DNA of 64,000 nucleotides from Macrostomum lignano (GCA_002269645.1 NIVC01000341.1:62001-126000); one strand, 5' to 3'; shown: positions 1-64,000, numbered from the stretch's first letter. Notes: a model not told the origin generated them from the letters alone. Numbers and translations: made by a program.

Positions 1-494
1 CTGGTCTCTGTTCCATTCCTGCAGTTGCTGTGTCTGAATGGCCGTTTCATTGCGGTGTGCCTCTGCGGTCTGGTCTCTGTTCCATTCCTGCAGTTGCTGT
101 GTCTGAATGGCCGTTTCATTGCGGTGTGCCTCTGCGGTCTGGTCTCTGTTCCATTCCTGCCGTTGCTGAGTCTGAATGGCCGTTTCATTGCGGTGTGCCT
201 CTGCGGTCTGGTCTCTGTTCCATTCCTGCCGTTGCTGAGTCTGAATGGCCGTTTCATTGCGGTGTGCCTCTGCGGTCTGGTCTCTGTTCCATTCCTGCAG
301 TTGCTGTGTCTGAATGGCCGTTTCATTGCGGTGTGCCTCTGCGGTCTGGTCTCTGTTCCATTCCTGCAGTTGCTGTGTCTGAATGGCCGTTTCATTGCGG
401 TGTGCCTCTGCGGTCTGGTCTCTGTTCCATTCCTGCAGTTGCTGTGTCTGAATGGCCGTTTCATTGCGGTGTGCCTCTGCGGTCTGGTCTCTGT
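1..494. repeat. 69-bp tandem repeat, ~7 copies, runs off the left edge
   Basis: Unit ctggtctctgttccattcctgcagttgctgtgtctgaatggccgtttcattgcggtgtgcctctgcggt. ORFs 25..528 and 30..569 are simply its open frames. A 22-nt stretch (attcctgccgttgctgagtctg, 154-175) also occurs at 1220-1241 and 9881-9902. Confidence 0.95.
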
Positions 495-3233
495 ACGACC
501 GAATACGCTTTTCTTTGGAATCATTTAAATGCTCTAATTACTATTATAGTTATAAATAGTGTGGGATAAAAGTACTATTGTTCATTTTTATGTCGATATC
601 TCTTTGATGTGTACCGATTCTGTGGTACCTGTTGCACATTTGCACAGCCTGGCTACAACTTGCAAGTGTCCTTTCTATGCTGCACTGCGGTGTGGGAGCA
701 TGAAGAAACTGCTTGAGTCTTGAAACACCCGTGTGTTTTGAGTCTATAAAACTCTTGCGCTACAATTTTATCAGAAATTCAAACATTTTTTGTAATTTTT
801 ATTATGAGTTTTTGGAGTACGATTTTGTCATTATGCATCTGTGTAGTCCAACATTTGATAATGTGCTGTGGCATTCTCATGGTGGACATGATCCACTGCA
901 GGCTGGGAAGCGGCAGCTTCTCAACTCATTCTGTTAGCAGAAGTAGCATCGCATTTGAGCTCTTGATGTCCCTGTTGGAGACCTCTCTGAGGTTATGGCC
1001 GGCATTTTGACTCGATTTTTATTGTGCTTTGATGAGTAGATCTACCACCTCATGATGGCCATTTTGTGATTCTTGTCACAGTTTGTGCCATTTCTGCTTT
1101 CTGAGGAGAAGAGTTTTTTAGAATAATACTGTAATAAATAATGTGGGATAAAAGTATTTCGTTCTCTCTTTATGCTAGTCAGCGGCATTTCTTTGATCTG
1201 ATTTGCCTCTGATTGTCCTATTCCTGCCGTTGCTGAGTCTGGACTTCTGACTCATTGTGGCGAGCCTCGCCCGTTGCCGCCTGTTTTGTTCACGTCGTTT
1301 TTCTTCCTAATTTGCAGCCATAAGAGGCGTTTGTGCATCTCCAGCTGCATCAGTTGTGATGACGCCGGCTGCAGGTGTCAATGATCTTGTCTGTTCTCAT
1401 AGGCTTCTATTCTGGATTTGTTGTCCTGCTGCAGTGTATCAAATATAAATGGTGTGGGATAAAACTACTTTGTTCTTTGTGTCAGACTCAACGGCAATCT
1501 AAGTTGTGTATCGGCTTTGGCACCTGTTGCACATTTTTATCGTGCTTTGATGAGTAGATCTACCACCTCATGATGGCCATTTTGTAATTCTTGCAACAAT
1601 TTAGGCTTTTTTTCAGTTTCTGAAATTAAAAGTTCTTGTTCTAATTAGTATTGTATGTATAAATAGTGTGGAATAAAAGTACTTTGCTCACTTTTTATGT
1701 CAGAGTCGGCGGCATGTCTTTGATGTGTGTCGCCTCGCTGACATCTGTTGCACAGTTGCACAGCCTGGCCACTACTTGCAAGTGCCCTTTCTGTGCTGCC
1801 TTCACTGCGGTGTCGGGGCATGGAGAAGCTGCTGAGTTCATGTGATATTTTTGCACTTTTAGCGTCTTAAAGAACACGTCGTATGTCTGTCAGTAGTAAA
1901 ACACTTGTTCTTCTGTCAGCTGCAACTTTTGAGCTCTTGCTGTCCCTGTCGGCGGCCTCTCTTTGAGCTTATGGCCGGCATTTTGGCTCGATTTTTATTG
2001 TGCTTTGATGAGTAGATCTACCACCTCATGTTGGCCATTTTGTAATTCTTGTCGCAGTTTGTGCCATTCCATTTCTTAATTGAAACGTTTAAAAATAATT
2101 TTGTAATTTTAAAGTGTGGGATAAGTGTACCTTGTTCTCTTTGTCAGAATTAGTGCATCTCTTTGATGTGTGCCGTCTCTCTCACACCTGTTGCACAGTT
2201 GTGCAGCTTCAATGGAGCCAAAGGCTGTTTTTATTCAGCACTTTTGAACTAAATAAAGAAACATCAGTTAATTTTTCAAAGTAACAAAGTTATTTAAATA
2301 TGCTTTTTTATTTGCCATACTTATTTGCCCTCATGCTTCTGGGGCAGCAATGCAGTTTTAAGGTAGATCAGATTCAGACACTGTTCACAGTGCCAGTGCG
2401 AGGCTTTAGGATGATCAGCCCCCCAATGCCACAGAAATTCAGACGACCAGTTAAATTGCTTTCTTTCATTCAATCTGTCAGTGATTTATTTAATTTTACT
2501 GATTGACAAAGTTTTCATTTCAATACCCAAATCATGCTTTTATGAGTCGCGGCCGTCTCAGCGCTGTGCTTGAAGTCACGGTCTACTGTGAGCTGTGAGC
2601 TACAGTACAATTTAAAGCAGTCGCTCAACGAAGCAAAAGCGTGCTGTAGAAAATCTGTTTGCAGATGCGCAGTCACCTCAAGTCCTACCGTACGGCGGCG
2701 CTTCACCTTGGCGGCTTCTCTGTTTAAAGCGTGCTTCAGCAGGTCTCGAATTGCAGCCTCTACCTAAACCTCAAAGGGCCTCCGGATCTCATCAAGGTGG
2801 GATCGAGCTTGGGAACTTTGAGCAGTAAAGACCTGTGGTCGGATAATTCTTTTTAGTGGTTTAAAACTCAATTTTTTAAAGTTTGATCACCTAACCATTT
2901 TAGCTCAATGTGCTCAACTCGCTTCTCACTACTGACCTAATGAGTAGTATTCAGTTCAAACAATTTTAGCCAACTTCTAAGTAATACAATTATCAGTTGG
3001 AAAGTTTAGTTTAGCAACAATTATAAATATACTTTAGGAACAGCCTCTGATTGTAAACATATTTTACCGAACTGGTCATGCTTTATCGTTTTTGTCAGAC
3101 CAAACTTACTTTGCGTTGAGACGTTTTGGCTTCTCAACCCATTCTGATTTACAGAGTAGCATCAAGTTTAAGCTTTTGATGTCCCTGTCGGTGGCCTCTC
3201 TGAGGCTATGGCCGGCATTTTGGCTCCATTTTT

Positions 3234-4596
3234 ATTGTGCTTTGATAAGTAGATCTACCACCTCATGATGGCCATTTTGTATTGTGCTTTGATAAGTAGA
3301 TCTACCACCTCATGATGGCCATTTTGTATTGTGCTTTGATGAGTCGATCTACCACCTCATGATGGCCATTTTGTATTGTGCTTTGATGAGTAGATCTACC
3401 ACCTCATGATGGCCATTTTGTATTGTGCTTTGATGAGTCGATCTACCACCTCATGATGGCCATTTTGTATTGTGCTTTGATAAGTAGATCTACCACCTCA
3501 TGATGGCCATTTTGTATTGTGCTTTGATGAGTCGATCTACCACCTCATGATGGCCATTTTGTATTGTGCTTTGATGAGTCGATCTACCACCTCATGATGG
3601 CCATTTTGTATTGTGCTTTGATGAGTCGATCTACCACCTCATGATGGCCATTTTGTATTGTGCTTTGATGAGTCGATCTACCACCTCATGATGGCCATTT
3701 TGTATTGTGCTTTGATAAGTAGATCTACCACCTCATGATGGCCATTTTGTATTGTGCTTTGATGAGTCGATCTACCACCTCATGATGGCCATTTTGTATT
3801 GTGCTTTGATGAGTCGATCTACCACCTCATGATGGCCATTTTGTATTGTGCTTTGATGAGTAGATCTACCACCTCATGATGGCCATTTTGTATTGTGCTT
3901 TGATGAGTCGATCTACCACCTCATGATGGCCATTTTGTATTGTGCTTTGATGAGTAGATCTACCACCTCATGATGGCCATTTTGTATTGTGCTTTGATGA
4001 GTCGATCTACCACCTCATGATGGCCATTTTGTATTGTGCTTTGATGAGTAGATCTACCACCTCATGATGGCCATTTTGTATTGTGCTTTGATGAGTCGAT
4101 CTACCACCTCATGATGGCCATTTTGTATTGTGCTTTGATAAGTAGATCTACCACCTCATGATGGCCATTTTGTATTGTGCTTTGATGAGTCGATCTACCA
4201 CCTCATGATGGCCATTTTGTATTGTGCTTTGATGAGTCGATCTACCACCTCATGATGGCCATTTTGTATTGTGCTTTGATGAGTCGATCTACCACCTCAT
4301 GATGGCCATTTTGTATTGTGCTTTGATGAGTCGATCTACCACCTCATGATGGCCATTTTGTATTGTGCTTTGATGAGTAGATCTACCACCTCATGATGGC
4401 CATTTTGTATTGTGCTTTGATAAGTAGATCTACCACCTCATGATGGCCATTTTGTATTGTGCTTTGATGAGTAGATCTACCACCTCATGATGGCCATTTT
4501 GTATTGTGCTTTGATGAGTCGATCTACCACCTCATGATGGCCATTTTGTATTGTGCTTTGATGAGTCGATCTACCACCTCATAATGGCCATTTTGT
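3234..4596. repeat. 47-bp minisatellite, 29 copies (ankyrin-core derived)
   Basis: Unit attgtgctttgatgagt(a/c)gatctaccacctcatgatggccattttgt; 1363 bp = 29 x 47. Confidence 0.97.
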
Positions 4597-7585
4597 GATT
4601 CTTTTCACAATTTGTGCCATTTTTAGCTCCTAAAGTAAAGTTCCTGTTTTAATTAGTATTGTATTTATAAATTCTGTGGGATAAAAGTACTTTGTTTACA
4701 TTTTAATGTCATAGTCGGCGGCATGTCTTTGATTTGTGCCGCTTCGGTTGCACAGTCTGGCTACAACTTGCAAGTGTCCTTTCTCTGCTGCCTTCACTGC
4801 GGTGTGGAAGTATGGAGAAGCTGCTTGAGTTTGTCAGCTCTCATTCAAAATCATACTGTAACAGGTAGGATTTTGCGTACTGCCTGCACCTTCTGCTTAC
4901 ATCGGATAGCAAAGAATTGAATTCAAAGCGCAGTATTTCACGGTTCTACAGCCCAGCCGAGGCAGTGGCCATGCCTTTGGGCCTGCAGAGGCGGGCGAGA
5001 GAAAAGAGTGAAGCGAGCGCCTCCACTGTCTGTTCGTTTTATTTAAAACACTGAGGAGCATACGAGTGGGAACGGAAATTCCTATAGGCTACATAGAACG
5101 AATATGAGCGCTCACCATTCGCAAATATGATGGCATTCTATGCAGTTCTGATTGAGTTTACCGTGTTTTTTAGCTACATTTTTGTCGTGAATTTTTTCTA
5201 CGCCTGAGTATCTGTACTCACTGAGAATTTCTTGTCACAATTTATAATTTCAGTTTCTGAAATTAAAAGTTCTTGTTCTAATTAGTATTGTATTTATTTA
5301 TTGTGTGGGATAAAAGTACTTTGCTCACTTTTTATGTCAGAGTCGGCGGCATGTCTTTGATGTGTGCCGGCTCTGACACCTGTTTCACAGTTGCATAGCC
5401 TGGCCACTACTTGCAAGTGCCCTTTCTGTGCTGCCTTCACTGCGGTGTCGGGGCATGGAGAAGCAGCAGAGTTCATGTGACGTTTTTGCACTTTTAGCGT
5501 CTTGAAACACCCGTGTACTTTGTGTCAGTTGTAATACTCTTGTCGTACTTTTGTCAGCGCCATTTTATAAGAAGTTTAAAGATGTTTTGGAGTTTTATTA
5601 TAATTTTGCGGAGTACGATTTGTTATGCATCCGTGTGGTTCTTATGGTTTTGCTATCTCTAGCATTTGATAATGTGCTGTGGGGATCTTATGGTGGACAT
5701 GATCCACTGTATGCTGGGAAGCGGCAGCTTCTCAACTTATTCTGTTAGCAGAAGTAGCATCAATTTTGGGCTCTTGATGTCCCTGTCGGCGGCCTCTTTG
5801 AGGTTATGGCCGGCATTTTGACTCGATTTTTATTGTGCTTTGATGAGTAGATCTACCACCTCATGATGGCCATTTTGTGATTCTTGTCACAATTTGTGCC
5901 ATTTCTGTTTTCTGAGGAGAAAAGTTCTTATTCTTATTAGTATTGTACTTATAAATAGTGTGGAATAAAAGTACTTTTTTGTTGTCTTTATATCAGAGTT
6001 GGTGGCAACTCTTATATGTGCGTGTGGGCTCTCGGAAGTTAGCATCAAGTTTGAGCATTTTATGTCACTGTCGGCGTTCTCTGTTTGAGTTGTCGGCCGG
6101 CTTTTGGCTCCATTTTTATCGTTCATTATTGAGTAGAGCTACCAACTCATGATGGCCATTTTGTGAATCTTGTCACAATTTGATCCATTTAAAACTGTTG
6201 ATTTTTCATTAATCACTGTGGGATGAATGTACTTTTGTTCACTTTTTTGTCACAGTGTACAGTTTCTTTTTGAGCGTACTTTGTTAAGTTTTTCATGTCA
6301 GAGTCGGCGGTGTCTTTGATGTGTGCCGCCTTGCTGTTACCTGCTGCACAGTTGTACAGCCTGGCTACAACTTGCAAGTGTCCTTTCTGTGCTGCCTTCA
6401 CTGCGCTGTGTGGGAGCACGCAGAAGCTGCTTGAGTTCGTCAGCTCTCATTCAAACTCAAATCTGAAGCTGTGTAATATTTTTCTAAACGACATTCTTGG
6501 TTGTGATTTTTTACGCGTGAGTATCTGTAATATTCACTGAGAATTTCTTGTCACAATTTGTTTCATTTCAATTTTTGATGTTAAAAGTTGTTCTGATTAG
6601 TATTGTATTTAATATTTAATAACTCGTAAATAGCGTGGGATAAAAGTACTTTGTTAACTTGTTATGTCAGAGTGGGCGGTACCTCTTTGATGTGTACCGT
6701 CTCTCCAACACCTGTTGCACAGTTTTGTAGCTTCTATGGTGCTGAATGCTTGTTAGGACTTTTGAACTAGATAAATTTAATAAACGACTATTTGTATGAC
6801 AAAATAACAATAATATTAAAATAAGCTTCCTATTTGCTTTACTTGTACTTTTCGCCTTAACGCTTCTTTGTCTGCAATGTAGTTTTAAAGGTAGATTTAG
6901 GTTTAGTTTCTCACTTTAGTACCCTAGGAATATCAAATACTCGTATTGCAGACTTTATTGTTGTACTTAAATTTAAGATATGCTATCAGATCCATACACT
7001 TCACTGTACCAGTGTGCCTGTGTGCCAGTCCTGTGACTAACTCTCAATCTGGATGAGCTCCCCTCAGAATGCTCAGCCCTCTAAAGCTACTGAAATGCAG
7101 ACGGCCAGATAAATTAGTAAATTTTCCTGATTGACAAAGTTTTCATTTGAATCTCCAAATCATGCTTTTATGATGCACGGTGTCTCTGCGCTGTGATTGA
7201 AGCCACAGCTCTACGGCTCACTGTAAGCGGGATCGAGCTCAGGACCTTTGAGCAGCGAAGACCTCGTGTGAACGGAAATTCTTTTATTGGTTTAAAAGTA
7301 TTCAGTTCAAACAATTTTAGCCAACTTCTAAGTGATACAATTATCAGTTGGAAAGTTTAGTTTAGCAACAATTATAAATATATTTTAGGAACAGCCTCTG
7401 ATTGTAAACATATTTTACCGAACTGGTCATGCTTTATCGTTTTTGTCAGACCATACTTACTTTGCGTTGAGACGTTTCGACTTCTCAACCCATTCTGATT
7501 AACAGAAGTAGCATCAAGTTTGAGCTTTTGATGTCCCTGTCGGCGGCCTCTCTGAGGTTATGGCCGGCATTTTGGCTCCGTTTTT

Positions 7586-7914
7586 ATTGTGCTTTGATGA
7601 GTAGATCTACCACCTCATGATGGCCATTTTGTATTGTGCTTTGATGAGTAGATCTACCACCTCATGATGGCCATTTTGTATTGTGCTTTGATGAGTCGAT
7701 CTACCACCTCATGATGGCCATTTTGTATTGTGCTTTGATGAGTAGATCTACCACCTCATGATGGCCATTTTGTATTGTGCTTTGATGAGTCGATCTACCA
7801 CCTCATGATGGCCATTTTGTATTGTGCTTTGATAAGTAGATCTACCACCTCATGATGGCCATTTTGTATTGTGCTTTGATGAGTCGATCTACCACCTCAT
7901 GATGGCCATTTTGT
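7586..7914. repeat. 47-bp minisatellite, 7 copies
   Basis: Same unit; 329 bp = 7 x 47. Confidence 0.95.
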
Positions 7915-10900
7915 GATTTTTGTCACCATTTTTTCATTTCCGTTCTTTGAAGTGAAATGTTTTTTGAAATGATTTTGTAGTTTTAAGTGTGGGGTAAAAG
8001 TACTTCACTTGTTATGGAAGAATCTGTGGCATCTTTGATGTGTGCCGTCTTGCTGACACCTTTAGCAGTGTTGTGTAGCTTTCATTGCGCTAAATACTGC
8101 TTGTGTATCGGATTCTTGAAGTAAATAAATAAGCAACAGTAAATATGACAAAATAACAATAATGATATTAAAATAATCTTCTTATTTGCCATACTTATTT
8201 GCCCTCATGCTTCTCTGTCTGCAATGTAGTTTAAAGGTATATTTTAAGTTTGGCTATTCACTTATATACCTTTGGTATATCAAAATATTGTAGTGTTCAA
8301 GTTTGACTTAAATTTAAGCTGTTATCAGATACAGACACTGTTCACAGTGCCAGTGTGCCTGTGCGAGACCCCAGTCCTGTGCTTAACTCTTAATATTGAT
8401 GAGCTGTTCTTAGGATGCTCAGCCTTTTAATGCCATTAAAACGCAGATTGCCGGTTAAATTAGTAAATTTTACTGATTCATTTAAATCACTAAATTTTGC
8501 TTTTCAGAGTGAGTCACAGCCGTCTCAACGGCTGGCTGTAAGCGGAATTGAGCTCAGGACCTTTGAGCAGTAAAGACTTCTTGTGAACGGAGCTGGTTTT
8601 TAGTGGTTTAAAACAGCCACTTTGTTAAAGTTTGACTATCCAACCATTTTAGGTCAAGGTACTGAACTCGCTACTCACTATTGAGGTCACTAGTAGCAGA
8701 CTGTAAAATGGAACACATATAACAGCACTCAGAATAAGCTACGAGAATTCAGTATTGTAGCGCTTGGGGTATGTTTCGTCAAAAAAAATTGTTGTTGAAA
8801 GTCTTCCAAAGACAATTATAAAAAATCTTTAGGAAAAGCCTCTGATTGTAAACATAATTTTACCGAACTGGTCATGATTTTCGTTTTTGTCAGACCATAA
8901 TTACTGTGCAGTGAGACGTTACGGCGTCTCAACCCATTCTGATTAACAGAGTAGCATCAAGTTTGAGCTTTTGATGTCCCTGTCGGTGGCCTCTCTGAGG
9001 TTATGGCCGGCATTTTGGCTCCGTTTGTATTGTGCTTTGATAAGTAGATCTACCACCTCATGATGGCCATTTTGTGTTCATTGCCACAAATTGTGCCAAT
9101 TTAATTTTCTAAAGTGAAAAGTTTTGCTGCCTTATTTTTTACGTAAACACTTAACAGTGTGGGATAAAAGTACTTTTGTTCGATTTTTGTCAGAGTAGGC
9201 ATCTCTTTAATGTGTAGTGGCTCTCTGACACCTGTTTCACAGTTGCACAGCTTGGCCACTACTTCCAAGTGTCCTTTCTGTGCTGCCTTCACTGCGGTGT
9301 CGGGGCACGGAGAAGCTGCTGAGTTCATGTGATATTTTTGCACTTTTAGCGTCTTGAAACACCCGTGTACTTTGTGTCAGTTGTAATACTCTTGTCGTGC
9401 TTTTTTCAGCGCCATTTTATAAGAAATTTAAAAAAAATTGTAATTTTATTAATATTCTGCTGAGTACGATTTTGTTATGCATCTGTGGTTCTTATGGTTT
9501 CGCTATCTCCAACATTTGATAATGTGCTGTGGCATTCTCATGGTGGACATGATCCACTGCATGCTGGGAAGCGGCAGCTTCTCAACTCATTCTGTTAGCA
9601 GAAGAAGTATCGCATTTGAGCTCTTGATGTCTCTGTCAGCGGCCTCTCTGAAGTTATGGCCGGCATTTTGACTCCATTTTCATCCTGCTTTGATGAGTAG
9701 ATCTACCACCTCATAATGGCCATTTTGTGGATCTTGTCACAATTTGTGCCATTTCTGTTTTCTGAGGAGAAGAGTTTTTTAGAATAATACTGTAATAAAT
9801 AATGTGGGATAAAAGTATTTCGTTCTCTCTTTATGCTAGTCAGCGGCATTTCTTTGATCTGATTTTTCTCTGATTGTCCTATTCCTGCCGTTGCTGAGTC
9901 TGGACTTCTGACTCATTGTGGCGAGCCTCGCCCGTTTCCGCCTGTTTTGTTCACGTCGTTTTTCTTCCCAATTTGCAGCCATGAGAGGCGTTTGTGCATC
10001 TCCAGCTGCATCAGTTGTGATGACGCCGGCTGCAGGTGTCAATGATCTTGTCTGTTCTCATAGGCTTCTATTCTGGGTTTGTTGTCCTGATGCAGTGTAT
10101 CAAATATAAATGATGTGGGATAAAAGTACTTTGTTCTTTGTGTCAGAGTCAACGGCAATCTAAGTTGTGTGTTGGCTTTGACACCTGTTGCACATTTTTA
10201 TCGTGCTTTGATGAGTAGATCTACCACCTCATGATGGCCATTTTGTGATTCTTGCAACAATTTGTGCCGTTTCAGTTTCTGAAATTAGAAGTTCTTGTAC
10301 TAATTAGTATTGTATTTATAAATAGTGTGGGATAAAAGTACTTTGCTCACTTTTTATGTCAGAGTCGGCGGCATGTCTTTGATGTGTGTCGCCTCGCTGA
10401 CACCTGTTGCACAGTTGCACAGCCTGGCCACTACTTGCAAGTGCCCTTTCTGTGCTGCCTTCACTGCGGTGTCGGGCATGGAGAAGCTGCTGAGTTCATG
10501 TGATATTTTTGCACTTTTAGCGTCTTAAAGAACACGTCGTATGTCTATCAGTAGTAAAACACTTGTTCTTCTGTCAGCTGCAACTGTATGCAATTGAAGA
10601 ATAACTTTTGTAATTTTATTGTAATTTTCCTCGGTATGATTTTGTTATTATGCATCCGTGTGGTTCTTGTGGTTTCGCTTTCTGCAGCATTTGATAATGT
10701 GCTGTGGGGATCTTATGGTGGACATGATCCACTGCATGCTGGGAAGCGACAGCTTCTCAACTCATTCTGTTAGCAGAAGTAGCATCGCATTTGAGCTCTT
10801 GATGTCCCTGTCGGCGGCCTCTCTGAGTTGTCAGCCGGCATTTTGGCTCCGTTTCTATCGTGCTTTGACAAGTAGATGTACCACCTCATGATGGCCATTT

Positions 10901-12888
10901 TGTGATTCTTGTCACAGTTTGCCCTTTTAGTATTTTCAAGCGAAAAGTTTCTGTTGTAATTAAATTTGTTATGAATACTGTGGGATAAATGTACTTTTAC
11001 TTTTTTGTCTGTCGGCGGCATCTTTGATGTGTGCCGTCTTGCTGACACCTTTAGCAGTGTTGTGTAGCTTTCATTGCGCTAAATACTGCTTGTGTATCGG
11101 ATTCTTGAAGTAAATAAATAAGCAACAGTAAATATGACAAAATAACAATAATGATATTAAAATAATCTTCTTATTTGCCATACTTATTTGCCCTCATGCT
11201 TCTCTGTCTGCAATGTAGTTTAAAGGTAGATTTTGAGTTTAGCTATTCACTTATATACCTTTGGTATATCAAAATATTGTAGGGTTCAAGTTTGACTTAA
11301 ATTTAAGCTGTTATCAGATACAGACACTGTTCACAGTGCCAGTGTGCCTGTGCGAGACCCCAGTCCTGTGCTTAACTCTTAATATTGATGAGCTGTTCTT
11401 AGGATGCTCAGCCTTTTAATGCCATTAAAACGCAGATTGCCGGTTAAATTAGTAAATTTTACTGATTCATTTAAATCACTAAATTTTGCTTTCATGAGTG
11501 AGTCACTGCCGTCTCAGCGCTGTGATTGAAGCCACAGCTCAGCGGCTGGCTGTGAGCGGAATCGAGCTCAGGACCTTTAAACAGCGAAGACCTCTTGTGA
11601 ACGAGACTGGTTTTTAGTGGTATAAAACTGCCACTTTGTTAAAGTTTCACTATTCAATCATTTTAGGTCAAGGTACTGAACTCGCTACTCACTACTGAGG
11701 TCATAAGTAGCAAACTGTAAAATGAAACGTATAACAACATTCAGAATAAGCTAGGAAAATGTCATCCAAAGACAATTATAAAAATCTTTAGGAAAAACCT
11801 CTGATTGTAAACATGATTTTACCGAACTGGTCATGCTTTTTCATTTTTGTCAGACCAAACCTACTGTGCTTTGAGACGTTCGGCTTTTCAACCCATTCTG
11901 ATTAACAGAAGTAGCATCAAGTTTGAGCTTTTGATGTCCCTGTCGGCGGCCTCTCTTTGAGGCTTTTGACTCCATTTTTATTGTGCTTTGATGAGTAGAT
12001 CTACCACCTCATGATGGCCATTTTGTGATTCTCGTCACAATTTGATCCATTTAAACTGTTTTGATTTTTCATTAATCACTGTGGGATAAATGTACTTTTG
12101 TTCACTTTTTATGTCAGAGTGTACAGTTTCTCTTTGAGCGTACTTTGTTAAGTTTTTCATGTCAGAGTCGGCGGCATCTTTGAAGTGTGCCGCCTCGCTG
12201 ACACCTGTTTCACAGTTGCACAGCCTGGCTACTACTTGCAAGTGCCCATTCTGTGCTGCCTTCACTGCGGTGTTGGAGTACGGTGAAGCTGCCTGAGTTC
12301 TTCAACTCTCATTCAAACTCCAATCTGAAACCGTGTGTAATATGTTTTAGTTTTGCATCTTATCCACCTCAATCATGGCTGTTGAACAAAATTCTTTCTT
12401 TGTCTCACTGTTCTCAGTAAGAATTTGTGGGACATCCAAGTGGGATCTGTCACTGTGCTTTGATGCGACAACTTTCTCACGTGGTGTGCTCACGGCAGTA
12501 ACACGGGCTGTTGCTGCAATTGATGTCTCTGACGCCATTCAGCACTCTGCCACCAAATTGACTTTATTGATTTATTGTGCTTTGATCAGCCTGCTCACGA
12601 CTTTATGATGACCATTCTGTGCTTCTCATCCTGTGCTAGGCTGCTTTGCAGATGGGATGGGAGGCGCAGCAGCAAAGGTTCCTGCCTTTTTGTTGCCGTT
12701 AAGTTCTGTTAATATTGCAAGTATAATTAGTGTGGGTTAAAAGTATTTTTTGTTCTCTTTATATCAGGGTTGGTGGCAACTCTTATATGTGTGTGTGTGG
12801 CCTCGGAAGTTAGCATCAAGTTTGAGCTCTTTATGTCACTGTCGGCGTTCTCTGTTTGAGTTGTCGGCCGGCTTTCTGCTCCATTTTC

Positions 12889-13546
12889 ATCGTGCTTTGA
12901 TGAGTAGATCTACCACCTCATGATGGCCATTTTGTATTGTGCTTTGATGAGTAGATCTACCACCTCATGATGGCCATTTTGTATTGTGCTTTGATGAGTC
13001 GATCTACCACCTCATGATGGCCATTTTGTATTGTGCTTTGATGAGTAGATCTACCACCTCATGATGGCCATTTTGTATTGTGCTTTGATGAGTAGATCTA
13101 CCACCTCATGATGGCCATTTTGTATTGTGCTTTGATGAGTAGATCTACCACCTCATGATGGCTATTTTGTATTGTGCTTTGATGAGTAGATCTACCACCT
13201 CATGATGGCCATTTTGTAATGAGCTTTGATGAGTAGATCTACCACCTCATGATGGCCATTTTGTATTGTGCTTTGATGAGTAGATCTACCACCTCATGAT
13301 GGCCATTTTGTATTGTGCTTTGATGAGTAGATCTACCACCTCATGATGGCCATTTTGTATTGTGCTTTGATGAGTAGATCTACCACCTCATGATGGCCAT
13401 TTTGTATTGTGCTTTGATGAGTAGATCTACCACCTCATGATGGCTATTTTGTATTGTGCTTTGATTAGTAGATCTACCACCTCATGATGGCCATTTTGTA
13501 TTGTGCTTTGATGAGTAGATCTACCACCTCATGATGGCCATTTTGT
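12889..13546. repeat. 47-bp minisatellite, 14 copies
   Basis: Same unit; 658 bp = 14 x 47. Confidence 0.95.
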
Positions 13547-16500
13547 GACTCTTGTCACAATTTGTGCCATTTCTGTTTTCTGAGGAGAAAAGTTCATATT
13601 CTTATTAGTATTGTACTTATAAATAGTGTGGAATAAAAGTACTTTTTTGTTCTCTTTATATCAGAGTTGGTGGCAACTCTTATGTGTGTGGGCTCTCGGA
13701 AGTTAGCATCAAGTTTGAGCATTTTATGTCACTGTCGGCGTTCTCTGTTCGAGTTGTCGGCCGGCTTTTGGCTCCATTTTTATCGTGCTTTGATGAGTAG
13801 ATCTACCAACTCATGATGGCCATTTTGTGATTCTCGTCACAATTTGATCCATTTAAATCTGTTTTGATTTTTCATTAATCACTGTGGGATAAATGTACTT
13901 TTGTTCACTTTTTACGTCAGAGTGTACAGCTTCTCTTTGATGTGTGCCGTCTCGCTGACACCTGTTTCACAGTTGCACAGCCTGGCTACTACTTGCAAGT
14001 GCCCATTCTGTGCTGCCTTCACTGCGGTGTCGGGGCATGGAGAAGCTGCTTGAGTTCGTCAGCTCTCATTCAAACTCAAATCTGAAACCGTGTGTAATGT
14101 TTTAGTTTTGCATCTTATCCAACTCAATCATGGCTGTTGAACAAAATTATTTGTTTGTCTCACTGTTCTCAGTGAGAATTTGTGGGACATCCAAGTGGGA
14201 TCTGTCACTGTGCTTTGATGCGACAACTTTCTCACGTGGTGTGCTCACGGCAGTAACACGGGCTGTTGCTGCAATTGATGTCTCTGACGCCATTCAGCAC
14301 TCTGCCACCAAATTGACTTTATTGATTTATTGTGCTTTGATCAGCCTGCTCACGACTTTATGATGACCATTCTTTGCTTCTCATCCTGTGCTAGGCTGCT
14401 TTGTAATATTGTAATATTGTAAATAACAGGTTATTTTCCTATTATCTTCTGCTTACAAGATACAAAGACTTTAAAACGCGCTGGCCTCCAATGACCCTAT
14501 TATTAGTGTAAGGCTCGCGTCTCAGAATTCGCCGTACCGGAAAGTTTTCAAGGCAGTGTATTTTATAGCCAACCAGAAAGCATCCTCCCCCTCCAAAGCA
14601 GTTGCTGCGAGTCTTCTGTGTCACGCGTTCGCAGGCTGCTGGCTTGGCCTTCAAACCTCAGCTTTGTTATTTGTCCTTTAGTCTAGAGCTGGTCTGCCTG
14701 GATAGCCCCAGTCAAAATGAAAGGAGGCCGTTGTTTTTTCGCTTCGATGTAAGCACTTTTCCAGTCATAAATCATGAGTAGTGTGGGATAAAAGTATTTT
14801 TCACACTTTATGTTGAGAGTCGGCGGCATTTCTTTGATTTGTGCCGCCTCGCTGACACCTGTTGCACAGTTGTACAGTCTGGCTACAACTTGCAAGTGTC
14901 CTTTCTCTGCTGCATTTACTGCGTTATGGCAGCAGCTAAAAGGTGCCGAGTTCCTGCTTTTTTAGTTTTGAAACGTGTAAACTGCTTCACTTCTTTTTAA
15001 CAGCTACAATTAGATAAGAAATGGATGTAATGACCATTGTGTGGGATTTAATATTTTCACCTGCAGTGCGGTTTTCTGTTGCGCACCTGTTGCATTCTGT
15101 GACTTCACTAGATAATAATTTATGCGATTCTCATGGTGAACATGATCCACTGCATGCTGGGAAGCGACAGCTTCTCAACTCATTCTGTTAGCAGAAGTAG
15201 CATCGCATTTGAGCTCTTGATGTCCCTGTCGGCGGCCTCTCTGAGGTTATGGCCGGCATTTTGACTCCGTTTCTATCGTGCTTTGATGAGTCGATCTACC
15301 ACCTCATGATGGCCATTTTGTGATTCTTGTCACAGTTTGCCCTTTTAGTATTTTCAAGCGAAAAGTTTCTGTTGTAATTAAATTTGTTATGAATACTGTG
15401 GGATAAATGTACTTTTACTTTTTTGTCTGTCGGCGGCATCTTTGATGTGTGCCGCCTTGCTGTTACCTGTTGCACAGTTGCACAGCCTGGCTACAACTTG
15501 CAAGTGTCCTTTCTGTGCTGCCTTCACTGCGGTTTTGGAGCATGGAGAAGCTGCTTGAGTTCGTCAGCTCTCATTCAAACTCAAATTTGAAACCGTGTGT
15601 AATATGTTTTAGTTTTGCATCTTATCCACCTCAATCATGGCTGTTGAACAAAATTCTTTGTTTGTCTCACTGTTCTCAGTGAGAATTTGTGAGATATCCA
15701 AGTGGGATCTATCACTGTGCTTTGATGCGACAACTTTCTCACGTGGTGTGCTCACGGCAGTAACACGGGGTGTTGCTGCAATTGGTGTCTCTGACGCCAT
15801 TCAGCACCCTGCCACCAAATTGACTTTATTTATTTATTGTGCTTTAATCAGCCTGCTCACGACTTTATGATGACCATTCTGTGCTTCTCATCCTGTGCTA
15901 GGCTGCTTTGCAGATGGGATGGGAGGCGCAGCAGCAAAGGTTCCTCCCTTTTTGTTGCCGTTAAGTTCTGTTAATATTGCACGTATAATTGTGTGGGTTA
16001 AAAGTATTTTTTGTTCTCTTTATGTCAGGGTTGGTGGCAACTCTTTTATGTGTGTGGCCTCTCGGAAGTTAGCATCAAGTTTGAGCATTTTATGTCACTG
16101 TCGGCGTTCTCTGTTTGAGTTGTCGGCCGGCATTTGGCTCCATTTTCATCGTGCTTTGATGAGTAGATCTACCACCTCATGATGGCTATTTTGTGGTTTT
16201 TGTCACCATTTTTTCATTTCCGTTCTTTGAAAGGAAATGTTTTTTGAAATGATTTTGTAGTTTTAAGTGTGGGGTAAAAGTACTTCACTTGTTATGGAAG
16301 AATCTGTGGCGTCTCTTTGATGTGTGCCGTCTTGCTGACACCTTTAGCAGTGTTGTGTAGCTTTCATTGCGCTAAATACTGCTTGTGTATCGGATTCTTG
16401 AAGTAAATAAATAAGCAACAGTAAATATGACAAAATAACAATAATGATATTAAAATAATCTTCTTATTTTCCATACTTATTTGCCCTCATGCTTCTCTGT

Positions 16501-17254
16501 CTGCAATGTAGTTTAAAGGTATATTTTAAGTTTGGCTATTCACTTATATACCTTTGGTATATCAAAATATTGTAGTGTTCAAGTTTGACTTAAATTTAAG
16601 CTGTTATCAGATACAGACACTGTTCACAGTGCCAGTGTGCCTGTGCGAGACCCCAGTCCTGTGCTTAACTCTTAATATTAATGAGCTGTTCTTAGGATGC
16701 TCAGCCTTTTAATGCCATTAAAACGCAGATTGCCGGTTAAATTAGTAAATTTTACTGATTCATTTAAATCACTAAATTTTGCTTTTCTGAATGAGTCACA
16801 GCCGTCTCAACGGCTGGCTGTAAGCGGAATCGAGCTCAGGACATTTGAGCAGTAAAGACCTCTTGTGAACGGAACTGGTTTTTAGTGGTTTAAAACTGCC
16901 ACTTTGTTAAAGTTTGACTATCCAACCATTTTAGGTCAAGGTACTGAACTCGCTACTCACTATTGAGGTCATAAGTAGCAAACTGTAAAATGAAACATAT
17001 AACAACATTCAGAATAAGCTGCGAAAATGTCATCCAAAGACAATTATAAAAATCTTTAGGAAAAACCTCTGATTGTAAACATGATTTTACCGAACTGGTC
17101 ATGCTTTTTCATTTTTGTCAGACCAAACTTACTGTGCTTTGAGACGTTCGGCTTTTCAACCCATTCTGATTAACAGAAGTAGCATCAAGTTTGAGCTTTT
17201 GATGTCCCTGTCGGTGGCCTCTGAGGTTATGGCCGGCATTTTGGCTCCATTTTT

Positions 17255-17813
17255 ATTGTGCTTTGATAAGTAGATCTACCACCTCATGATGGCCATTTTG
17301 TATCGTGCCTTGATAAGTAGATCTACCACCTCATGATGGCCATTTTGTATCGTGCTTTGATTAGTAGATCTACCACCTCATGATGGCCATTTTGTATCGT
17401 GCTTTGATGAGTAGATCTACCACCTCATGATGGCCATTTTGTATTGTGCTTTGATGAGTCGATCTACCACCTCATGATGGCCATTTTGTATTGTGCTTTG
17501 ATGAGTAGATCTAGCACCTCATGATGGCCATTTTGTATTGTGCTTTGATGAGTCGATCTACCACCTCATGATGGCCATTTTGTATTGTGCTTTGATGAGT
17601 CGATCTACCACCTCATGATGGCCATTTTGTATCGTGCTTTGATGAGTCGATCTACCACCTCATGATGGCCATTTTGTGCTTTGATAAGTAGATCTACCAC
17701 CTCATGATGGCCATTTTGCATCGTGCTTTGATAAGTAGATCTACTACCTCATGATGGCCATTTTGTATTGTGCTTTGATGAGTCGATCTACCACCTCATG
17801 ATTGCCATTTTGT
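17255..17813. repeat. 47-bp minisatellite, 12 copies (one with a 5-bp deletion)
   Basis: Same unit; 559 bp = 11 x 47 + 42. Confidence 0.93.
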
Positions 17814-19030
17814 GATTCTTGTCACAGTTTGTGCCATTTCAGTTTCTGAAGTTAAAAGTTGTTATAATTAGTATTGTATTTATAAATAGTGTGGGATAAA
17901 AGTACTTTGCTCACTTTTCATGTCAGGGTCGGCGGCATGTCTTTGATGTGTGCCGTCTCGCTGACACCTGTTGCACAGTTGCACAGCCTGGCTACAACTT
18001 GCAAGTGTCCTTTCTGTGCTGCCTTCACTGCGGTTTTGGAGCACGGAGAAGCTGCTTGAGTTCGTCAGCTCTCATTCAAACTAATATCGTAAACTGTGTG
18101 TATTTCCATGTTTAGTTTTCCATCTTATCCATCTCAATCATTGCTGTTGAACAAAATTCTTTGTTTGTCTCACTGTTCTCAGTGAGAATTTGTGGGATAT
18201 CCAAGTGGGATCTGTCACTAAGCTGGGATGCGACAGCTTTCTCACGTGGTGTGCTCACGGCAGTAACACGGGCTGTTGCTGCAATTGATGTCTCTGACGC
18301 CATTCAGCACTCTGCCACCAAATTGACTTTATTGATTTATTGTGCTTTGATCAGCCTGCTCACGACTTTATGATGACCATTCTGTGCTTCTCATCCTGTG
18401 CTAGGCTGCTTTGCAGATGGGATGGGAGGCGCAGCAGCAAAGGTTCCTGCCTTTTTGTTGCAGTTCAGTTCTGTTAATATTGCAAGTATAATTAGTGTGG
18501 GATAAAAGCACTTTTTGTTCTCTTTATATCAGGGTTGGTGGCAACTCCTTTATATGTTTGGGCTCTCGGAAGTTAGCATCAAGTTTGAGCATTTTATGTC
18601 ACTGTCGGCGTTCTCTGTTTGAGTTGTCGGCCGGCATTTGGCTCCATTTTCATCGTGCTTTGATGAGTAGATCTACCACCTCATGATGGCTATTTTGTGG
18701 TTCCTTTCACAATTCACAGTTTGTTCCATTGTTAAAGTTTTTGCTTGTTCATGTAATAACTGTGGGATAAATGTACTTTTGTTCGCTTTTTATGTCATAG
18801 TGTACGGCTTCTCTTTGAGTGTTCGGCCTGCATTTTGACTCTATCGATTTTTTGCGCTTTAAGCTGATCGAGTCGTTCTTTAAGTTCAATTTATTAGCTA
18901 GTAAGAAAACTGTTAGCAGTTTATGAAATAGAACTATTAGTAAAATAAAACTTGATTGATTTATTGACTCTATTTTAGTGAGACGCCTATGGGGCAGAGA
19001 CTGAGCTTCCTTTCAAACATTCTCGACAGG

Positions 19031-19794
19031 ATGACAGTCGCCCATTCCAGATATCCCTCTAGGGCAGTGACAGTCCCCCTTTCCAAACTCCTCTAGGGCA
19101 GTGACAGTCCCCAATTCCAGATACCCCTCTAGGGCAGTGACAGTCCCCAATTCCAAACCCCTCTAGGGCAGTGACAGTCCCCAATTACAAATCCCTCTAG
19201 GGCAGTGACAGTCCCCAATTCCAGATACCCCTCTAGGGCAGTGACAGTCCCCAATTCCAGATACCCCTCTAGGGCAGTGACAGTCGCCAATTACAAACCC
19301 CTCTAGGGCAGTGACAGTCCCCAATTACAAACCCCTCTAGGGCAGTGACAGTCCCCAATTACAAACCCCTCTAGGGCAGTGACAGTCCCCAATTACAAAC
19401 CCCTCTAGGGCAGTGACAGTCCCCAATTACAAACCCCTCTAGGGCAGTGACAGTCGCCAATTACAAACCCCTCTAGGGCAGTGACAGTCCCCAATTACAA
19501 ACCCCTCTAGGGCAGTGACAGTCCCCAATTACAAACCCCTCTAGGGCAGTGACAGTCCCCAATTACAAACCCCTCTAGGGCAGTGACAGTCCCCAATTAC
19601 AAACCCCTCTAGGGCAGTGACAGTCCCCAATTACAAACCCCTCTAGGGCAGTGACAGTCCCCAATTACAAACCCCTCTAGGGCAGTGACAGTCCCCAATT
19701 ACGAACCCCGCTAGGGCAGTGACAGTCCTCCATTACAAACCCCTCTAGGGCAGTGACAGTCCCTAATTCCAGATACCCCTCTAGGGCAGTGACA
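19031..19794. repeat. 34/36-bp minisatellite upstream of DHX16
   Basis: Unit ccctctagggcagtgacagtccccaattacaaac, ~22 copies. Confidence 0.95.
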
Positions 19795-19905
19795 GGTCCT
19801 TAGTTCAATAATCTTTTAAAATGGAACATCAACGAGAACTGTATTTGTACCTTTTATGAATAGAAAGCCTCTAGGTGAAGTTCTCAGCTGACTGTTCACT
19901 CAACT

Positions 19906-22900
19906 ATGTCGTCATCCTTTCACGGTGGCGGCGGTGGTGGTCGACAATTTCGTCGACCAACAGGCGGCCGTTGTGGCGGCAACGACGCCGACACTGACGT
20001 GTCAAACGACAGCTCAGACGGCGATGACGTCCGACCGTCGTTGAAGAAGCCGGCGACGTCGATTGCGAAAAAGACAAAGAAGGTCGTTGCCGACAACGAC
20101 GACGACGGCGAAGACGCTTTTGAACGAGAGGAGCAGCTTCGTCAGGCCGACCTGCGCGAACGCGACGCATTTTCTAAGCGCGTGCTCGAAAGAGAACGCG
20201 ATCGCACCAGGCGAGTTGGCGAGTCCCGTTCAGCCAGGGCCGCCGCCGCGGCGGCCGCTGATCGACGTGCGGCCTCTTCGGCTGCTTTGTCAGACTTTGA
20301 TAAAAATGCTCAACTGCGCGAGTTGCGAACCAAATCGCGTAGGGAATATTTGAATAAGCGTAAATACGATAAGCTGCAGGATTTGGAACAGGTTGGTCCG
20401 CTTTGAGTGTGCATATAGAGACGATTTATTAGTTTTGGAGTGACCTTTCTAGAGTGACTCTAGGTTTTAGAGTACTATTTAAGTGCTAGAGTGACGCTTG
20501 GAGTGCTAGAGTGACGCTTGGAGTGCTAGAGTGACGCTTGGAGTGCTAGAGTGACGCTTGGAGTGCTAGAGTGACGCTTGGAGTGCTATAGTGATGCTTG
20601 GAGTGCTAAAGTGACGCTTGGAGTGCTAGAGTGATGCTTGGAGTGCTAAAGTGACGCTCAGAGTGCTAGGGTGACGCTTGGAGTGCTAGAGTGATGCTTG
20701 GAGTGCTAAAGTGACGCTTGGAGTGCTAAAGTGACGCTCAGAGTGCTAGAGTGACGCTTGGAGTGCTAGAGTGACGCTTGGAGTGCTATAGTGATGCTTG
20801 GAGTGCTAGAGTGACGCTCAGAGTGCTAGGGTGACGCTTGGAGTGCTAGAGTGACGCTCAGAGTGCTAGGGTGACGCTTGGAGTGCTAGAGTGACGCTCA
20901 GAGTGCTAGGGTGACGCTTGGAGTGCTAGAGTGACGCTTGGAGTGCTATAGTGATGCTTGGAGTGCTAAAGTGACGCTTGAAGTGCTAGAGTGATGCTTG
21001 GAGTGCTAGAGTGACGCTTGGAGTGCTAGAGTGATGCTTGGAGTGCTAGAGTGATTCTTGGAGTGCTAAAGTGACGCTTGGAGTGCTAGAGTGATGCTTG
21101 GAGTGCTAAAGTGACGCTCAGAGTGCTAGAGTGACGCTTGGAGTGCTAGAGTGATGCTTGGAGTGCTAAAGTGACGCTTGGAGTGCTAGAGTGATGCTTG
21201 GAGTGCTAGGGTGATGCTTGGAGTGCTAAAGTGACGCTTGGAGTGCTAGAGTGATGCTTGGAGTGCTAGGGTGATGCTTGGAGTGCTAGGGTGACGCTCA
21301 GAGTGCTAGGGTGACGCTCAGAGTGCTAGGGTGACGCTTGGAGTGCTAGAGTGACGTTCAGAGTGCTAGAGTGACGCTCAGAGTGCTAGAGTGACGCTCA
21401 GAGTGCTAATGTGACGCTCAGAGTGCTAGAGTGACGCTCAGAGTGCTAGGGTGACGCTCAGAGTGCTAATGTGACGCTCAGAGTGCTAGTGTGACGCTCA
21501 GAGTGCTAGGGTGACGCTTGGAGTGCTAGGGTGACGCTTGGTGTGCTAGAGTGACGCTCAGAGTGCTAGGGTGACGCTTGGAGTGCTAGAGTGACCACTT
21601 TTTAGCATATGAGTTGTAATTTACTTCTATTATGTCGCGTGTTAATGTAATGTTTAATCGCATTTTTTAATTTACCAGGAGGTGCTCGACGAGGACGCCC
21701 TATTCGACGAGGAGGAGCTGACTGAGCGCGAGCGGCATCAGAAGCGATCCAAGCAGCAGATTCTGCAGGTGGCCAAAGCCCACGTTGCCGCTGGTGAAGA
21801 GCAGAAGGTCGATAAGTACTTTATTCCATCCAAGGATCGTCAGGTAATTGTCGTGTTTTCCCATTTTTTGTACACTTGCTTTTTAATTGTCTCCCTTACC
21901 ATGAATGGCCTTGATGGTTGAATAATCCTCATGATGGGATTCCAAACTTAAAATAATCCCATAGTGGGATTTCGAACAGGAATAATCCCCATGATGGGAA
22001 TCCGAACAGGAATAATCCCCATGATGGGAATCCGAACAGGAATAATCCCCATGATGGGAATCCGAACAGGAATAATCCCCATGATGGGAATCCGAACAGG
22101 AATAATCCCCATGATGGGAATCCGAACAGGAATAATCCCCATGATGGGAATCCGAACAGGAATAATCCCCATGATGGGAATCCGAACAGGAATAATCCCC
22201 ATGATGGGAATCCGAACAGGAATAATCCCCATGATGGAAATCCGAACAGGAATAATCCCCATGATGGGAATCCGAACAGGAATAATCCCCATGATGGGAA
22301 TCCGAACAGGAATAATCCCCATGATGGGAATCCGAACAGGAATAATCCCCATGATGGGAATCCGAACAGGAATAATCCCCATGATGGGAATCCGAACAGG
22401 AATAATCCCCATGATGGGAATCCGAACTCAAATAATCCCCATGATGGGATTCCAGACTTGAATAATCTCTATTACAAAATTCGTACAACTCAAGTATTTG
22501 CTCCAATTGTCTCAAACCGCTCAGATTGAAGACCGCTACCTGGAGGACGAGCATGAGAAAGGTCCCCATGGCGAGCAGAAACGCTGGGAGACCGAGCACC
22601 TGGCCGCTGCCACCTTCTCCGTCGGTGCTCGCGACGCCAGAAAAGTCGCCAAAGCCAAAGACGACGACGAATATGGCGGCTATCTGCTGGACGACGAGAT
22701 CGATTTTGTTCGAGCGGTTACTATGCGCGGCAGTCAGGATCAACAGAATGAGGACAGTGAGGGAGGCAAGTCTCAACTGACCGAGGCGCAGAAGCGGCGG
22801 CTGACGCTGCAGGAGACGCGGCAGAGCCTGCCGGTGTATCCGTTTCGCGACGATCTGTTGAAAGCGATCGAGACTAACCAGGTTTGCAGTGGGAAATTAG

Positions 22901-25900
22901 AAGAACCTCTAATCTTCAAATTCACTTCGATAATCGCCCCAAAATCACCACGACAATCGCTCCCACAATCGTCCCGATAATCGCCCCAACAACCCCAACA
23001 ATCGCCCCGATAATCGCCCTGATAATCGCCTTAACAATCGCCCCGATAATCGCCCCAACAACTCCAACAATCGCCCCGATAATCGCCCCAACAACCCCAA
23101 TAATCGCCCCGATAATCGCCCAGATAATCGCCTTAACAATCTCCCCGATAATCGCCCCAACAACCCCAACAATCGCCCCGATAATCGCCCCAACAACCCC
23201 AATAATCACCCCGATAATCGCCCCAACAATCGCCCTGATAATCGCCTTAACAAGCGCCCCGATAATCGCCCCAACAATCACCACGATAATCGCCCCAACA
23301 ATCGCCGCGATAATCGCCCCAACAATCGCCCTGATAATCGCCCCAACAATCACCACGATAATCGCCCCAACAATCACCACGATAATCGCCCCAAAATCGC
23401 CCCCCTCTGCCACGCGCAGGTGCTAATTATCGAGGGCGAGACGGGCAGCGGCAAGTCCACGCAGATACCGCAGTACCTATACGAGGCCGGCTATTGTCGC
23501 GACGGTAAAAAGATTGGCTGCACCCAGCCTCGCCGCGTAGCCGCCATGTCAGTAGCCGCTCGCGTAGCCCAAGAGATGGGCGTGAAGCTTGGCAACGAGG
23601 TTGGCTACAGCATCCGATTCGAGGACTGCACCAGCGATCGAACCGTGGTCAAGTACATGACAGACGGCATGCTGCTGCGCGAATTCCTAACCGAGCCGGA
23701 TCTGGGCTCCTATAGCGTTATGATTATTGACGAGGCGCACGAGCGGACTCTGCACACTGATGTACTTTTCGGTTTAGTAAAAGACATTGCCAGATTCCGG
23801 CCCGAGCTCAAACTATTGATTAGTTCGGCCACTTTGGACGCCGAGAAATTCTCTACATTCTTTGACGATGCGAATATCTTTCGCATACCTGGCCGGCGGT
23901 ACAATGTTGATATCTACTATACGAAAGCGCCCGAGTCTGATTACGTTGACGCCGCTGTAGTGTCGGTGCTGCAGATCCATCTCACCCAGCCTCTGCCTGG
24001 CGATATTCTAGTATTCCTCACTGGCCAAGAAGAGATTGAAACTGCCGAAGAGATTCTCAAAGAGAAAACTCGAAGATTGGGTTCGAAAATGCGCGAACTG
24101 ATCATAACGCCAATCTATTCCACTCTGCCCTCGGATATGCAAGGCAAAATATTTGAGCCGACTCCGCCTAACGCTAGGAAGGTTGTTATTGGTACTAATA
24201 TTGCCGAGACTTCGCTTACTATTGACGGCATTGTGTACGTCATCGATACTGGATATAGCAAGGTGATTATTGATTTTTATCTTTTGCGTCTGCGCTATGG
24301 TAGATATGAGCTAGCTGTATTCTTTATAGACACTCAATTAGTAATTATGTTTAGATCTATCGGTATATTTATTGATTAGATTAATCAGTGGATGGATTAA
24401 TCGGTAGATGAATAGATGAATCGGTAGATAGATTGATGAATCAGTATATAGATGGATGAATTGGTAGATAGATTGATGAATCGGTAGATAGATGAACGAA
24501 TCTGTAAATGGACGGATCTATCTACCGATTGATCACTAGGCAGGTAGACCACTAGGCAGGTAGATCACTAGGCAGGTAGATCACTAGACAGGTAGACCAC
24601 TAGGCAGGTAGATCACTAGGCAGGTAGATCACTAGGCAGGTAGATCACAAGGCAGGTAGATCACTAGGCCGGTAGATCACTAGGCAAGTAGATCACTAGG
24701 CAGGTAGATCACTAGGCAAGTAGATCACAAGGCAGGTAGATCACTAGGCAGGTAGATCACAAGGCAGGTAGATCACAAGGCAGGTAGATCACTAGGCCGG
24801 TAGATCACTAGGCAAGTAGATCACTAGGCAGGTAGATCACTAGGCAAGTAGATCACTAGGCAGGTAGATCACAAGGCAGGTAGATCACAAGGCAGGTAGA
24901 TCACAAGGCAGGTAGATCACAAGGCAGGTAGATCACTAAGCAGATCACTAGGCAGATCACTAGGTAGGTCACGATACACACCATTGCCCCACCCCGCCAA
25001 CCCAGGTGAAGTCGTACAACGCCCGCACGGGCATGGAGTCGCTGCTAGTGCAGCCAATATCCAAGGCTGGCGCAGACCAGCGCGCCGGCCGGGCCGGCCG
25101 AGTCAGGGACGGCAAATGTTTCCGCTTGTACACGGCCTGGACCTACAAGCACGAGCTGGAGAGCCAGCCAGTCCCGGAGATCCAGCGAACTAATCTAGGC
25201 AACGTTGTCCTATTATTGAAGTCTCTTGGCATCAATGATTTATTGCACTTCGATTTCATGGACCCGCCGCCGAATGACACTCTGGTGATGGCGCTGGAGC
25301 AGCTGTACGCGCTGGGCGCGCTCAATCACAAAGGCGAGCTGACTAAACTGGGTAGGCGAATGGCCGAGTTGCCGTGCGATCCCATGCTATCGAAAATGAT
25401 TCTGGCATCGGAGAAGTACAAATGCTCTGACGAGATTATCACCATAGCGGCAATGCTGTCAGTTAATAATGCGATATTCTATCGGCCTAAGGACAAGGCA
25501 ATACATGCCGACACGGCTAGGAAGAGTTTCTACAGGCCAGGCGGCGACCATCTCACTCTGTTGAACGTGTTCAACCAGTGGAAATTGGCTAACTATTCCG
25601 TTCAATGGTGCTACGAAAATTTTATTCAGCACAGATCGATGAAACGGGCCAGAGATATTCGAGATCAATTTGAAGGCCTGTTGGAACGCGTTGAAGTTGA
25701 TTTAGTCTCCTGCAATAGCGACTCGGTGCCTATTCGCAAGGCTATTACTGCTGGATTCTTTTATCACACTGCCAAGTTTAGCAGGGACGGCTACCGGACT
25801 GTGAAGCATCAGCACACTGTGCAGGTGCGTGCTGTGCTCAAGGGAGGGGTATCTGAGCCTGCTCAAGCTTTAGAGAGGGTATCTGAGCCTGGTCAAGCTT

Positions 25901-27178
25901 TAGAGAGGGTATCTGAGCCTGGTCAAGCTTTAGAGAGGATATCTGAGAGCCTGGTCAAGATTTAGAGAGGGGTATCTGAGCCTGCTCAAGCTTTAGAGAG
26001 GGTATCTGAGCCTGGTCAAGCTTTAGAGAGGGTATCTGAGCCTGGTCAAGCTTTAGAGAGGCTATCTGAGCCTGGTCAAGCTTTAGAGAGGGTATCTGAG
26101 CCTGGTCAAGATTTAGAGAGGGGTATCTGAGCCTGCTCAAGCTTTAGAGAGGGTATCTGAGCCTGGTCAAGCTTTAGAGAGGGTATCTGAGCCTGGTCAA
26201 GCTTTAGAGAGGGTATCTGAGCCTGGTCAAGCTTTAGAGAGGATATCTGAGCCTGGTCAAGATTTAGAGAGGGGTATCTGAGCCTGCTCAAGCTTTAGAG
26301 AGGGTATCTGAGCCTGCTCAAGCTTCAGGGGTATCTGAGCCTGCTCAAGCATCAGGGAGGGTATCTGAACCTCTGAACCTGCTCAACCATCTGGGAGAGG
26401 GTAGCGGCACCCACTGAAGGATCAGGGAGGGTTAGCGGCACCCACTGAAGGATCGAGGAGGGTTAGCGGCACCCACTGAAGGAACGGGGAGGGTTAGCGG
26501 CACCCACTGAAGGATCAGGGAGGGTTAGCGGCACCCACTGAAGGATCGGGGAGGGTTAGCGGCACCCACTGAAGGAACGGGGAGGGTTAGCGGCACCCAC
26601 TGAAGGATCAGGGAGGGTTAGCGGCACCCACTGAAGGATCGGGGAGGGTTAGCGGCACCCACTGAAGGAACGAGGAGGGTTAGCGGCACCCACTGAAGGA
26701 ACGGGGAGGGTTAGCGGCACCCACTGAAGGAACGGGGAGGGTTAGCGGCACCCACTGAAGGATCGGGGAGGGTTAGCGGCACCCACTGAAGGATCGGGGA
26801 GGGTTAGCGGCACCCACTGAAGGAACGGGGAGGGTTAGCGGCACCCACTGAAGGATCAGGGAGGAGCCGTTTTTCTAAACTTGATTGAGCGGTAAATCTA
26901 CCTACCGCCGCTAATCTTAAAAACCGCAGGTGCACCCGAACTCGTCCGTAGTAGAAGACCGACCGCCCTGGGTGATCTACTTCGAGCTAGTGTTCACCAC
27001 TAAGGAGTTCATGCGTCAGGTCGTCGAGATCGATCCGCGCTGGCTGCTGGAGGTGGCGCCGCACTACTACAAGGCTAAAGACATCGAGGCGGAGACCAGA
27101 AAAATGCCCAAACAGACAGGCAAAGCCAAAGAAGACGTTACTAGGGATTACTCGTCTGCTCCGGCTGTTAAAGGTTGA
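19906..27178 (+). CDS. DHX16: Pre-mRNA splicing factor DEAH-box RNA helicase DHX16/Prp2, 6 exons, 972 aa as modelled
   Basis: Exons 19906-20391, 21679-21843, 22525-22881, 23420-24262, 25006-25824 and 26930-27178; all introns GT-AG, phase 0, joining in frame. Motifs [29 protein letters not shown] and [11 protein letters not shown]16-type N-terminal signature SRREYLNKR...KLQDLE and EQKRWE. AATAAA at 27222. The 5' end is less certain. Confidence 0.95.
20481..21594. repeat. 20-bp minisatellite in DHX16 intron 1
   Basis: Unit gagtgctagagtgacgcttg, ~55 copies. Confidence 0.97.
21921..22460. repeat. 30-bp minisatellite in DHX16 intron 2
   Basis: Unit aataatccccatgatgggaatccgaacagg, ~18 copies. Confidence 0.97.
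22929..23400. repeat. 12-bp-based degenerate minisatellite in DHX16 intron 3
   Basis: Variants of ataatcgccccg and acaatcgcccca. Confidence 0.92.
24532..24965. repeat. 16-bp minisatellite in DHX16 intron 4
   Basis: Unit gtagatcactaggcag. Confidence 0.95.
25846..26375. repeat. 30-bp minisatellite in DHX16 intron 5
   Basis: Unit gtatctgagcctggtcaagctttagagagg. Confidence 0.95.
26396..26864. repeat. 31-bp minisatellite in DHX16 intron 5
   Basis: Unit cggcacccactgaaggatcggggagggttag, ~15 copies. Confidence 0.95.
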
Positions 27179-27418
27179 CGCTTATTTGGTAAACTACGAG
27201 TATAAAGGATTTTCTGCGTTTAATAAATGTAACTGTTTATTATATACTTCTATTTTCTGCGATTCTCAATGCTATCATGTTTGCAAATGATAATACGGTA
27301 CATATGCTTGCTGTTAATTTGCATTTCAACTTTATTGGTAACTTATGTATGCGCTAATTATCATATTGAATCCGTGTTGTTGGTTTTCATTATCATTTTT
27401 ATAAAATACCAAATGTAG

Positions 27419-27908
27419 AATAGATCACTAAGCAGGTAGATCACTGATCAGATAGATCACTGAGCAGGTAGATCACTAAGCAGGTAGATCACTGAGCAGG
27501 TAGATCACTAAGCAGGTAGATCACTGAGCAGGTAGATCACTTAGCAGGTAGATCACTGAGCAGGTAGATCACTAAGCCAGGTAGATCACTGAGCAGGTAG
27601 ATCACTGAGCAAGTAGATCACTGAGCAGGTAGATCACTGAGCAGGTAGATCACTGAGCAAGTAGATCACTGAGCAAGTAGATCACTGAGCAGGTAGATCA
27701 CTGAGCAAGTAGATCACTGAGCAGGTAGATCACTGAGCAAGTAGATCACTGAGCAGGTAGATCACTGAGCAGGTAGATCACTGAGCAAGTAGATCACTGA
27801 GCAGGTAGATCACTGAGCAAGTAGATCACTGAGCAGGTAGATCACTGAGCAAGTAGATCACTGAGCAGGTAGATCACTGAGCAAGTAGATCACTGAGCAG
27901 GTAGATCA
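27419..27908. repeat. 16-bp minisatellite, same family as 24532-24965
   Basis: Unit gtagatcactgagcag. Confidence 0.95.
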
Positions 27909-28044
27909 TCTATCACTCTGTCTGCTTGTCTTCTACTATCTACCTGGATTTATTTTCGATTGGAAAAGAAAGCCAATGTCTTGAAGCCTACGCAACCATC
28001 TTGCAGCTCATCCGCAGTTTGCAAGAGAGAGACAGCAAGTCACA

Positions 28045-28578
28045 ATGTCCACCGTCAGACAGCCGCCAGTGCCGGCGCCTCGAGCTGGCGCCAAACGAAC
28101 CGCTTCAACCGCTGAAGGCGCCAGTGCCGGCGCCAGCGGCAGCGGCGGCGCCTCCTGCGGAATCAGCGACGAATCCGCCGCCTCCGTCGATTGCTTGGCC
28201 GACGACGCCGGCGACACTGGCGGTGGAGTGAGCGACGTTGGCGGCCTGATCGCGGCCATGAATCAAACTTTCGATTTTCAACGCGAAGACGACAAATTAG
28301 CCAGCTCGGACTCCGACTCGGAACTGGACGACTATGGGTCAAGCTGCGGCGACAGCGACCGTGGCGAACTCGCTGGCGGAAGCGGCGAAGGTCTGGAACA
28401 GATGATTGCCGATAGAAAGCAGCGAGCTCTCAGGCAACAGATGAAAGACATGCGCGAACAGCAGAAGCAAAAGCAGCAACAACAGCAGCCTAATCTTTCT
28501 TCACCTCCTGTGCCTGCGCCGAGGCGGTCGCCGAAAGAGAAAGCTCAATTAGCGCCTAGTGAAGACTTCGATTTGTAA
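28045..28578 (+). CDS. Uncharacterised low-complexity protein (177 aa), probably single exon
   Basis: GC-rich ATG-to-TAA ORF with composition like the neighbouring exons. Acidic/Ser-rich middle, Gln-rich coiled-coil-like segment, and two PPVPAPR motifs. No family recognised. Confidence 0.55.
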   Translation: MSTVRQPPVPAPRAGAKRTASTAEGASAGASGSGGASCGISDESAASVDCLADDAGDTGGGVSDVGGLIAAMNQTFDFQREDDKLASSDSDSELDDYGSSCGDSDRGELAGGSGEGLEQMIADRKQRALRQQMKDMREQQKQKQQQQQPNLSSPPVPAPRRSPKEKAQLAPSEDFDL

Positions 28579-28985
28579 ATTATTTAAATAGGATTTTCAT
28601 AGCTTACTAGTTTAGTCATTTGATGTCCTTATGCTGCACTGCTGTTTGATTTAAGTTGAAATTTGTCTATGGCCAAACTTTTAACAAGTAAGCCTCTACG
28701 CCTTCTTCAAATCAAAAGTAATTAAAAAACAAAGATACTCTTCCAACTTGTCATCTGCCCTCTGTTGCACTTCTTCTATCGTTTTTTTTTACGCATGAGC
28801 TTCATTATACGTTCTTCGTTCCTGTTGTTACACTTGTTTTTGGATAGCATAGAGAGAGATAGAGTGTAGTTAAAATAGTCTATGGTCGAAGAGAGGAAGA
28901 ACCGAGAGGGAGGATAGTCAGTGTAGTTGAAATAGTCTATGTTCACCGCGAGAGAGGAGGGGGGCAAAAAAGAGTCAGTGCAGTT

Positions 28986-29335
28986 AAAATAGTCTATGGT
29001 CGAAGAGAGAAAGAACCGCGAGAGAGGCGAAGGCAAAGGAGGGAGTTTAGTTAAAATAGTCTATGGTCGAAGAGAGAAAGAACCGCGAGAGAGGCGAAGG
29101 CAAAGGAGGGAGTTTAGTTAAAATAGTCTATGGTCGAAGAGAGAAAGAACCGCGAGAGAGGCGAAGGCAAAGGAGGGAGTTTAGTTAAAATAGTCTATGG
29201 TCGAAGAGAGAAAGAACCGCGAGAGAGGCGAAGGCAAAGGAGGGAGTTTAGTTAAAATAGTCTATGGTCGAAGAGAGAAAGAACCGCGAGAGAGGCGAAG
29301 GCAAAGGAGGGAGTTTAGTTAAAATAGTCTATGGT
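28986..29335. repeat. 67-bp tandem repeat, ~5 copies
   Basis: aaaatagtctatggtcgaag... recurs at 28986, 29053, 29120 and onward. Confidence 0.9.
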
Positions 29336-29789
29336 CGTTCATGCTTTCCACTCTCCTCCTCCACAGTCTTTATCTATGCAAGCGTTGAAGCTGATTTGTC
29401 TATGGCCATGCAGTCTTCAATAATAACAGTCTATGATGTATTGTGCGCCAATAAGCGGCAGCAACGATGAAGGGGATTGGTCAACGTACGAGTTTGAAAA
29501 TGACAGCGGTTTCCGCGCTGTCAAATAGAACTAAAAATCAACTTGCAGCATTATAACAATCAGACGAACAATAAAACTATATTTATTTGCGTGATTTTTA
29601 ATTAGTGCAATAACAGTTAGCTAGTAACTATATTGTTTTGCATAAAGTTGATTTAAAACTTGACGGTTCTTTAATAGGACGGAACGTTTCTTTTGACGCC
29701 ACTTTTCTGTTCCGTTTTCTTAAAGAAGTTTGCAAAATCGTATTCTAGTTTTGTTATAAGGGTACGATATTGTATCTTCGAGTGAGTAC

Positions 29790-30045
29790 CTCCCTGAAGG
29801 ATCAGGGAGGGAGTAGCGGCGACCCACTGAAGGATCAGGGAGGGTAGCTGGACCCACGGAAGGATCAGGGAGGGTAGCTGGACCCACGGAAGGATCAGGG
29901 AGGGGTAGCTGGACCCACTGAAGGATCAGGGAGGGGTAGCTGGACCCACTGAAGGATCAGGGAGGGGAGCTGGACCCACTGAAGGATCAGGGCGGGATAG
30001 CTGGACCCACTGAAGGATCAGGGAGGGTAGCTGAACCTGAAGGAT
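29790..30045. repeat. 30/31-bp minisatellite, same family as 26396-26864
   Basis: Shared core cccactgaaggatcagggaggg. Confidence 0.9.
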
Positions 30046-30764
30046 GAATATCTGCTAACTGTAGAAATTAACTCAAAATGTCTGCAATATCGACAATATT
30101 CGTAGATATTATTATAAATATTTGGTAATATTTTTTGCTAACCCATAGCGCCGATTATTCTAAATGATAACCGCACTGCAGTTTAATCAGAATGCCTGCA
30201 AATCAAACTAAGAAAACTGTGTTGTTTTATGCTGATAACGCGCTTGTTGTGCATCAAACACTCGTTGCCTTATTAAGCTTTAACATTATAGTCGCTTATA
30301 TATCGTTTTGGCTTTGCCTGGCTTAGCTTCTATAGCTATTTTATCTAATTCTTATATATAATAAATCTAAGTATATGCTGCATTTTCACCTCAACTTGAC
30401 TAATAGCTACCAAATGCTTTAACTCTAATTTCTTGCATATATTTATCGTGCCGATTGTTATATATATGTAGTCTTTGTCCAAAAAAGCAGTTCGGATATT
30501 GTTGTTGTTAGCTTTGTCTTTTTTCTAACCCTAATGCTTCCAGCTTTCCCACTATATTTATTTTACTATTATCATATTGTCGCTATATTTTTCATGAGTA
30601 ATTTGCTGATTGCTCTATAGTTCTCTAATCATTTTGTACTACTTTTCACCTGATTATGAATGCTCGCTTGCTAGCGTAGTAGTCAAGCCTAACTTTTGTT
30701 TTCTGATAGTCTCAGTTTGCTCTTGTTTTTTATTTGTTAAAAACGGCTTTTTTCAAGGGCTACA

Positions 30765-31215
30765 AAGACCACATACATTGTTCTAGAAACGGAATTTAGA
30801 GAGCTACAAAGCCCATAGACATTGTTCCAGAAACGGAATTTAGAGAGCTACAAAGCCCATAGATATTGTTCCAGAAACAGAATTTAGAGAGCTACAAAGC
30901 CCATAGACATTGTTCCAGAGACGGCATTTAGAGAGCTACAAAGACCATAGACATTGTTCCAGAGAAAGCATTTAGACAGCTACAGAGACCATAGACATTG
31001 TTCAAGAGACGGAATTTAGACAGCTACAAAGACCATAGACATTGTTCAAGAGACGGCATTTAGAGAGCTACACAGACGAAACCATTGTTCTAGAGACGGT
31101 ATCTGGACAGCTACAAAGACCACAACCCCTCTTCTAGAGGCGAGATTTAGTTTAGAGAGCTACAAAGACCATAATAGTCTTCTAGAGATAATTTTTAGAG
31201 ATCTACAAAGACCAC
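30765..31215. repeat. Degenerate 44-bp minisatellite left of the NUPR1-like gene
   Basis: Core tttagagagctacaaagaccat, shared with 31830-33097. Confidence 0.88.
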
Positions 31216-31333
31216 TTCCAATAAATAATACAAGCTTTTAGTTAGATTTTTTGTTTCAAATTCAATCAAAAGTTGCGTTATCAACCACTAAAAGTAGTCA
31301 CATGCGCTTTATTTATTGCATGCAGCAGTCGAC

Positions 31334-31627
31334 ATGTCCGCCTACGATGAGTACAACTACGATGCTGAGCGCTATCTCGGCGGCAAAGGCGGCAAAGGTC
31401 GCTCAAAACGAGCCGCCGCGGAGCACAAACTGGTGCCTAGCAACGGCAACCGTCAGGATCGAATCGCTGTTGAGAAATTGCGCAACAATCAACTGAACGG
31501 CATGGCCAAAAATTTGCACCCCGGACCGAAAACTGTGGCCGATGCTGTGCGCAGAAAGTCTTCGGCTACTAATAATAATGACGGCAATAATGCTGCCGAA
31601 GAAGATATTGACGTTGATAAAATCTGA
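31334..31627 (+). CDS. NUPR1: NUPR1/p8-like small nuclear protein (97 aa)
   Basis: MSAYDEYNYDAERYLGGKGGKGRSKRAAAEHK...RIAVEKLRN resembles the p8 signature Y..YL.GGGRKGRTKRE....KLxN. Single-exon, GC-richer ORF. Confidence 0.7.
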   Translation: MSAYDEYNYDAERYLGGKGGKGRSKRAAAEHKLVPSNGNRQDRIAVEKLRNNQLNGMAKNLHPGPKTVADAVRRKSSATNNNDGNNAAEEDIDVDKI

Positions 31628-31829
31628 TTCAACTCGATTGATCTTCGAGCTAACTACAGGTGGTTTTGGTGATTGACATGACAACTGACTGATATTATTA
31701 ATAGGTGTAAGGACTATTTGCACTGATGTAGAGTTACGTAATTTTTTACTGCTACTCCTGACAACGGGAGAGTCGCCGGCACTTAAGAGCTAAACAAAGA
31801 CTATTGACTGCTTTTAGAGGTAAAATTTA

Positions 31830-33097
31830 GGGAGCTATACAAAGACCATCGGTATCCTTTTAGAAATGTTATTTAGAGAGCTACAAAGACCATCGGTATC
31901 CTTCTAGAAATGTCATTTAGAGAGCTACAAAGACCATCAGTGTCCTTCTAGAGATGTCATTTAGAGAGCTACAAAGACCATCGGTGTCCTTCTACAAAGG
32001 TTATTTAGAGAGCTACAAAGACCATCGGTATCCTTCTAGAGATGTCATTTAGAGAGCTACAAAGACCATCAGTGTCCTTCTAGAGATGTCATTTAGAGAG
32101 CTACAAAGACCATCAGTATCCTTCTAGAAATGTCATTTAGAGAGCTACAAAGACCATCAGTATCCTTCTAGAAATGTCATTTAGAGAGCTACAAAGACCA
32201 TCGGTATCCTTCTAGAAATGTCATTTAGAGAGCTACAAAGACCATCGGTATCCTTCTAGAGATGTCATTTAGAGAGCTACAAAGACCATCAGTATCCTTC
32301 TAGAGATGTCATTTAGAGAGCTACAAAGACCATCAGTATCCTTCTAGAGATGTCATTTAGAGAGCTACAAAGACCATCGGTATCCTTCTAGAGATGTCAT
32401 TTAGAGAGCTACAAAGACCATCAGTGTCCTTCTAGAGATGTCATTTAGAGAGCTACAAAGACCATCGGTATCCTTCTAGAAATGTCATTTAGAGAGCTAC
32501 AAAGACCATCGGTATCCTTCTAGAGATGTCATTTAGAGAGCTACAAAGACCATCAGTATCCTTCTAGAGATGTCATTTAGAGAGCTACAAAGACCATCAG
32601 TATCCTTCTAGAGATGTCATTTAGAGAGCTACAAAGACCATCGGTATCCTTCTAGAGATGTTATTTAGAGAGCTACAAAGACCATCGGTATCCTTCTAGA
32701 GATGTCATTTAGAGAGCTACAAAGACCATCAGTATCCTTCTAGAGATGTCATTTAGAGAGCTACAAAGACCATCAGTATCCTTCTAGAGATGTCATTTAG
32801 AGAGCTACAAAGACCATCGGTATCCTTCTAGAGATGTTATTTAGAGAGCTACAAAGACCATCAGTATCCTTCTAGAGATGTCATTTAGAGAGCTACAAAG
32901 ACCATCGGTATCCTTCTAGAGATGTTATTTAGAGAGCTACAAAGACCATCAGTATCCTTCTAGAAATGTTATTTAGAGAGCTACAAAGACCATCAGTATC
33001 CTTCTAGAGATGTCATTTAGAGAGCTACAAAGACCTTCGGTATCCTTCTAGAGATGTCATTTAGAGAGCTACAAAGACCTTCGGTATCCTTCTAGAA
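31830..33097. repeat. 44-bp minisatellite, ~29 copies
   Basis: Unit tttagagagctacaaagaccatcagtatccttctagagatgtca. Confidence 0.97.
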
Positions 33098-33729
33098 GTT
33101 CTCCAAAGTCAATAGAGACTCCGTATTATTAAATTAGCAATTAGCAGAATCTAAGTATAAAAAATCAATAAAAATTATAAACAACTTTCATGTGCCTGCG
33201 TTACTTTATTGGGGTGCAGCAAGAAATTCCTAACCCTTAATTTTCCATTTGCTGGTAATAACAATTTTTCTTGATTTCACTCAGCCCGCTCATACGTGTT
33301 TTATTATAAGTTCCCGAACTATTCATATTGATAGTTTTATTCATCTTACATTGTATTTCATACTATCATACTATACAGAACGAATCCAACTGTAAAATAG
33401 TTCCTACAAACCGGTACTGTATTATTAAAAACTTTTTTGCCATTTGCCATTTTTCTCTATAATTATCTTTCAAGCTTTGTAAAAATTATCATTCACTTTG
33501 TCATTTCAGGTACAGTTTTTTATTTGCAATCCCTGTTTTAATATTTCTGTTTTTAAAACATTTTTTTATTTTTGTACACCACTTATTAGCCGTCTTCTGG
33601 TTAATGCAACTGAAAGAATCTATCAATTTTATTTCAACTGGTAATTACACCTTCAGAAATTAGTTGTATTATTTCTTTTTATTTTAATCGAAATCGAGTT
33701 TTAGAAATGGCATTAGTAGAGAAAAGTCT

Positions 33730-34350
33730 TTAGAAATGGCATCTCAATATTCAGAAATGGCATCTCAATATTCAGAAATGACAACCCAATATTCAGAAAT
33801 GGCATCTCAATATTCAGAAATGACAACCCAATATGTAGAAATGGCATCTCAATATTTAGAAATGGCATCTCAATATTCAGAAATGGCATCTCAATATTCA
33901 GGAATGGCATCTCAATATTCAGAAATGGCATCTCAATATTCAGAAATGACAATCCAATATTCAGAAATGGCATCTCAATATATAGAATTGGCATCTCAAT
34001 ATTCAGAAATGGCATCTCAATATTCAGAAATGACAACCCAATATTCAGAAATGGCATCTCAATATATAGAATTGGCATTTCAATATTTAGAAATGGCATC
34101 TCAATATTCAGAAATGGCATCTCAATATTCAGAAATGGCATCTCAATATTCAGAAATGACAACCCAATATTCAGAAATGGCATCTCAATATATAGAATTG
34201 GCATCTCAATATTCAGAAATGGCATCTCAATATTCAGAAATGACAACCCAATATTCAGAAATGGCATCTCAATATATAGAATTGGCATCTCAATATTCAG
34301 AAATGGCACCTCAATATATAGAATTGGCATCTCAATATTTAGAAATGGCA
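33730..34350. repeat. 21-bp minisatellite, ~30 copies
   Basis: Unit agaaatggcatctcaatattc; source of the spurious ORFs 33713-34408 and 33736-34401. Confidence 0.96.
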
Positions 34351-34397
34351 CATGTGCTTTTAGAAATAGACATGTTTTTCCGACATCCTTACTGCGC

Positions 34398-35540
34398 ATG
34401 ATCTCCAATAATGTTTTGCCTCGTCGCCTCCGCTCACCTCAGCGCTGCACACGCCGAGTGCCAGCGCTGCTGATCGGCCGCTGCTGCCGCCGGATCCGCA
34501 GGCACCGCCTGTGGCGCCAACTCCGCCGCCAATTGGCAGTCTTCTGCGGCGCCTTCTGCTACAATCATCACGCGGATTTCTACTACAGCATAGAGACAGC
34601 CATTTGGCCGCTGGTTCGCATCGGCGAATCCGTTGCTCAAAGACTCGGCGCCCTACTGGTCTGCCTGGTTATACTACTCACCGCCTCAGTAGTATTCGTA
34701 TTCTACACTTGCCTATTGCCGGCCGTGTACTTTGAGAGCCGGCTGCGCTGTCTATGGCACCTGCTGTTCGGCCACTGGCTGCTGGTGAACATTGTGTTTC
34801 ATTACTACTGCGCCGCCTTCTCCGACCCCGGGTCCCCGCCAGCCGGTTGCACTTTCCCAGTTGTTGGCGTCTGTCGGCGATGCGTTGCCCCTAAGCCGCC
34901 TCGAGCGCATCATTGCGCCGTATGCAAACGATGCGTCCTACGCATGGATCATCACTGTCCGTGGATTAACTCTTGCGTTGGATTGTACAATTATAAGCAT
35001 TTTGTACTGTTCTGCGTGTACATGCTAGCCGGCTGTGTGTACGTTGCGCTGGTGGCTGCTCCGGTTTATAATGACCACTTTTACAGCTGGGATCGGGACG
35101 ATGATGTTGATGCAGCTTCCATAGATGCTTCGACCTCTATGGCTGCGGAGAGACCGGCACTGGATTGGCTATTCCAGTATGCCACTGTGCACCACATGGT
35201 CTATTATGAGATTGTTCTCACCTCGGCTGTAGCTCTGGTATTGGGCTGTTTGACAGCCTATCACGTGTTTCTGGCCAGCCGCAATGAGACCTGCATTGAG
35301 ACTCATATTAATCGGCGTATGGCCAAATCTATGCTAGCTAAAGGATTGACTTATCGTAATCCGTACGATTTAGGCTGGCGTAAAAATCTTAGACAAGCCT
35401 TGTGCATCGATGCACCTGGGAGGTCGTTCTGGAGACACGTCTTGCTGCCGTCCACTTGTCCGCCAGTCAGCGATGGACTGTCCTATCCGACTACGCTGAT
35501 GTCAGTTGACGATGTTATTGAAGACATTTCTGTTGTATAG
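34398..35540 (+). CDS. ZDHHC16: DHHC palmitoyltransferase, ZDHHC16-like
   Basis: DHHC cysteine-rich domain CRRCVAPKPPRAHHCAVCKRCVLRMDHHCPWINSCVG, four hydrophobic TM segments, and C-terminal ETCIE and NPYDLGW motifs. The TM2 region (LWHLLFGHWLLVNIVFHYY...SDPGSPP) resembles ZDHHC16. The true start may be the phase-0 acceptor at 34442/34443. Confidence 0.9.
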   Translation: MISNNVLPRRLRSPQRCTRRVPALLIGRCCRRIRRHRLWRQLRRQLAVFCGAFCYNHHADFYYSIETAIWPLVRIGESVAQRLGALLVCLVILLTASVVFVFYTCLLPAVYFESRLRCLWHLLFGHWLLVNIVFHYYCAAFSDPGSPPAGCTFPVVGVCRRCVAPKPPRAHHCAVCKRCVLRMDHHCPWINSCVGLYNYKHFVLFCVYMLAGCVYVALVAAPVYNDHFYSWDRDDDVDAASIDASTSMAAERPALDWLFQYATVHHMVYYEIVLTSAVALVLGCLTAYHVFLASRNETCIETHINRRMAKSMLAKGLTYRNPYDLGWRKNLRQALCIDAPGRSFWRHVLLPSTCPPVSDGLSYPTTLMSVDDVIEDISVV

Positions 35541-35556
35541 TAGTAGTGTTGTCGCG

Positions 35557-36518
35557 GCTGGGCCAGCCTAACAGAGTGTCAGTTGCTGGGCCAGTCTCCC
35601 AGATCCTCAGTTGCTGGGCCAGTCTCCCAGAGTGTCAGTTGCTGGGCCAGCCTCCCAGATCCTCAGTTGCTGGGCTAGTCTCCCAGAGTGTCAGTTGCTG
35701 GGCCAGCCTCCCAGATCCTCAGTTGCTGGGCTAGTCTCCCAGAGTGTCAGTTGCTGGGCCAGCCTCCCAGATCCTCAGTTGCTGGGCTAGTCTCCCAGAG
35801 TGTCAGTTGCTGGGCCAGCCTCCCAGATCCTCAGTTGCTGGGCTAGTCTCCCAGAGTGTCAGTTGCTGGGCCAGCCTCCCAGATCCTCAGTTGCTGGGCT
35901 AGTCTCCCAGAGTGTCAGTTGCTGGGCCAGCCTCCCAGATCCTCAGTTGCTGGGCTAGTCTCCCAGAGTGTCAGTTGCTGGGCCAGCCTCCCAGAGTGTC
36001 AGTTGCTGAGCTAGCCTCCCAGAGTGTCAGTTGCTGAGCTAGCCTCCCAGAGTGTCAGTTGCTGAGCCAGCCTCCCAGAGTGTCAGTTGCTGGGCCAGCC
36101 TCCCAGATCCTCAGTTGCTGGGCTAGTCTCCCAGAGTGTCAGTTGCTGGGCCAGCCTCCCAGAGTGTCAGTTGCTGAGCTAGCCTCCCAGAGTGTCAGTT
36201 GCTGGGCCAGCCTCCCAGAGTGTCAGTTGCTGGGCCAGCCTCCCAGAGTGTCAGTTGCTGGGCCAGCCTCCCAGAGTGTCAATTGCTGGGCCAGTCTTCC
36301 AGATCCTCAGTTGCTGGGCCAGCCTCCCAGATTCTCAGTTGCTTTACCTGCTTCCCAGATCCTCAGTTGCTGGGCCAGCCTCCCAGATCCTCAGTTGCTG
36401 GGCCAGCCTCCCAGATTCTCAGTTGCTTTACCAGCTTCCCAGATCCTCAGTTGCTGGGCCAGCCTCCCAGATTCTCAGTTGCTTTGGGCCAGCCTCCCAG
36501 ATCCTCAGTTGCTGGGCC
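35557..36518. repeat. 28-bp minisatellite immediately after the ZDHHC16 stop codon
   Basis: Unit cagttgctgggccagcctcccaga(tcct/gtgt); the same family occurs at 47250 and 52133. Confidence 0.96.
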
Positions 36519-37322
36519 ATCGCCGCCTTCCCACTTCCCTCTACCACAGGTGTTAAAGCAAGCAGTGCTTCACAATGATTTTTTTATATTTTCAATAACT
36601 TTTTGTCAATAAAAACTTTTTTATTCTTGCACGCCTAACTTCAGCCTAGTATTATATCTGTTGTATGCGATTGACGATGCCTGAAGATTACTGAAGACCT
36701 GCCGCTTATTTCGTGTGGAAATTGAACTGTTAATTGTTTGCATTTTTCACACAGACACAACACACGCACACTATTCTGTAGCAATAAAAACCGATGCATA
36801 CTACTGGCGTTTAGTCTTTCAATTCTCCTATTAAATGCGATCCAGCAACGGAGGGTCAGTTGTAAAGTTTTGATAATTATCAGTATAACTTGCGTGTCAT
36901 TTCTTCATTTCTTGCTTCCGTGTAATAAGAAAAGTCTGATTGCTTTGCCAGAACATTTATCTATATGAAAACGGTTGTAGATCTGCTAATTACCTACCAC
37001 ATCCTATAGACTTTGTGAGATTTGGCTTCGCTTTACAATTCAATACCTAAAAAAATAGCATAATAGGGATGGTATAGGTAACCTCAATAAATGTCATAAA
37101 TTTGCACCATGCTACTCAACAGTGTCAACTCAGTAGTGCAGTCTGTAGTTGAAGTAGTTAATTATTTTTAACTGGTCATTTTCAGTCTACTCTACTGACA
37201 GTAAGAATATAGGAAAGCTAGCAGTAAAATAAATCTATATTGAATATCTGCATCATGCTACTTACATAGTCATATCAGTAGTTTAATAACGAAATGTACA
37301 ACATTTTTTTTCAAACAAAAAG

Positions 37323-40300
37323 GCGAAGCACACGGCTCTACCGTTGCCTACTGATCTGCTTGACGGCGTGTGCATCAGCGCCAACAGTCTCGCTGAGCAC
37401 TGTCGCTGGGGTACCAGGCGCTATCGACTGGACAGTGAAACCGCTAACAGTAGTAACGATGGTAAACTATATCGCCTTGGCTGGCTATTGAAAGCGGCCA
37501 GTTTAATAGACTTGACCACACTGGCCGGGGACGACTGTCCCAGCAATGTTGTCCGTCTGTGTCACAAGGCTCGCCGACCTTTCGCATTCGCTGTGCTGGA
37601 CAAGTTGGAGTTTGAGCACGGAATCGATAAAGACGAGCTGCACACTGCGGCTGTGTGCCTGTATCCTTACCAGCTGGCCGCGGCCAAGTCTGCACTGGAT
37701 CAGATCGGCGCCTCCAACCGAATTCGGCTGGCCTGCGTTGCTACCGGCTTTCCTAGCGGCCAGTACGGCTTGGAGAGTCGCCTGGCCGAGATCCGATGGG
37801 CTGTTGAGCAGGGCGCTAATGAGGTTGATATTGTGATTAATCGGACACTGGCCCTGCAGGTGAGCAGATTGAGGAATGTAAGGATTGGGGAATGTCAAGA
37901 TTGGGGAAGATTGATGAAGATTGGGAAATTTGACAGTTAGGGAATGTGCAGATTGGAGAATGTAAAGATTGGGGAAAGTCAAGATTAGGGAATGTGAAGA
38001 TTAGGCAATATGCAGATTGGGGAATGTCAAGATTCGGGAATGTGAAGATTAGGCAATATGCAGATTGGGGAATGTCAAGATTAGGGAATGTGAAAATTGG
38101 AGAAGTTGAGGATTGGAGAATGTGAGGATTGGAGAATGTAAAGATTAAGAAATGTGAAGATTGAGGAAGATTGATGAAGATTGGGGAATGTGACAGTTAG
38201 AGAATGCGCAGATTGGAGAATGTAAAGATTGGGGAATGTCAAGGTTAGGGAATGTGAAGCTTAGGCAATATGCAGATTGGGGAATGTCAAGATTGGGGAA
38301 TGTCAAGATTAGGGAATGTGAAAATTGGGGAATTTGAGGATTGGAGAATGTAAAGATTAAGAAATGTGAAGATTGAGGAAGATTGGGGAATGTGACAGGG
38401 AATGTAAAGATTGGGAAATGTGAAGTTAAGGGGATATGAAAATCGGGAGCTATGAAATCTGATGAATATTAAGTTTTGAGAATCGCACACAAATTTTAAT
38501 TGTTCTGAAGTCGTCTTTGGGGAAATTTGAAGTCTGCACCGCTTGTACTTTTATTTACATCGACTTTTCTCTTGTAAAATAGCTGCTGTTTTCTTTGCTT
38601 GCTACTTAATTTAAAAAGTAAGCTGGCTGGCAAATATTTTCCATGATAATTAACTGCAGTATAAAATATGATTTGTACAATCAAATTACTCCTACCTGTA
38701 ATAGGGTCGCTGGTCAGATGTCTACGAGGAGGTGCGCGCGATGCGAGAGGCCTGCGGACCCTCTGTCTGCTTAAAAACTATACTGGGCGTTGGGGAGCTG
38801 GCCGCCTACGAGACTGTGTACAAGGCCAGCTTGGTCTGCATGTACGCTGGGGCCGATTTTATTAAGACCAGCACGGGAAAGGTTTGTTTGGTTCTATTGG
38901 CTTTATTTTCAATTCTCAGTTGATTCTTAAGCTCCAGCTAATATAGTGTGAGAAAGTACTCAATTGACTCATTGAGTGTCAGAAAAATACCCAATGACAG
39001 GCGAGAGATAGATACCTCTCAAGAGCTACCAAATGACAGATAATAAGCTACCAAATGACAGATCAAAAGCTACCAATAGTAACTGGTCATAAGCTACCAA
39101 ATGACAGGTCATATGCTACCAAATGACAGATCATAGCTACCAATAGTAACTGGTCATAAGCTACGAAATGACAGATCATAAGCTACCAATAGTAACTGGT
39201 CATAAGCTACCAAATGACAGGTCATATGCTACCAAATGACAGATCATAGCTACCAATAGTAACTGGTCATAAGCTACCAAATGACAGGTCATATGCTACC
39301 AAATGACAGATCATAGCTACCAATAGTAACTGGTCATAAGCTACCAAATGACAGGTCATATGCTACCAAATGACAGATCATAGCTACCAATAGTAACTGG
39401 TCATAAGCTACCAAATGACAGGTCATAAGCTACCAATAGTAACTGGTCATAAGCTACCTAATGACAGATCATAAGCTACCAATAGTAACTGGTCATAAGC
39501 TACCAAATGACAGATCATAAGCTACCAATAGTAACTGGTCATAAGCTACCTAATGACAGATCATAGCTACCAATAGTAACTGGTCATAAGCTACCAAATG
39601 ACAGATCATAAGCTACCAATAGTAACTGGTCATAAGGTACCTAATGACAGATCATAAGCTACCAATAGTAACTGGTCATAAGCTACCAAATGACAGATCA
39701 TAAGCTACCAATAGTAACTGGTCATAAGCTACCAAATGACAGGTCATAAGCTACCAAATGACAGATCATAAGCTACCAATAGTAACTGGTCATAAGCTAC
39801 CAAATGACAGATCATAAGCTACCAATAGTAACTGGTCATAAGCTACCAAATGACAGGTCATATGCTACCAAATGACAGATCATAAGCTACCAATAGTAAC
39901 AGGTCATAAGCTACCAAATGACAGATCATAAGCTACCAATAGTAACTGGTCATAAGCTACCAAATGACAGATCATAAACTACCAAATGACAGATTCTAAG
40001 CTACTAAGTGACAGGTCATGAGCTACTAAATGACAGGTCATAGGCTGCCATATGACAGGTCATAACGTACCAAATGACAGATCATAAGCTACCAATAGTA
40101 ACTGGTCATAAGCTATCAAATGACAGATCATAAGCTACCAATAGTAACTGGTCATAAGCTACCAATAGTAACTGGTCATAAGCTACCTAATGACAGATCA
40201 TAAGCTACCAATAGTAACTGGTCATAAGCTACCTAATGACAGATCATAAGCTACCAATAGTAACTGGTCTTAAGCTACCAAATGACTGGTCATAAGCTAC

Positions 40301-41461
40301 CAAATGACAGATCATAAGCTACCAATAGTAACTGGTCTTAAGCTATCAAATGACAGATCATAAGCTACCAATAGTAACTGGTCATAAGCTACCAATAGTA
40401 ACTGGTCATAAGCTACCAATAGTAACTGGTCATAAGCTACCAATAGTAACTGGTCATAAGCTACCTAATGACAGATCATAAGCTACCAATAGTAACTGGT
40501 CATAAGCTACCTAATGACAGATCATAAGCTACCAATAGTAACTGGTCATAAGCTACCTAATGACAGATCATAAGCTAACAATAGTAACTGGTCTTAAGCT
40601 ACCAAATGACTGGTCATAAGCTACCAAATGACAGATCATAAGCTACCAATAGTAACTGGTCTTAAGCTACCAAATGACAGGTCATAAGCTACCAATAGTA
40701 ACTGGTCATCAGCTACCAAATGACAGATCATAAGCTACCAATAGTAACTGGTCTTAAGCTACCAAATGACTGGTCATAAGCTACCAAATGACAGATCATA
40801 AGCTACCAATAGTAACTGGTCATAAGCTACCAAATGACAGGTCATAAGCTACCAAATGACAGGTCATAAGCTACCAAATGACAGGTCATAAGCTACCAAA
40901 TGACAGGTCATAAGCTACCAATAGTAACTGGTCTTAAGCTACCAAATGACAGGTCATAAGCTACCAAATGACAGGTCATAAGCTACCAAATGACAGGTCA
41001 TAAGCTACCAATAGTAACTGGTCTTAAGCTACCAAATGACAGGTCATAAGCTACCAAATGACAGGTCATAAGCTACCAAATGACAGGTCATAAGCTACCA
41101 ATAGTAACTGGTCATAAGCTATCAAATGACAAATAATCAGCTACCAAATGACCAAACGCCCCTCGCATCCCAGGAGTCGGTGAACGCCACCCTGCCCCTG
41201 TCGCTGGTGATGCTCCGAGCCATCAGCGAATTTCACGCTCGCACCGGCCGGCGAGTCGGGTTCAAGCCGGCAGGCGGCATCCGGACTGCGGCGGACGCGC
41301 TGGACTATTTGCACCTGGTGCAGTTCGCTCTGGGGCCTGACTGGCTGCAGCCAAACCTGCTCAGGATCGGAGCCAGCAGTCTGCTGGGCGAAATTGAGAA
41401 ATCCGCGTTTCGCTTGCTGATTGGCCGGGACGCCACTGCTGGGGATTTGCCGATGGCTTGA
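37323..41461 (+). CDS. DERA: Deoxyribose-phosphate aldolase, 3 exons, no in-frame ATG found
   Basis: Exons 37323-37859, 38705-38881 and 41174-41461 (GT-AG, phase 0). Motifs WLLKAASLIDLTTLAGDD, ATGFPSG, GANEVDIVINR, LKTIL, GADFIKTSTGK (Schiff-base Lys), GFKPAGGIR and RIGASSLL. In-frame stop at 37287; acceptor AG at 37321-37322. Confidence 0.93.
37870..38445. repeat. Degenerate purine-rich minisatellite in DERA intron 1
   Basis: Variants of aagattggggaatgt. Confidence 0.85.
39020..41150. repeat. Compound 22/24-bp minisatellite in DERA intron 2
   Basis: Interspersed units agctaccaaatgacagatcata and agctaccaatagtaactggtcata. Confidence 0.96.
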
Positions 41462-41544
41462 GAGTTGAGTTGGTTATGAGTTTGAGTAGCTAAGTACGCT
41501 GAACTTTTTAGCGTTTTGACTCTAATAGTTGTGAGATTTTTGCC

Positions 41545-42560
41545 GATTTTTTGCCTGAGACTAGGAATAGTGAGATTTTGAGCATGAGATTCTTGGAATA
41601 GTGAGATTTTGACCATGAGGCTCTAAGAATGGTGGGATTTTGAGCAGGAGATTCTAGGAATAGTGAGATTTTGAGCATGAGATTCTTGGAATAGTGAGAT
41701 TTTGACCATGAGGCTCTAAGAATGGTGGGATTTTGAGCCGGAGATTCTAGGAATAGTGAGATTTTGAGCATGAGATTCTTGGAATAGTGAGATTTTGACC
41801 ATGAGGCTCTAAGAATGGTGGGATTTTGAGCAGGAGATTCTAGGAATAGTGAGATTTTGAGCATGAGATTCTTGGAATAGTGAGATTTTGACCATGAGGC
41901 TCTAAGAATGGTGGGATTTTGAGCAGGAGATTCTAGGAATAGTGAGATTTTGAGCATGAGATTCTTGGAATAGTGAGATTTTGACCATGAGGCTCTAAGA
42001 ATGGTGAGATTTTGAGCAGGAGATTCTAGGAATAGTGAGATTTTGAGCATGAGATTCTTGGAATAGTGAGATTTTGACCATGAGGCTCTAAGAATGGTGG
42101 GATTTTGAGCAGGAGATTCTAGGAATGTTTAGATTTTGAGCAGGAGATTCTTAGAATGGTGAGATTTTAAGCATGAGATTCTAGGAATGGTTAGATTTTG
42201 AGCAGGAGATTCTAGGAATGGTGAGATTTTGAGCCGGAGATTCTAGGAATGGTGAGATTTTGAGCAGGAGATTCTAGGAATGGTTAGATTTTGAGCAGGA
42301 GATTCTAGGAATGGTGAGATTTTGACCCGGAGATTCTAGGAATGGTGAGATTTTGACCCGGAGATTCTTGAAATAGTGAGATTTTGACCATGAGGCTCTA
42401 AGAATGGTGAGATTTTGAGCAGGAGATTCTTGGAATGGTGGGATTTTGAGCAGGAGATTCTTGGAATGGTGAGATTTTGAGCAGGAGATTCTTGGAATGG
42501 TGAGATTTTAAGCATGAGATTCTAGGAATGGTGGGATTTTGAGCAGGAGATTCTTGGAAT
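41545..42560. repeat. 31-bp minisatellite with a 93-bp (3-mer) higher-order period
   Basis: Three 31-bp variants of gaatagtgagattttgagcatgagattcttg alternate regularly up to ~42120, then revert to monomers. Confidence 0.92.
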
Positions 42561-42867
42561 AGTGAATTTTGTGTATAAGACACAAGGAATGGTGAGATTG
42601 TGAGCATGAGCACTGTTAGTAAATTGTTTGAAATATCACAATAATTATGTACCATATTTTAATTAAAAATCATATTTGCAAATTAATTTAGTATTATAAA
42701 TAGTTTGTCTCAGGTGCTAGCACCTTTGCCTTACATCATATTGACGTAGGAATTGCAATATTTTTTATTCATTTAAATGCAATACAGTAAATGATGAATT
42801 CATGTGTCATTCCTGGCTTTTTATTTGTGACTTCCTGATTTTCTATATTTGCGGATAAATGGAATGG

Positions 42868-43053
42868 TAGACAGACAGACAGCCAGACAGACAGACAGCC
42901 AGACAGACAGGCAGGCAGACAGACAGACAGACAGACAGACAGACAGGACAGACAGACAGACAGACAGACAGACAGGACAGACAGACAGACGGGCAGACGG
43001 GCAGACGGACAGACAGGCAGGCAGGCAGGCAGACAGACAGACAGACAGACAGG

Positions 43054-43088
<35 letters not shown>

Positions 43089-43300
43089 CCAGACAGACAG
43101 ACAGCCAGACAGACAGGCAGGCAGACAGACAGACAGACAGACAGACAGACAGGACAGACAGACAGACAGACAGACAGGACAGACAGACAGACGGGCAGAC
43201 GGGCAGACGGACAGACAGGCAGGCAGGCAGGCAGGCAGACAGACAGACAGACAGACAGGCAGGCGGACAGACAGACACGCAGACAGTCACACAGACGGGC
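42868..43300. repeat. (AGAC/AGGC)n microsatellite
   Basis: Direct inspection. Confidence 0.97.
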
Positions 43301-43446
43301 ACAGAGACAGGCAGATCTATACCCTTCATTAAATCAGCCTATCGCATTATCAAGCTAGTGTCTCATAGCTACCGCAGACTATTTATCATACTACTGCACA
43401 ATCGCAGCTAACTCAGTAGTATGAATCGCTCCCCCGCAGCGGCGCT

Positions 43447-44615
43447 ATGGGCGGCTCCTACTCTCATTCCCCGCTGGCCCAATACGACGTGGCCTCGATC
43501 GTGTCCAGCACAGGCCTGTCTGCCTCCAATGTCCGCCAGCTGCACCAGCGCTACCGTCAGCTCTGCCTGCGCACCTGCGACGGTCGGCCTTCAGCTACCG
43601 CACCGCCAGCCGACGCGCCGAAACTTCTGTCACGCCGTCAGCTGCTAAGCGATCCCGAGCTCAGCTCGAATCCTCTTGCCGAGCGCATCGTTGCCGCCAT
43701 GTTCCCCGGCTCGGCTGACACGCTCACCTTTCCGGAGTTCTGCTCAGCTGTGGCCGTATTTCGGCCGGCTACGGACTCCGCCAGCCGGCTGGCTAAAGTG
43801 CAATTCGTCTATCGAATGCTGGCTATTGAGGGCAATGAGTTTTTAACAGCGTTTGAGCTCTGCTCACTGCTGCAGATGCTGGTTGGCAATCGTCTGCCTT
43901 TGGAACAGGTGAAACACTTTCCATGCCTTCAACCCCACTCCCCATGCCTTCAACCCCACTCTCCATGCCTTCAACCCCACTCCCCATGCCTTCAACCCAC
44001 TCCCCATGCCTTCAACCCACTCCCCATGCCTTCAACCCACTCCCCATGCCTTCAACCCACTCCCCATGCCTTCAACCCACTCCCCATGCCTTCAACCCCA
44101 CTCCCCATGCCTTCAACCCCACTCCCCATGCCTTCAACCCACTCCCCATGCCTTCAACCCCACTCCCCATGCCTTCAACCCCACTCCCCATGCCTTCAAC
44201 CCCACAAATCATGCCTTCAACCCCACTCCCCATGCCTTCAACCCACTCCCCATGCCTTCAACCCCACTCCCCATGCCTTCAACCCACTCCCCATGCCTTC
44301 AACCCCACTCCCCATGCCTTCAACCCCACTCCCCATGCCTTCAACCCACTCCCCATGCCTTCAACCCCACTCCCCATGCCTTCAACCCCACTCCCCATGC
44401 CTTCAACCCCACTCCCCAGAGTTAATCCTAAAGAAGCCTCGCTAATCTGCCAACTAATCCGCATCCCGCAGGTGCAATCAATCGCCTGTCGCGCCCTGTC
44501 CGAGGTGGACAAAGACAAGCACAATCGCATCACGAACAAAGAGTTTGTAGAAGCAATGGAAGGCCTAGATGTGGAACAGAAGATGTCCGTTCCATTCGAT
44601 CAGTGCGTCCTGTAG
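43447..44615 (+). CDS. Calcineurin B homologous protein (CHP)-like EF-hand protein, 2 exons, 201 aa
   Basis: Exons 43447-43908 and 44472-44615 (phase 0). N-terminal MGGSYS myristoylation pattern. PELSSNPLAERIVAAMFP..AVFRP, LQMLVG and the C-terminal DVEQKMS are all CHP1-like. Confidence 0.82.
43920..44417. repeat. 21/22-bp minisatellite in the CHP-like intron
   Basis: Unit ccccatgccttcaaccccact. Confidence 0.96.
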
Positions 44616-44714
44616 AAGTGCGTTGATTCCGAACTGAAACCATGATTAACTATACTGGTGCTTGTTTGAATGATTTGACTAAAATTTTTATCACTTTACG
44701 AGTATAGTGTGTCT

Positions 44715-46722
44715 ACCAAACACCTGTTGTACTGGGGCTGTGTACACCCAAGCACCTGCTGTACTAGGGTCTGTGTACACCCAAACACCTGTTGTACTGG
44801 GGTCTGTGTACACCCAAACACCTGTTGTACTGGGGTCTGTGTACACCCAAACACCTGTTGTACTTGGGTCTGTGTACACCCAAACACCTGTTGTACTGGG
44901 GTCTGTGTACACCCAAACACCTGTTGTACTGGGGTCTGTGTACACCCATACACCTGTTGTACTGGGGTCTGTGTTGTACACCCAAACACCTGTTGTACTG
45001 GGGTCTGTGTACACCCAAGCACCTGTTGTACTGGGGTCTGTGTTGTACACCCAAGCACCTGTTGTACTGGGGTCTGTGTTGTACACCCAAACACCTGTTG
45101 TACTGGGGTCTGTGTACACCCAAACACCTGTTGTACTGGGGTCTGTGTTGTACACCCAAACACCTGTTGTACTAGGGCTGTGTACACCCAAACACCTGTT
45201 GTACTGGGGTCTGTGTTGTACACCCAAACAATTGCTGTACTGGGGCTGTGTACACCCAAACACCTGTTGTACTTGGGTCTGTGTACACCCAAACAATTGC
45301 TGTACTGGGGCTGTGTACACCCAAACACCTGTTGTACTGGGGTCTGTGTTGTACACCAAGAACCTGTTGTACTTGGGTCTGTGTACACTCAAACACTTGC
45401 TGTACTGGGGTCTGTGTACACTCAAACACTTGCTGTACTTGGGTCTGTGTACACTCAAACACTTGCTGTACTGGGGTCTGTGTACACTCAAACACTTGCT
45501 GTACTTGGGTCTGTGTACACTCAAACACTTGCTGTACTGGGGTCTGTGTACACCCAAACACCTGTTGTGCTGGGGCTGTGTACACCCAAACAATTGCTGT
45601 ACTGGGTCTGTGTACACCCAAACACCTGTTGTACTGGGGTCTGTGTACACCCAAACACCTGTTGTGCTGGGTCTGTGTACACCCAAACACCTGTTGTACT
45701 TGGGTCTGTTGTACACTCAAACAATTGCTGTACTGGGGCTGTGTACACCCAAACACCTGTTGTACTTGGGTCTGTGTACACCCAAACACCTGTTGTACTG
45801 GGGTCTGTGTACACCCAAACACCTGTTGTACTGGGGTCTGTGTACACCCATACACCTGTTGTACTGGGGTCTGTGTTGTACACCCAAACACCTGTTGTAC
45901 TGGGGTCTGTGTACACCCAAGCACCTGTTGTACTGGGGTCTGTGTTGTACACCCAAGCACCTGTTGTACTGGGGTCTGTGTTGTACACCCAAACACCTGT
46001 TGTACTGGGGTCTGTGTACACCCAAACACCTGTTGTACTGGGGTCTGTGTTGTACACCCAAACACCTGTTGTACTGGGGCTGTGTACACCCAAACACCTG
46101 TTGTACTGGGGTCTGTGTTGTACACCCAAACAATTGCTGTACTGGGGCTGTGTACACCCAAACACCTGTTGTACTTGGGTCTGTGTACACCCAAACAATT
46201 GCTGTACTGGGGCTATGTACACCCAAACACCTGTTGTACTGGGGTCTGTGTTGTACACCCAAGAACCTGTTGTACTTGGGTCTGTGTACACTCAAACACT
46301 TGCTGTACTGGGGTCTGTGTACACTCAAACACTTGCTGTACTTGGGTCTGTGTACACTCAAACACTTGCTGTACTGGGGTCTGTGTACACTCAAACACTT
46401 GCTGTACTTGGGTCTGTGTACACTCAAACACTTGCTGTACTGGGGTCTGTGTACACCCAAACACCTGTTGTGCTGGGGCTGTGTACACCCAAACAATTGC
46501 TGTACTGGGTCTGTGTACACTCAAACACTTGCTGTACTGGGTCTGTGTACACCCAAACACCTGTTGTACTGGGGTCTGTTGTACACTCAAACACCTGTTG
46601 TACTGGGGTCTGTGTACACCCAAACACCTGTTGTACTGGGTCTGTGTACACCCAAACACCTGTTGTACTTGGGTCTGTGTACACCCAAACACCTGTTGTG
46701 CTGGGGCTGTGTACACCCAAAC
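44715..46722. repeat. 33/36-bp minisatellite, ~2 kb
   Basis: Unit gtacacccaaacacctgttgtactggggtctgt; source of the many long overlapping ORFs in several frames. Confidence 0.96.
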
Positions 46723-47249
46723 GCATTGTCTATGACCTCGCTCAATTCACTTGAGCGCACAGTCTTCTGTGTTCCACATGTACATGCGCAAGTCCCTATC
46801 CTACAGTTTATAAGTCAGTTAATTTTAATCGCTTTATCAATCGAAGATTTCATTTTCAAATTGATATTTTTGGTGTCGATTTGTCCAATAAAAATCTGTG
46901 CTATTCTGCTTCTGTACACTCTTTCATCTGTTGGTTGCAATATCAGCCCTGCATTCAGCCTCGCGATATGGTCACGCAGTATTTTATTGCACTCGCTACT
47001 GCTAGTACGCTCTAGTGGGTATGTGGGTGCTTGCTCTGCACTTCCTTTATCAATGCATAACATGCAATCTTTTTATCAGTGTTATAATCTCAATTATATT
47101 TTTAGCTTATAATCTCCTAATTATAAAATGATGATTCTTCTTAATTCATGGGTCTTTGTTGTTTAAAAGCGTGCTAAAAATATTATAAAGGCTTTTCAAA
47201 ATCAGAAGCCTTTAACTGAATTACCTGGATCACTTGAGCGGAAAACCAA

Positions 47250-47633
47250 GCTCCCCAAATCCTCAGTTGCTGGGCCAGCCTCCCAGAGTGTCAGTTGCTG
47301 GGCCAGCCTCCCAGATCCCCAGTTGCTGGGCCATCCTCCCAGAGTGTCAGTTGCTGGGCCAGCCTCCCAAATCCTCAGTTGCTGGGCCAGCCTCCCAAAT
47401 CCTCAGTTGCGGGGCCAGCCTCCCAAATCCCCAGTTGCTGGGCCAGCCTCCCAGATCCCCAGTTGCGGGGCCAGCCTCCCAGATCCTCAGTTGCTGGGCC
47501 AACCTCCCAGATCCCCAGTTGCTGGGCCAGCCTCCCAGATCCCCAGTTGCGGGGCCAGCCTCCCAGATCCTCAGTTGCTGGGCCAACCTCCCAGATCCCC
47601 AGTTGCTGGGCCAGCCTCCCAGATCCTCAGTTG
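47250..47633. repeat. 28-bp minisatellite (family shared with 35557 and 52133)
   Basis: Unit cagttgctgggccagcctcccagatcct. Confidence 0.94.
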
Positions 47634-49264
47634 CGAACAACATCAGGAATGCAGTTTCATCTTTGTCTTGTATCTGCCGCTTTGCTTTCAGTTGCGGGGG
47701 AAATATTTAATATTTACGAGTAATTACTGAAATGCAATTTACATGCTCAGCTCTAAAACCGTTTCAATTGAAGGCTACGCTATTCATTTTCTGCTTCAAC
47801 TAATTCCTAGCACACTTGCTATATATGTGCAATTTTTTAAGTTTTTTTAGTGCAATACGCTCACTTATGTTATTTTGTTGTTGTTTTAAATTGGCAAATA
47901 AATACACAAAAAACCCTGAACAACACCTGGCTTGGAGAAACTCATACGAGTGCAAGTCAGCTGCGCTATTTGGAAAACATTTTTCCGACAATAAATTACT
48001 GCTAAGAAACTTTTTATTGCTTGTGGTTTCTTGTCTTTTTTTTAATCTTACGTCTTTGGGACGTGGAGACTAGGACAGGAGAGAGGGAATGCTAAAGAAA
48101 GAGAAAAGGGCGGGGTGACACGAGAGGACAGTGAGAAGAGGAGAGAGAGAGAGAGAGAGAGAGAAAACAGTGAGAAGGAGAGGGATGACAGTGAGAGAAG
48201 TTAGAACACTGAATTCTCAACACTTGATTCTAACTGCAAAGCAAAGGATGGGAGAGCAGGGCAGGTAAATAAATGATCATGAGATAAAAATGAAGCAACG
48301 AGGGAGGGAACACGGGGGAAGCCTGGAACGAAGAGATCTGGAAGCGCAACGTGTGGGGAATGAGCCAGCGCGTGGGAACTAGTTTTGTTTCTTTGTTTGC
48401 AGCTGACAGGGTTGGAGTTCAAGGCGGAGACTTCAGCCGCTATTTATTGTTTATTGTACTCTCAAATTCCCATGCATATCTATCATAGAAAACTAGACTG
48501 ACTAACAAATATGTCGCCAGGAGTACGTCAGTGACTCAAGCACACACACACCCAATTTTAGTCTGTTTATGTGGCTTTTGCTGAGGCACACTTACCAAGG
48601 GTTTGGTTAACATTTTTACCTCAAGGGCCAGATCAAGAATCTAGCATATGACTGCATGTCAGGAGAGAGAGAGGAGAGGTGAGTTAAGAGAAGAAAGCAC
48701 AAAGAAAGGAGAGAAGAGAGGGGAGAGAGGAGAGCAGAGCGAGGGAGAGATAAGAGATGAGAGGAGAATCATCACCTCTCACCACAGTCAGAGGTGAGAG
48801 CAAAGAGAGGGAAAGAGAGGAGAGAGCTGAGAATAGACATACCTTGAGCGGGCCGGATTGCTTATTGTGAAGTTTTAAGGACCCGGACGGAGAGGCTTGG
48901 CGGGCGGGAGCTCGGACTCACCCCTGGATGCGTAAATGGACAACAGAATTTCACGAAAATCGCTGCCACGCGAAATGAAAACAAAGCGAACCGAAAAAAC
49001 ACCTGGCTGGGCTTGCATTGCTTGGGAACTTCTGTTTTTATTTATTAAGGTTAGAGAGGTTACAATATTTTCCTTTGATTATACTTTTACAAAACAAAAA
49101 TATTGTATTTCCGCGCGTAGTATATACATTTTTACTACGGGACTAAAGAACTTAATGTGGCTGTTGATTCTGTGTGTTAAAAAACTTATTTACAGTCGTC
49201 TGTGTAAGCTATTCTATATGACGGAACTGAAGTTCAGTCAGTAATAGAAGACATTTCTGTGGGG

Positions 49265-51375
49265 TGGTGAGTCAGTGGAGTGCCCATTTCTGTTTTGAGT
49301 AGTGAGTCAGTGGAGTGCCCATTTCTGTTTTGAGTGGTGAGTCAGTGGAGTGCCCATTTCTGTTTTGTGTAGTGAGTCAGTGGAGTGCCCATTTCTGTTT
49401 TGTGTAGTGAGTCAGTGGAGTGCCCATTTCTGTTTTGTGTAGTGAGTCAGTGGAGTGCCCATTTCTGTTTTGTGTAGTGAGTCAGTGGAGTGCCCATTTC
49501 TGTTTTGTGTAGTGAGTCAGTGGAGTGCCCATTTCTGTTTTGTGTAGTGAGTCAGTGGAGTGCCCATTTCTGTTTTGTGTAGTGAGTCAGTGGAGTGCCC
49601 ATTTCTGTTTTGTGTAGTGAGTCAGTGGAGTGCCCATTTCTGTTTTGTGTAGTGAGTCAGTGGAGTGCCCATTTCTGTTTTGTGTAGTGAGTCAGTGGAG
49701 TGCCCATTTCTGTTGTGTAGTGAGTCAGTGGAGTGCCCATTTCTGTTTTGTGTAGTGAGTCAGTGGAGTGCCCATTTCTGTTGTGTAGTGAGTCAGTGGA
49801 GTGCCCATTTCTGTTTTGTGTAGTGAGTCAGTGGAGTGCCCATTTCTGTTTTGTGTAGTGAGTCAGTGGAGTGCCCATTTCTGTTGTGTAGTGAGTCAGT
49901 GGAGTGCCCATTTCTGTTTTGAGTAGTGAGTCAGTGGAGTGCCTATTTCTGTTTTGTGTAGTTAGTCAGTGGAGTGCCCATTTCTGTTTTGTGTAGTGAG
50001 TCAGTGGAGTGCCCATTTCTGTTTTGTGTAGTGAGTCAGTGGAGTGCCCATTTCTGTTTTGTGTAGTGAGTCAGTGGAGTGCCCATTTCTGTTTTGTGTA
50101 GTGAGTCAGTGGAGTGCCCATTTCTGTTGTGTAGTGAGTCAGTGGAGTGCCCATTTCTGTTTTGTGTAGTGAGTCAGTGGAGTGCCCATTTCTGTTTTGT
50201 GTAGTGAGTCAGTGGAGTGCCCATTTCTGTTTTGTGTAGTGAGTCAGTGGAGTGCCCATTTCTGTTTTGTGTAGTGAGTCAGTGGAGTGCCCATTTCTGT
50301 TTTGAGTAGTGAGTCAGTGGAGTGCCCATTTCTGTTTTGTGTAGTGAGTCAGTGGAGTGCCCATTTCTGTTTTGTGTAGTGAGTCAGTGGAGTGCCCATT
50401 TCTGTTTTGTGTAGTGAGTCAGTGGAGTGCCCATTTCTGTTTTGTGTAGTGAGTCAGTGGAGTGCCCATTTCTGTTTTGTGTAGTGAGTCAGTGGAGTGC
50501 CCATTTCTGTTTTGTGTAGTGAGTCAGTGGAGTGCCCATTTCTGTTTTGTGTAGTTAGTCAGTGGAGTGCCCATTTCTGTTTTGAGTAGTGAGTGAGTGG
50601 AGTGCCCATTTCTGTTTTGTGTAGTGAGTCAGTGGAGTGCCCATTTCTGTTTTGAGTAGTGAGTCAGTGGAGTGCCCATTTCTGTTTTGTGTAGTGAGTC
50701 AGTGGAGTGCCCATTTCTGTTTTGTGTAGTGAGCCAGTGGAGTGCCCATTTCTGTTTTGAGTAGTGAGTCAGTGGAGTGCCTATTTCTGTTTTGAGTAGT
50801 GAGTCAGTGGAGTGCCCATTTCTGTTTTGAGTAGTGAGTGAGTGGAGTGCCCATTTCTGTTTTGTGTAGTGAGTCAGTGGAGTGCCCATTTCTGTTTTGA
50901 GTAGTGAGTCAGTGGAGTGCCCATTTCTGTTTTGAGTAGTGAGTCAGTGGAGTGCCCATTTCTGTTTTGTGTAGTGAGTCAGTGGAGTGCCCATTTCTGT
51001 TTTGAGTAGTGAGTGAGTGGAGTGCCCATTTCTGTTTTGTGTAGTGAGTCAGTGGAGTGCCCATTTCTGTTTTGAGTAGTGAGTCAGTGGAGTGCCCATT
51101 TCTGTTTTGAGTAGTGAGTCAGTGGAGTGCCCATTTCTGTTTTGAGTAGTGAGTCAGTGGAGTGCCCATTTCTGTTTTGAGTAGTGATTCAGTGGAGTGC
51201 CCATTTCTGTTTTGTGTAGTGAGTCAGTGGAGTGCCCATTTCTGTTTTGAGTAGTGATTCAGTGGAGTGCCCCTTTCTGTTTTGTGTAGTGAGTCAGTGG
51301 AGTGCCCATTTCTGTTTTGAGTGGTGAGTCAGTGGAGCGCCCATTTCTGTTTTGAGTGGTGAGTCAGTGGAGCCC
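49265..51375. repeat. 35-bp minisatellite, ~60 copies
   Basis: Unit gtagtgagtcagtggagtgcccatttctgttttgt. Confidence 0.97.
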
Positions 51376-51471
51376 ATTTCCAGGATACATGGGGAACAAA
51401 AAGTGCAGTTGGGCATTAAAGTTCTGATCCAGCTCTAGAGTTTATACATGTACAGAGCCATTTAGCACAAT

Positions 51472-54400
51472 CTACACCATAAAATAAGTACAGGCAGCAC
51501 TGGCCAGCTGATTGTCAATGTCGGTTGTCCTTTGTTGTTTTGTTGCCAACCGAGATCCTCGTCTGGTAGCTTTCCTCCTGCTGTGCATCGCTGCTGCGTG
51601 TGATGGGGCAGCAGCTCTCCTCATCGGAGTGCCAGCCTCACAAACCCGACTGCCAGCTGGCAACTTCATCGGCCTGCTGTCAACCGTCACCGAATCCGGG
51701 TAGAGTCGGTCGCTAGGCAGCTGGCGCAGATTCTGCTGCAGCTGGCAGCTCAGGTAGGAGCGAGTCTCCCAGGTGTCATCCAGCTGGTAGATGTCCACGA
51801 TGCTCCTGGCCGTGTCGTCCTGCTGCTCGTCGCAGTCGGCGACTTCTTGGTCCTGTCGGTTGAGCTGTCGACGAAGCTCCTCCAGCTGGCGTCGGAGCTG
51901 GCGGTTCTGGCGCAGCAGCTGCTGCTGGCTGCTGGAGGCTCGCGACGATGTCGGCGGCACGGTCGGTGGGGTCGGCGATGCGGATGTTGCTGCCGTGGCT
52001 GTTGAAGAGCCCGAAGGTGAGGAATCTTGCTGCTGCGGCGGCTGCTGATGTTGGCCTTGGACAAGCCAAGTGGAGGCGCCACCCCTGCGAGATTGAGGGA
52101 CAGATTCAGTGATAAATTTCAGTCTGCGATCGTCAGCCAGCCTCCTAGATCCTCAGTTGCTGAGCAAGCCTCCCAGAGTGTCAGTTGCTGGGCCAGCCTC
52201 CCAGAGTGTCAGTTGCTGGGCCAGCCTCCCAGAGTGTCAGTTGCTGGGCCAGCCTCCCAAATCCCCAGTTGCTGGGCCAGCCTCCTAAATCCCCAGTTGC
52301 TGGGCCATCCCAAATCCCTAGTTGCTGGGCCAGCCTCCCAAATCCCCAGTTGCTGGGCAGCCTCCCAGAGCTCACTGAAACCTACCGGTCGCGACCCACG
52401 GCAGTCTCCGGGCTGCTGTTCAAAGGCCGTCTGCACCGGGCCTGGTTGTGCTCAGCCGGTGACTTCAAATAGGCCACCGCTCGCAGGCCCTGAGTAGCCA
52501 GCAGGCTGATGAGCAGCGGCAGCTGCAACGCAAGCTGCTCCATCAATCCAACGCGCCAGTCTGCTCCCAGCTGCTGGCGTTGATACAGCACCAGCGCCCA
52601 TGGAGCCAGCAGGCCAGCAGATGCCAGCCAGCCAGCCACGGCCGTCAGGAGACCGGCTGATTCGGCCAGGGCTGGCAGGGCGTCAGCCGCTCGACGGGCG
52701 GCCCAGGCGGCGGCGAGGCAGCCGGAGGCAACGACCAGCTGCCAGGCAGTCAGGACGGAGTGCAACGCGACTGGCTGCCACCAGGTGACCGACACCTAAA
52801 GATCGAGGAGGTGTTGAGGGAATTAAGTGACAATTCTTGTCAAAATAGTAGCAGGTTCGGGTATCTGAGAAAAATGTAAACAAATGCATTTCTTAAAAAA
52901 TCAATAGAAATCGGTGTTTCCTAGAAATCCAGTAGAAATCGGCGTTTCCTATAAATACAATAGAAATCGGTGTTTCCTAGAAATACAGTAGAAATCGGTG
53001 TTTCCTAGAAATACAGTAGAAATCTGTGTTTCCTAGAAATACAGTAGAAATCGGTGCTTCCTAAAAATTCTGTATAAAATTGTTTTTCATAGAAATCCGG
53101 TAGGAATTGATTTTTCCTAGAAATCTAGTAGAAATCGGTGTTTCATAGAAATCAGGTAGAAATTGGTGTTTCCTGGAAATCCAGTAGAATTTGATGTTTC
53201 CTAGAAATCCTGTAGAAATTGTTGTTTCCTAGAAATCCTGTAGAAATTGTTGTTTCCTAGAAATCCTGTAGAAATTGATGTTTCCTAGAAATCCTGTAGA
53301 AATTGTTGTTTCCTAGAAATCCTGTAGAAATTGTTGTTTCCTAGAAATCCTGTAGAAATTGATGTTTCCTGGAAATCCTGCAGAAATTGATGTTTCCTAG
53401 AAATCCTGTAGAAATTGTTGTTTCCTAGAAATCCTGTAGAAATTGATGTTTCCTAGAAATCCTGTAGAAATTGTTGTTTCCTAGAAATCCTGTAGAAATT
53501 GTTGTTTCCTAGAAATCCTGTAGAAATTGATGTTTCCTAGAAATCCTGTAGAAATTGTTGTTTCCTAGAAATCCTGTAGAAATTGTTGTTTCCTAGAAAT
53601 CCTGTAGAAATTGATGTTTCCTGGAAATCCTGCAGAAATTGTTGTTTCCTAGAAATACTGTAGAAATCGATGTTTCCTGGAAATCAGTTAGAAATAGGTG
53701 TTTCCTAGAAATACTGTAGAAATCGATGTTTCCTAGAAATACTGTAGAAATCGATGTTTCCTAGAAATCCTGTAGAAATTGATGTTTCCTAGAAATCCGG
53801 TAGAAATTTGTGTTTCCTGGAAATCCGCTAGAGACACTAGACAGGGGTTATTATTAATAACAAGATAGTCAGTACCGTTTCTTAGAAAAGGCAATAAAAA
53901 AATACTCGTATTAGTAGCAGTGAAAAAATGGTAAATGGTAAATGAAAAATGCAAAAATTTTAGTTTGACGGGAGATCAATATTTTTTCTTAGAATGGCTG
54001 ACTTAAGATGAAAAAACGAGACATGGAAATGATGTTAGAGAGTTTTCGAGGAAGACAGTGGAGGATGGCAACTGTATAAAGAGCCGCCCAATTCTTAGAA
54101 AGATGGGTAGAATGGCATTTCTTCAGTAGACATAGGACAGAAAATTTGTTTTTTAGTATTGTGGCAGGTTATAATGATGTTGACAATGGTAGAAAATTTG
54201 TCTGTGTTACGTTCGATTGCGAGTGTCTTGATGCCGTTCATTTTAAATGCATGGCACCGCAGTGTCACAATTTCAGACATCTCACCAGGTCAGAGGACGA
54301 CATCAGCCGCAGGCAGCAGACAATCAGTGCATTCGGCAGCGCGGCAGCGACTGTCAACGCCGCCAAGCCGGCGTCCTTTGTAAGCACCGACCTCCAAGAC

Positions 54401-56967
54401 GGCCTCCAATCACAGCAGCAGCCGCTCGGTGACTTCGACAGTTGCCGCTGCCGGAAGCAACCGCCGGTGACTCGGAAGGCCAGCCAAGCTCTGAAGCATT
54501 TCGCTCCGGCGGCGGCCATGGAGAGGCTGATGCCCGCGCCCGCCAGGCCGCCCCGGTGTAGCGCCAGGCGCCAGAATTCGGCGTCGGCGGCAGCGACAGG
54601 CAGCACCGATGCTGCTAAGATGAGTGCTGAGCCGAGAAGAGACAGCAGGTTGATGCGCGGGCTGGTCATCTTGACGAATCTGCGTGTGAAGAGAGCGTTT
54701 TCCTCTACAAACCTCTTCCTCTACAGCTGTTGGTTAATGACTTGTCTGCCTAGCTCTGTGGGTGCCAGTCGTACAAGGCTGCATACGGCTGTTCAGTCCA
54801 AGATGTGGGGGGTCGCCACACACACCCTCAATTACCTCAGCTAATGCTGAATGACACCCATTTTACAGCTGGGTGAACTGAAGCAATGCAGAGTTAAGTG
54901 TCTTGCTCAAGGACACAAATTGTTCCGAGTGGGTCGAGGAACGAACCCCCGACCTTTCCGCCGTGAGTCCGACGCTCTAATCACTAGGCTACAACCCCTC
55001 TCTTAAGTCATTGGATCCTGGCTGAGGACAGTTACCGATGGGTCTGTGGAGACAGCGGGGTGTCTGAGGGGTGTCTGGCTGAGGACAGTTACCGATGAGT
55101 CTGTGGAGACAGCGGGGTGTCTGAGGGGTGTCTGGCTGAGGACAGTTACCGATGAGTCTGTGGAGACAGCGGGGTGTCTGAGGGGTGTCTGGCTGAGGAC
55201 AGTTACCGATGGGTCTGTGAAGACAGCGGGGTGTCTGAGGGGTGTCTGGCTGAGGAGAGGACAGTTACTGATGAGTCTGTGGAGACAGCGGGGTGTCTGA
55301 GGGGTGTCTGGCTGAGGAGAGGACAGTTACCGATGGGTCTGTGGAGACAGCGGGGTGTCTGAGGGGTGTCTGGCTGAGGACAGTTACCGATGAGTCTGTG
55401 GAGACAGCGGGGTGTCTGAGGGGTGTCTGGCTGAGGACAGTTACCGATGGGTCTGTGGAGACAGCAGGGTGTCTGAGGGGTGTCTGGCTGAGGAGAGGAC
55501 AGTTACCGATGGGTCTGTGGAGACAGCGGGGTGTCTGAGGGGTGTCTGGCTGAGGACAGTTACCGATGAGTCTGTGGAGACAGCGGGGTGTCTGAGGGGT
55601 GTCTGGCTGAGGACAGTTACCGATGAGTCTGTGGAGACAGCGGGGTGTCTGAGGGGTGTCTGGCTGAGGACAGTTACCGATGGGTCTGTGAAGACAGCGG
55701 GGTGTCTGAGGGGTGTCTGGCTGAGGAGAGGACAGTTACCGATGGGTCTGTGGAGACAGCGGGGTGTCTGAGGGGTGTCTGGCTGAGGACAGTTACCGAT
55801 GGGTCTGTGGAGACAGCGGGGTGTCTGAGGGGTGTCTGGCTGAGGACAGTTACCGATGAGTCTGTGGAGACAGCGGGGTGTCTGAGGGGTGTCTGGCTGA
55901 AGACAGCTACCGATGGGTCTGTGGAGACAGCAGGGTGTCTGAGGGGTGTCTGAAGGGTGTCTGGCTGAGGAGAAGACAGTTACCGATGGGTCTGTGAAGA
56001 CAGCGGGGTGTCTGAGGGGTGTCTGGCTGAAGGCAGCTACCGATGTGCCTGGAGACGGCGGGGTGTCTGAGGGGTGTCTGGCTGAGCTGAGGACGGTCAC
56101 GGGGTGTCTGAGGGGTATAGACTAATTCCGAAGTATTAACTCCGTGCACAACACTGGCTGAGACTCTCGCAGGCGAAATGAGAAATATAACCGGCGATCG
56201 TCTCAAAAATGATGCGCATCTGTTTTATGGGATTTGTGAAAGCTCAATGATTGACAGCTTGAGAGTTTGACAGCTCAATACTCCATAGCGTAGGATGCGA
56301 CAGCTGTGTCTGACTCTGACTGGATGCACGAGTTTTGAGTTTGTTTAAAACTTTGAGAAAAAGTAACGTGTCAATCAAAGTTGTGCGTAATTTTGTGTCT
56401 GCCATGTTTCTCCTTATCTTCTAGATTAGAGATACGATTTAAACTGTCAAAACAAAATTCGTGTAATTCTCGAGAGGTGGAGAACGGAGAAGGGAGTGGA
56501 ACTCAAGGAAACTCATGAGGAACTCAGAAAAACTCACAGGAATTCTGGGAAAACTTATGGGAACTCAGATAAACTTACGTGAACTCAACGAAGATTATGG
56601 GAACTCAGGGGAACTCTGAGGAACTCAACTCAGTGGAACTCAACTCAGGAAACTCGGGGAAGCTCAAAAGAACTCAAAGAAGAGAGAGGAACTCATGGGT
56701 ACTCCAGAAAACTCTGGGAAACTCCAGCGAACTCAGGGGAACTCAGAGGAAATCAGGGGAAACTCTGAAAACTCAAGAGAAACTCAGAATAAGGGAGCAG
56801 AAGCGCGAGTAATCTTACACAAAATCAAAAGGATGTATGTACTCAACTCACCTCTCATTGCGCCAGGCCACATTGAAGACAGCCAACAGAGCAATCAGCA
56901 AAGCATTGGCTATTGTCAAACAGCTGAACGCCACTAAGTTTGCCGGGTGCTCTAATCTCGAACTCAT
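51472..56967 (-). CDS. Class C GPCR, GABA-B receptor/GPR156-like 7TM protein with C-terminal coiled coil, 4 exons, ~510 aa as modelled
   Basis: Exons (minus) 56967-56852, 54679-54286, 52795-52386 and 52084-51472; GT-AG, phases 2/0/2, joining in frame. FNVAWRNE|RFVKMTSPRIN corresponds to GABA-B FNI..R....IKMSSP..N; AKCFRA to AKTWRV; TKD to IKD; LPALAES to IPALNDS. C-terminal QQQLLRQNRQLRRQLEEL coiled coil. The 5' boundary of exon 1 is uncertain. Confidence 0.72.
52133..52367. repeat. 28-bp minisatellite in GPCR intron 3 (family shared with 35557 and 47250)
   Basis: Unit cagttgctgggccagcctccca. Confidence 0.92.
52895..53825. repeat. 28-bp AT-rich minisatellite in GPCR intron 2
   Basis: Unit gttgtttcctagaaatcctgtagaaatt. 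Confidence 0.95.
54790..54999 (-). mobile_element. tRNA-derived SINE with a CORE/Meta-like central domain
   Basis: The minus strand reads gtagcctagtgattagagcg (box A-like) ... ggttcgttcc (box B-like), then tgtgtccttgagcaagacacttaac...ttcagttcacccagctgtaaaatgggt, which resembles the MIR-CORE/MetaSINE conserved domain. The 3' end is approximate. Confidence 0.75.
55015..56115. repeat. 57/62-bp minisatellite in GPCR intron 1
   Basis: Unit ctggctgaggacagttaccgatgggtctgtggagacagcggggtgtctgaggggtgt. Confidence 0.96.
56500..56790. repeat. Degenerate ggaactca-based repeat
   Basis: Recurrent gaactca core. Confidence 0.7.
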
Positions 56968-57734
56968 AACTTATTTATTAGTTCTTTCTTGGTTCAAAAT
57001 TTCAGTCTTCAGTCTTTCAAAGTTTGTTTTCATTCCACTATGGGAGTCTTCTATCTTCAAATTTTTATATAGTATTCAATATATAGTTTTTCCGCCATTG
57101 GCTGCGATTCAGAAATCACCAGCCAATGAGAACCGGGATAGAGGTTCTCCAACCCCCACCCACCCATTTGATTTCAGCTCAATCAGCTGATGAGATTGCA
57201 CGGCACAGGACGCACTGATTCAGCATTTCAGCACCTTCCTCAGCGGGTGCGAGGTATTAGCAAATTCAGTTATAGCTCCAGGTGCGAAAACTGCAGGTGA
57301 GCCACGTGTGCTCGCTTATCTTATCTAATCTAATAATTGGTCTCAATATCCTTTCCAGGCGCACAGATTTCGGTGTGGAAAAGAGATAAAGAAATTACAG
57401 ATTTATGGAGGCGCAAAATTTCTATTGTTGGGTGATTTTCACAATTCGCACTGCAGCCTCGGCTTTTAGATTGGAAAATCGATAAGAGCTCATCGCCTAA
57501 CTGATAAGGCTAATATAGCAGGACTGAATTATCTAGCTAAATTATCTAGCTCATCATATCGGCCAGGTAGGGTATAGGGAATAAAAGCTATTATGACAAT
57601 TTTTATTCCCCAGGTATTAAGTGTAACGCACTGCAGGAATTTATAGCTGGATACAGTATATGAAGCTACTATAGCTTAGTTTGAACTTAAAACCAGTTTA
57701 ATTGATCAAAACTAAAGTTTGCACCTGGCCGTCT

Positions 57735-58545
57735 CTGAGCAATGAGGGGGCGGAGCCGCGGAACTTGAGCAATGAGGGGGCGGAAACTGAGCAATGAGGA
57801 GGGGTGGAAACTGAGCAATGAGGGGGCGGAAACTGAGCAATGAGGGGGCGGAAACTGAGCAATGAGGGGGCGGAAACTGAGCAATGAGGGGGCGGAAACT
57901 GAGCAATGAGGGGGGCGGAAACTGAGCAATGAGGAGGGGTGGAACCTGAGCAATGAGGGGGCGGAAACTGAGCAATGAGGGGGCGGAAACTGAGCAATGA
58001 GGGGGCGGAACCTGAGCAATGAGTGGTGGAACCTGAGCAATGAGGAGGGGCGGAAACTGAGCAATGAGGGGGCGGAAACTGAGCAATGAGGGGGCGGAAC
58101 CTGAGCAATGAGTGGTGGAACCTGAGCAATGAGGAGGGGCGGAAACTGAGCAATGAGGGGGCGGAAACTGAGCAATGAGGGGGCGGAAACTGAGCAATGA
58201 GGGGGCGGAACCTGAGCAATGAGTGGTGGAACCTGAGCAATGAGGAGGGGCGGAAACTGAGCAATGAGGAGGGGCGGAAACTGAGCAATGAGGAGGGGCG
58301 GAAACTGAGCAATGAGGGGGCGGAAACTGAGCAATGAGGGGGCGGAAACTGAGCAATGAGGGGGCAGAACCTGAGCCATGAGGGGGCGAAAACTGAGCAA
58401 TGAGGGGGAACCTGAGCAGTGAGGGGGCGGAAACTGAGCAATGAGGGGGCGGAAACTGAGCAATGAGGGGGCGGAAACTGAGCAATGAGGGGGCGGAAAC
58501 TGAGCAATGAGGGGGCGGAAACTGAGCAATGAGTGGTGGAATCTG
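57735..58545. repeat. 21-24-bp G-rich minisatellite
   Basis: Unit gaaactgagcaatgagggggcg. Confidence 0.95.
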
Positions 58546-59394
58546 GGGCAGATCTTATACATGTAAATGGTGGGTGGATAAAAGTCAAGGGTCTGAAGTC
58601 AGAAGCATTACATGCATGTACAAGTTGCACTGTTGTCTTATTACAGCATGCCATTCAAAAAGTGCCAACCTCTGCTGCATATTATACTGTCTTCTACTGG
58701 CGTTATATAAACTTTTGCGGCGCCAGGTAAGAGATCTCCATAAAATTCAAGCTCTTATGCAATTTAATTGACTTGTTCAATCGATTATAAGCAAGCATAG
58801 ATAATATAATATAATATAACGGGACAGAACAGAAAAGCTTTGTGAGAAACCAAGAAGACCTTCTTAAACTAAAATTTTGAAAACTCAAACAACCGGGTAG
58901 TTTTAAATAAACATAAACTTGTCGCCCCATCTCACTGACATCATGTAGATCATGTAAAAACATGGCAAGGCTTTAACAATGGCCTGCAGTTCGTGTACGG
59001 TGGCAGAGTATATAATTGTTTTTACCTTAAGGGACAGATACACAATATAGCGTGTGAGAGGAGAGGAAGAGAGGAGAGGAGAGAGGAGAGAAAAGAAAAC
59101 AGAGATGAGATGGCTGGATTGCCATTGTGAACTTTCAAAGCACCCGAGGGACGAAATGAGAGGTTTTGCGGCCGCATGCGGTTAGGGTAGGTGTAGGGTT
59201 ATTGTCGGCGTTCAGATTGTGACAGACAGTCAATTCTCCCGTATACGAGTATAGAAATGATCAAAATTACAACAAAATGCCGGCCTAGCCTACGATACAT
59301 TGGACCAACAGTTTGTATCAGACTACTAATCAGTAGAGTACTAGAGAATATTGCCAGCTAAATCTATATAAAAGCAGTAGAAACGGTAATTCAA

Positions 59395-62300
59395 TCAGCC
59401 CTCAGAATCCGCAGCCAGACTGAGGCCGTCTTGAGCAGTTGTGCATCGACCTGCAGACGGGAAGCTGATCGATTTTGGTATCCCTCTCCGGTGACACGCA
59501 CGGCAGCAACGTCGACGATTGAGTAGTCTCAAGCAGTAGTCACTGTTGCTATGGAGATCTGAGGGTCCAGCAGCCGATCCAGAGTCAACATTGGTCTCCA
59601 ACGTGTCTGTCGAAGTCCACAGATGGTCGGTTTGGTTGTTGTCGTAACAATCAGTTGACGAACAGTTCCGACTCTCTAGGGACTCCAGTCGATTTATTAG
59701 GTGCTGGTTGTGCGACTTCAGCTGCTGGAACATGTCAACTAGGCGGTCGAACTCCGCCTGTCAGGGGGAGTCGTGTAGGATTAATTGGGGAGAGGGTGGA
59801 TGGATTGGGGAGAGGGCGGATGGATTGGAGAGAGGGCGGATGGATTGGAGAGAGGGCGGATGGATTGTAGAGAGGGCGGATGGATTGGGGAGAGGGCGGA
59901 TGGATTGGGGAGAGGGCGGATGGATTGGAGAGAGGGCGGATGGATTGGGGAGAGGGCGGATGGATTGGAGAGAGGGCGGATGGATTGTAGAGAGGGCGGA
60001 TGGATTGGGGAGAGGGCGGATGAATTAGTGAGAGGGCGGATGGATTGGGGAGAGGGCGGATGGATTTTAGAGAGGGCGGATGGATTTTAGAGAGGGCGGA
60101 TGGATTTTAGAGAGGGCGGATGGATTGAGGAGAGGGTGGGTGGATTGGAGAGAGGGCGGATGCTTTGGAGAGAGGGCGGATGGATTGGGGAGAGGGCGGA
60201 TGGATTGGGGAGAGGGCGGATGGATTGGAGAGAGGGCGGATGGATTGGGGAGAGGGCGGATGGATTGGAGAGAGGGCGGATGGATTGTAGAGAGGGCGGA
60301 TGGATTGGGGAGAGGGCGGATGAATTAGTGAGAGGGCGGATGGATTGGGGAGAGGGCGGATGGATTTTAGAGAGGGCGGATGGATTGAGGAGAGGGTGGG
60401 TGGATTGGAGAGAGGGCGGATGGATTGGGGAGAGGGCGGATGGATTGGAGAGAGGGCGGATGGATTGGAGAGAGGGCGGATGGATTGGGGAGAGGGCGGA
60501 TGGATTGGGGAGAGGGCGGATGGATTGGAGAGAGGGCGGATGGATTGAGGAGAGGGTGGGTGGATTGGAGAGAGGGCGGATGGATTGGAGAGAGGGAGGA
60601 TGGATTGGAGAGAGGGCGGATGGATTGGGGAGAGGGCGGGTGGATTGGGGAGTGGGCTGAGTGGCAAACGCCTATTTAAAAAGCAATCAAGTAATTATCC
60701 GTTCAAGAGTGCAAGCAATTAGCACACCTCAGTGTAGCCCTTGAACACCTCCCCATCCTGAGCAGTTTCGGTGGCTGCAACTTCCGGATTCGCTGTCAGC
60801 GTGTCTGCCGTTGTCTCCGTCGTCTCCGGCGGCTCAAGAAACAGCCTGTCAGGCAGGAGCAGAAGCTGGCCGCATGGAGCGCATCGTAGGCTAATTAGTG
60901 TGCCACCTGGGCCCAGGCGGGCATCAACCAGGTGGTGGATGAGCAGTCGACCGCCCGCAGCCTCGGTCACGGGCACAGAGCCGCAGCTGATCAACTCGTA
61001 GCCAACTGTGTGCCGATTGGAATTCGGCGACACCTGAAAAATCAAAAAGTTTTACTCAATAGATGAAAACCTTACGCATTGCGTGTACCGCTTGCAATGC
61101 AGCTTGTCAAGTGCACTCCGTTAAGCAGAGTTTGGCTTTTGAGTTAAGTTTATATAGGCGAGACTAAGCCAATACCATTATGGATGCCTCAGTCTTTTCC
61201 CATTTAGCTTGTAAACACTTAGCTTGTTTGGCCACTGAGATGGAAAGGGCCATTCCATGGCATTCATAGACATCAACCGTGACAATGGAAACTCCTATTT
61301 TGTATTTTTACCTTTATATTTAGGCAGACAAGAGCAATAACTTCAATAAGCCTGAACAGTAGTTTGTTAGTAACCTGTATATTTAATAGCAGTAGTAGGG
61401 AGCGAATTGGAATTAGATTAGTGCTATGTCCACAGTTTTCAAATGCAAGTACATGTAAGCCTAGAGAGGGCATACTTCTTTAACCAATTGCCGCCTGCAA
61501 ATGTCCGACAGGCAAACGTCGGCTGGCAAACGTCGGCTGGCAAACGTCCCGCAGGCGTCGTCCCTGACACCCAGAATCGGCGCTGTTTATGACACTGAGA
61601 ATTGGCGCCATCCCTGACACCGAGAATTGGCGCCATCCCTGACACCCAGAATCGGCGCCGTCCCTGACACCGAGAATTGGCGCCATCCCTGACACCCAGA
61701 ATCGGCGCCGTCCCTGACACCGAGAATTGGCGCCATCCCTGACATCGAGAATTGGCGACATCCCTGACACCCAGAATCGGCGCCATCCCTGACACCCAGA
61801 ATCGGCGCCGTCCCTGACACCCAGAATCGGCGCCGTCCCTGACACCGAGAATTGGCGCCATCTTTGACACCCAGAATCGGCGCCGTCCCTGACATCGAGA
61901 ATTGGCGCCATCCCTGACACCCAGAATCGGCGCCATCCCTGACACCGAGAATTGGCGCCATCCCTGACACCCAGAATCGGCGCCGTCCCTGACACCCAGA
62001 ATCGGCGCCGTCCCTGACAACCCGCGGAGCTCAGATGTATGCCTGCCGGACGAATTTTTCCCCTTCTATAAGATCCGCCTGTAGCCTCGAGCAATTTTCC
62101 CATAGCAACCAGACCGGCATTCATATACGGGTGCCTGACACTGAGCGTGTCGATCAGAGATAATTGGGATCGCTTCCTGCTTGATGATGGTTCGGCTAAT
62201 TATCTGCCGCCGTGTGCGCCATGTAGTTCTCCTTATCTCTCTCATCTCTAGGAATCGCTATAGTCTCGCCAGTGCAGGCAGACGTCAGTGACTGACCCAC

Positions 62301-62657
62301 CCCCGCGCGCTCCAACCCCCTCCACAGCCCCGAGAAAATCGATTAACCCCCAGCAGAGAAAATAGATAACTACTCTACTGCTCCGATGATGTCGTCTAAT
62401 TTAATCGCAAGACATTTCCTGACCCGGCCAGCTCATCTCCTTCTCAAGCGAGGTCGGCATTGCATTCTCAATGGGCTCCCTGGTGCCAGCTCTGCTCCAG
62501 CACTGTGCTGCTCGCTCCCAGAAAAAAGTTATCTCATTATCTCGTTTCTCTGACGATGCGTTGCTAGCGGTAAACAAGTTGGTTTTATTCGATTCGAGGG
62601 CTGCAGTAGTCATGTATGCTTGGCCTTCATATGCCTTCTGAAACTCAAGTTTAGGAA
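59395..62657 (-). CDS. 3' part of a divergent putative cyclic-nucleotide-gated (CNG-like) channel
   Basis: Exons 61033-60728 and 59757-59395 join in frame (GT-AG, phase 0). The last exon starts AEFDRLVDMFQQLKSHNQHLINRLESLE, like the CNGA C-terminal leucine zipper. An upstream ORF at ~62430-62657 reads EFQKAYEGQAYM...WSRAG...MPTSLEKEM, like a C-linker. The middle exon is weakly CNBD-like. Linking of the upstream exon is unresolved and the family call is tentative. Confidence 0.45.
59785..60655. repeat. 20-bp G-rich minisatellite filling the last intron of the channel-like gene
   Basis: Unit tggattggggagagggcgga. Confidence 0.97.
61560..62020. repeat. 25-bp minisatellite
   Basis: Unit tccctgacacccagaatcggcgccg and variant tccctgacaccgagaattggcgcca. 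Confidence 0.95.
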
Positions 62658-62784
62658 CTTGGGAAAAATTGAAAGTACTTACGAGTATGAGCTCGTTTCC
62701 TGCTTGCGAATAGCTTTCCGAAATCCTCTGTCTCCTTGCTTCCTTGCCCACTCCTTTCTTTTCTTTCCTCCTACCCCTTTATCC

Positions 62785-64000
62785 CCTCCTCTCTTCCTCA
62801 CCATCCTTTCCTTCATACCCTCCTCTCTTCCTCACCATCCTTTCCTTCATACCCTCCTCTCTTCCTCACCATCCCTTCATTCATACCCTCCCCTCTTCCT
62901 CACCATCCTTTCCTTCATACCCTCCTCTCTTCCTCATCATCCTTTCATTCATACCCTCCCCTCTTCCTCACCATCCTTTCCTTCATACCCTCCTCTCTTC
63001 CTCATCATCCTTTCATTCATACACTCCTCTCTTCCTCACCATCCTTTCCTTCATACCCTCCTCTCTTCCTCACCATCCTTTCCTTCATACCCTCCTCTCT
63101 TCCTCACCATCCTTTCATTCATACCCTCCTCTCTTCCTCACCATCCTTTCCTTCATACCCTCCTCTCTTCCTCATCATCCTTTCATTCATACACTCCTCT
63201 CTTCCTCACCATCCTTTCCTTCATACCCTCCTCTCTTCCTCACCATCCTTTCCTTCATACCCTCCTCTCTTCCTCACCATCCTTTCATTCATACCCTCCT
63301 CTCTTCCTCACCATCCTTTCATTCATACCCTCCCCTCTTCCTCACCATCCTTTCCTTCATACCCTCCTCTCTTCCTCATCATCCTTTCATTCATACACTC
63401 CTCTCTTCCTCACCATCCTTTCCTTCATACCCTCCTCTCTTCCTCACCATCCTTTCCTTCATACCCTCCTCTCTTCCTCACCATCCTTTCATTCATACCC
63501 TCCTCTCTTCCTCACCATCCTTTCATTCATACCCTCCCCTCTTCCTCACCATCCTTTCCTTCATACCCTCCTCTCTTCCTCATCATCCTTTCATTCATAC
63601 ACTCCTCTCTTCCTCACCATCCTTTCCTTCATACCCTCATCTCTTCCTCACCATCCTTTTATTCATACCCTCCCCTCTTCCTCACCATCCTTTCCTTCAT
63701 ACCCTCCCCTCTTCCTCACCATCCTTTCCTTCATACCCTCCTCTCTTCCTCACCATCCTTTCATTCATACCCTCCCCTCATCCTCACCATCCTTTCCTTC
63801 ATACCCTCCCCTCTTCCTCACCATCCTTTCATTCATACCCTCCTCTCTTCCTCACCATCCTTTCCTTCATACCCTCCTCTCTTCCTCACCATCCTTTCAT
63901 TCATACCCTCCTCTCTTCCTCACCATCCTTTCCTTCATACCCTCCCCTCTTCCTCACCATCCTTTCCTTCATACCCTCCCCTCTTCCTCACCATCCTTTC
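62785..64000. repeat. 34-bp pyrimidine-rich minisatellite, runs off the right edge
   Basis: Unit ccctcctctcttcctcaccatcctttccttcata. Confidence 0.97.

What the first reader, a model, noticed from the sequence alone, without database searches (positions are those of the whole stretch)
500..18870. ~18-kb non-coding array built almost entirely from scrambled ankyrin-repeat coding fragments
Seen: the recurring modules translate on the minus strand to ankyrin pieces in roughly collinear order (AAQKGHLQVVARL > IKxHAADSDIKS > PTLFI > SQNGHHEVVDLLIKAQ > ADRDIKSSN). Two diverged core copies (caa aat ggc cat cat gag gtg gta gat cta ctc atc aaa gca at 1021-1067; cag aat ggt cat cat aaa gtc gtg agc agg ctg atc aaa gca at 12574-12625) differ at 5 synonymous codons and 3 non-synonymous codons, which points to a protein-coding ancestry. 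Every piece is now broken by stops, frameshifts or 30-70-nt spacers, yet the pieces have been amplified dozens of times. Established: the ankyrin consensus. Inference: a multi-ankyrin gene was converted into an expanding non-coding locus rather than simply decaying.
Basis: partly seen in the sequence, partly recalled or inferred. Interest (0 to 1): 0.85.

Follow-up and report, generated by a model that had tools for sequence, protein, structure and literature searches.

The report
Amplified relic of an ankyrin-repeat gene
An 18.9-kb one-directional block of repeats upstream of an animal DHX16 gene is the broken, non-coding remnant of an ankyrin-repeat gene copied many times in tandem, a tidy example of a known process rather than a new kind of element.

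Summary
The repeats are real. Six recurring modules (9 to 76 copies each) lie only on the minus strand, only between 495 and 18,900, and always in the same order. 92.6% of that stretch occurs at least twice. Four 47-bp minisatellite arrays sit at equivalent positions in different units.

The ankyrin ancestry is supported, though weakly per piece. Ank is the only Pfam family hit, on the minus strand only and below cut-off. An unedited 88-codon open stretch finds 74 proteins in 1.84 billion (best E 2.5e-11), and all six checked are multi-ankyrin proteins. Old paralogous modules differ mainly at synonymous sites. Copies of one module differ evenly across codon positions, so amplification followed loss of coding.

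Recognisable ankyrin pieces cover about a third of the DNA, not almost all. They are collinear, not scrambled. At least one "spacer" is itself ankyrin-type coding sequence, and five 700-870-nt segments look like retained introns.

No parent gene was found, and transcription could not be tested. The adjacent 45 kb is 53% minisatellite, so tandem amplification is a local habit, not a special fate of this gene.

Verdict: new member of a known kind, moderate-to-low interest.

The parts
495..18870 (-). Composite one-directional tandem array. Units of about 0.7-2.5 kb are built from modules M1-M2-M3-M4(n)-M5-M6 plus a 200-250-nt or 700-870-nt intervening segment. It is a mosaic of duplications at 74-98% identity.
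   Evidence: Self-BLAST dot plot and long HSPs, module map, 92.6% multi-copy.
1..494 (-). 69-bp satellite, 7.2 copies at 99% identity, cut by the window edge. It derives from a piece of the array unit (compare 1207-1297 and 9868-9958).
   Evidence: TRF. A shared exact 22-mer CAGACTCAGCAACGGCAGGAAT occurs only in these places, with 0 expected by chance. Alignment.
3226..4596 (-). 47-bp minisatellite, 29 copies. Each monomer is the M4 fragment (NGHHEVVDLLIKAQ). Mostly variant A (GATCGACTC), mixed with B and C.
   Evidence: TRF, monomer typing. 47 is not a multiple of 3, so there are 2 stops per 141 nt.
7581..7914 (-). 47-bp minisatellite, 7 copies (variants A, B, C). The segment containing it duplicates the one containing the 3226-4596 array: 7297-7918 vs 2946-3565 at 97.7%.
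12881..13546 (-). 47-bp minisatellite, 14 copies, mostly variant B (GATCTACTC).
17247..17813 (-). 47-bp minisatellite, 12 copies. The most diverged array (93% matches, one 42-nt monomer).
10203..10467 (-). Representative half-unit: M1 10420-10467 (AVKAAQKGHLQVVARL; the Thr codon lies just upstream), M2 10347-10384 (HAADSDIKS), M3 10318-10342 (YFYPTLFI), M4 10203-10247 (SQNGHHEVVDLLIKA). M1 and M4 share a frame 210 nt apart. M2 and M3 are in the other two frames.
10715..10995 (-). Representative second half-unit: M3 10971-10995, M4 10860-10904, M5 10790-10821 (EAADRDIKSSN), M6 10715-10786.
12038..12301 (-). 88-codon stop-free stretch RTQAASPYSNTAVKAAQNGHLQVVARLCNCETGVSEAAHFKDAADSDMK..., used unedited as the homology query.
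   Evidence: phmmer gave 74 hits at E<=1e-3, best 2.5e-11. All six hits checked are multi-ankyrin proteins. BLASTP aligns M1 plus its 'spacer' to repeats of P0001.
12572..12619 (-). M4' (QNGHHKVVSRLIKAQ*), an old paralogue of M4. Further copies are at 15834-15881 and 18337-18384, with a variant near 14330-14380.
16397..17132 (-). Intron-like segment that starts GTAAGT and ends with a T-rich tract plus AG. Homologous segments are at 11104-11864, 8115-8904, 6759-7460 and 2241-3109.
   Evidence: Alignment of the five long units, boundary motifs.
9968..10003 (-). Extra ankyrin-like piece GDAQTPLMAAN (a TPLxxA motif), in frame with NAAD*HKERTKYFYPTLFI downstream. Second copy at 1310-1342.
   Evidence: Stop-free stretch 10057-9839 and the sequence itself.
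14404..14766 (-). Single-copy insert inside the array. It carries GGCTATAAAATAC (TATA-like) about 100 nt upstream of TCTT|GTAAGCAGAAG.
4863..5175 (-). Second single-copy insert. It ends CCGAT|GTAAGCAGAAGG...CCTGTTACAG and shares only the 13-mer TGTAAGCAGAAG with the insert at 14404-14766.

Best explanation
The block is the decayed, non-coding remnant of an intron-containing gene for a multi-ankyrin-repeat protein, that is, an unprocessed pseudogene. It lies head-to-head with the DHX16 gene.

Shown:
- The pieces are ankyrin-family sequence on one strand and in a fixed order.
- They no longer form an open frame.
- Different module types (M1, M4, M4', M2, M5) diverged from one another mainly at synonymous sites, as repeats of a working protein do.
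- Copies of the same module type diverged without regard to codon position.

Inferred sequence of events:
1. The gene lost its frame.
2. The dead unit was multiplied by unequal exchange or replication slippage at nested scales. These are a 47-bp monomer (up to 29 copies), a 69-bp monomer, 0.7-2.5-kb units, and multi-kb blocks.
3. The 47-bp array probably started by slippage between the imperfect direct repeat AATCACAAAATGG / AATA-AAAATGG that brackets single-copy M4.

The locus most likely has no sequence-specific function. It reflects the same tandem-duplication habit that fills the neighbouring introns with minisatellites.
For: - Fixed order and single strand of six modules, confined to 495-18,900.
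- All self-similarity is direct, and 92.6% of the region is multi-copy.
- Ank/Ank_2 are the only Pfam families, on the minus strand only.
- The joined pieces score 25.7 bits, above the Ank cut-off of 21.1.
- Exhaustive phmmer with unedited translation gave 74 hits, best E 2.5e-11, and all six checked are multi-ankyrin proteins.
- The alignment extends through the supposed spacer.
- Between paralogous module types, single-base codon differences are mostly synonymous: M4/M4' 5 synonymous to 1 not, M2/M5 3 to 0. That gives P(>=8 of 9)=4e-5 against an expected synonymous fraction of about 0.22.
- Among copies of one module type, variable sites spread evenly over codon positions. A 63-codon open frame kept in 3 of 4 copies shows 4 synonymous to 11 non-synonymous changes.
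- A stop follows IKAQ in 18 of 20 stand-alone M4 copies.
- GT...T-rich-AG boundaries are conserved in 5 of 5 long units.
- Four 47-bp arrays sit at homologous positions with different copy numbers and variant mixes.
- The 69-bp satellite derives from a unit piece.
- The neighbouring 45 kb is 53% minisatellite, while its exons are intact, so assembly error is not the cause of the broken frames.
Against: - No parent or close relative was found. Two word-index protein searches gave 0 hits, and exact DNA patterns gave 0 hits in the metagenome, prokaryote-genome and viral collections.
- Unedited translations never reach Pfam's curated cut-offs, and single stop-free pieces give no Pfam hit.
- The phmmer scores sum several repeats of each target against one roughly 25-residue part of the query.
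- The stop after IKAQ is shared by M4 and its old paralogue M4'. This fits poorly with their coding-era divergence unless gene conversion or an exon end is invoked.
- About two-thirds of the DNA has no recognisable ankyrin similarity.
- Transcription, small RNAs and chromatin state are unknown.
Confidence: 0.65

Rival explanations
1. Same origin, but the array is now a working non-coding locus. It would be a one-strand source of long or small RNAs (in the manner of Su(Ste)/Stellate) that regulates related ankyrin genes or the adjacent DHX16 promoter.
For: - All copies share one orientation.
- The modules are gene-derived.
- A TATA-like box lies about 100 nt upstream of a GTAAGC donor-like site in the unique insert 14404-14766, and a matching GTAAGCAGAAG is in the insert 4863-5175.
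- A 16-nt block ATCAAAGCACAATAAA is kept identical between old paralogues.
Against: - No target gene was found.
- Copies drift neutrally.
- No Rfam match even at E<=1.
- The neighbouring DNA makes arrays out of everything, so amplification needs no function.
- No expression data are available.
Confidence: 0.1
2. The units are copies of a non-autonomous mobile element, for example a Helitron-like element that captured an exon-intron fragment of an ankyrin gene and piled up locally.
For: - Gene fragments with an intron-like piece are what such captures look like.
- The intron-like segment holds a stretch resembling a tRNA/SINE T-arm (GGTCCTGAGCTCGATTCCGC).
- Other minisatellite families in the window recur at several sites.
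Against: - No inverted repeats at all.
- No transposase, reverse-transcriptase or helicase hit in any of the six frames of 4600-12900.
- No tRNA or SINE match.
- No copy of any module in the other 45 kb.
- Copies are head-to-tail with shared, shifting breakpoints, as in unequal exchange.
Confidence: 0.1
3. The ankyrin resemblance is coincidental. This would be an ordinary complex satellite whose A-rich strand happens to translate into ankyrin-like words.
For: - All unedited Pfam scores are below the curated cut-offs, and their E-values sum many copies of the same short match.
- Single pieces give no hit.
- No parent was found.
Against: - phmmer against 1.84 billion proteins gave E 2.5e-11, with all six checked hits being ankyrin proteins.
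- The plus-strand control is empty.
- Three separate helix modules share xQxGHxxVVxxL while differing at synonymous positions.
- Loop-like (AADxDIKS) and TPL-like pieces fall in the expected order.
Confidence: 0.08
4. It is still a live protein-coding gene whose exons are joined by splicing, possibly unusual splicing.
For: - M1 is preceded by a pyrimidine-rich tract plus CGCAG and followed by CAACAG|GT in 10-12 of 12 copies.
- The host uses GT-AG introns.
- M1 can be joined in frame to M4 through one GT...AG pair (by inspection).
Against: - By inspection of the consensus unit, no GT-AG path keeps M1, M2, M3, M4 and M5 in their ankyrin frames without meeting a stop.
- The stop after IKAQ has no GT donor before it.
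- The 47-bp arrays carry 2 stops per 141 nt in every phase.
- Substitutions among copies are neutral.
Confidence: 0.05

Closest known systems
Satellite and minisatellite DNAs born from part of a pre-existing functional sequence (for example rDNA intergenic-spacer-derived or transposon-derived satellites; review PMC5615363)
   Same: A short piece of an older sequence becomes the monomer of a head-to-tail array. It then grows and is homogenised by unequal crossing-over or slippage. Here the 47-bp and 69-bp monomers are cut out of the larger unit.
   Different: The source here is a protein-coding exon fragment (an ankyrin helix), not rDNA spacer or a transposon. The arrays are small (0.3-1.4 kb) and nested in a larger repeat. 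Genome-wide abundance is unknown.
Su(Ste)/Stellate-type tandem arrays of a degenerate gene copy in Drosophila (from my own knowledge)
   Same: A coding gene's descendants are amplified in tandem, lose coding capacity and all point one way.
   Different: Su(Ste) is defined by piRNA production against a known target. Neither small RNAs nor a target could be examined here, and copies here drift neutrally.
Segmentally duplicated ankyrin-gene and pseudogene clusters in primates (POTE, ANKRD20A, ANKRD36 families; from my own knowledge)
   Same: Ankyrin-repeat genes with introns are multiplied by segmental duplication, and many copies are pseudogenes.
   Different: Those units are tens of kb, still recognisable gene by gene, dispersed near centromeres, and have known intact members. 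Here units are 0.7-2.5 kb, strictly tandem and heavily decayed, with no intact member known.
Canonical ankyrin-repeat proteins (Pfam Ank, Ank_2 and related families)
   Same: The helix motif xQxGHxxVVxxL, the loop AADxDIK and TPL-like starts fall in the right order. The best relatives have repeats of the type AAENGHLQVVQYLCSLPTxxGVDPSA.
   Different: There is no open frame and only sub-threshold HMM scores on unedited translation. Recognisable helices are about 70 codons apart rather than 33.

Membership tests
Ankyrin repeat (Pfam Ank clan) | Match to an Ank-family profile at or above the curated cut-off | tested here: inconclusive
   Unedited translations give Ank 20.7/16.7/14.9 bits (cut-off 21.1) and Ank_2 24.1 (cut-off 27.3). 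One unedited unit gives 17.6. Only the hand-joined pieces pass, at Ank 25.7.
Ankyrin repeat (Pfam Ank clan) | Significant similarity to bona fide ankyrin proteins | tested here: met
   phmmer of unedited 88 aa against 1.84 billion proteins gave 74 hits at E<=1e-3, best 2.5e-11. All six hits checked carry Ank_2/Ank at E 1e-26 to 1e-169. The plus-strand control is empty.
Ankyrin repeat (Pfam Ank clan) | Uninterrupted reading frame with roughly 33-residue periodicity | tested here: not met
   Each frame has about 300-350 stops, and no reassigned code helps. Modules sit in different frames, and helices are about 70 codons apart.
Satellite / minisatellite DNA | Head-to-tail arrays of a short unit with high identity between copies | tested here: met
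   The 47-bp unit forms arrays of 29, 7, 14 and 12 copies at 93-97% matches. The 69-bp unit has 7.2 copies at 99%.
Satellite / minisatellite DNA | Family present at many sites or forming a sizeable genome fraction | not testable with these tools
   The host genome is not searchable. There are no copies in the other 45 kb of the window and no exact match in public metagenome, prokaryote or viral collections.
Unprocessed (duplicated) pseudogene | Homology to a protein family plus disabling stops and frameshifts | tested here: met
Unprocessed (duplicated) pseudogene | Retained intron(s) | tested here: inconclusive
   Five homologous 700-870-nt segments begin GTAAGT/GTAGGT/GTAATT and end with a T-rich tract plus AG. 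There is no transcript or parent gene to confirm this.
Unprocessed (duplicated) pseudogene | Identifiable functional parent gene | tested here: not met
   0 hits in two word-index searches of 5.8 billion protein clusters. The phmmer hits are only 35-57% identical over 20-40 residues. The host genome itself was not available.
Gene-derived small-RNA cluster (Su(Ste)-like) | Small RNAs from the array and a complementary target gene | not testable with these tools
   No expression data are available, and no target was found in the protein searches.
Transposable element | Terminal inverted or long terminal repeats, element-encoded proteins, dispersed copies | tested here: not met
   0 inverted HSPs. 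No transposon protein family in six frames of 4600-12900. No tRNA or Rfam match. No copies elsewhere in the window. Genome-wide dispersal is untestable.

The most novel reading that the evidence does not exclude
The one-directional array would be a gene-derived regulatory locus. It would be transcribed from the TATA-like promoter in the insert at 14404-14766 (or read through from outside) and processed into small RNAs. These would silence a family of ankyrin genes, making it an animal counterpart of Su(Ste)/Stellate outside Drosophila. The identical ATCAAAGCACAATAAA block would then be a conserved processing or poly(A) signal.
Probability: 0.08. Interest if true: 0.65.

Novelty: new member of a known kind. 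Interest (0 to 1): 0.3.

Why it matters
It captures several stages of satellite birth in one place:
- an old coding repeat;
- its decay;
- the excision of 47-bp and 69-bp monomers from inside the dead unit;
- their expansion to different sizes at equivalent positions.

This makes it a useful teaching case for how exon sequence can seed tandem DNA. It is also a warning for annotation, because six-frame searches will report ankyrin fragments here that are not a gene.

The broader oddity is the neighbourhood. Introns of ordinary housekeeping genes are half-filled with dozens of unrelated minisatellites. If that holds genome-wide, it points to an unusually active tandem-duplication process in this animal.

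Tried and rejected
- **Alternative genetic code.** TAA, TAG and TGA are all frequent in all six frames, so this was rejected.
- **tRNA/SINE or other structured RNA in the unit.** ARAGORN found 0. Rfam found 0 at gathering thresholds and 0 at E<=1.
- **Hairpin in the 47-mer.** It contains the palindrome GTAGATCTAC, but DNA folding gives z about 0 on both strands, so a hairpin does not explain the expansion.
- **Close parent protein.** The direct 129-aa translation and the joined 64-aa peptide gave no hits in the word-index search.
- **Exact DNA matches.** The M4 and M1 cores gave none in the metagenome (2 scans), prokaryote-genome and viral collections.
- **Host identification.** An exact look-up of the DHHC ORF was not on record. 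The best named hits to the DHX16 exon are flatworms at 83-85%, a beetle at 82% and plants at 75-78%. The host is an animal, possibly a flatworm, but this is not decided.
- **Small or conserved ORFs inside the array.** The MNSAASPCPDTAVK... ORFs are 12/75/60/48 codons in four copies. The 63-codon MASETS... frame shows 4 synonymous to 11 non-synonymous changes. Both were rejected as genes.
- **Pfam on ten individual stop-free stretches.** Nothing meaningful.
- **Canonical-splice reconstruction of an ankyrin ORF.** Done by hand on the consensus unit. No path keeps all modules in frame. A general dynamic-programming search was not run because GT/AG pairs are too frequent for it to discriminate.
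- **Homology between the two unique inserts.** Only a shared 13-mer.
- **Literature.** Three searches found no description of an ankyrin-derived satellite.

Full report
**Setting**

The window is eukaryotic nuclear DNA. From 19.9 kb onward the plus strand carries ordinary genes with GT-AG introns:
- A DHX16/PRP2-type DEAH helicase. Its 23420-24319 exon scores 494 bits against human DHX16, and its 25006-25830 exon carries HA2 domains.
- A DHHC palmitoyltransferase at 34398-35540.
- A DeoC-like aldolase.

The best named relatives of the helicase exon are flatworms (83-85%), with a beetle at 82% and plants at 75-78%. The host is therefore an animal, possibly a flatworm, but this is not settled. 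Tandem Repeats Finder covers 53% of 18,901-64,000 in 34 separate arrays, most of them inside introns. The finding lies directly upstream of DHX16 and points away from it.

Largely yes.
- A self-comparison of 1-19,500 gave 2653 HSPs, none inverted.
- 92.6% of 495-18,900 has at least one more copy within the region, and nothing in it resembles the other 45 kb.
- Every hit is on the minus strand and inside 495-18,900.
- The order is always M1 -35 nt- M2 -4- M3 -about 70- M4(n) -38- M5 -3- M6, followed by either 200-250 nt or 0.9-1.0 kb before the next unit.
- The pieces are therefore collinear, not scrambled.
- They cover 32-35% of the DNA, not almost all of it.
- Four arrays of a 47-bp monomer, which is the M4 piece, sit at the M4 position of four different units with 29, 7, 14 and 12 copies.

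**Is it ankyrin?**

Five lines of evidence agree, each modest on its own.
1. The three minus-strand frames of 4600-12,900 (stops written as X) hit only Ank and Ank_2 in Pfam (E 5.6e-5 to 0.03). All scores are below the curated cut-offs, and none of the individual stretches passes alone.
2. The three plus-strand frames of the same DNA, equally repetitive, hit nothing below E 0.09. Repetition alone therefore does not create such hits, and no transposon protein is present on either strand.
3. An unedited 88-codon open stretch (12038-12301, minus) was scored by phmmer against 1.84 billion representative proteins. It found 74 at E<=1e-3, the best at 2.5e-11. All six hits examined are multi-ankyrin proteins. 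These scores add up several repeats of each target against one roughly 25-residue part of the query.
4. BLASTP against the best hit aligns AAQNGHLQVVARLCNCETGVSEAAH with repeats of the form AAENGHLQVVQYLCSLPTxxGVDPSA.
5. Hand-joined pieces reach 25.7 bits on Ank, above the cut-off of 21.1. One unedited unit reaches only 17.6, and single pieces reach nothing.

An extra TPL-type start (GDAQTPLMAAN, 9968-10003 and 1310-1342) lies in frame with a loop-plus-YPTLFI piece.

**Coding past, non-coding present**

Comparisons between different module types show codon-structured divergence.
- M4 against M4': 8 identical codons, 5 synonymous single changes, 1 non-synonymous single change and 3 multi-base changes.
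- M2 against M5: 4 identical, 3 synonymous, 0 non-synonymous single and 1 multi-base.
- M1 against M4: no identical codon, but six amino acids (Q, G, H, V, V, L) kept through synonymous differences.
- With about 22% of possible single changes being synonymous, 8 of 9 has P = 4e-5. Counting only codon position, 8 of 9 isolated changes at third positions has P of about 1e-3 (my arithmetic).

By contrast, copies of the same module type differ evenly over codon positions: 16/20/23 for M1 with its extension and 7/6/7 for M5. In the M1 helix core alone, hand counting gives 8 of 12 single-base variants at third positions, a weak trace at best.

Further evidence for the present non-coding state:
- A 63-codon open frame kept in three of four copies shows 4 synonymous to 11 non-synonymous changes.
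- Stops are frequent in every frame under any code.
- The longest open runs (88-102 codons) are about what chance gives for 18 kb.
- 18 of 20 stand-alone M4/M4' copies carry a stop right after IKA(Q/R/G).
- The 47-bp arrays have two stops per 141 nt in every phase.
- The neighbouring genes have clean 1-kb exons, so assembly error is not the cause.

The reading that fits is that the module types diverged while the protein was in use, and the unit was multiplied after it broke.

**Gene structure of the ancestor**

In the five long units, the segment after M6 begins GTAAGT (or GTAGGT, GTAATT) and ends 700-870 nt later in a long T-rich tract followed by AG. After that, a truncated M1-like piece resumes. 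This looks like a retained intron, so the source was genomic DNA rather than a retrocopy. Conservation does not drop sharply at these boundaries, as expected if nothing is selected now.

**How it grew**

The duplications are nested and of different ages.
- 47-mers are 97-98% alike within an array.
- Kilobase units are 81-97% alike.
- The oldest pairs are 74-77% alike.
- Blocks offset by 7.7-8.7 kb are 94-96% alike.

Arrays 3226-4596 and 7581-7914 share monomer variants A, B and C and flanks that are 97.7% identical, so they descend from one array that then changed in length. Array 12881-13546 is almost pure variant B.

Single-copy M4 is bracketed by the imperfect direct repeat AATCACAAAATGG ... 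AATA-AAAATGG, 46-47 nt apart. Three of the four arrays still end in AAAATGG. This is a plausible slippage substrate, but the link is inferred rather than shown.

The 69-bp satellite at 1-494 shares an exact 22-mer and further similarity with a piece of the unit at 1207-1297 and 9868-9958. It is a second monomer cut from the same unit, and the structure runs off the left end of the window.

**What could not be done**

No parent gene was found.
- Two word-index searches gave nothing.
- Exact DNA patterns gave nothing in the metagenome, prokaryote-genome or viral collections.
- The host genome and transcriptome were not available.

By hand, no GT-AG path through the consensus unit keeps all modules in their ankyrin frames.

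**Loose ends**

The stop after IKAQ and the 16 nt ATCAAAGCACAATAAA are identical in M4 and its old paralogue M4', although the 35 nt upstream differ at 14 positions. Two explanations would fit, and neither was shown:
- a gene-conversion tract after loss of coding;
- an ancestral exon or message end, since the block contains AATAAA.

Two single-copy inserts (14404-14766 and 4863-5175) share only TGTAAGCAGAAG. The first has a TATA-like box about 100 nt upstream of it, which is the only hint of a transcription start.

**Comparison and verdict**

The locus works like other satellites born from a piece of an older functional sequence and grown by unequal exchange (review PMC5615363). It also resembles gene-derived tandem arrays such as Su(Ste) and the duplicated ankyrin pseudogene clusters of primates (the last two from my own knowledge).
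- It meets the tests for minisatellite DNA and for a disabled homologue of a protein family.
- It fails those for an intact ankyrin protein and for a transposable element.
- Those for a small-RNA cluster could not be applied.

It is a new member of a known kind: interesting as a clear record of exon-to-satellite conversion, but not surprising in a region where more than half of the non-coding DNA is already tandem arrays.

Noticed in passing
window 18901-64000: 53% of this stretch is minisatellite: 34 merged arrays with periods of 4-69 bp (most 12-69), most of them inside introns of ordinary genes (DHX16, a DeoC-like aldolase and others) whose roughly 1-kb exons are intact. This density is unusual and may be a property of the whole genome.
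   Followed up: partly
window 35557-36519, 47254-47634, 52136-52370; 24531-24943 and 27421-27908; 26389-26864 and 29794-30037; 30759-31214 and 31825-33096: Several minisatellite families recur at separate sites, often in different introns or genes. One example is the 28-bp unit GCTGGGCCAGCCTCCCAGAGTGTCAGTT at three places. This suggests either spread by a carrier element or repeated local duplication.
   Followed up: no
window 1-494: A 69-bp satellite (7.2 copies, 99% identity) runs off the window start. Its monomer derives from a piece of the ankyrin-array unit at 1207-1297 and 9868-9958.
   Followed up: yes
window 14404-14766 and 4863-5175 (minus strand): Two single-copy inserts inside the array share only the 13-mer TGTAAGCAGAAG, which is donor-like (GTAAGC). 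The first has GGCTATAAAATAC about 100 nt upstream, a possible promoter plus first exon. The second is followed by a 45-nt GTAAG...CCTGTTACAG intron-like piece.
   Followed up: partly
window 18115-18303, 15612-15800, 12350-12538 (minus strand); the copy at 14105-14293 has a stop: An ATG-started 63-codon open frame (MASETSIAATARVTAVSTPREK...) is kept in three of four copies. Its substitutions are 4 synonymous to 11 non-synonymous and it has no Pfam hit, so it is not under coding constraint.
   Followed up: yes
window 19906-30000 (plus strand): The DHX16 orthologue has few, long exons (about 0.5-1 kb each) separated by 0.4-1.3-kb introns made largely of tandem repeats. Its first coding exon starts about 1 kb from the end of the ankyrin array, with a 34-bp array (19032-19795) in between.
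   Followed up: partly
window 16830-16900, 11560-11630, 8560-8620, 7230-7290 (minus strand): The intron-like segment contains a conserved stretch (ACCACTAAAAACCAG...GGTCCTGAGCTCGATTCCGCTTACAG) that resembles the T-arm end of a tRNA-derived SINE. Neither ARAGORN nor Rfam recognises it.
   Followed up: partly
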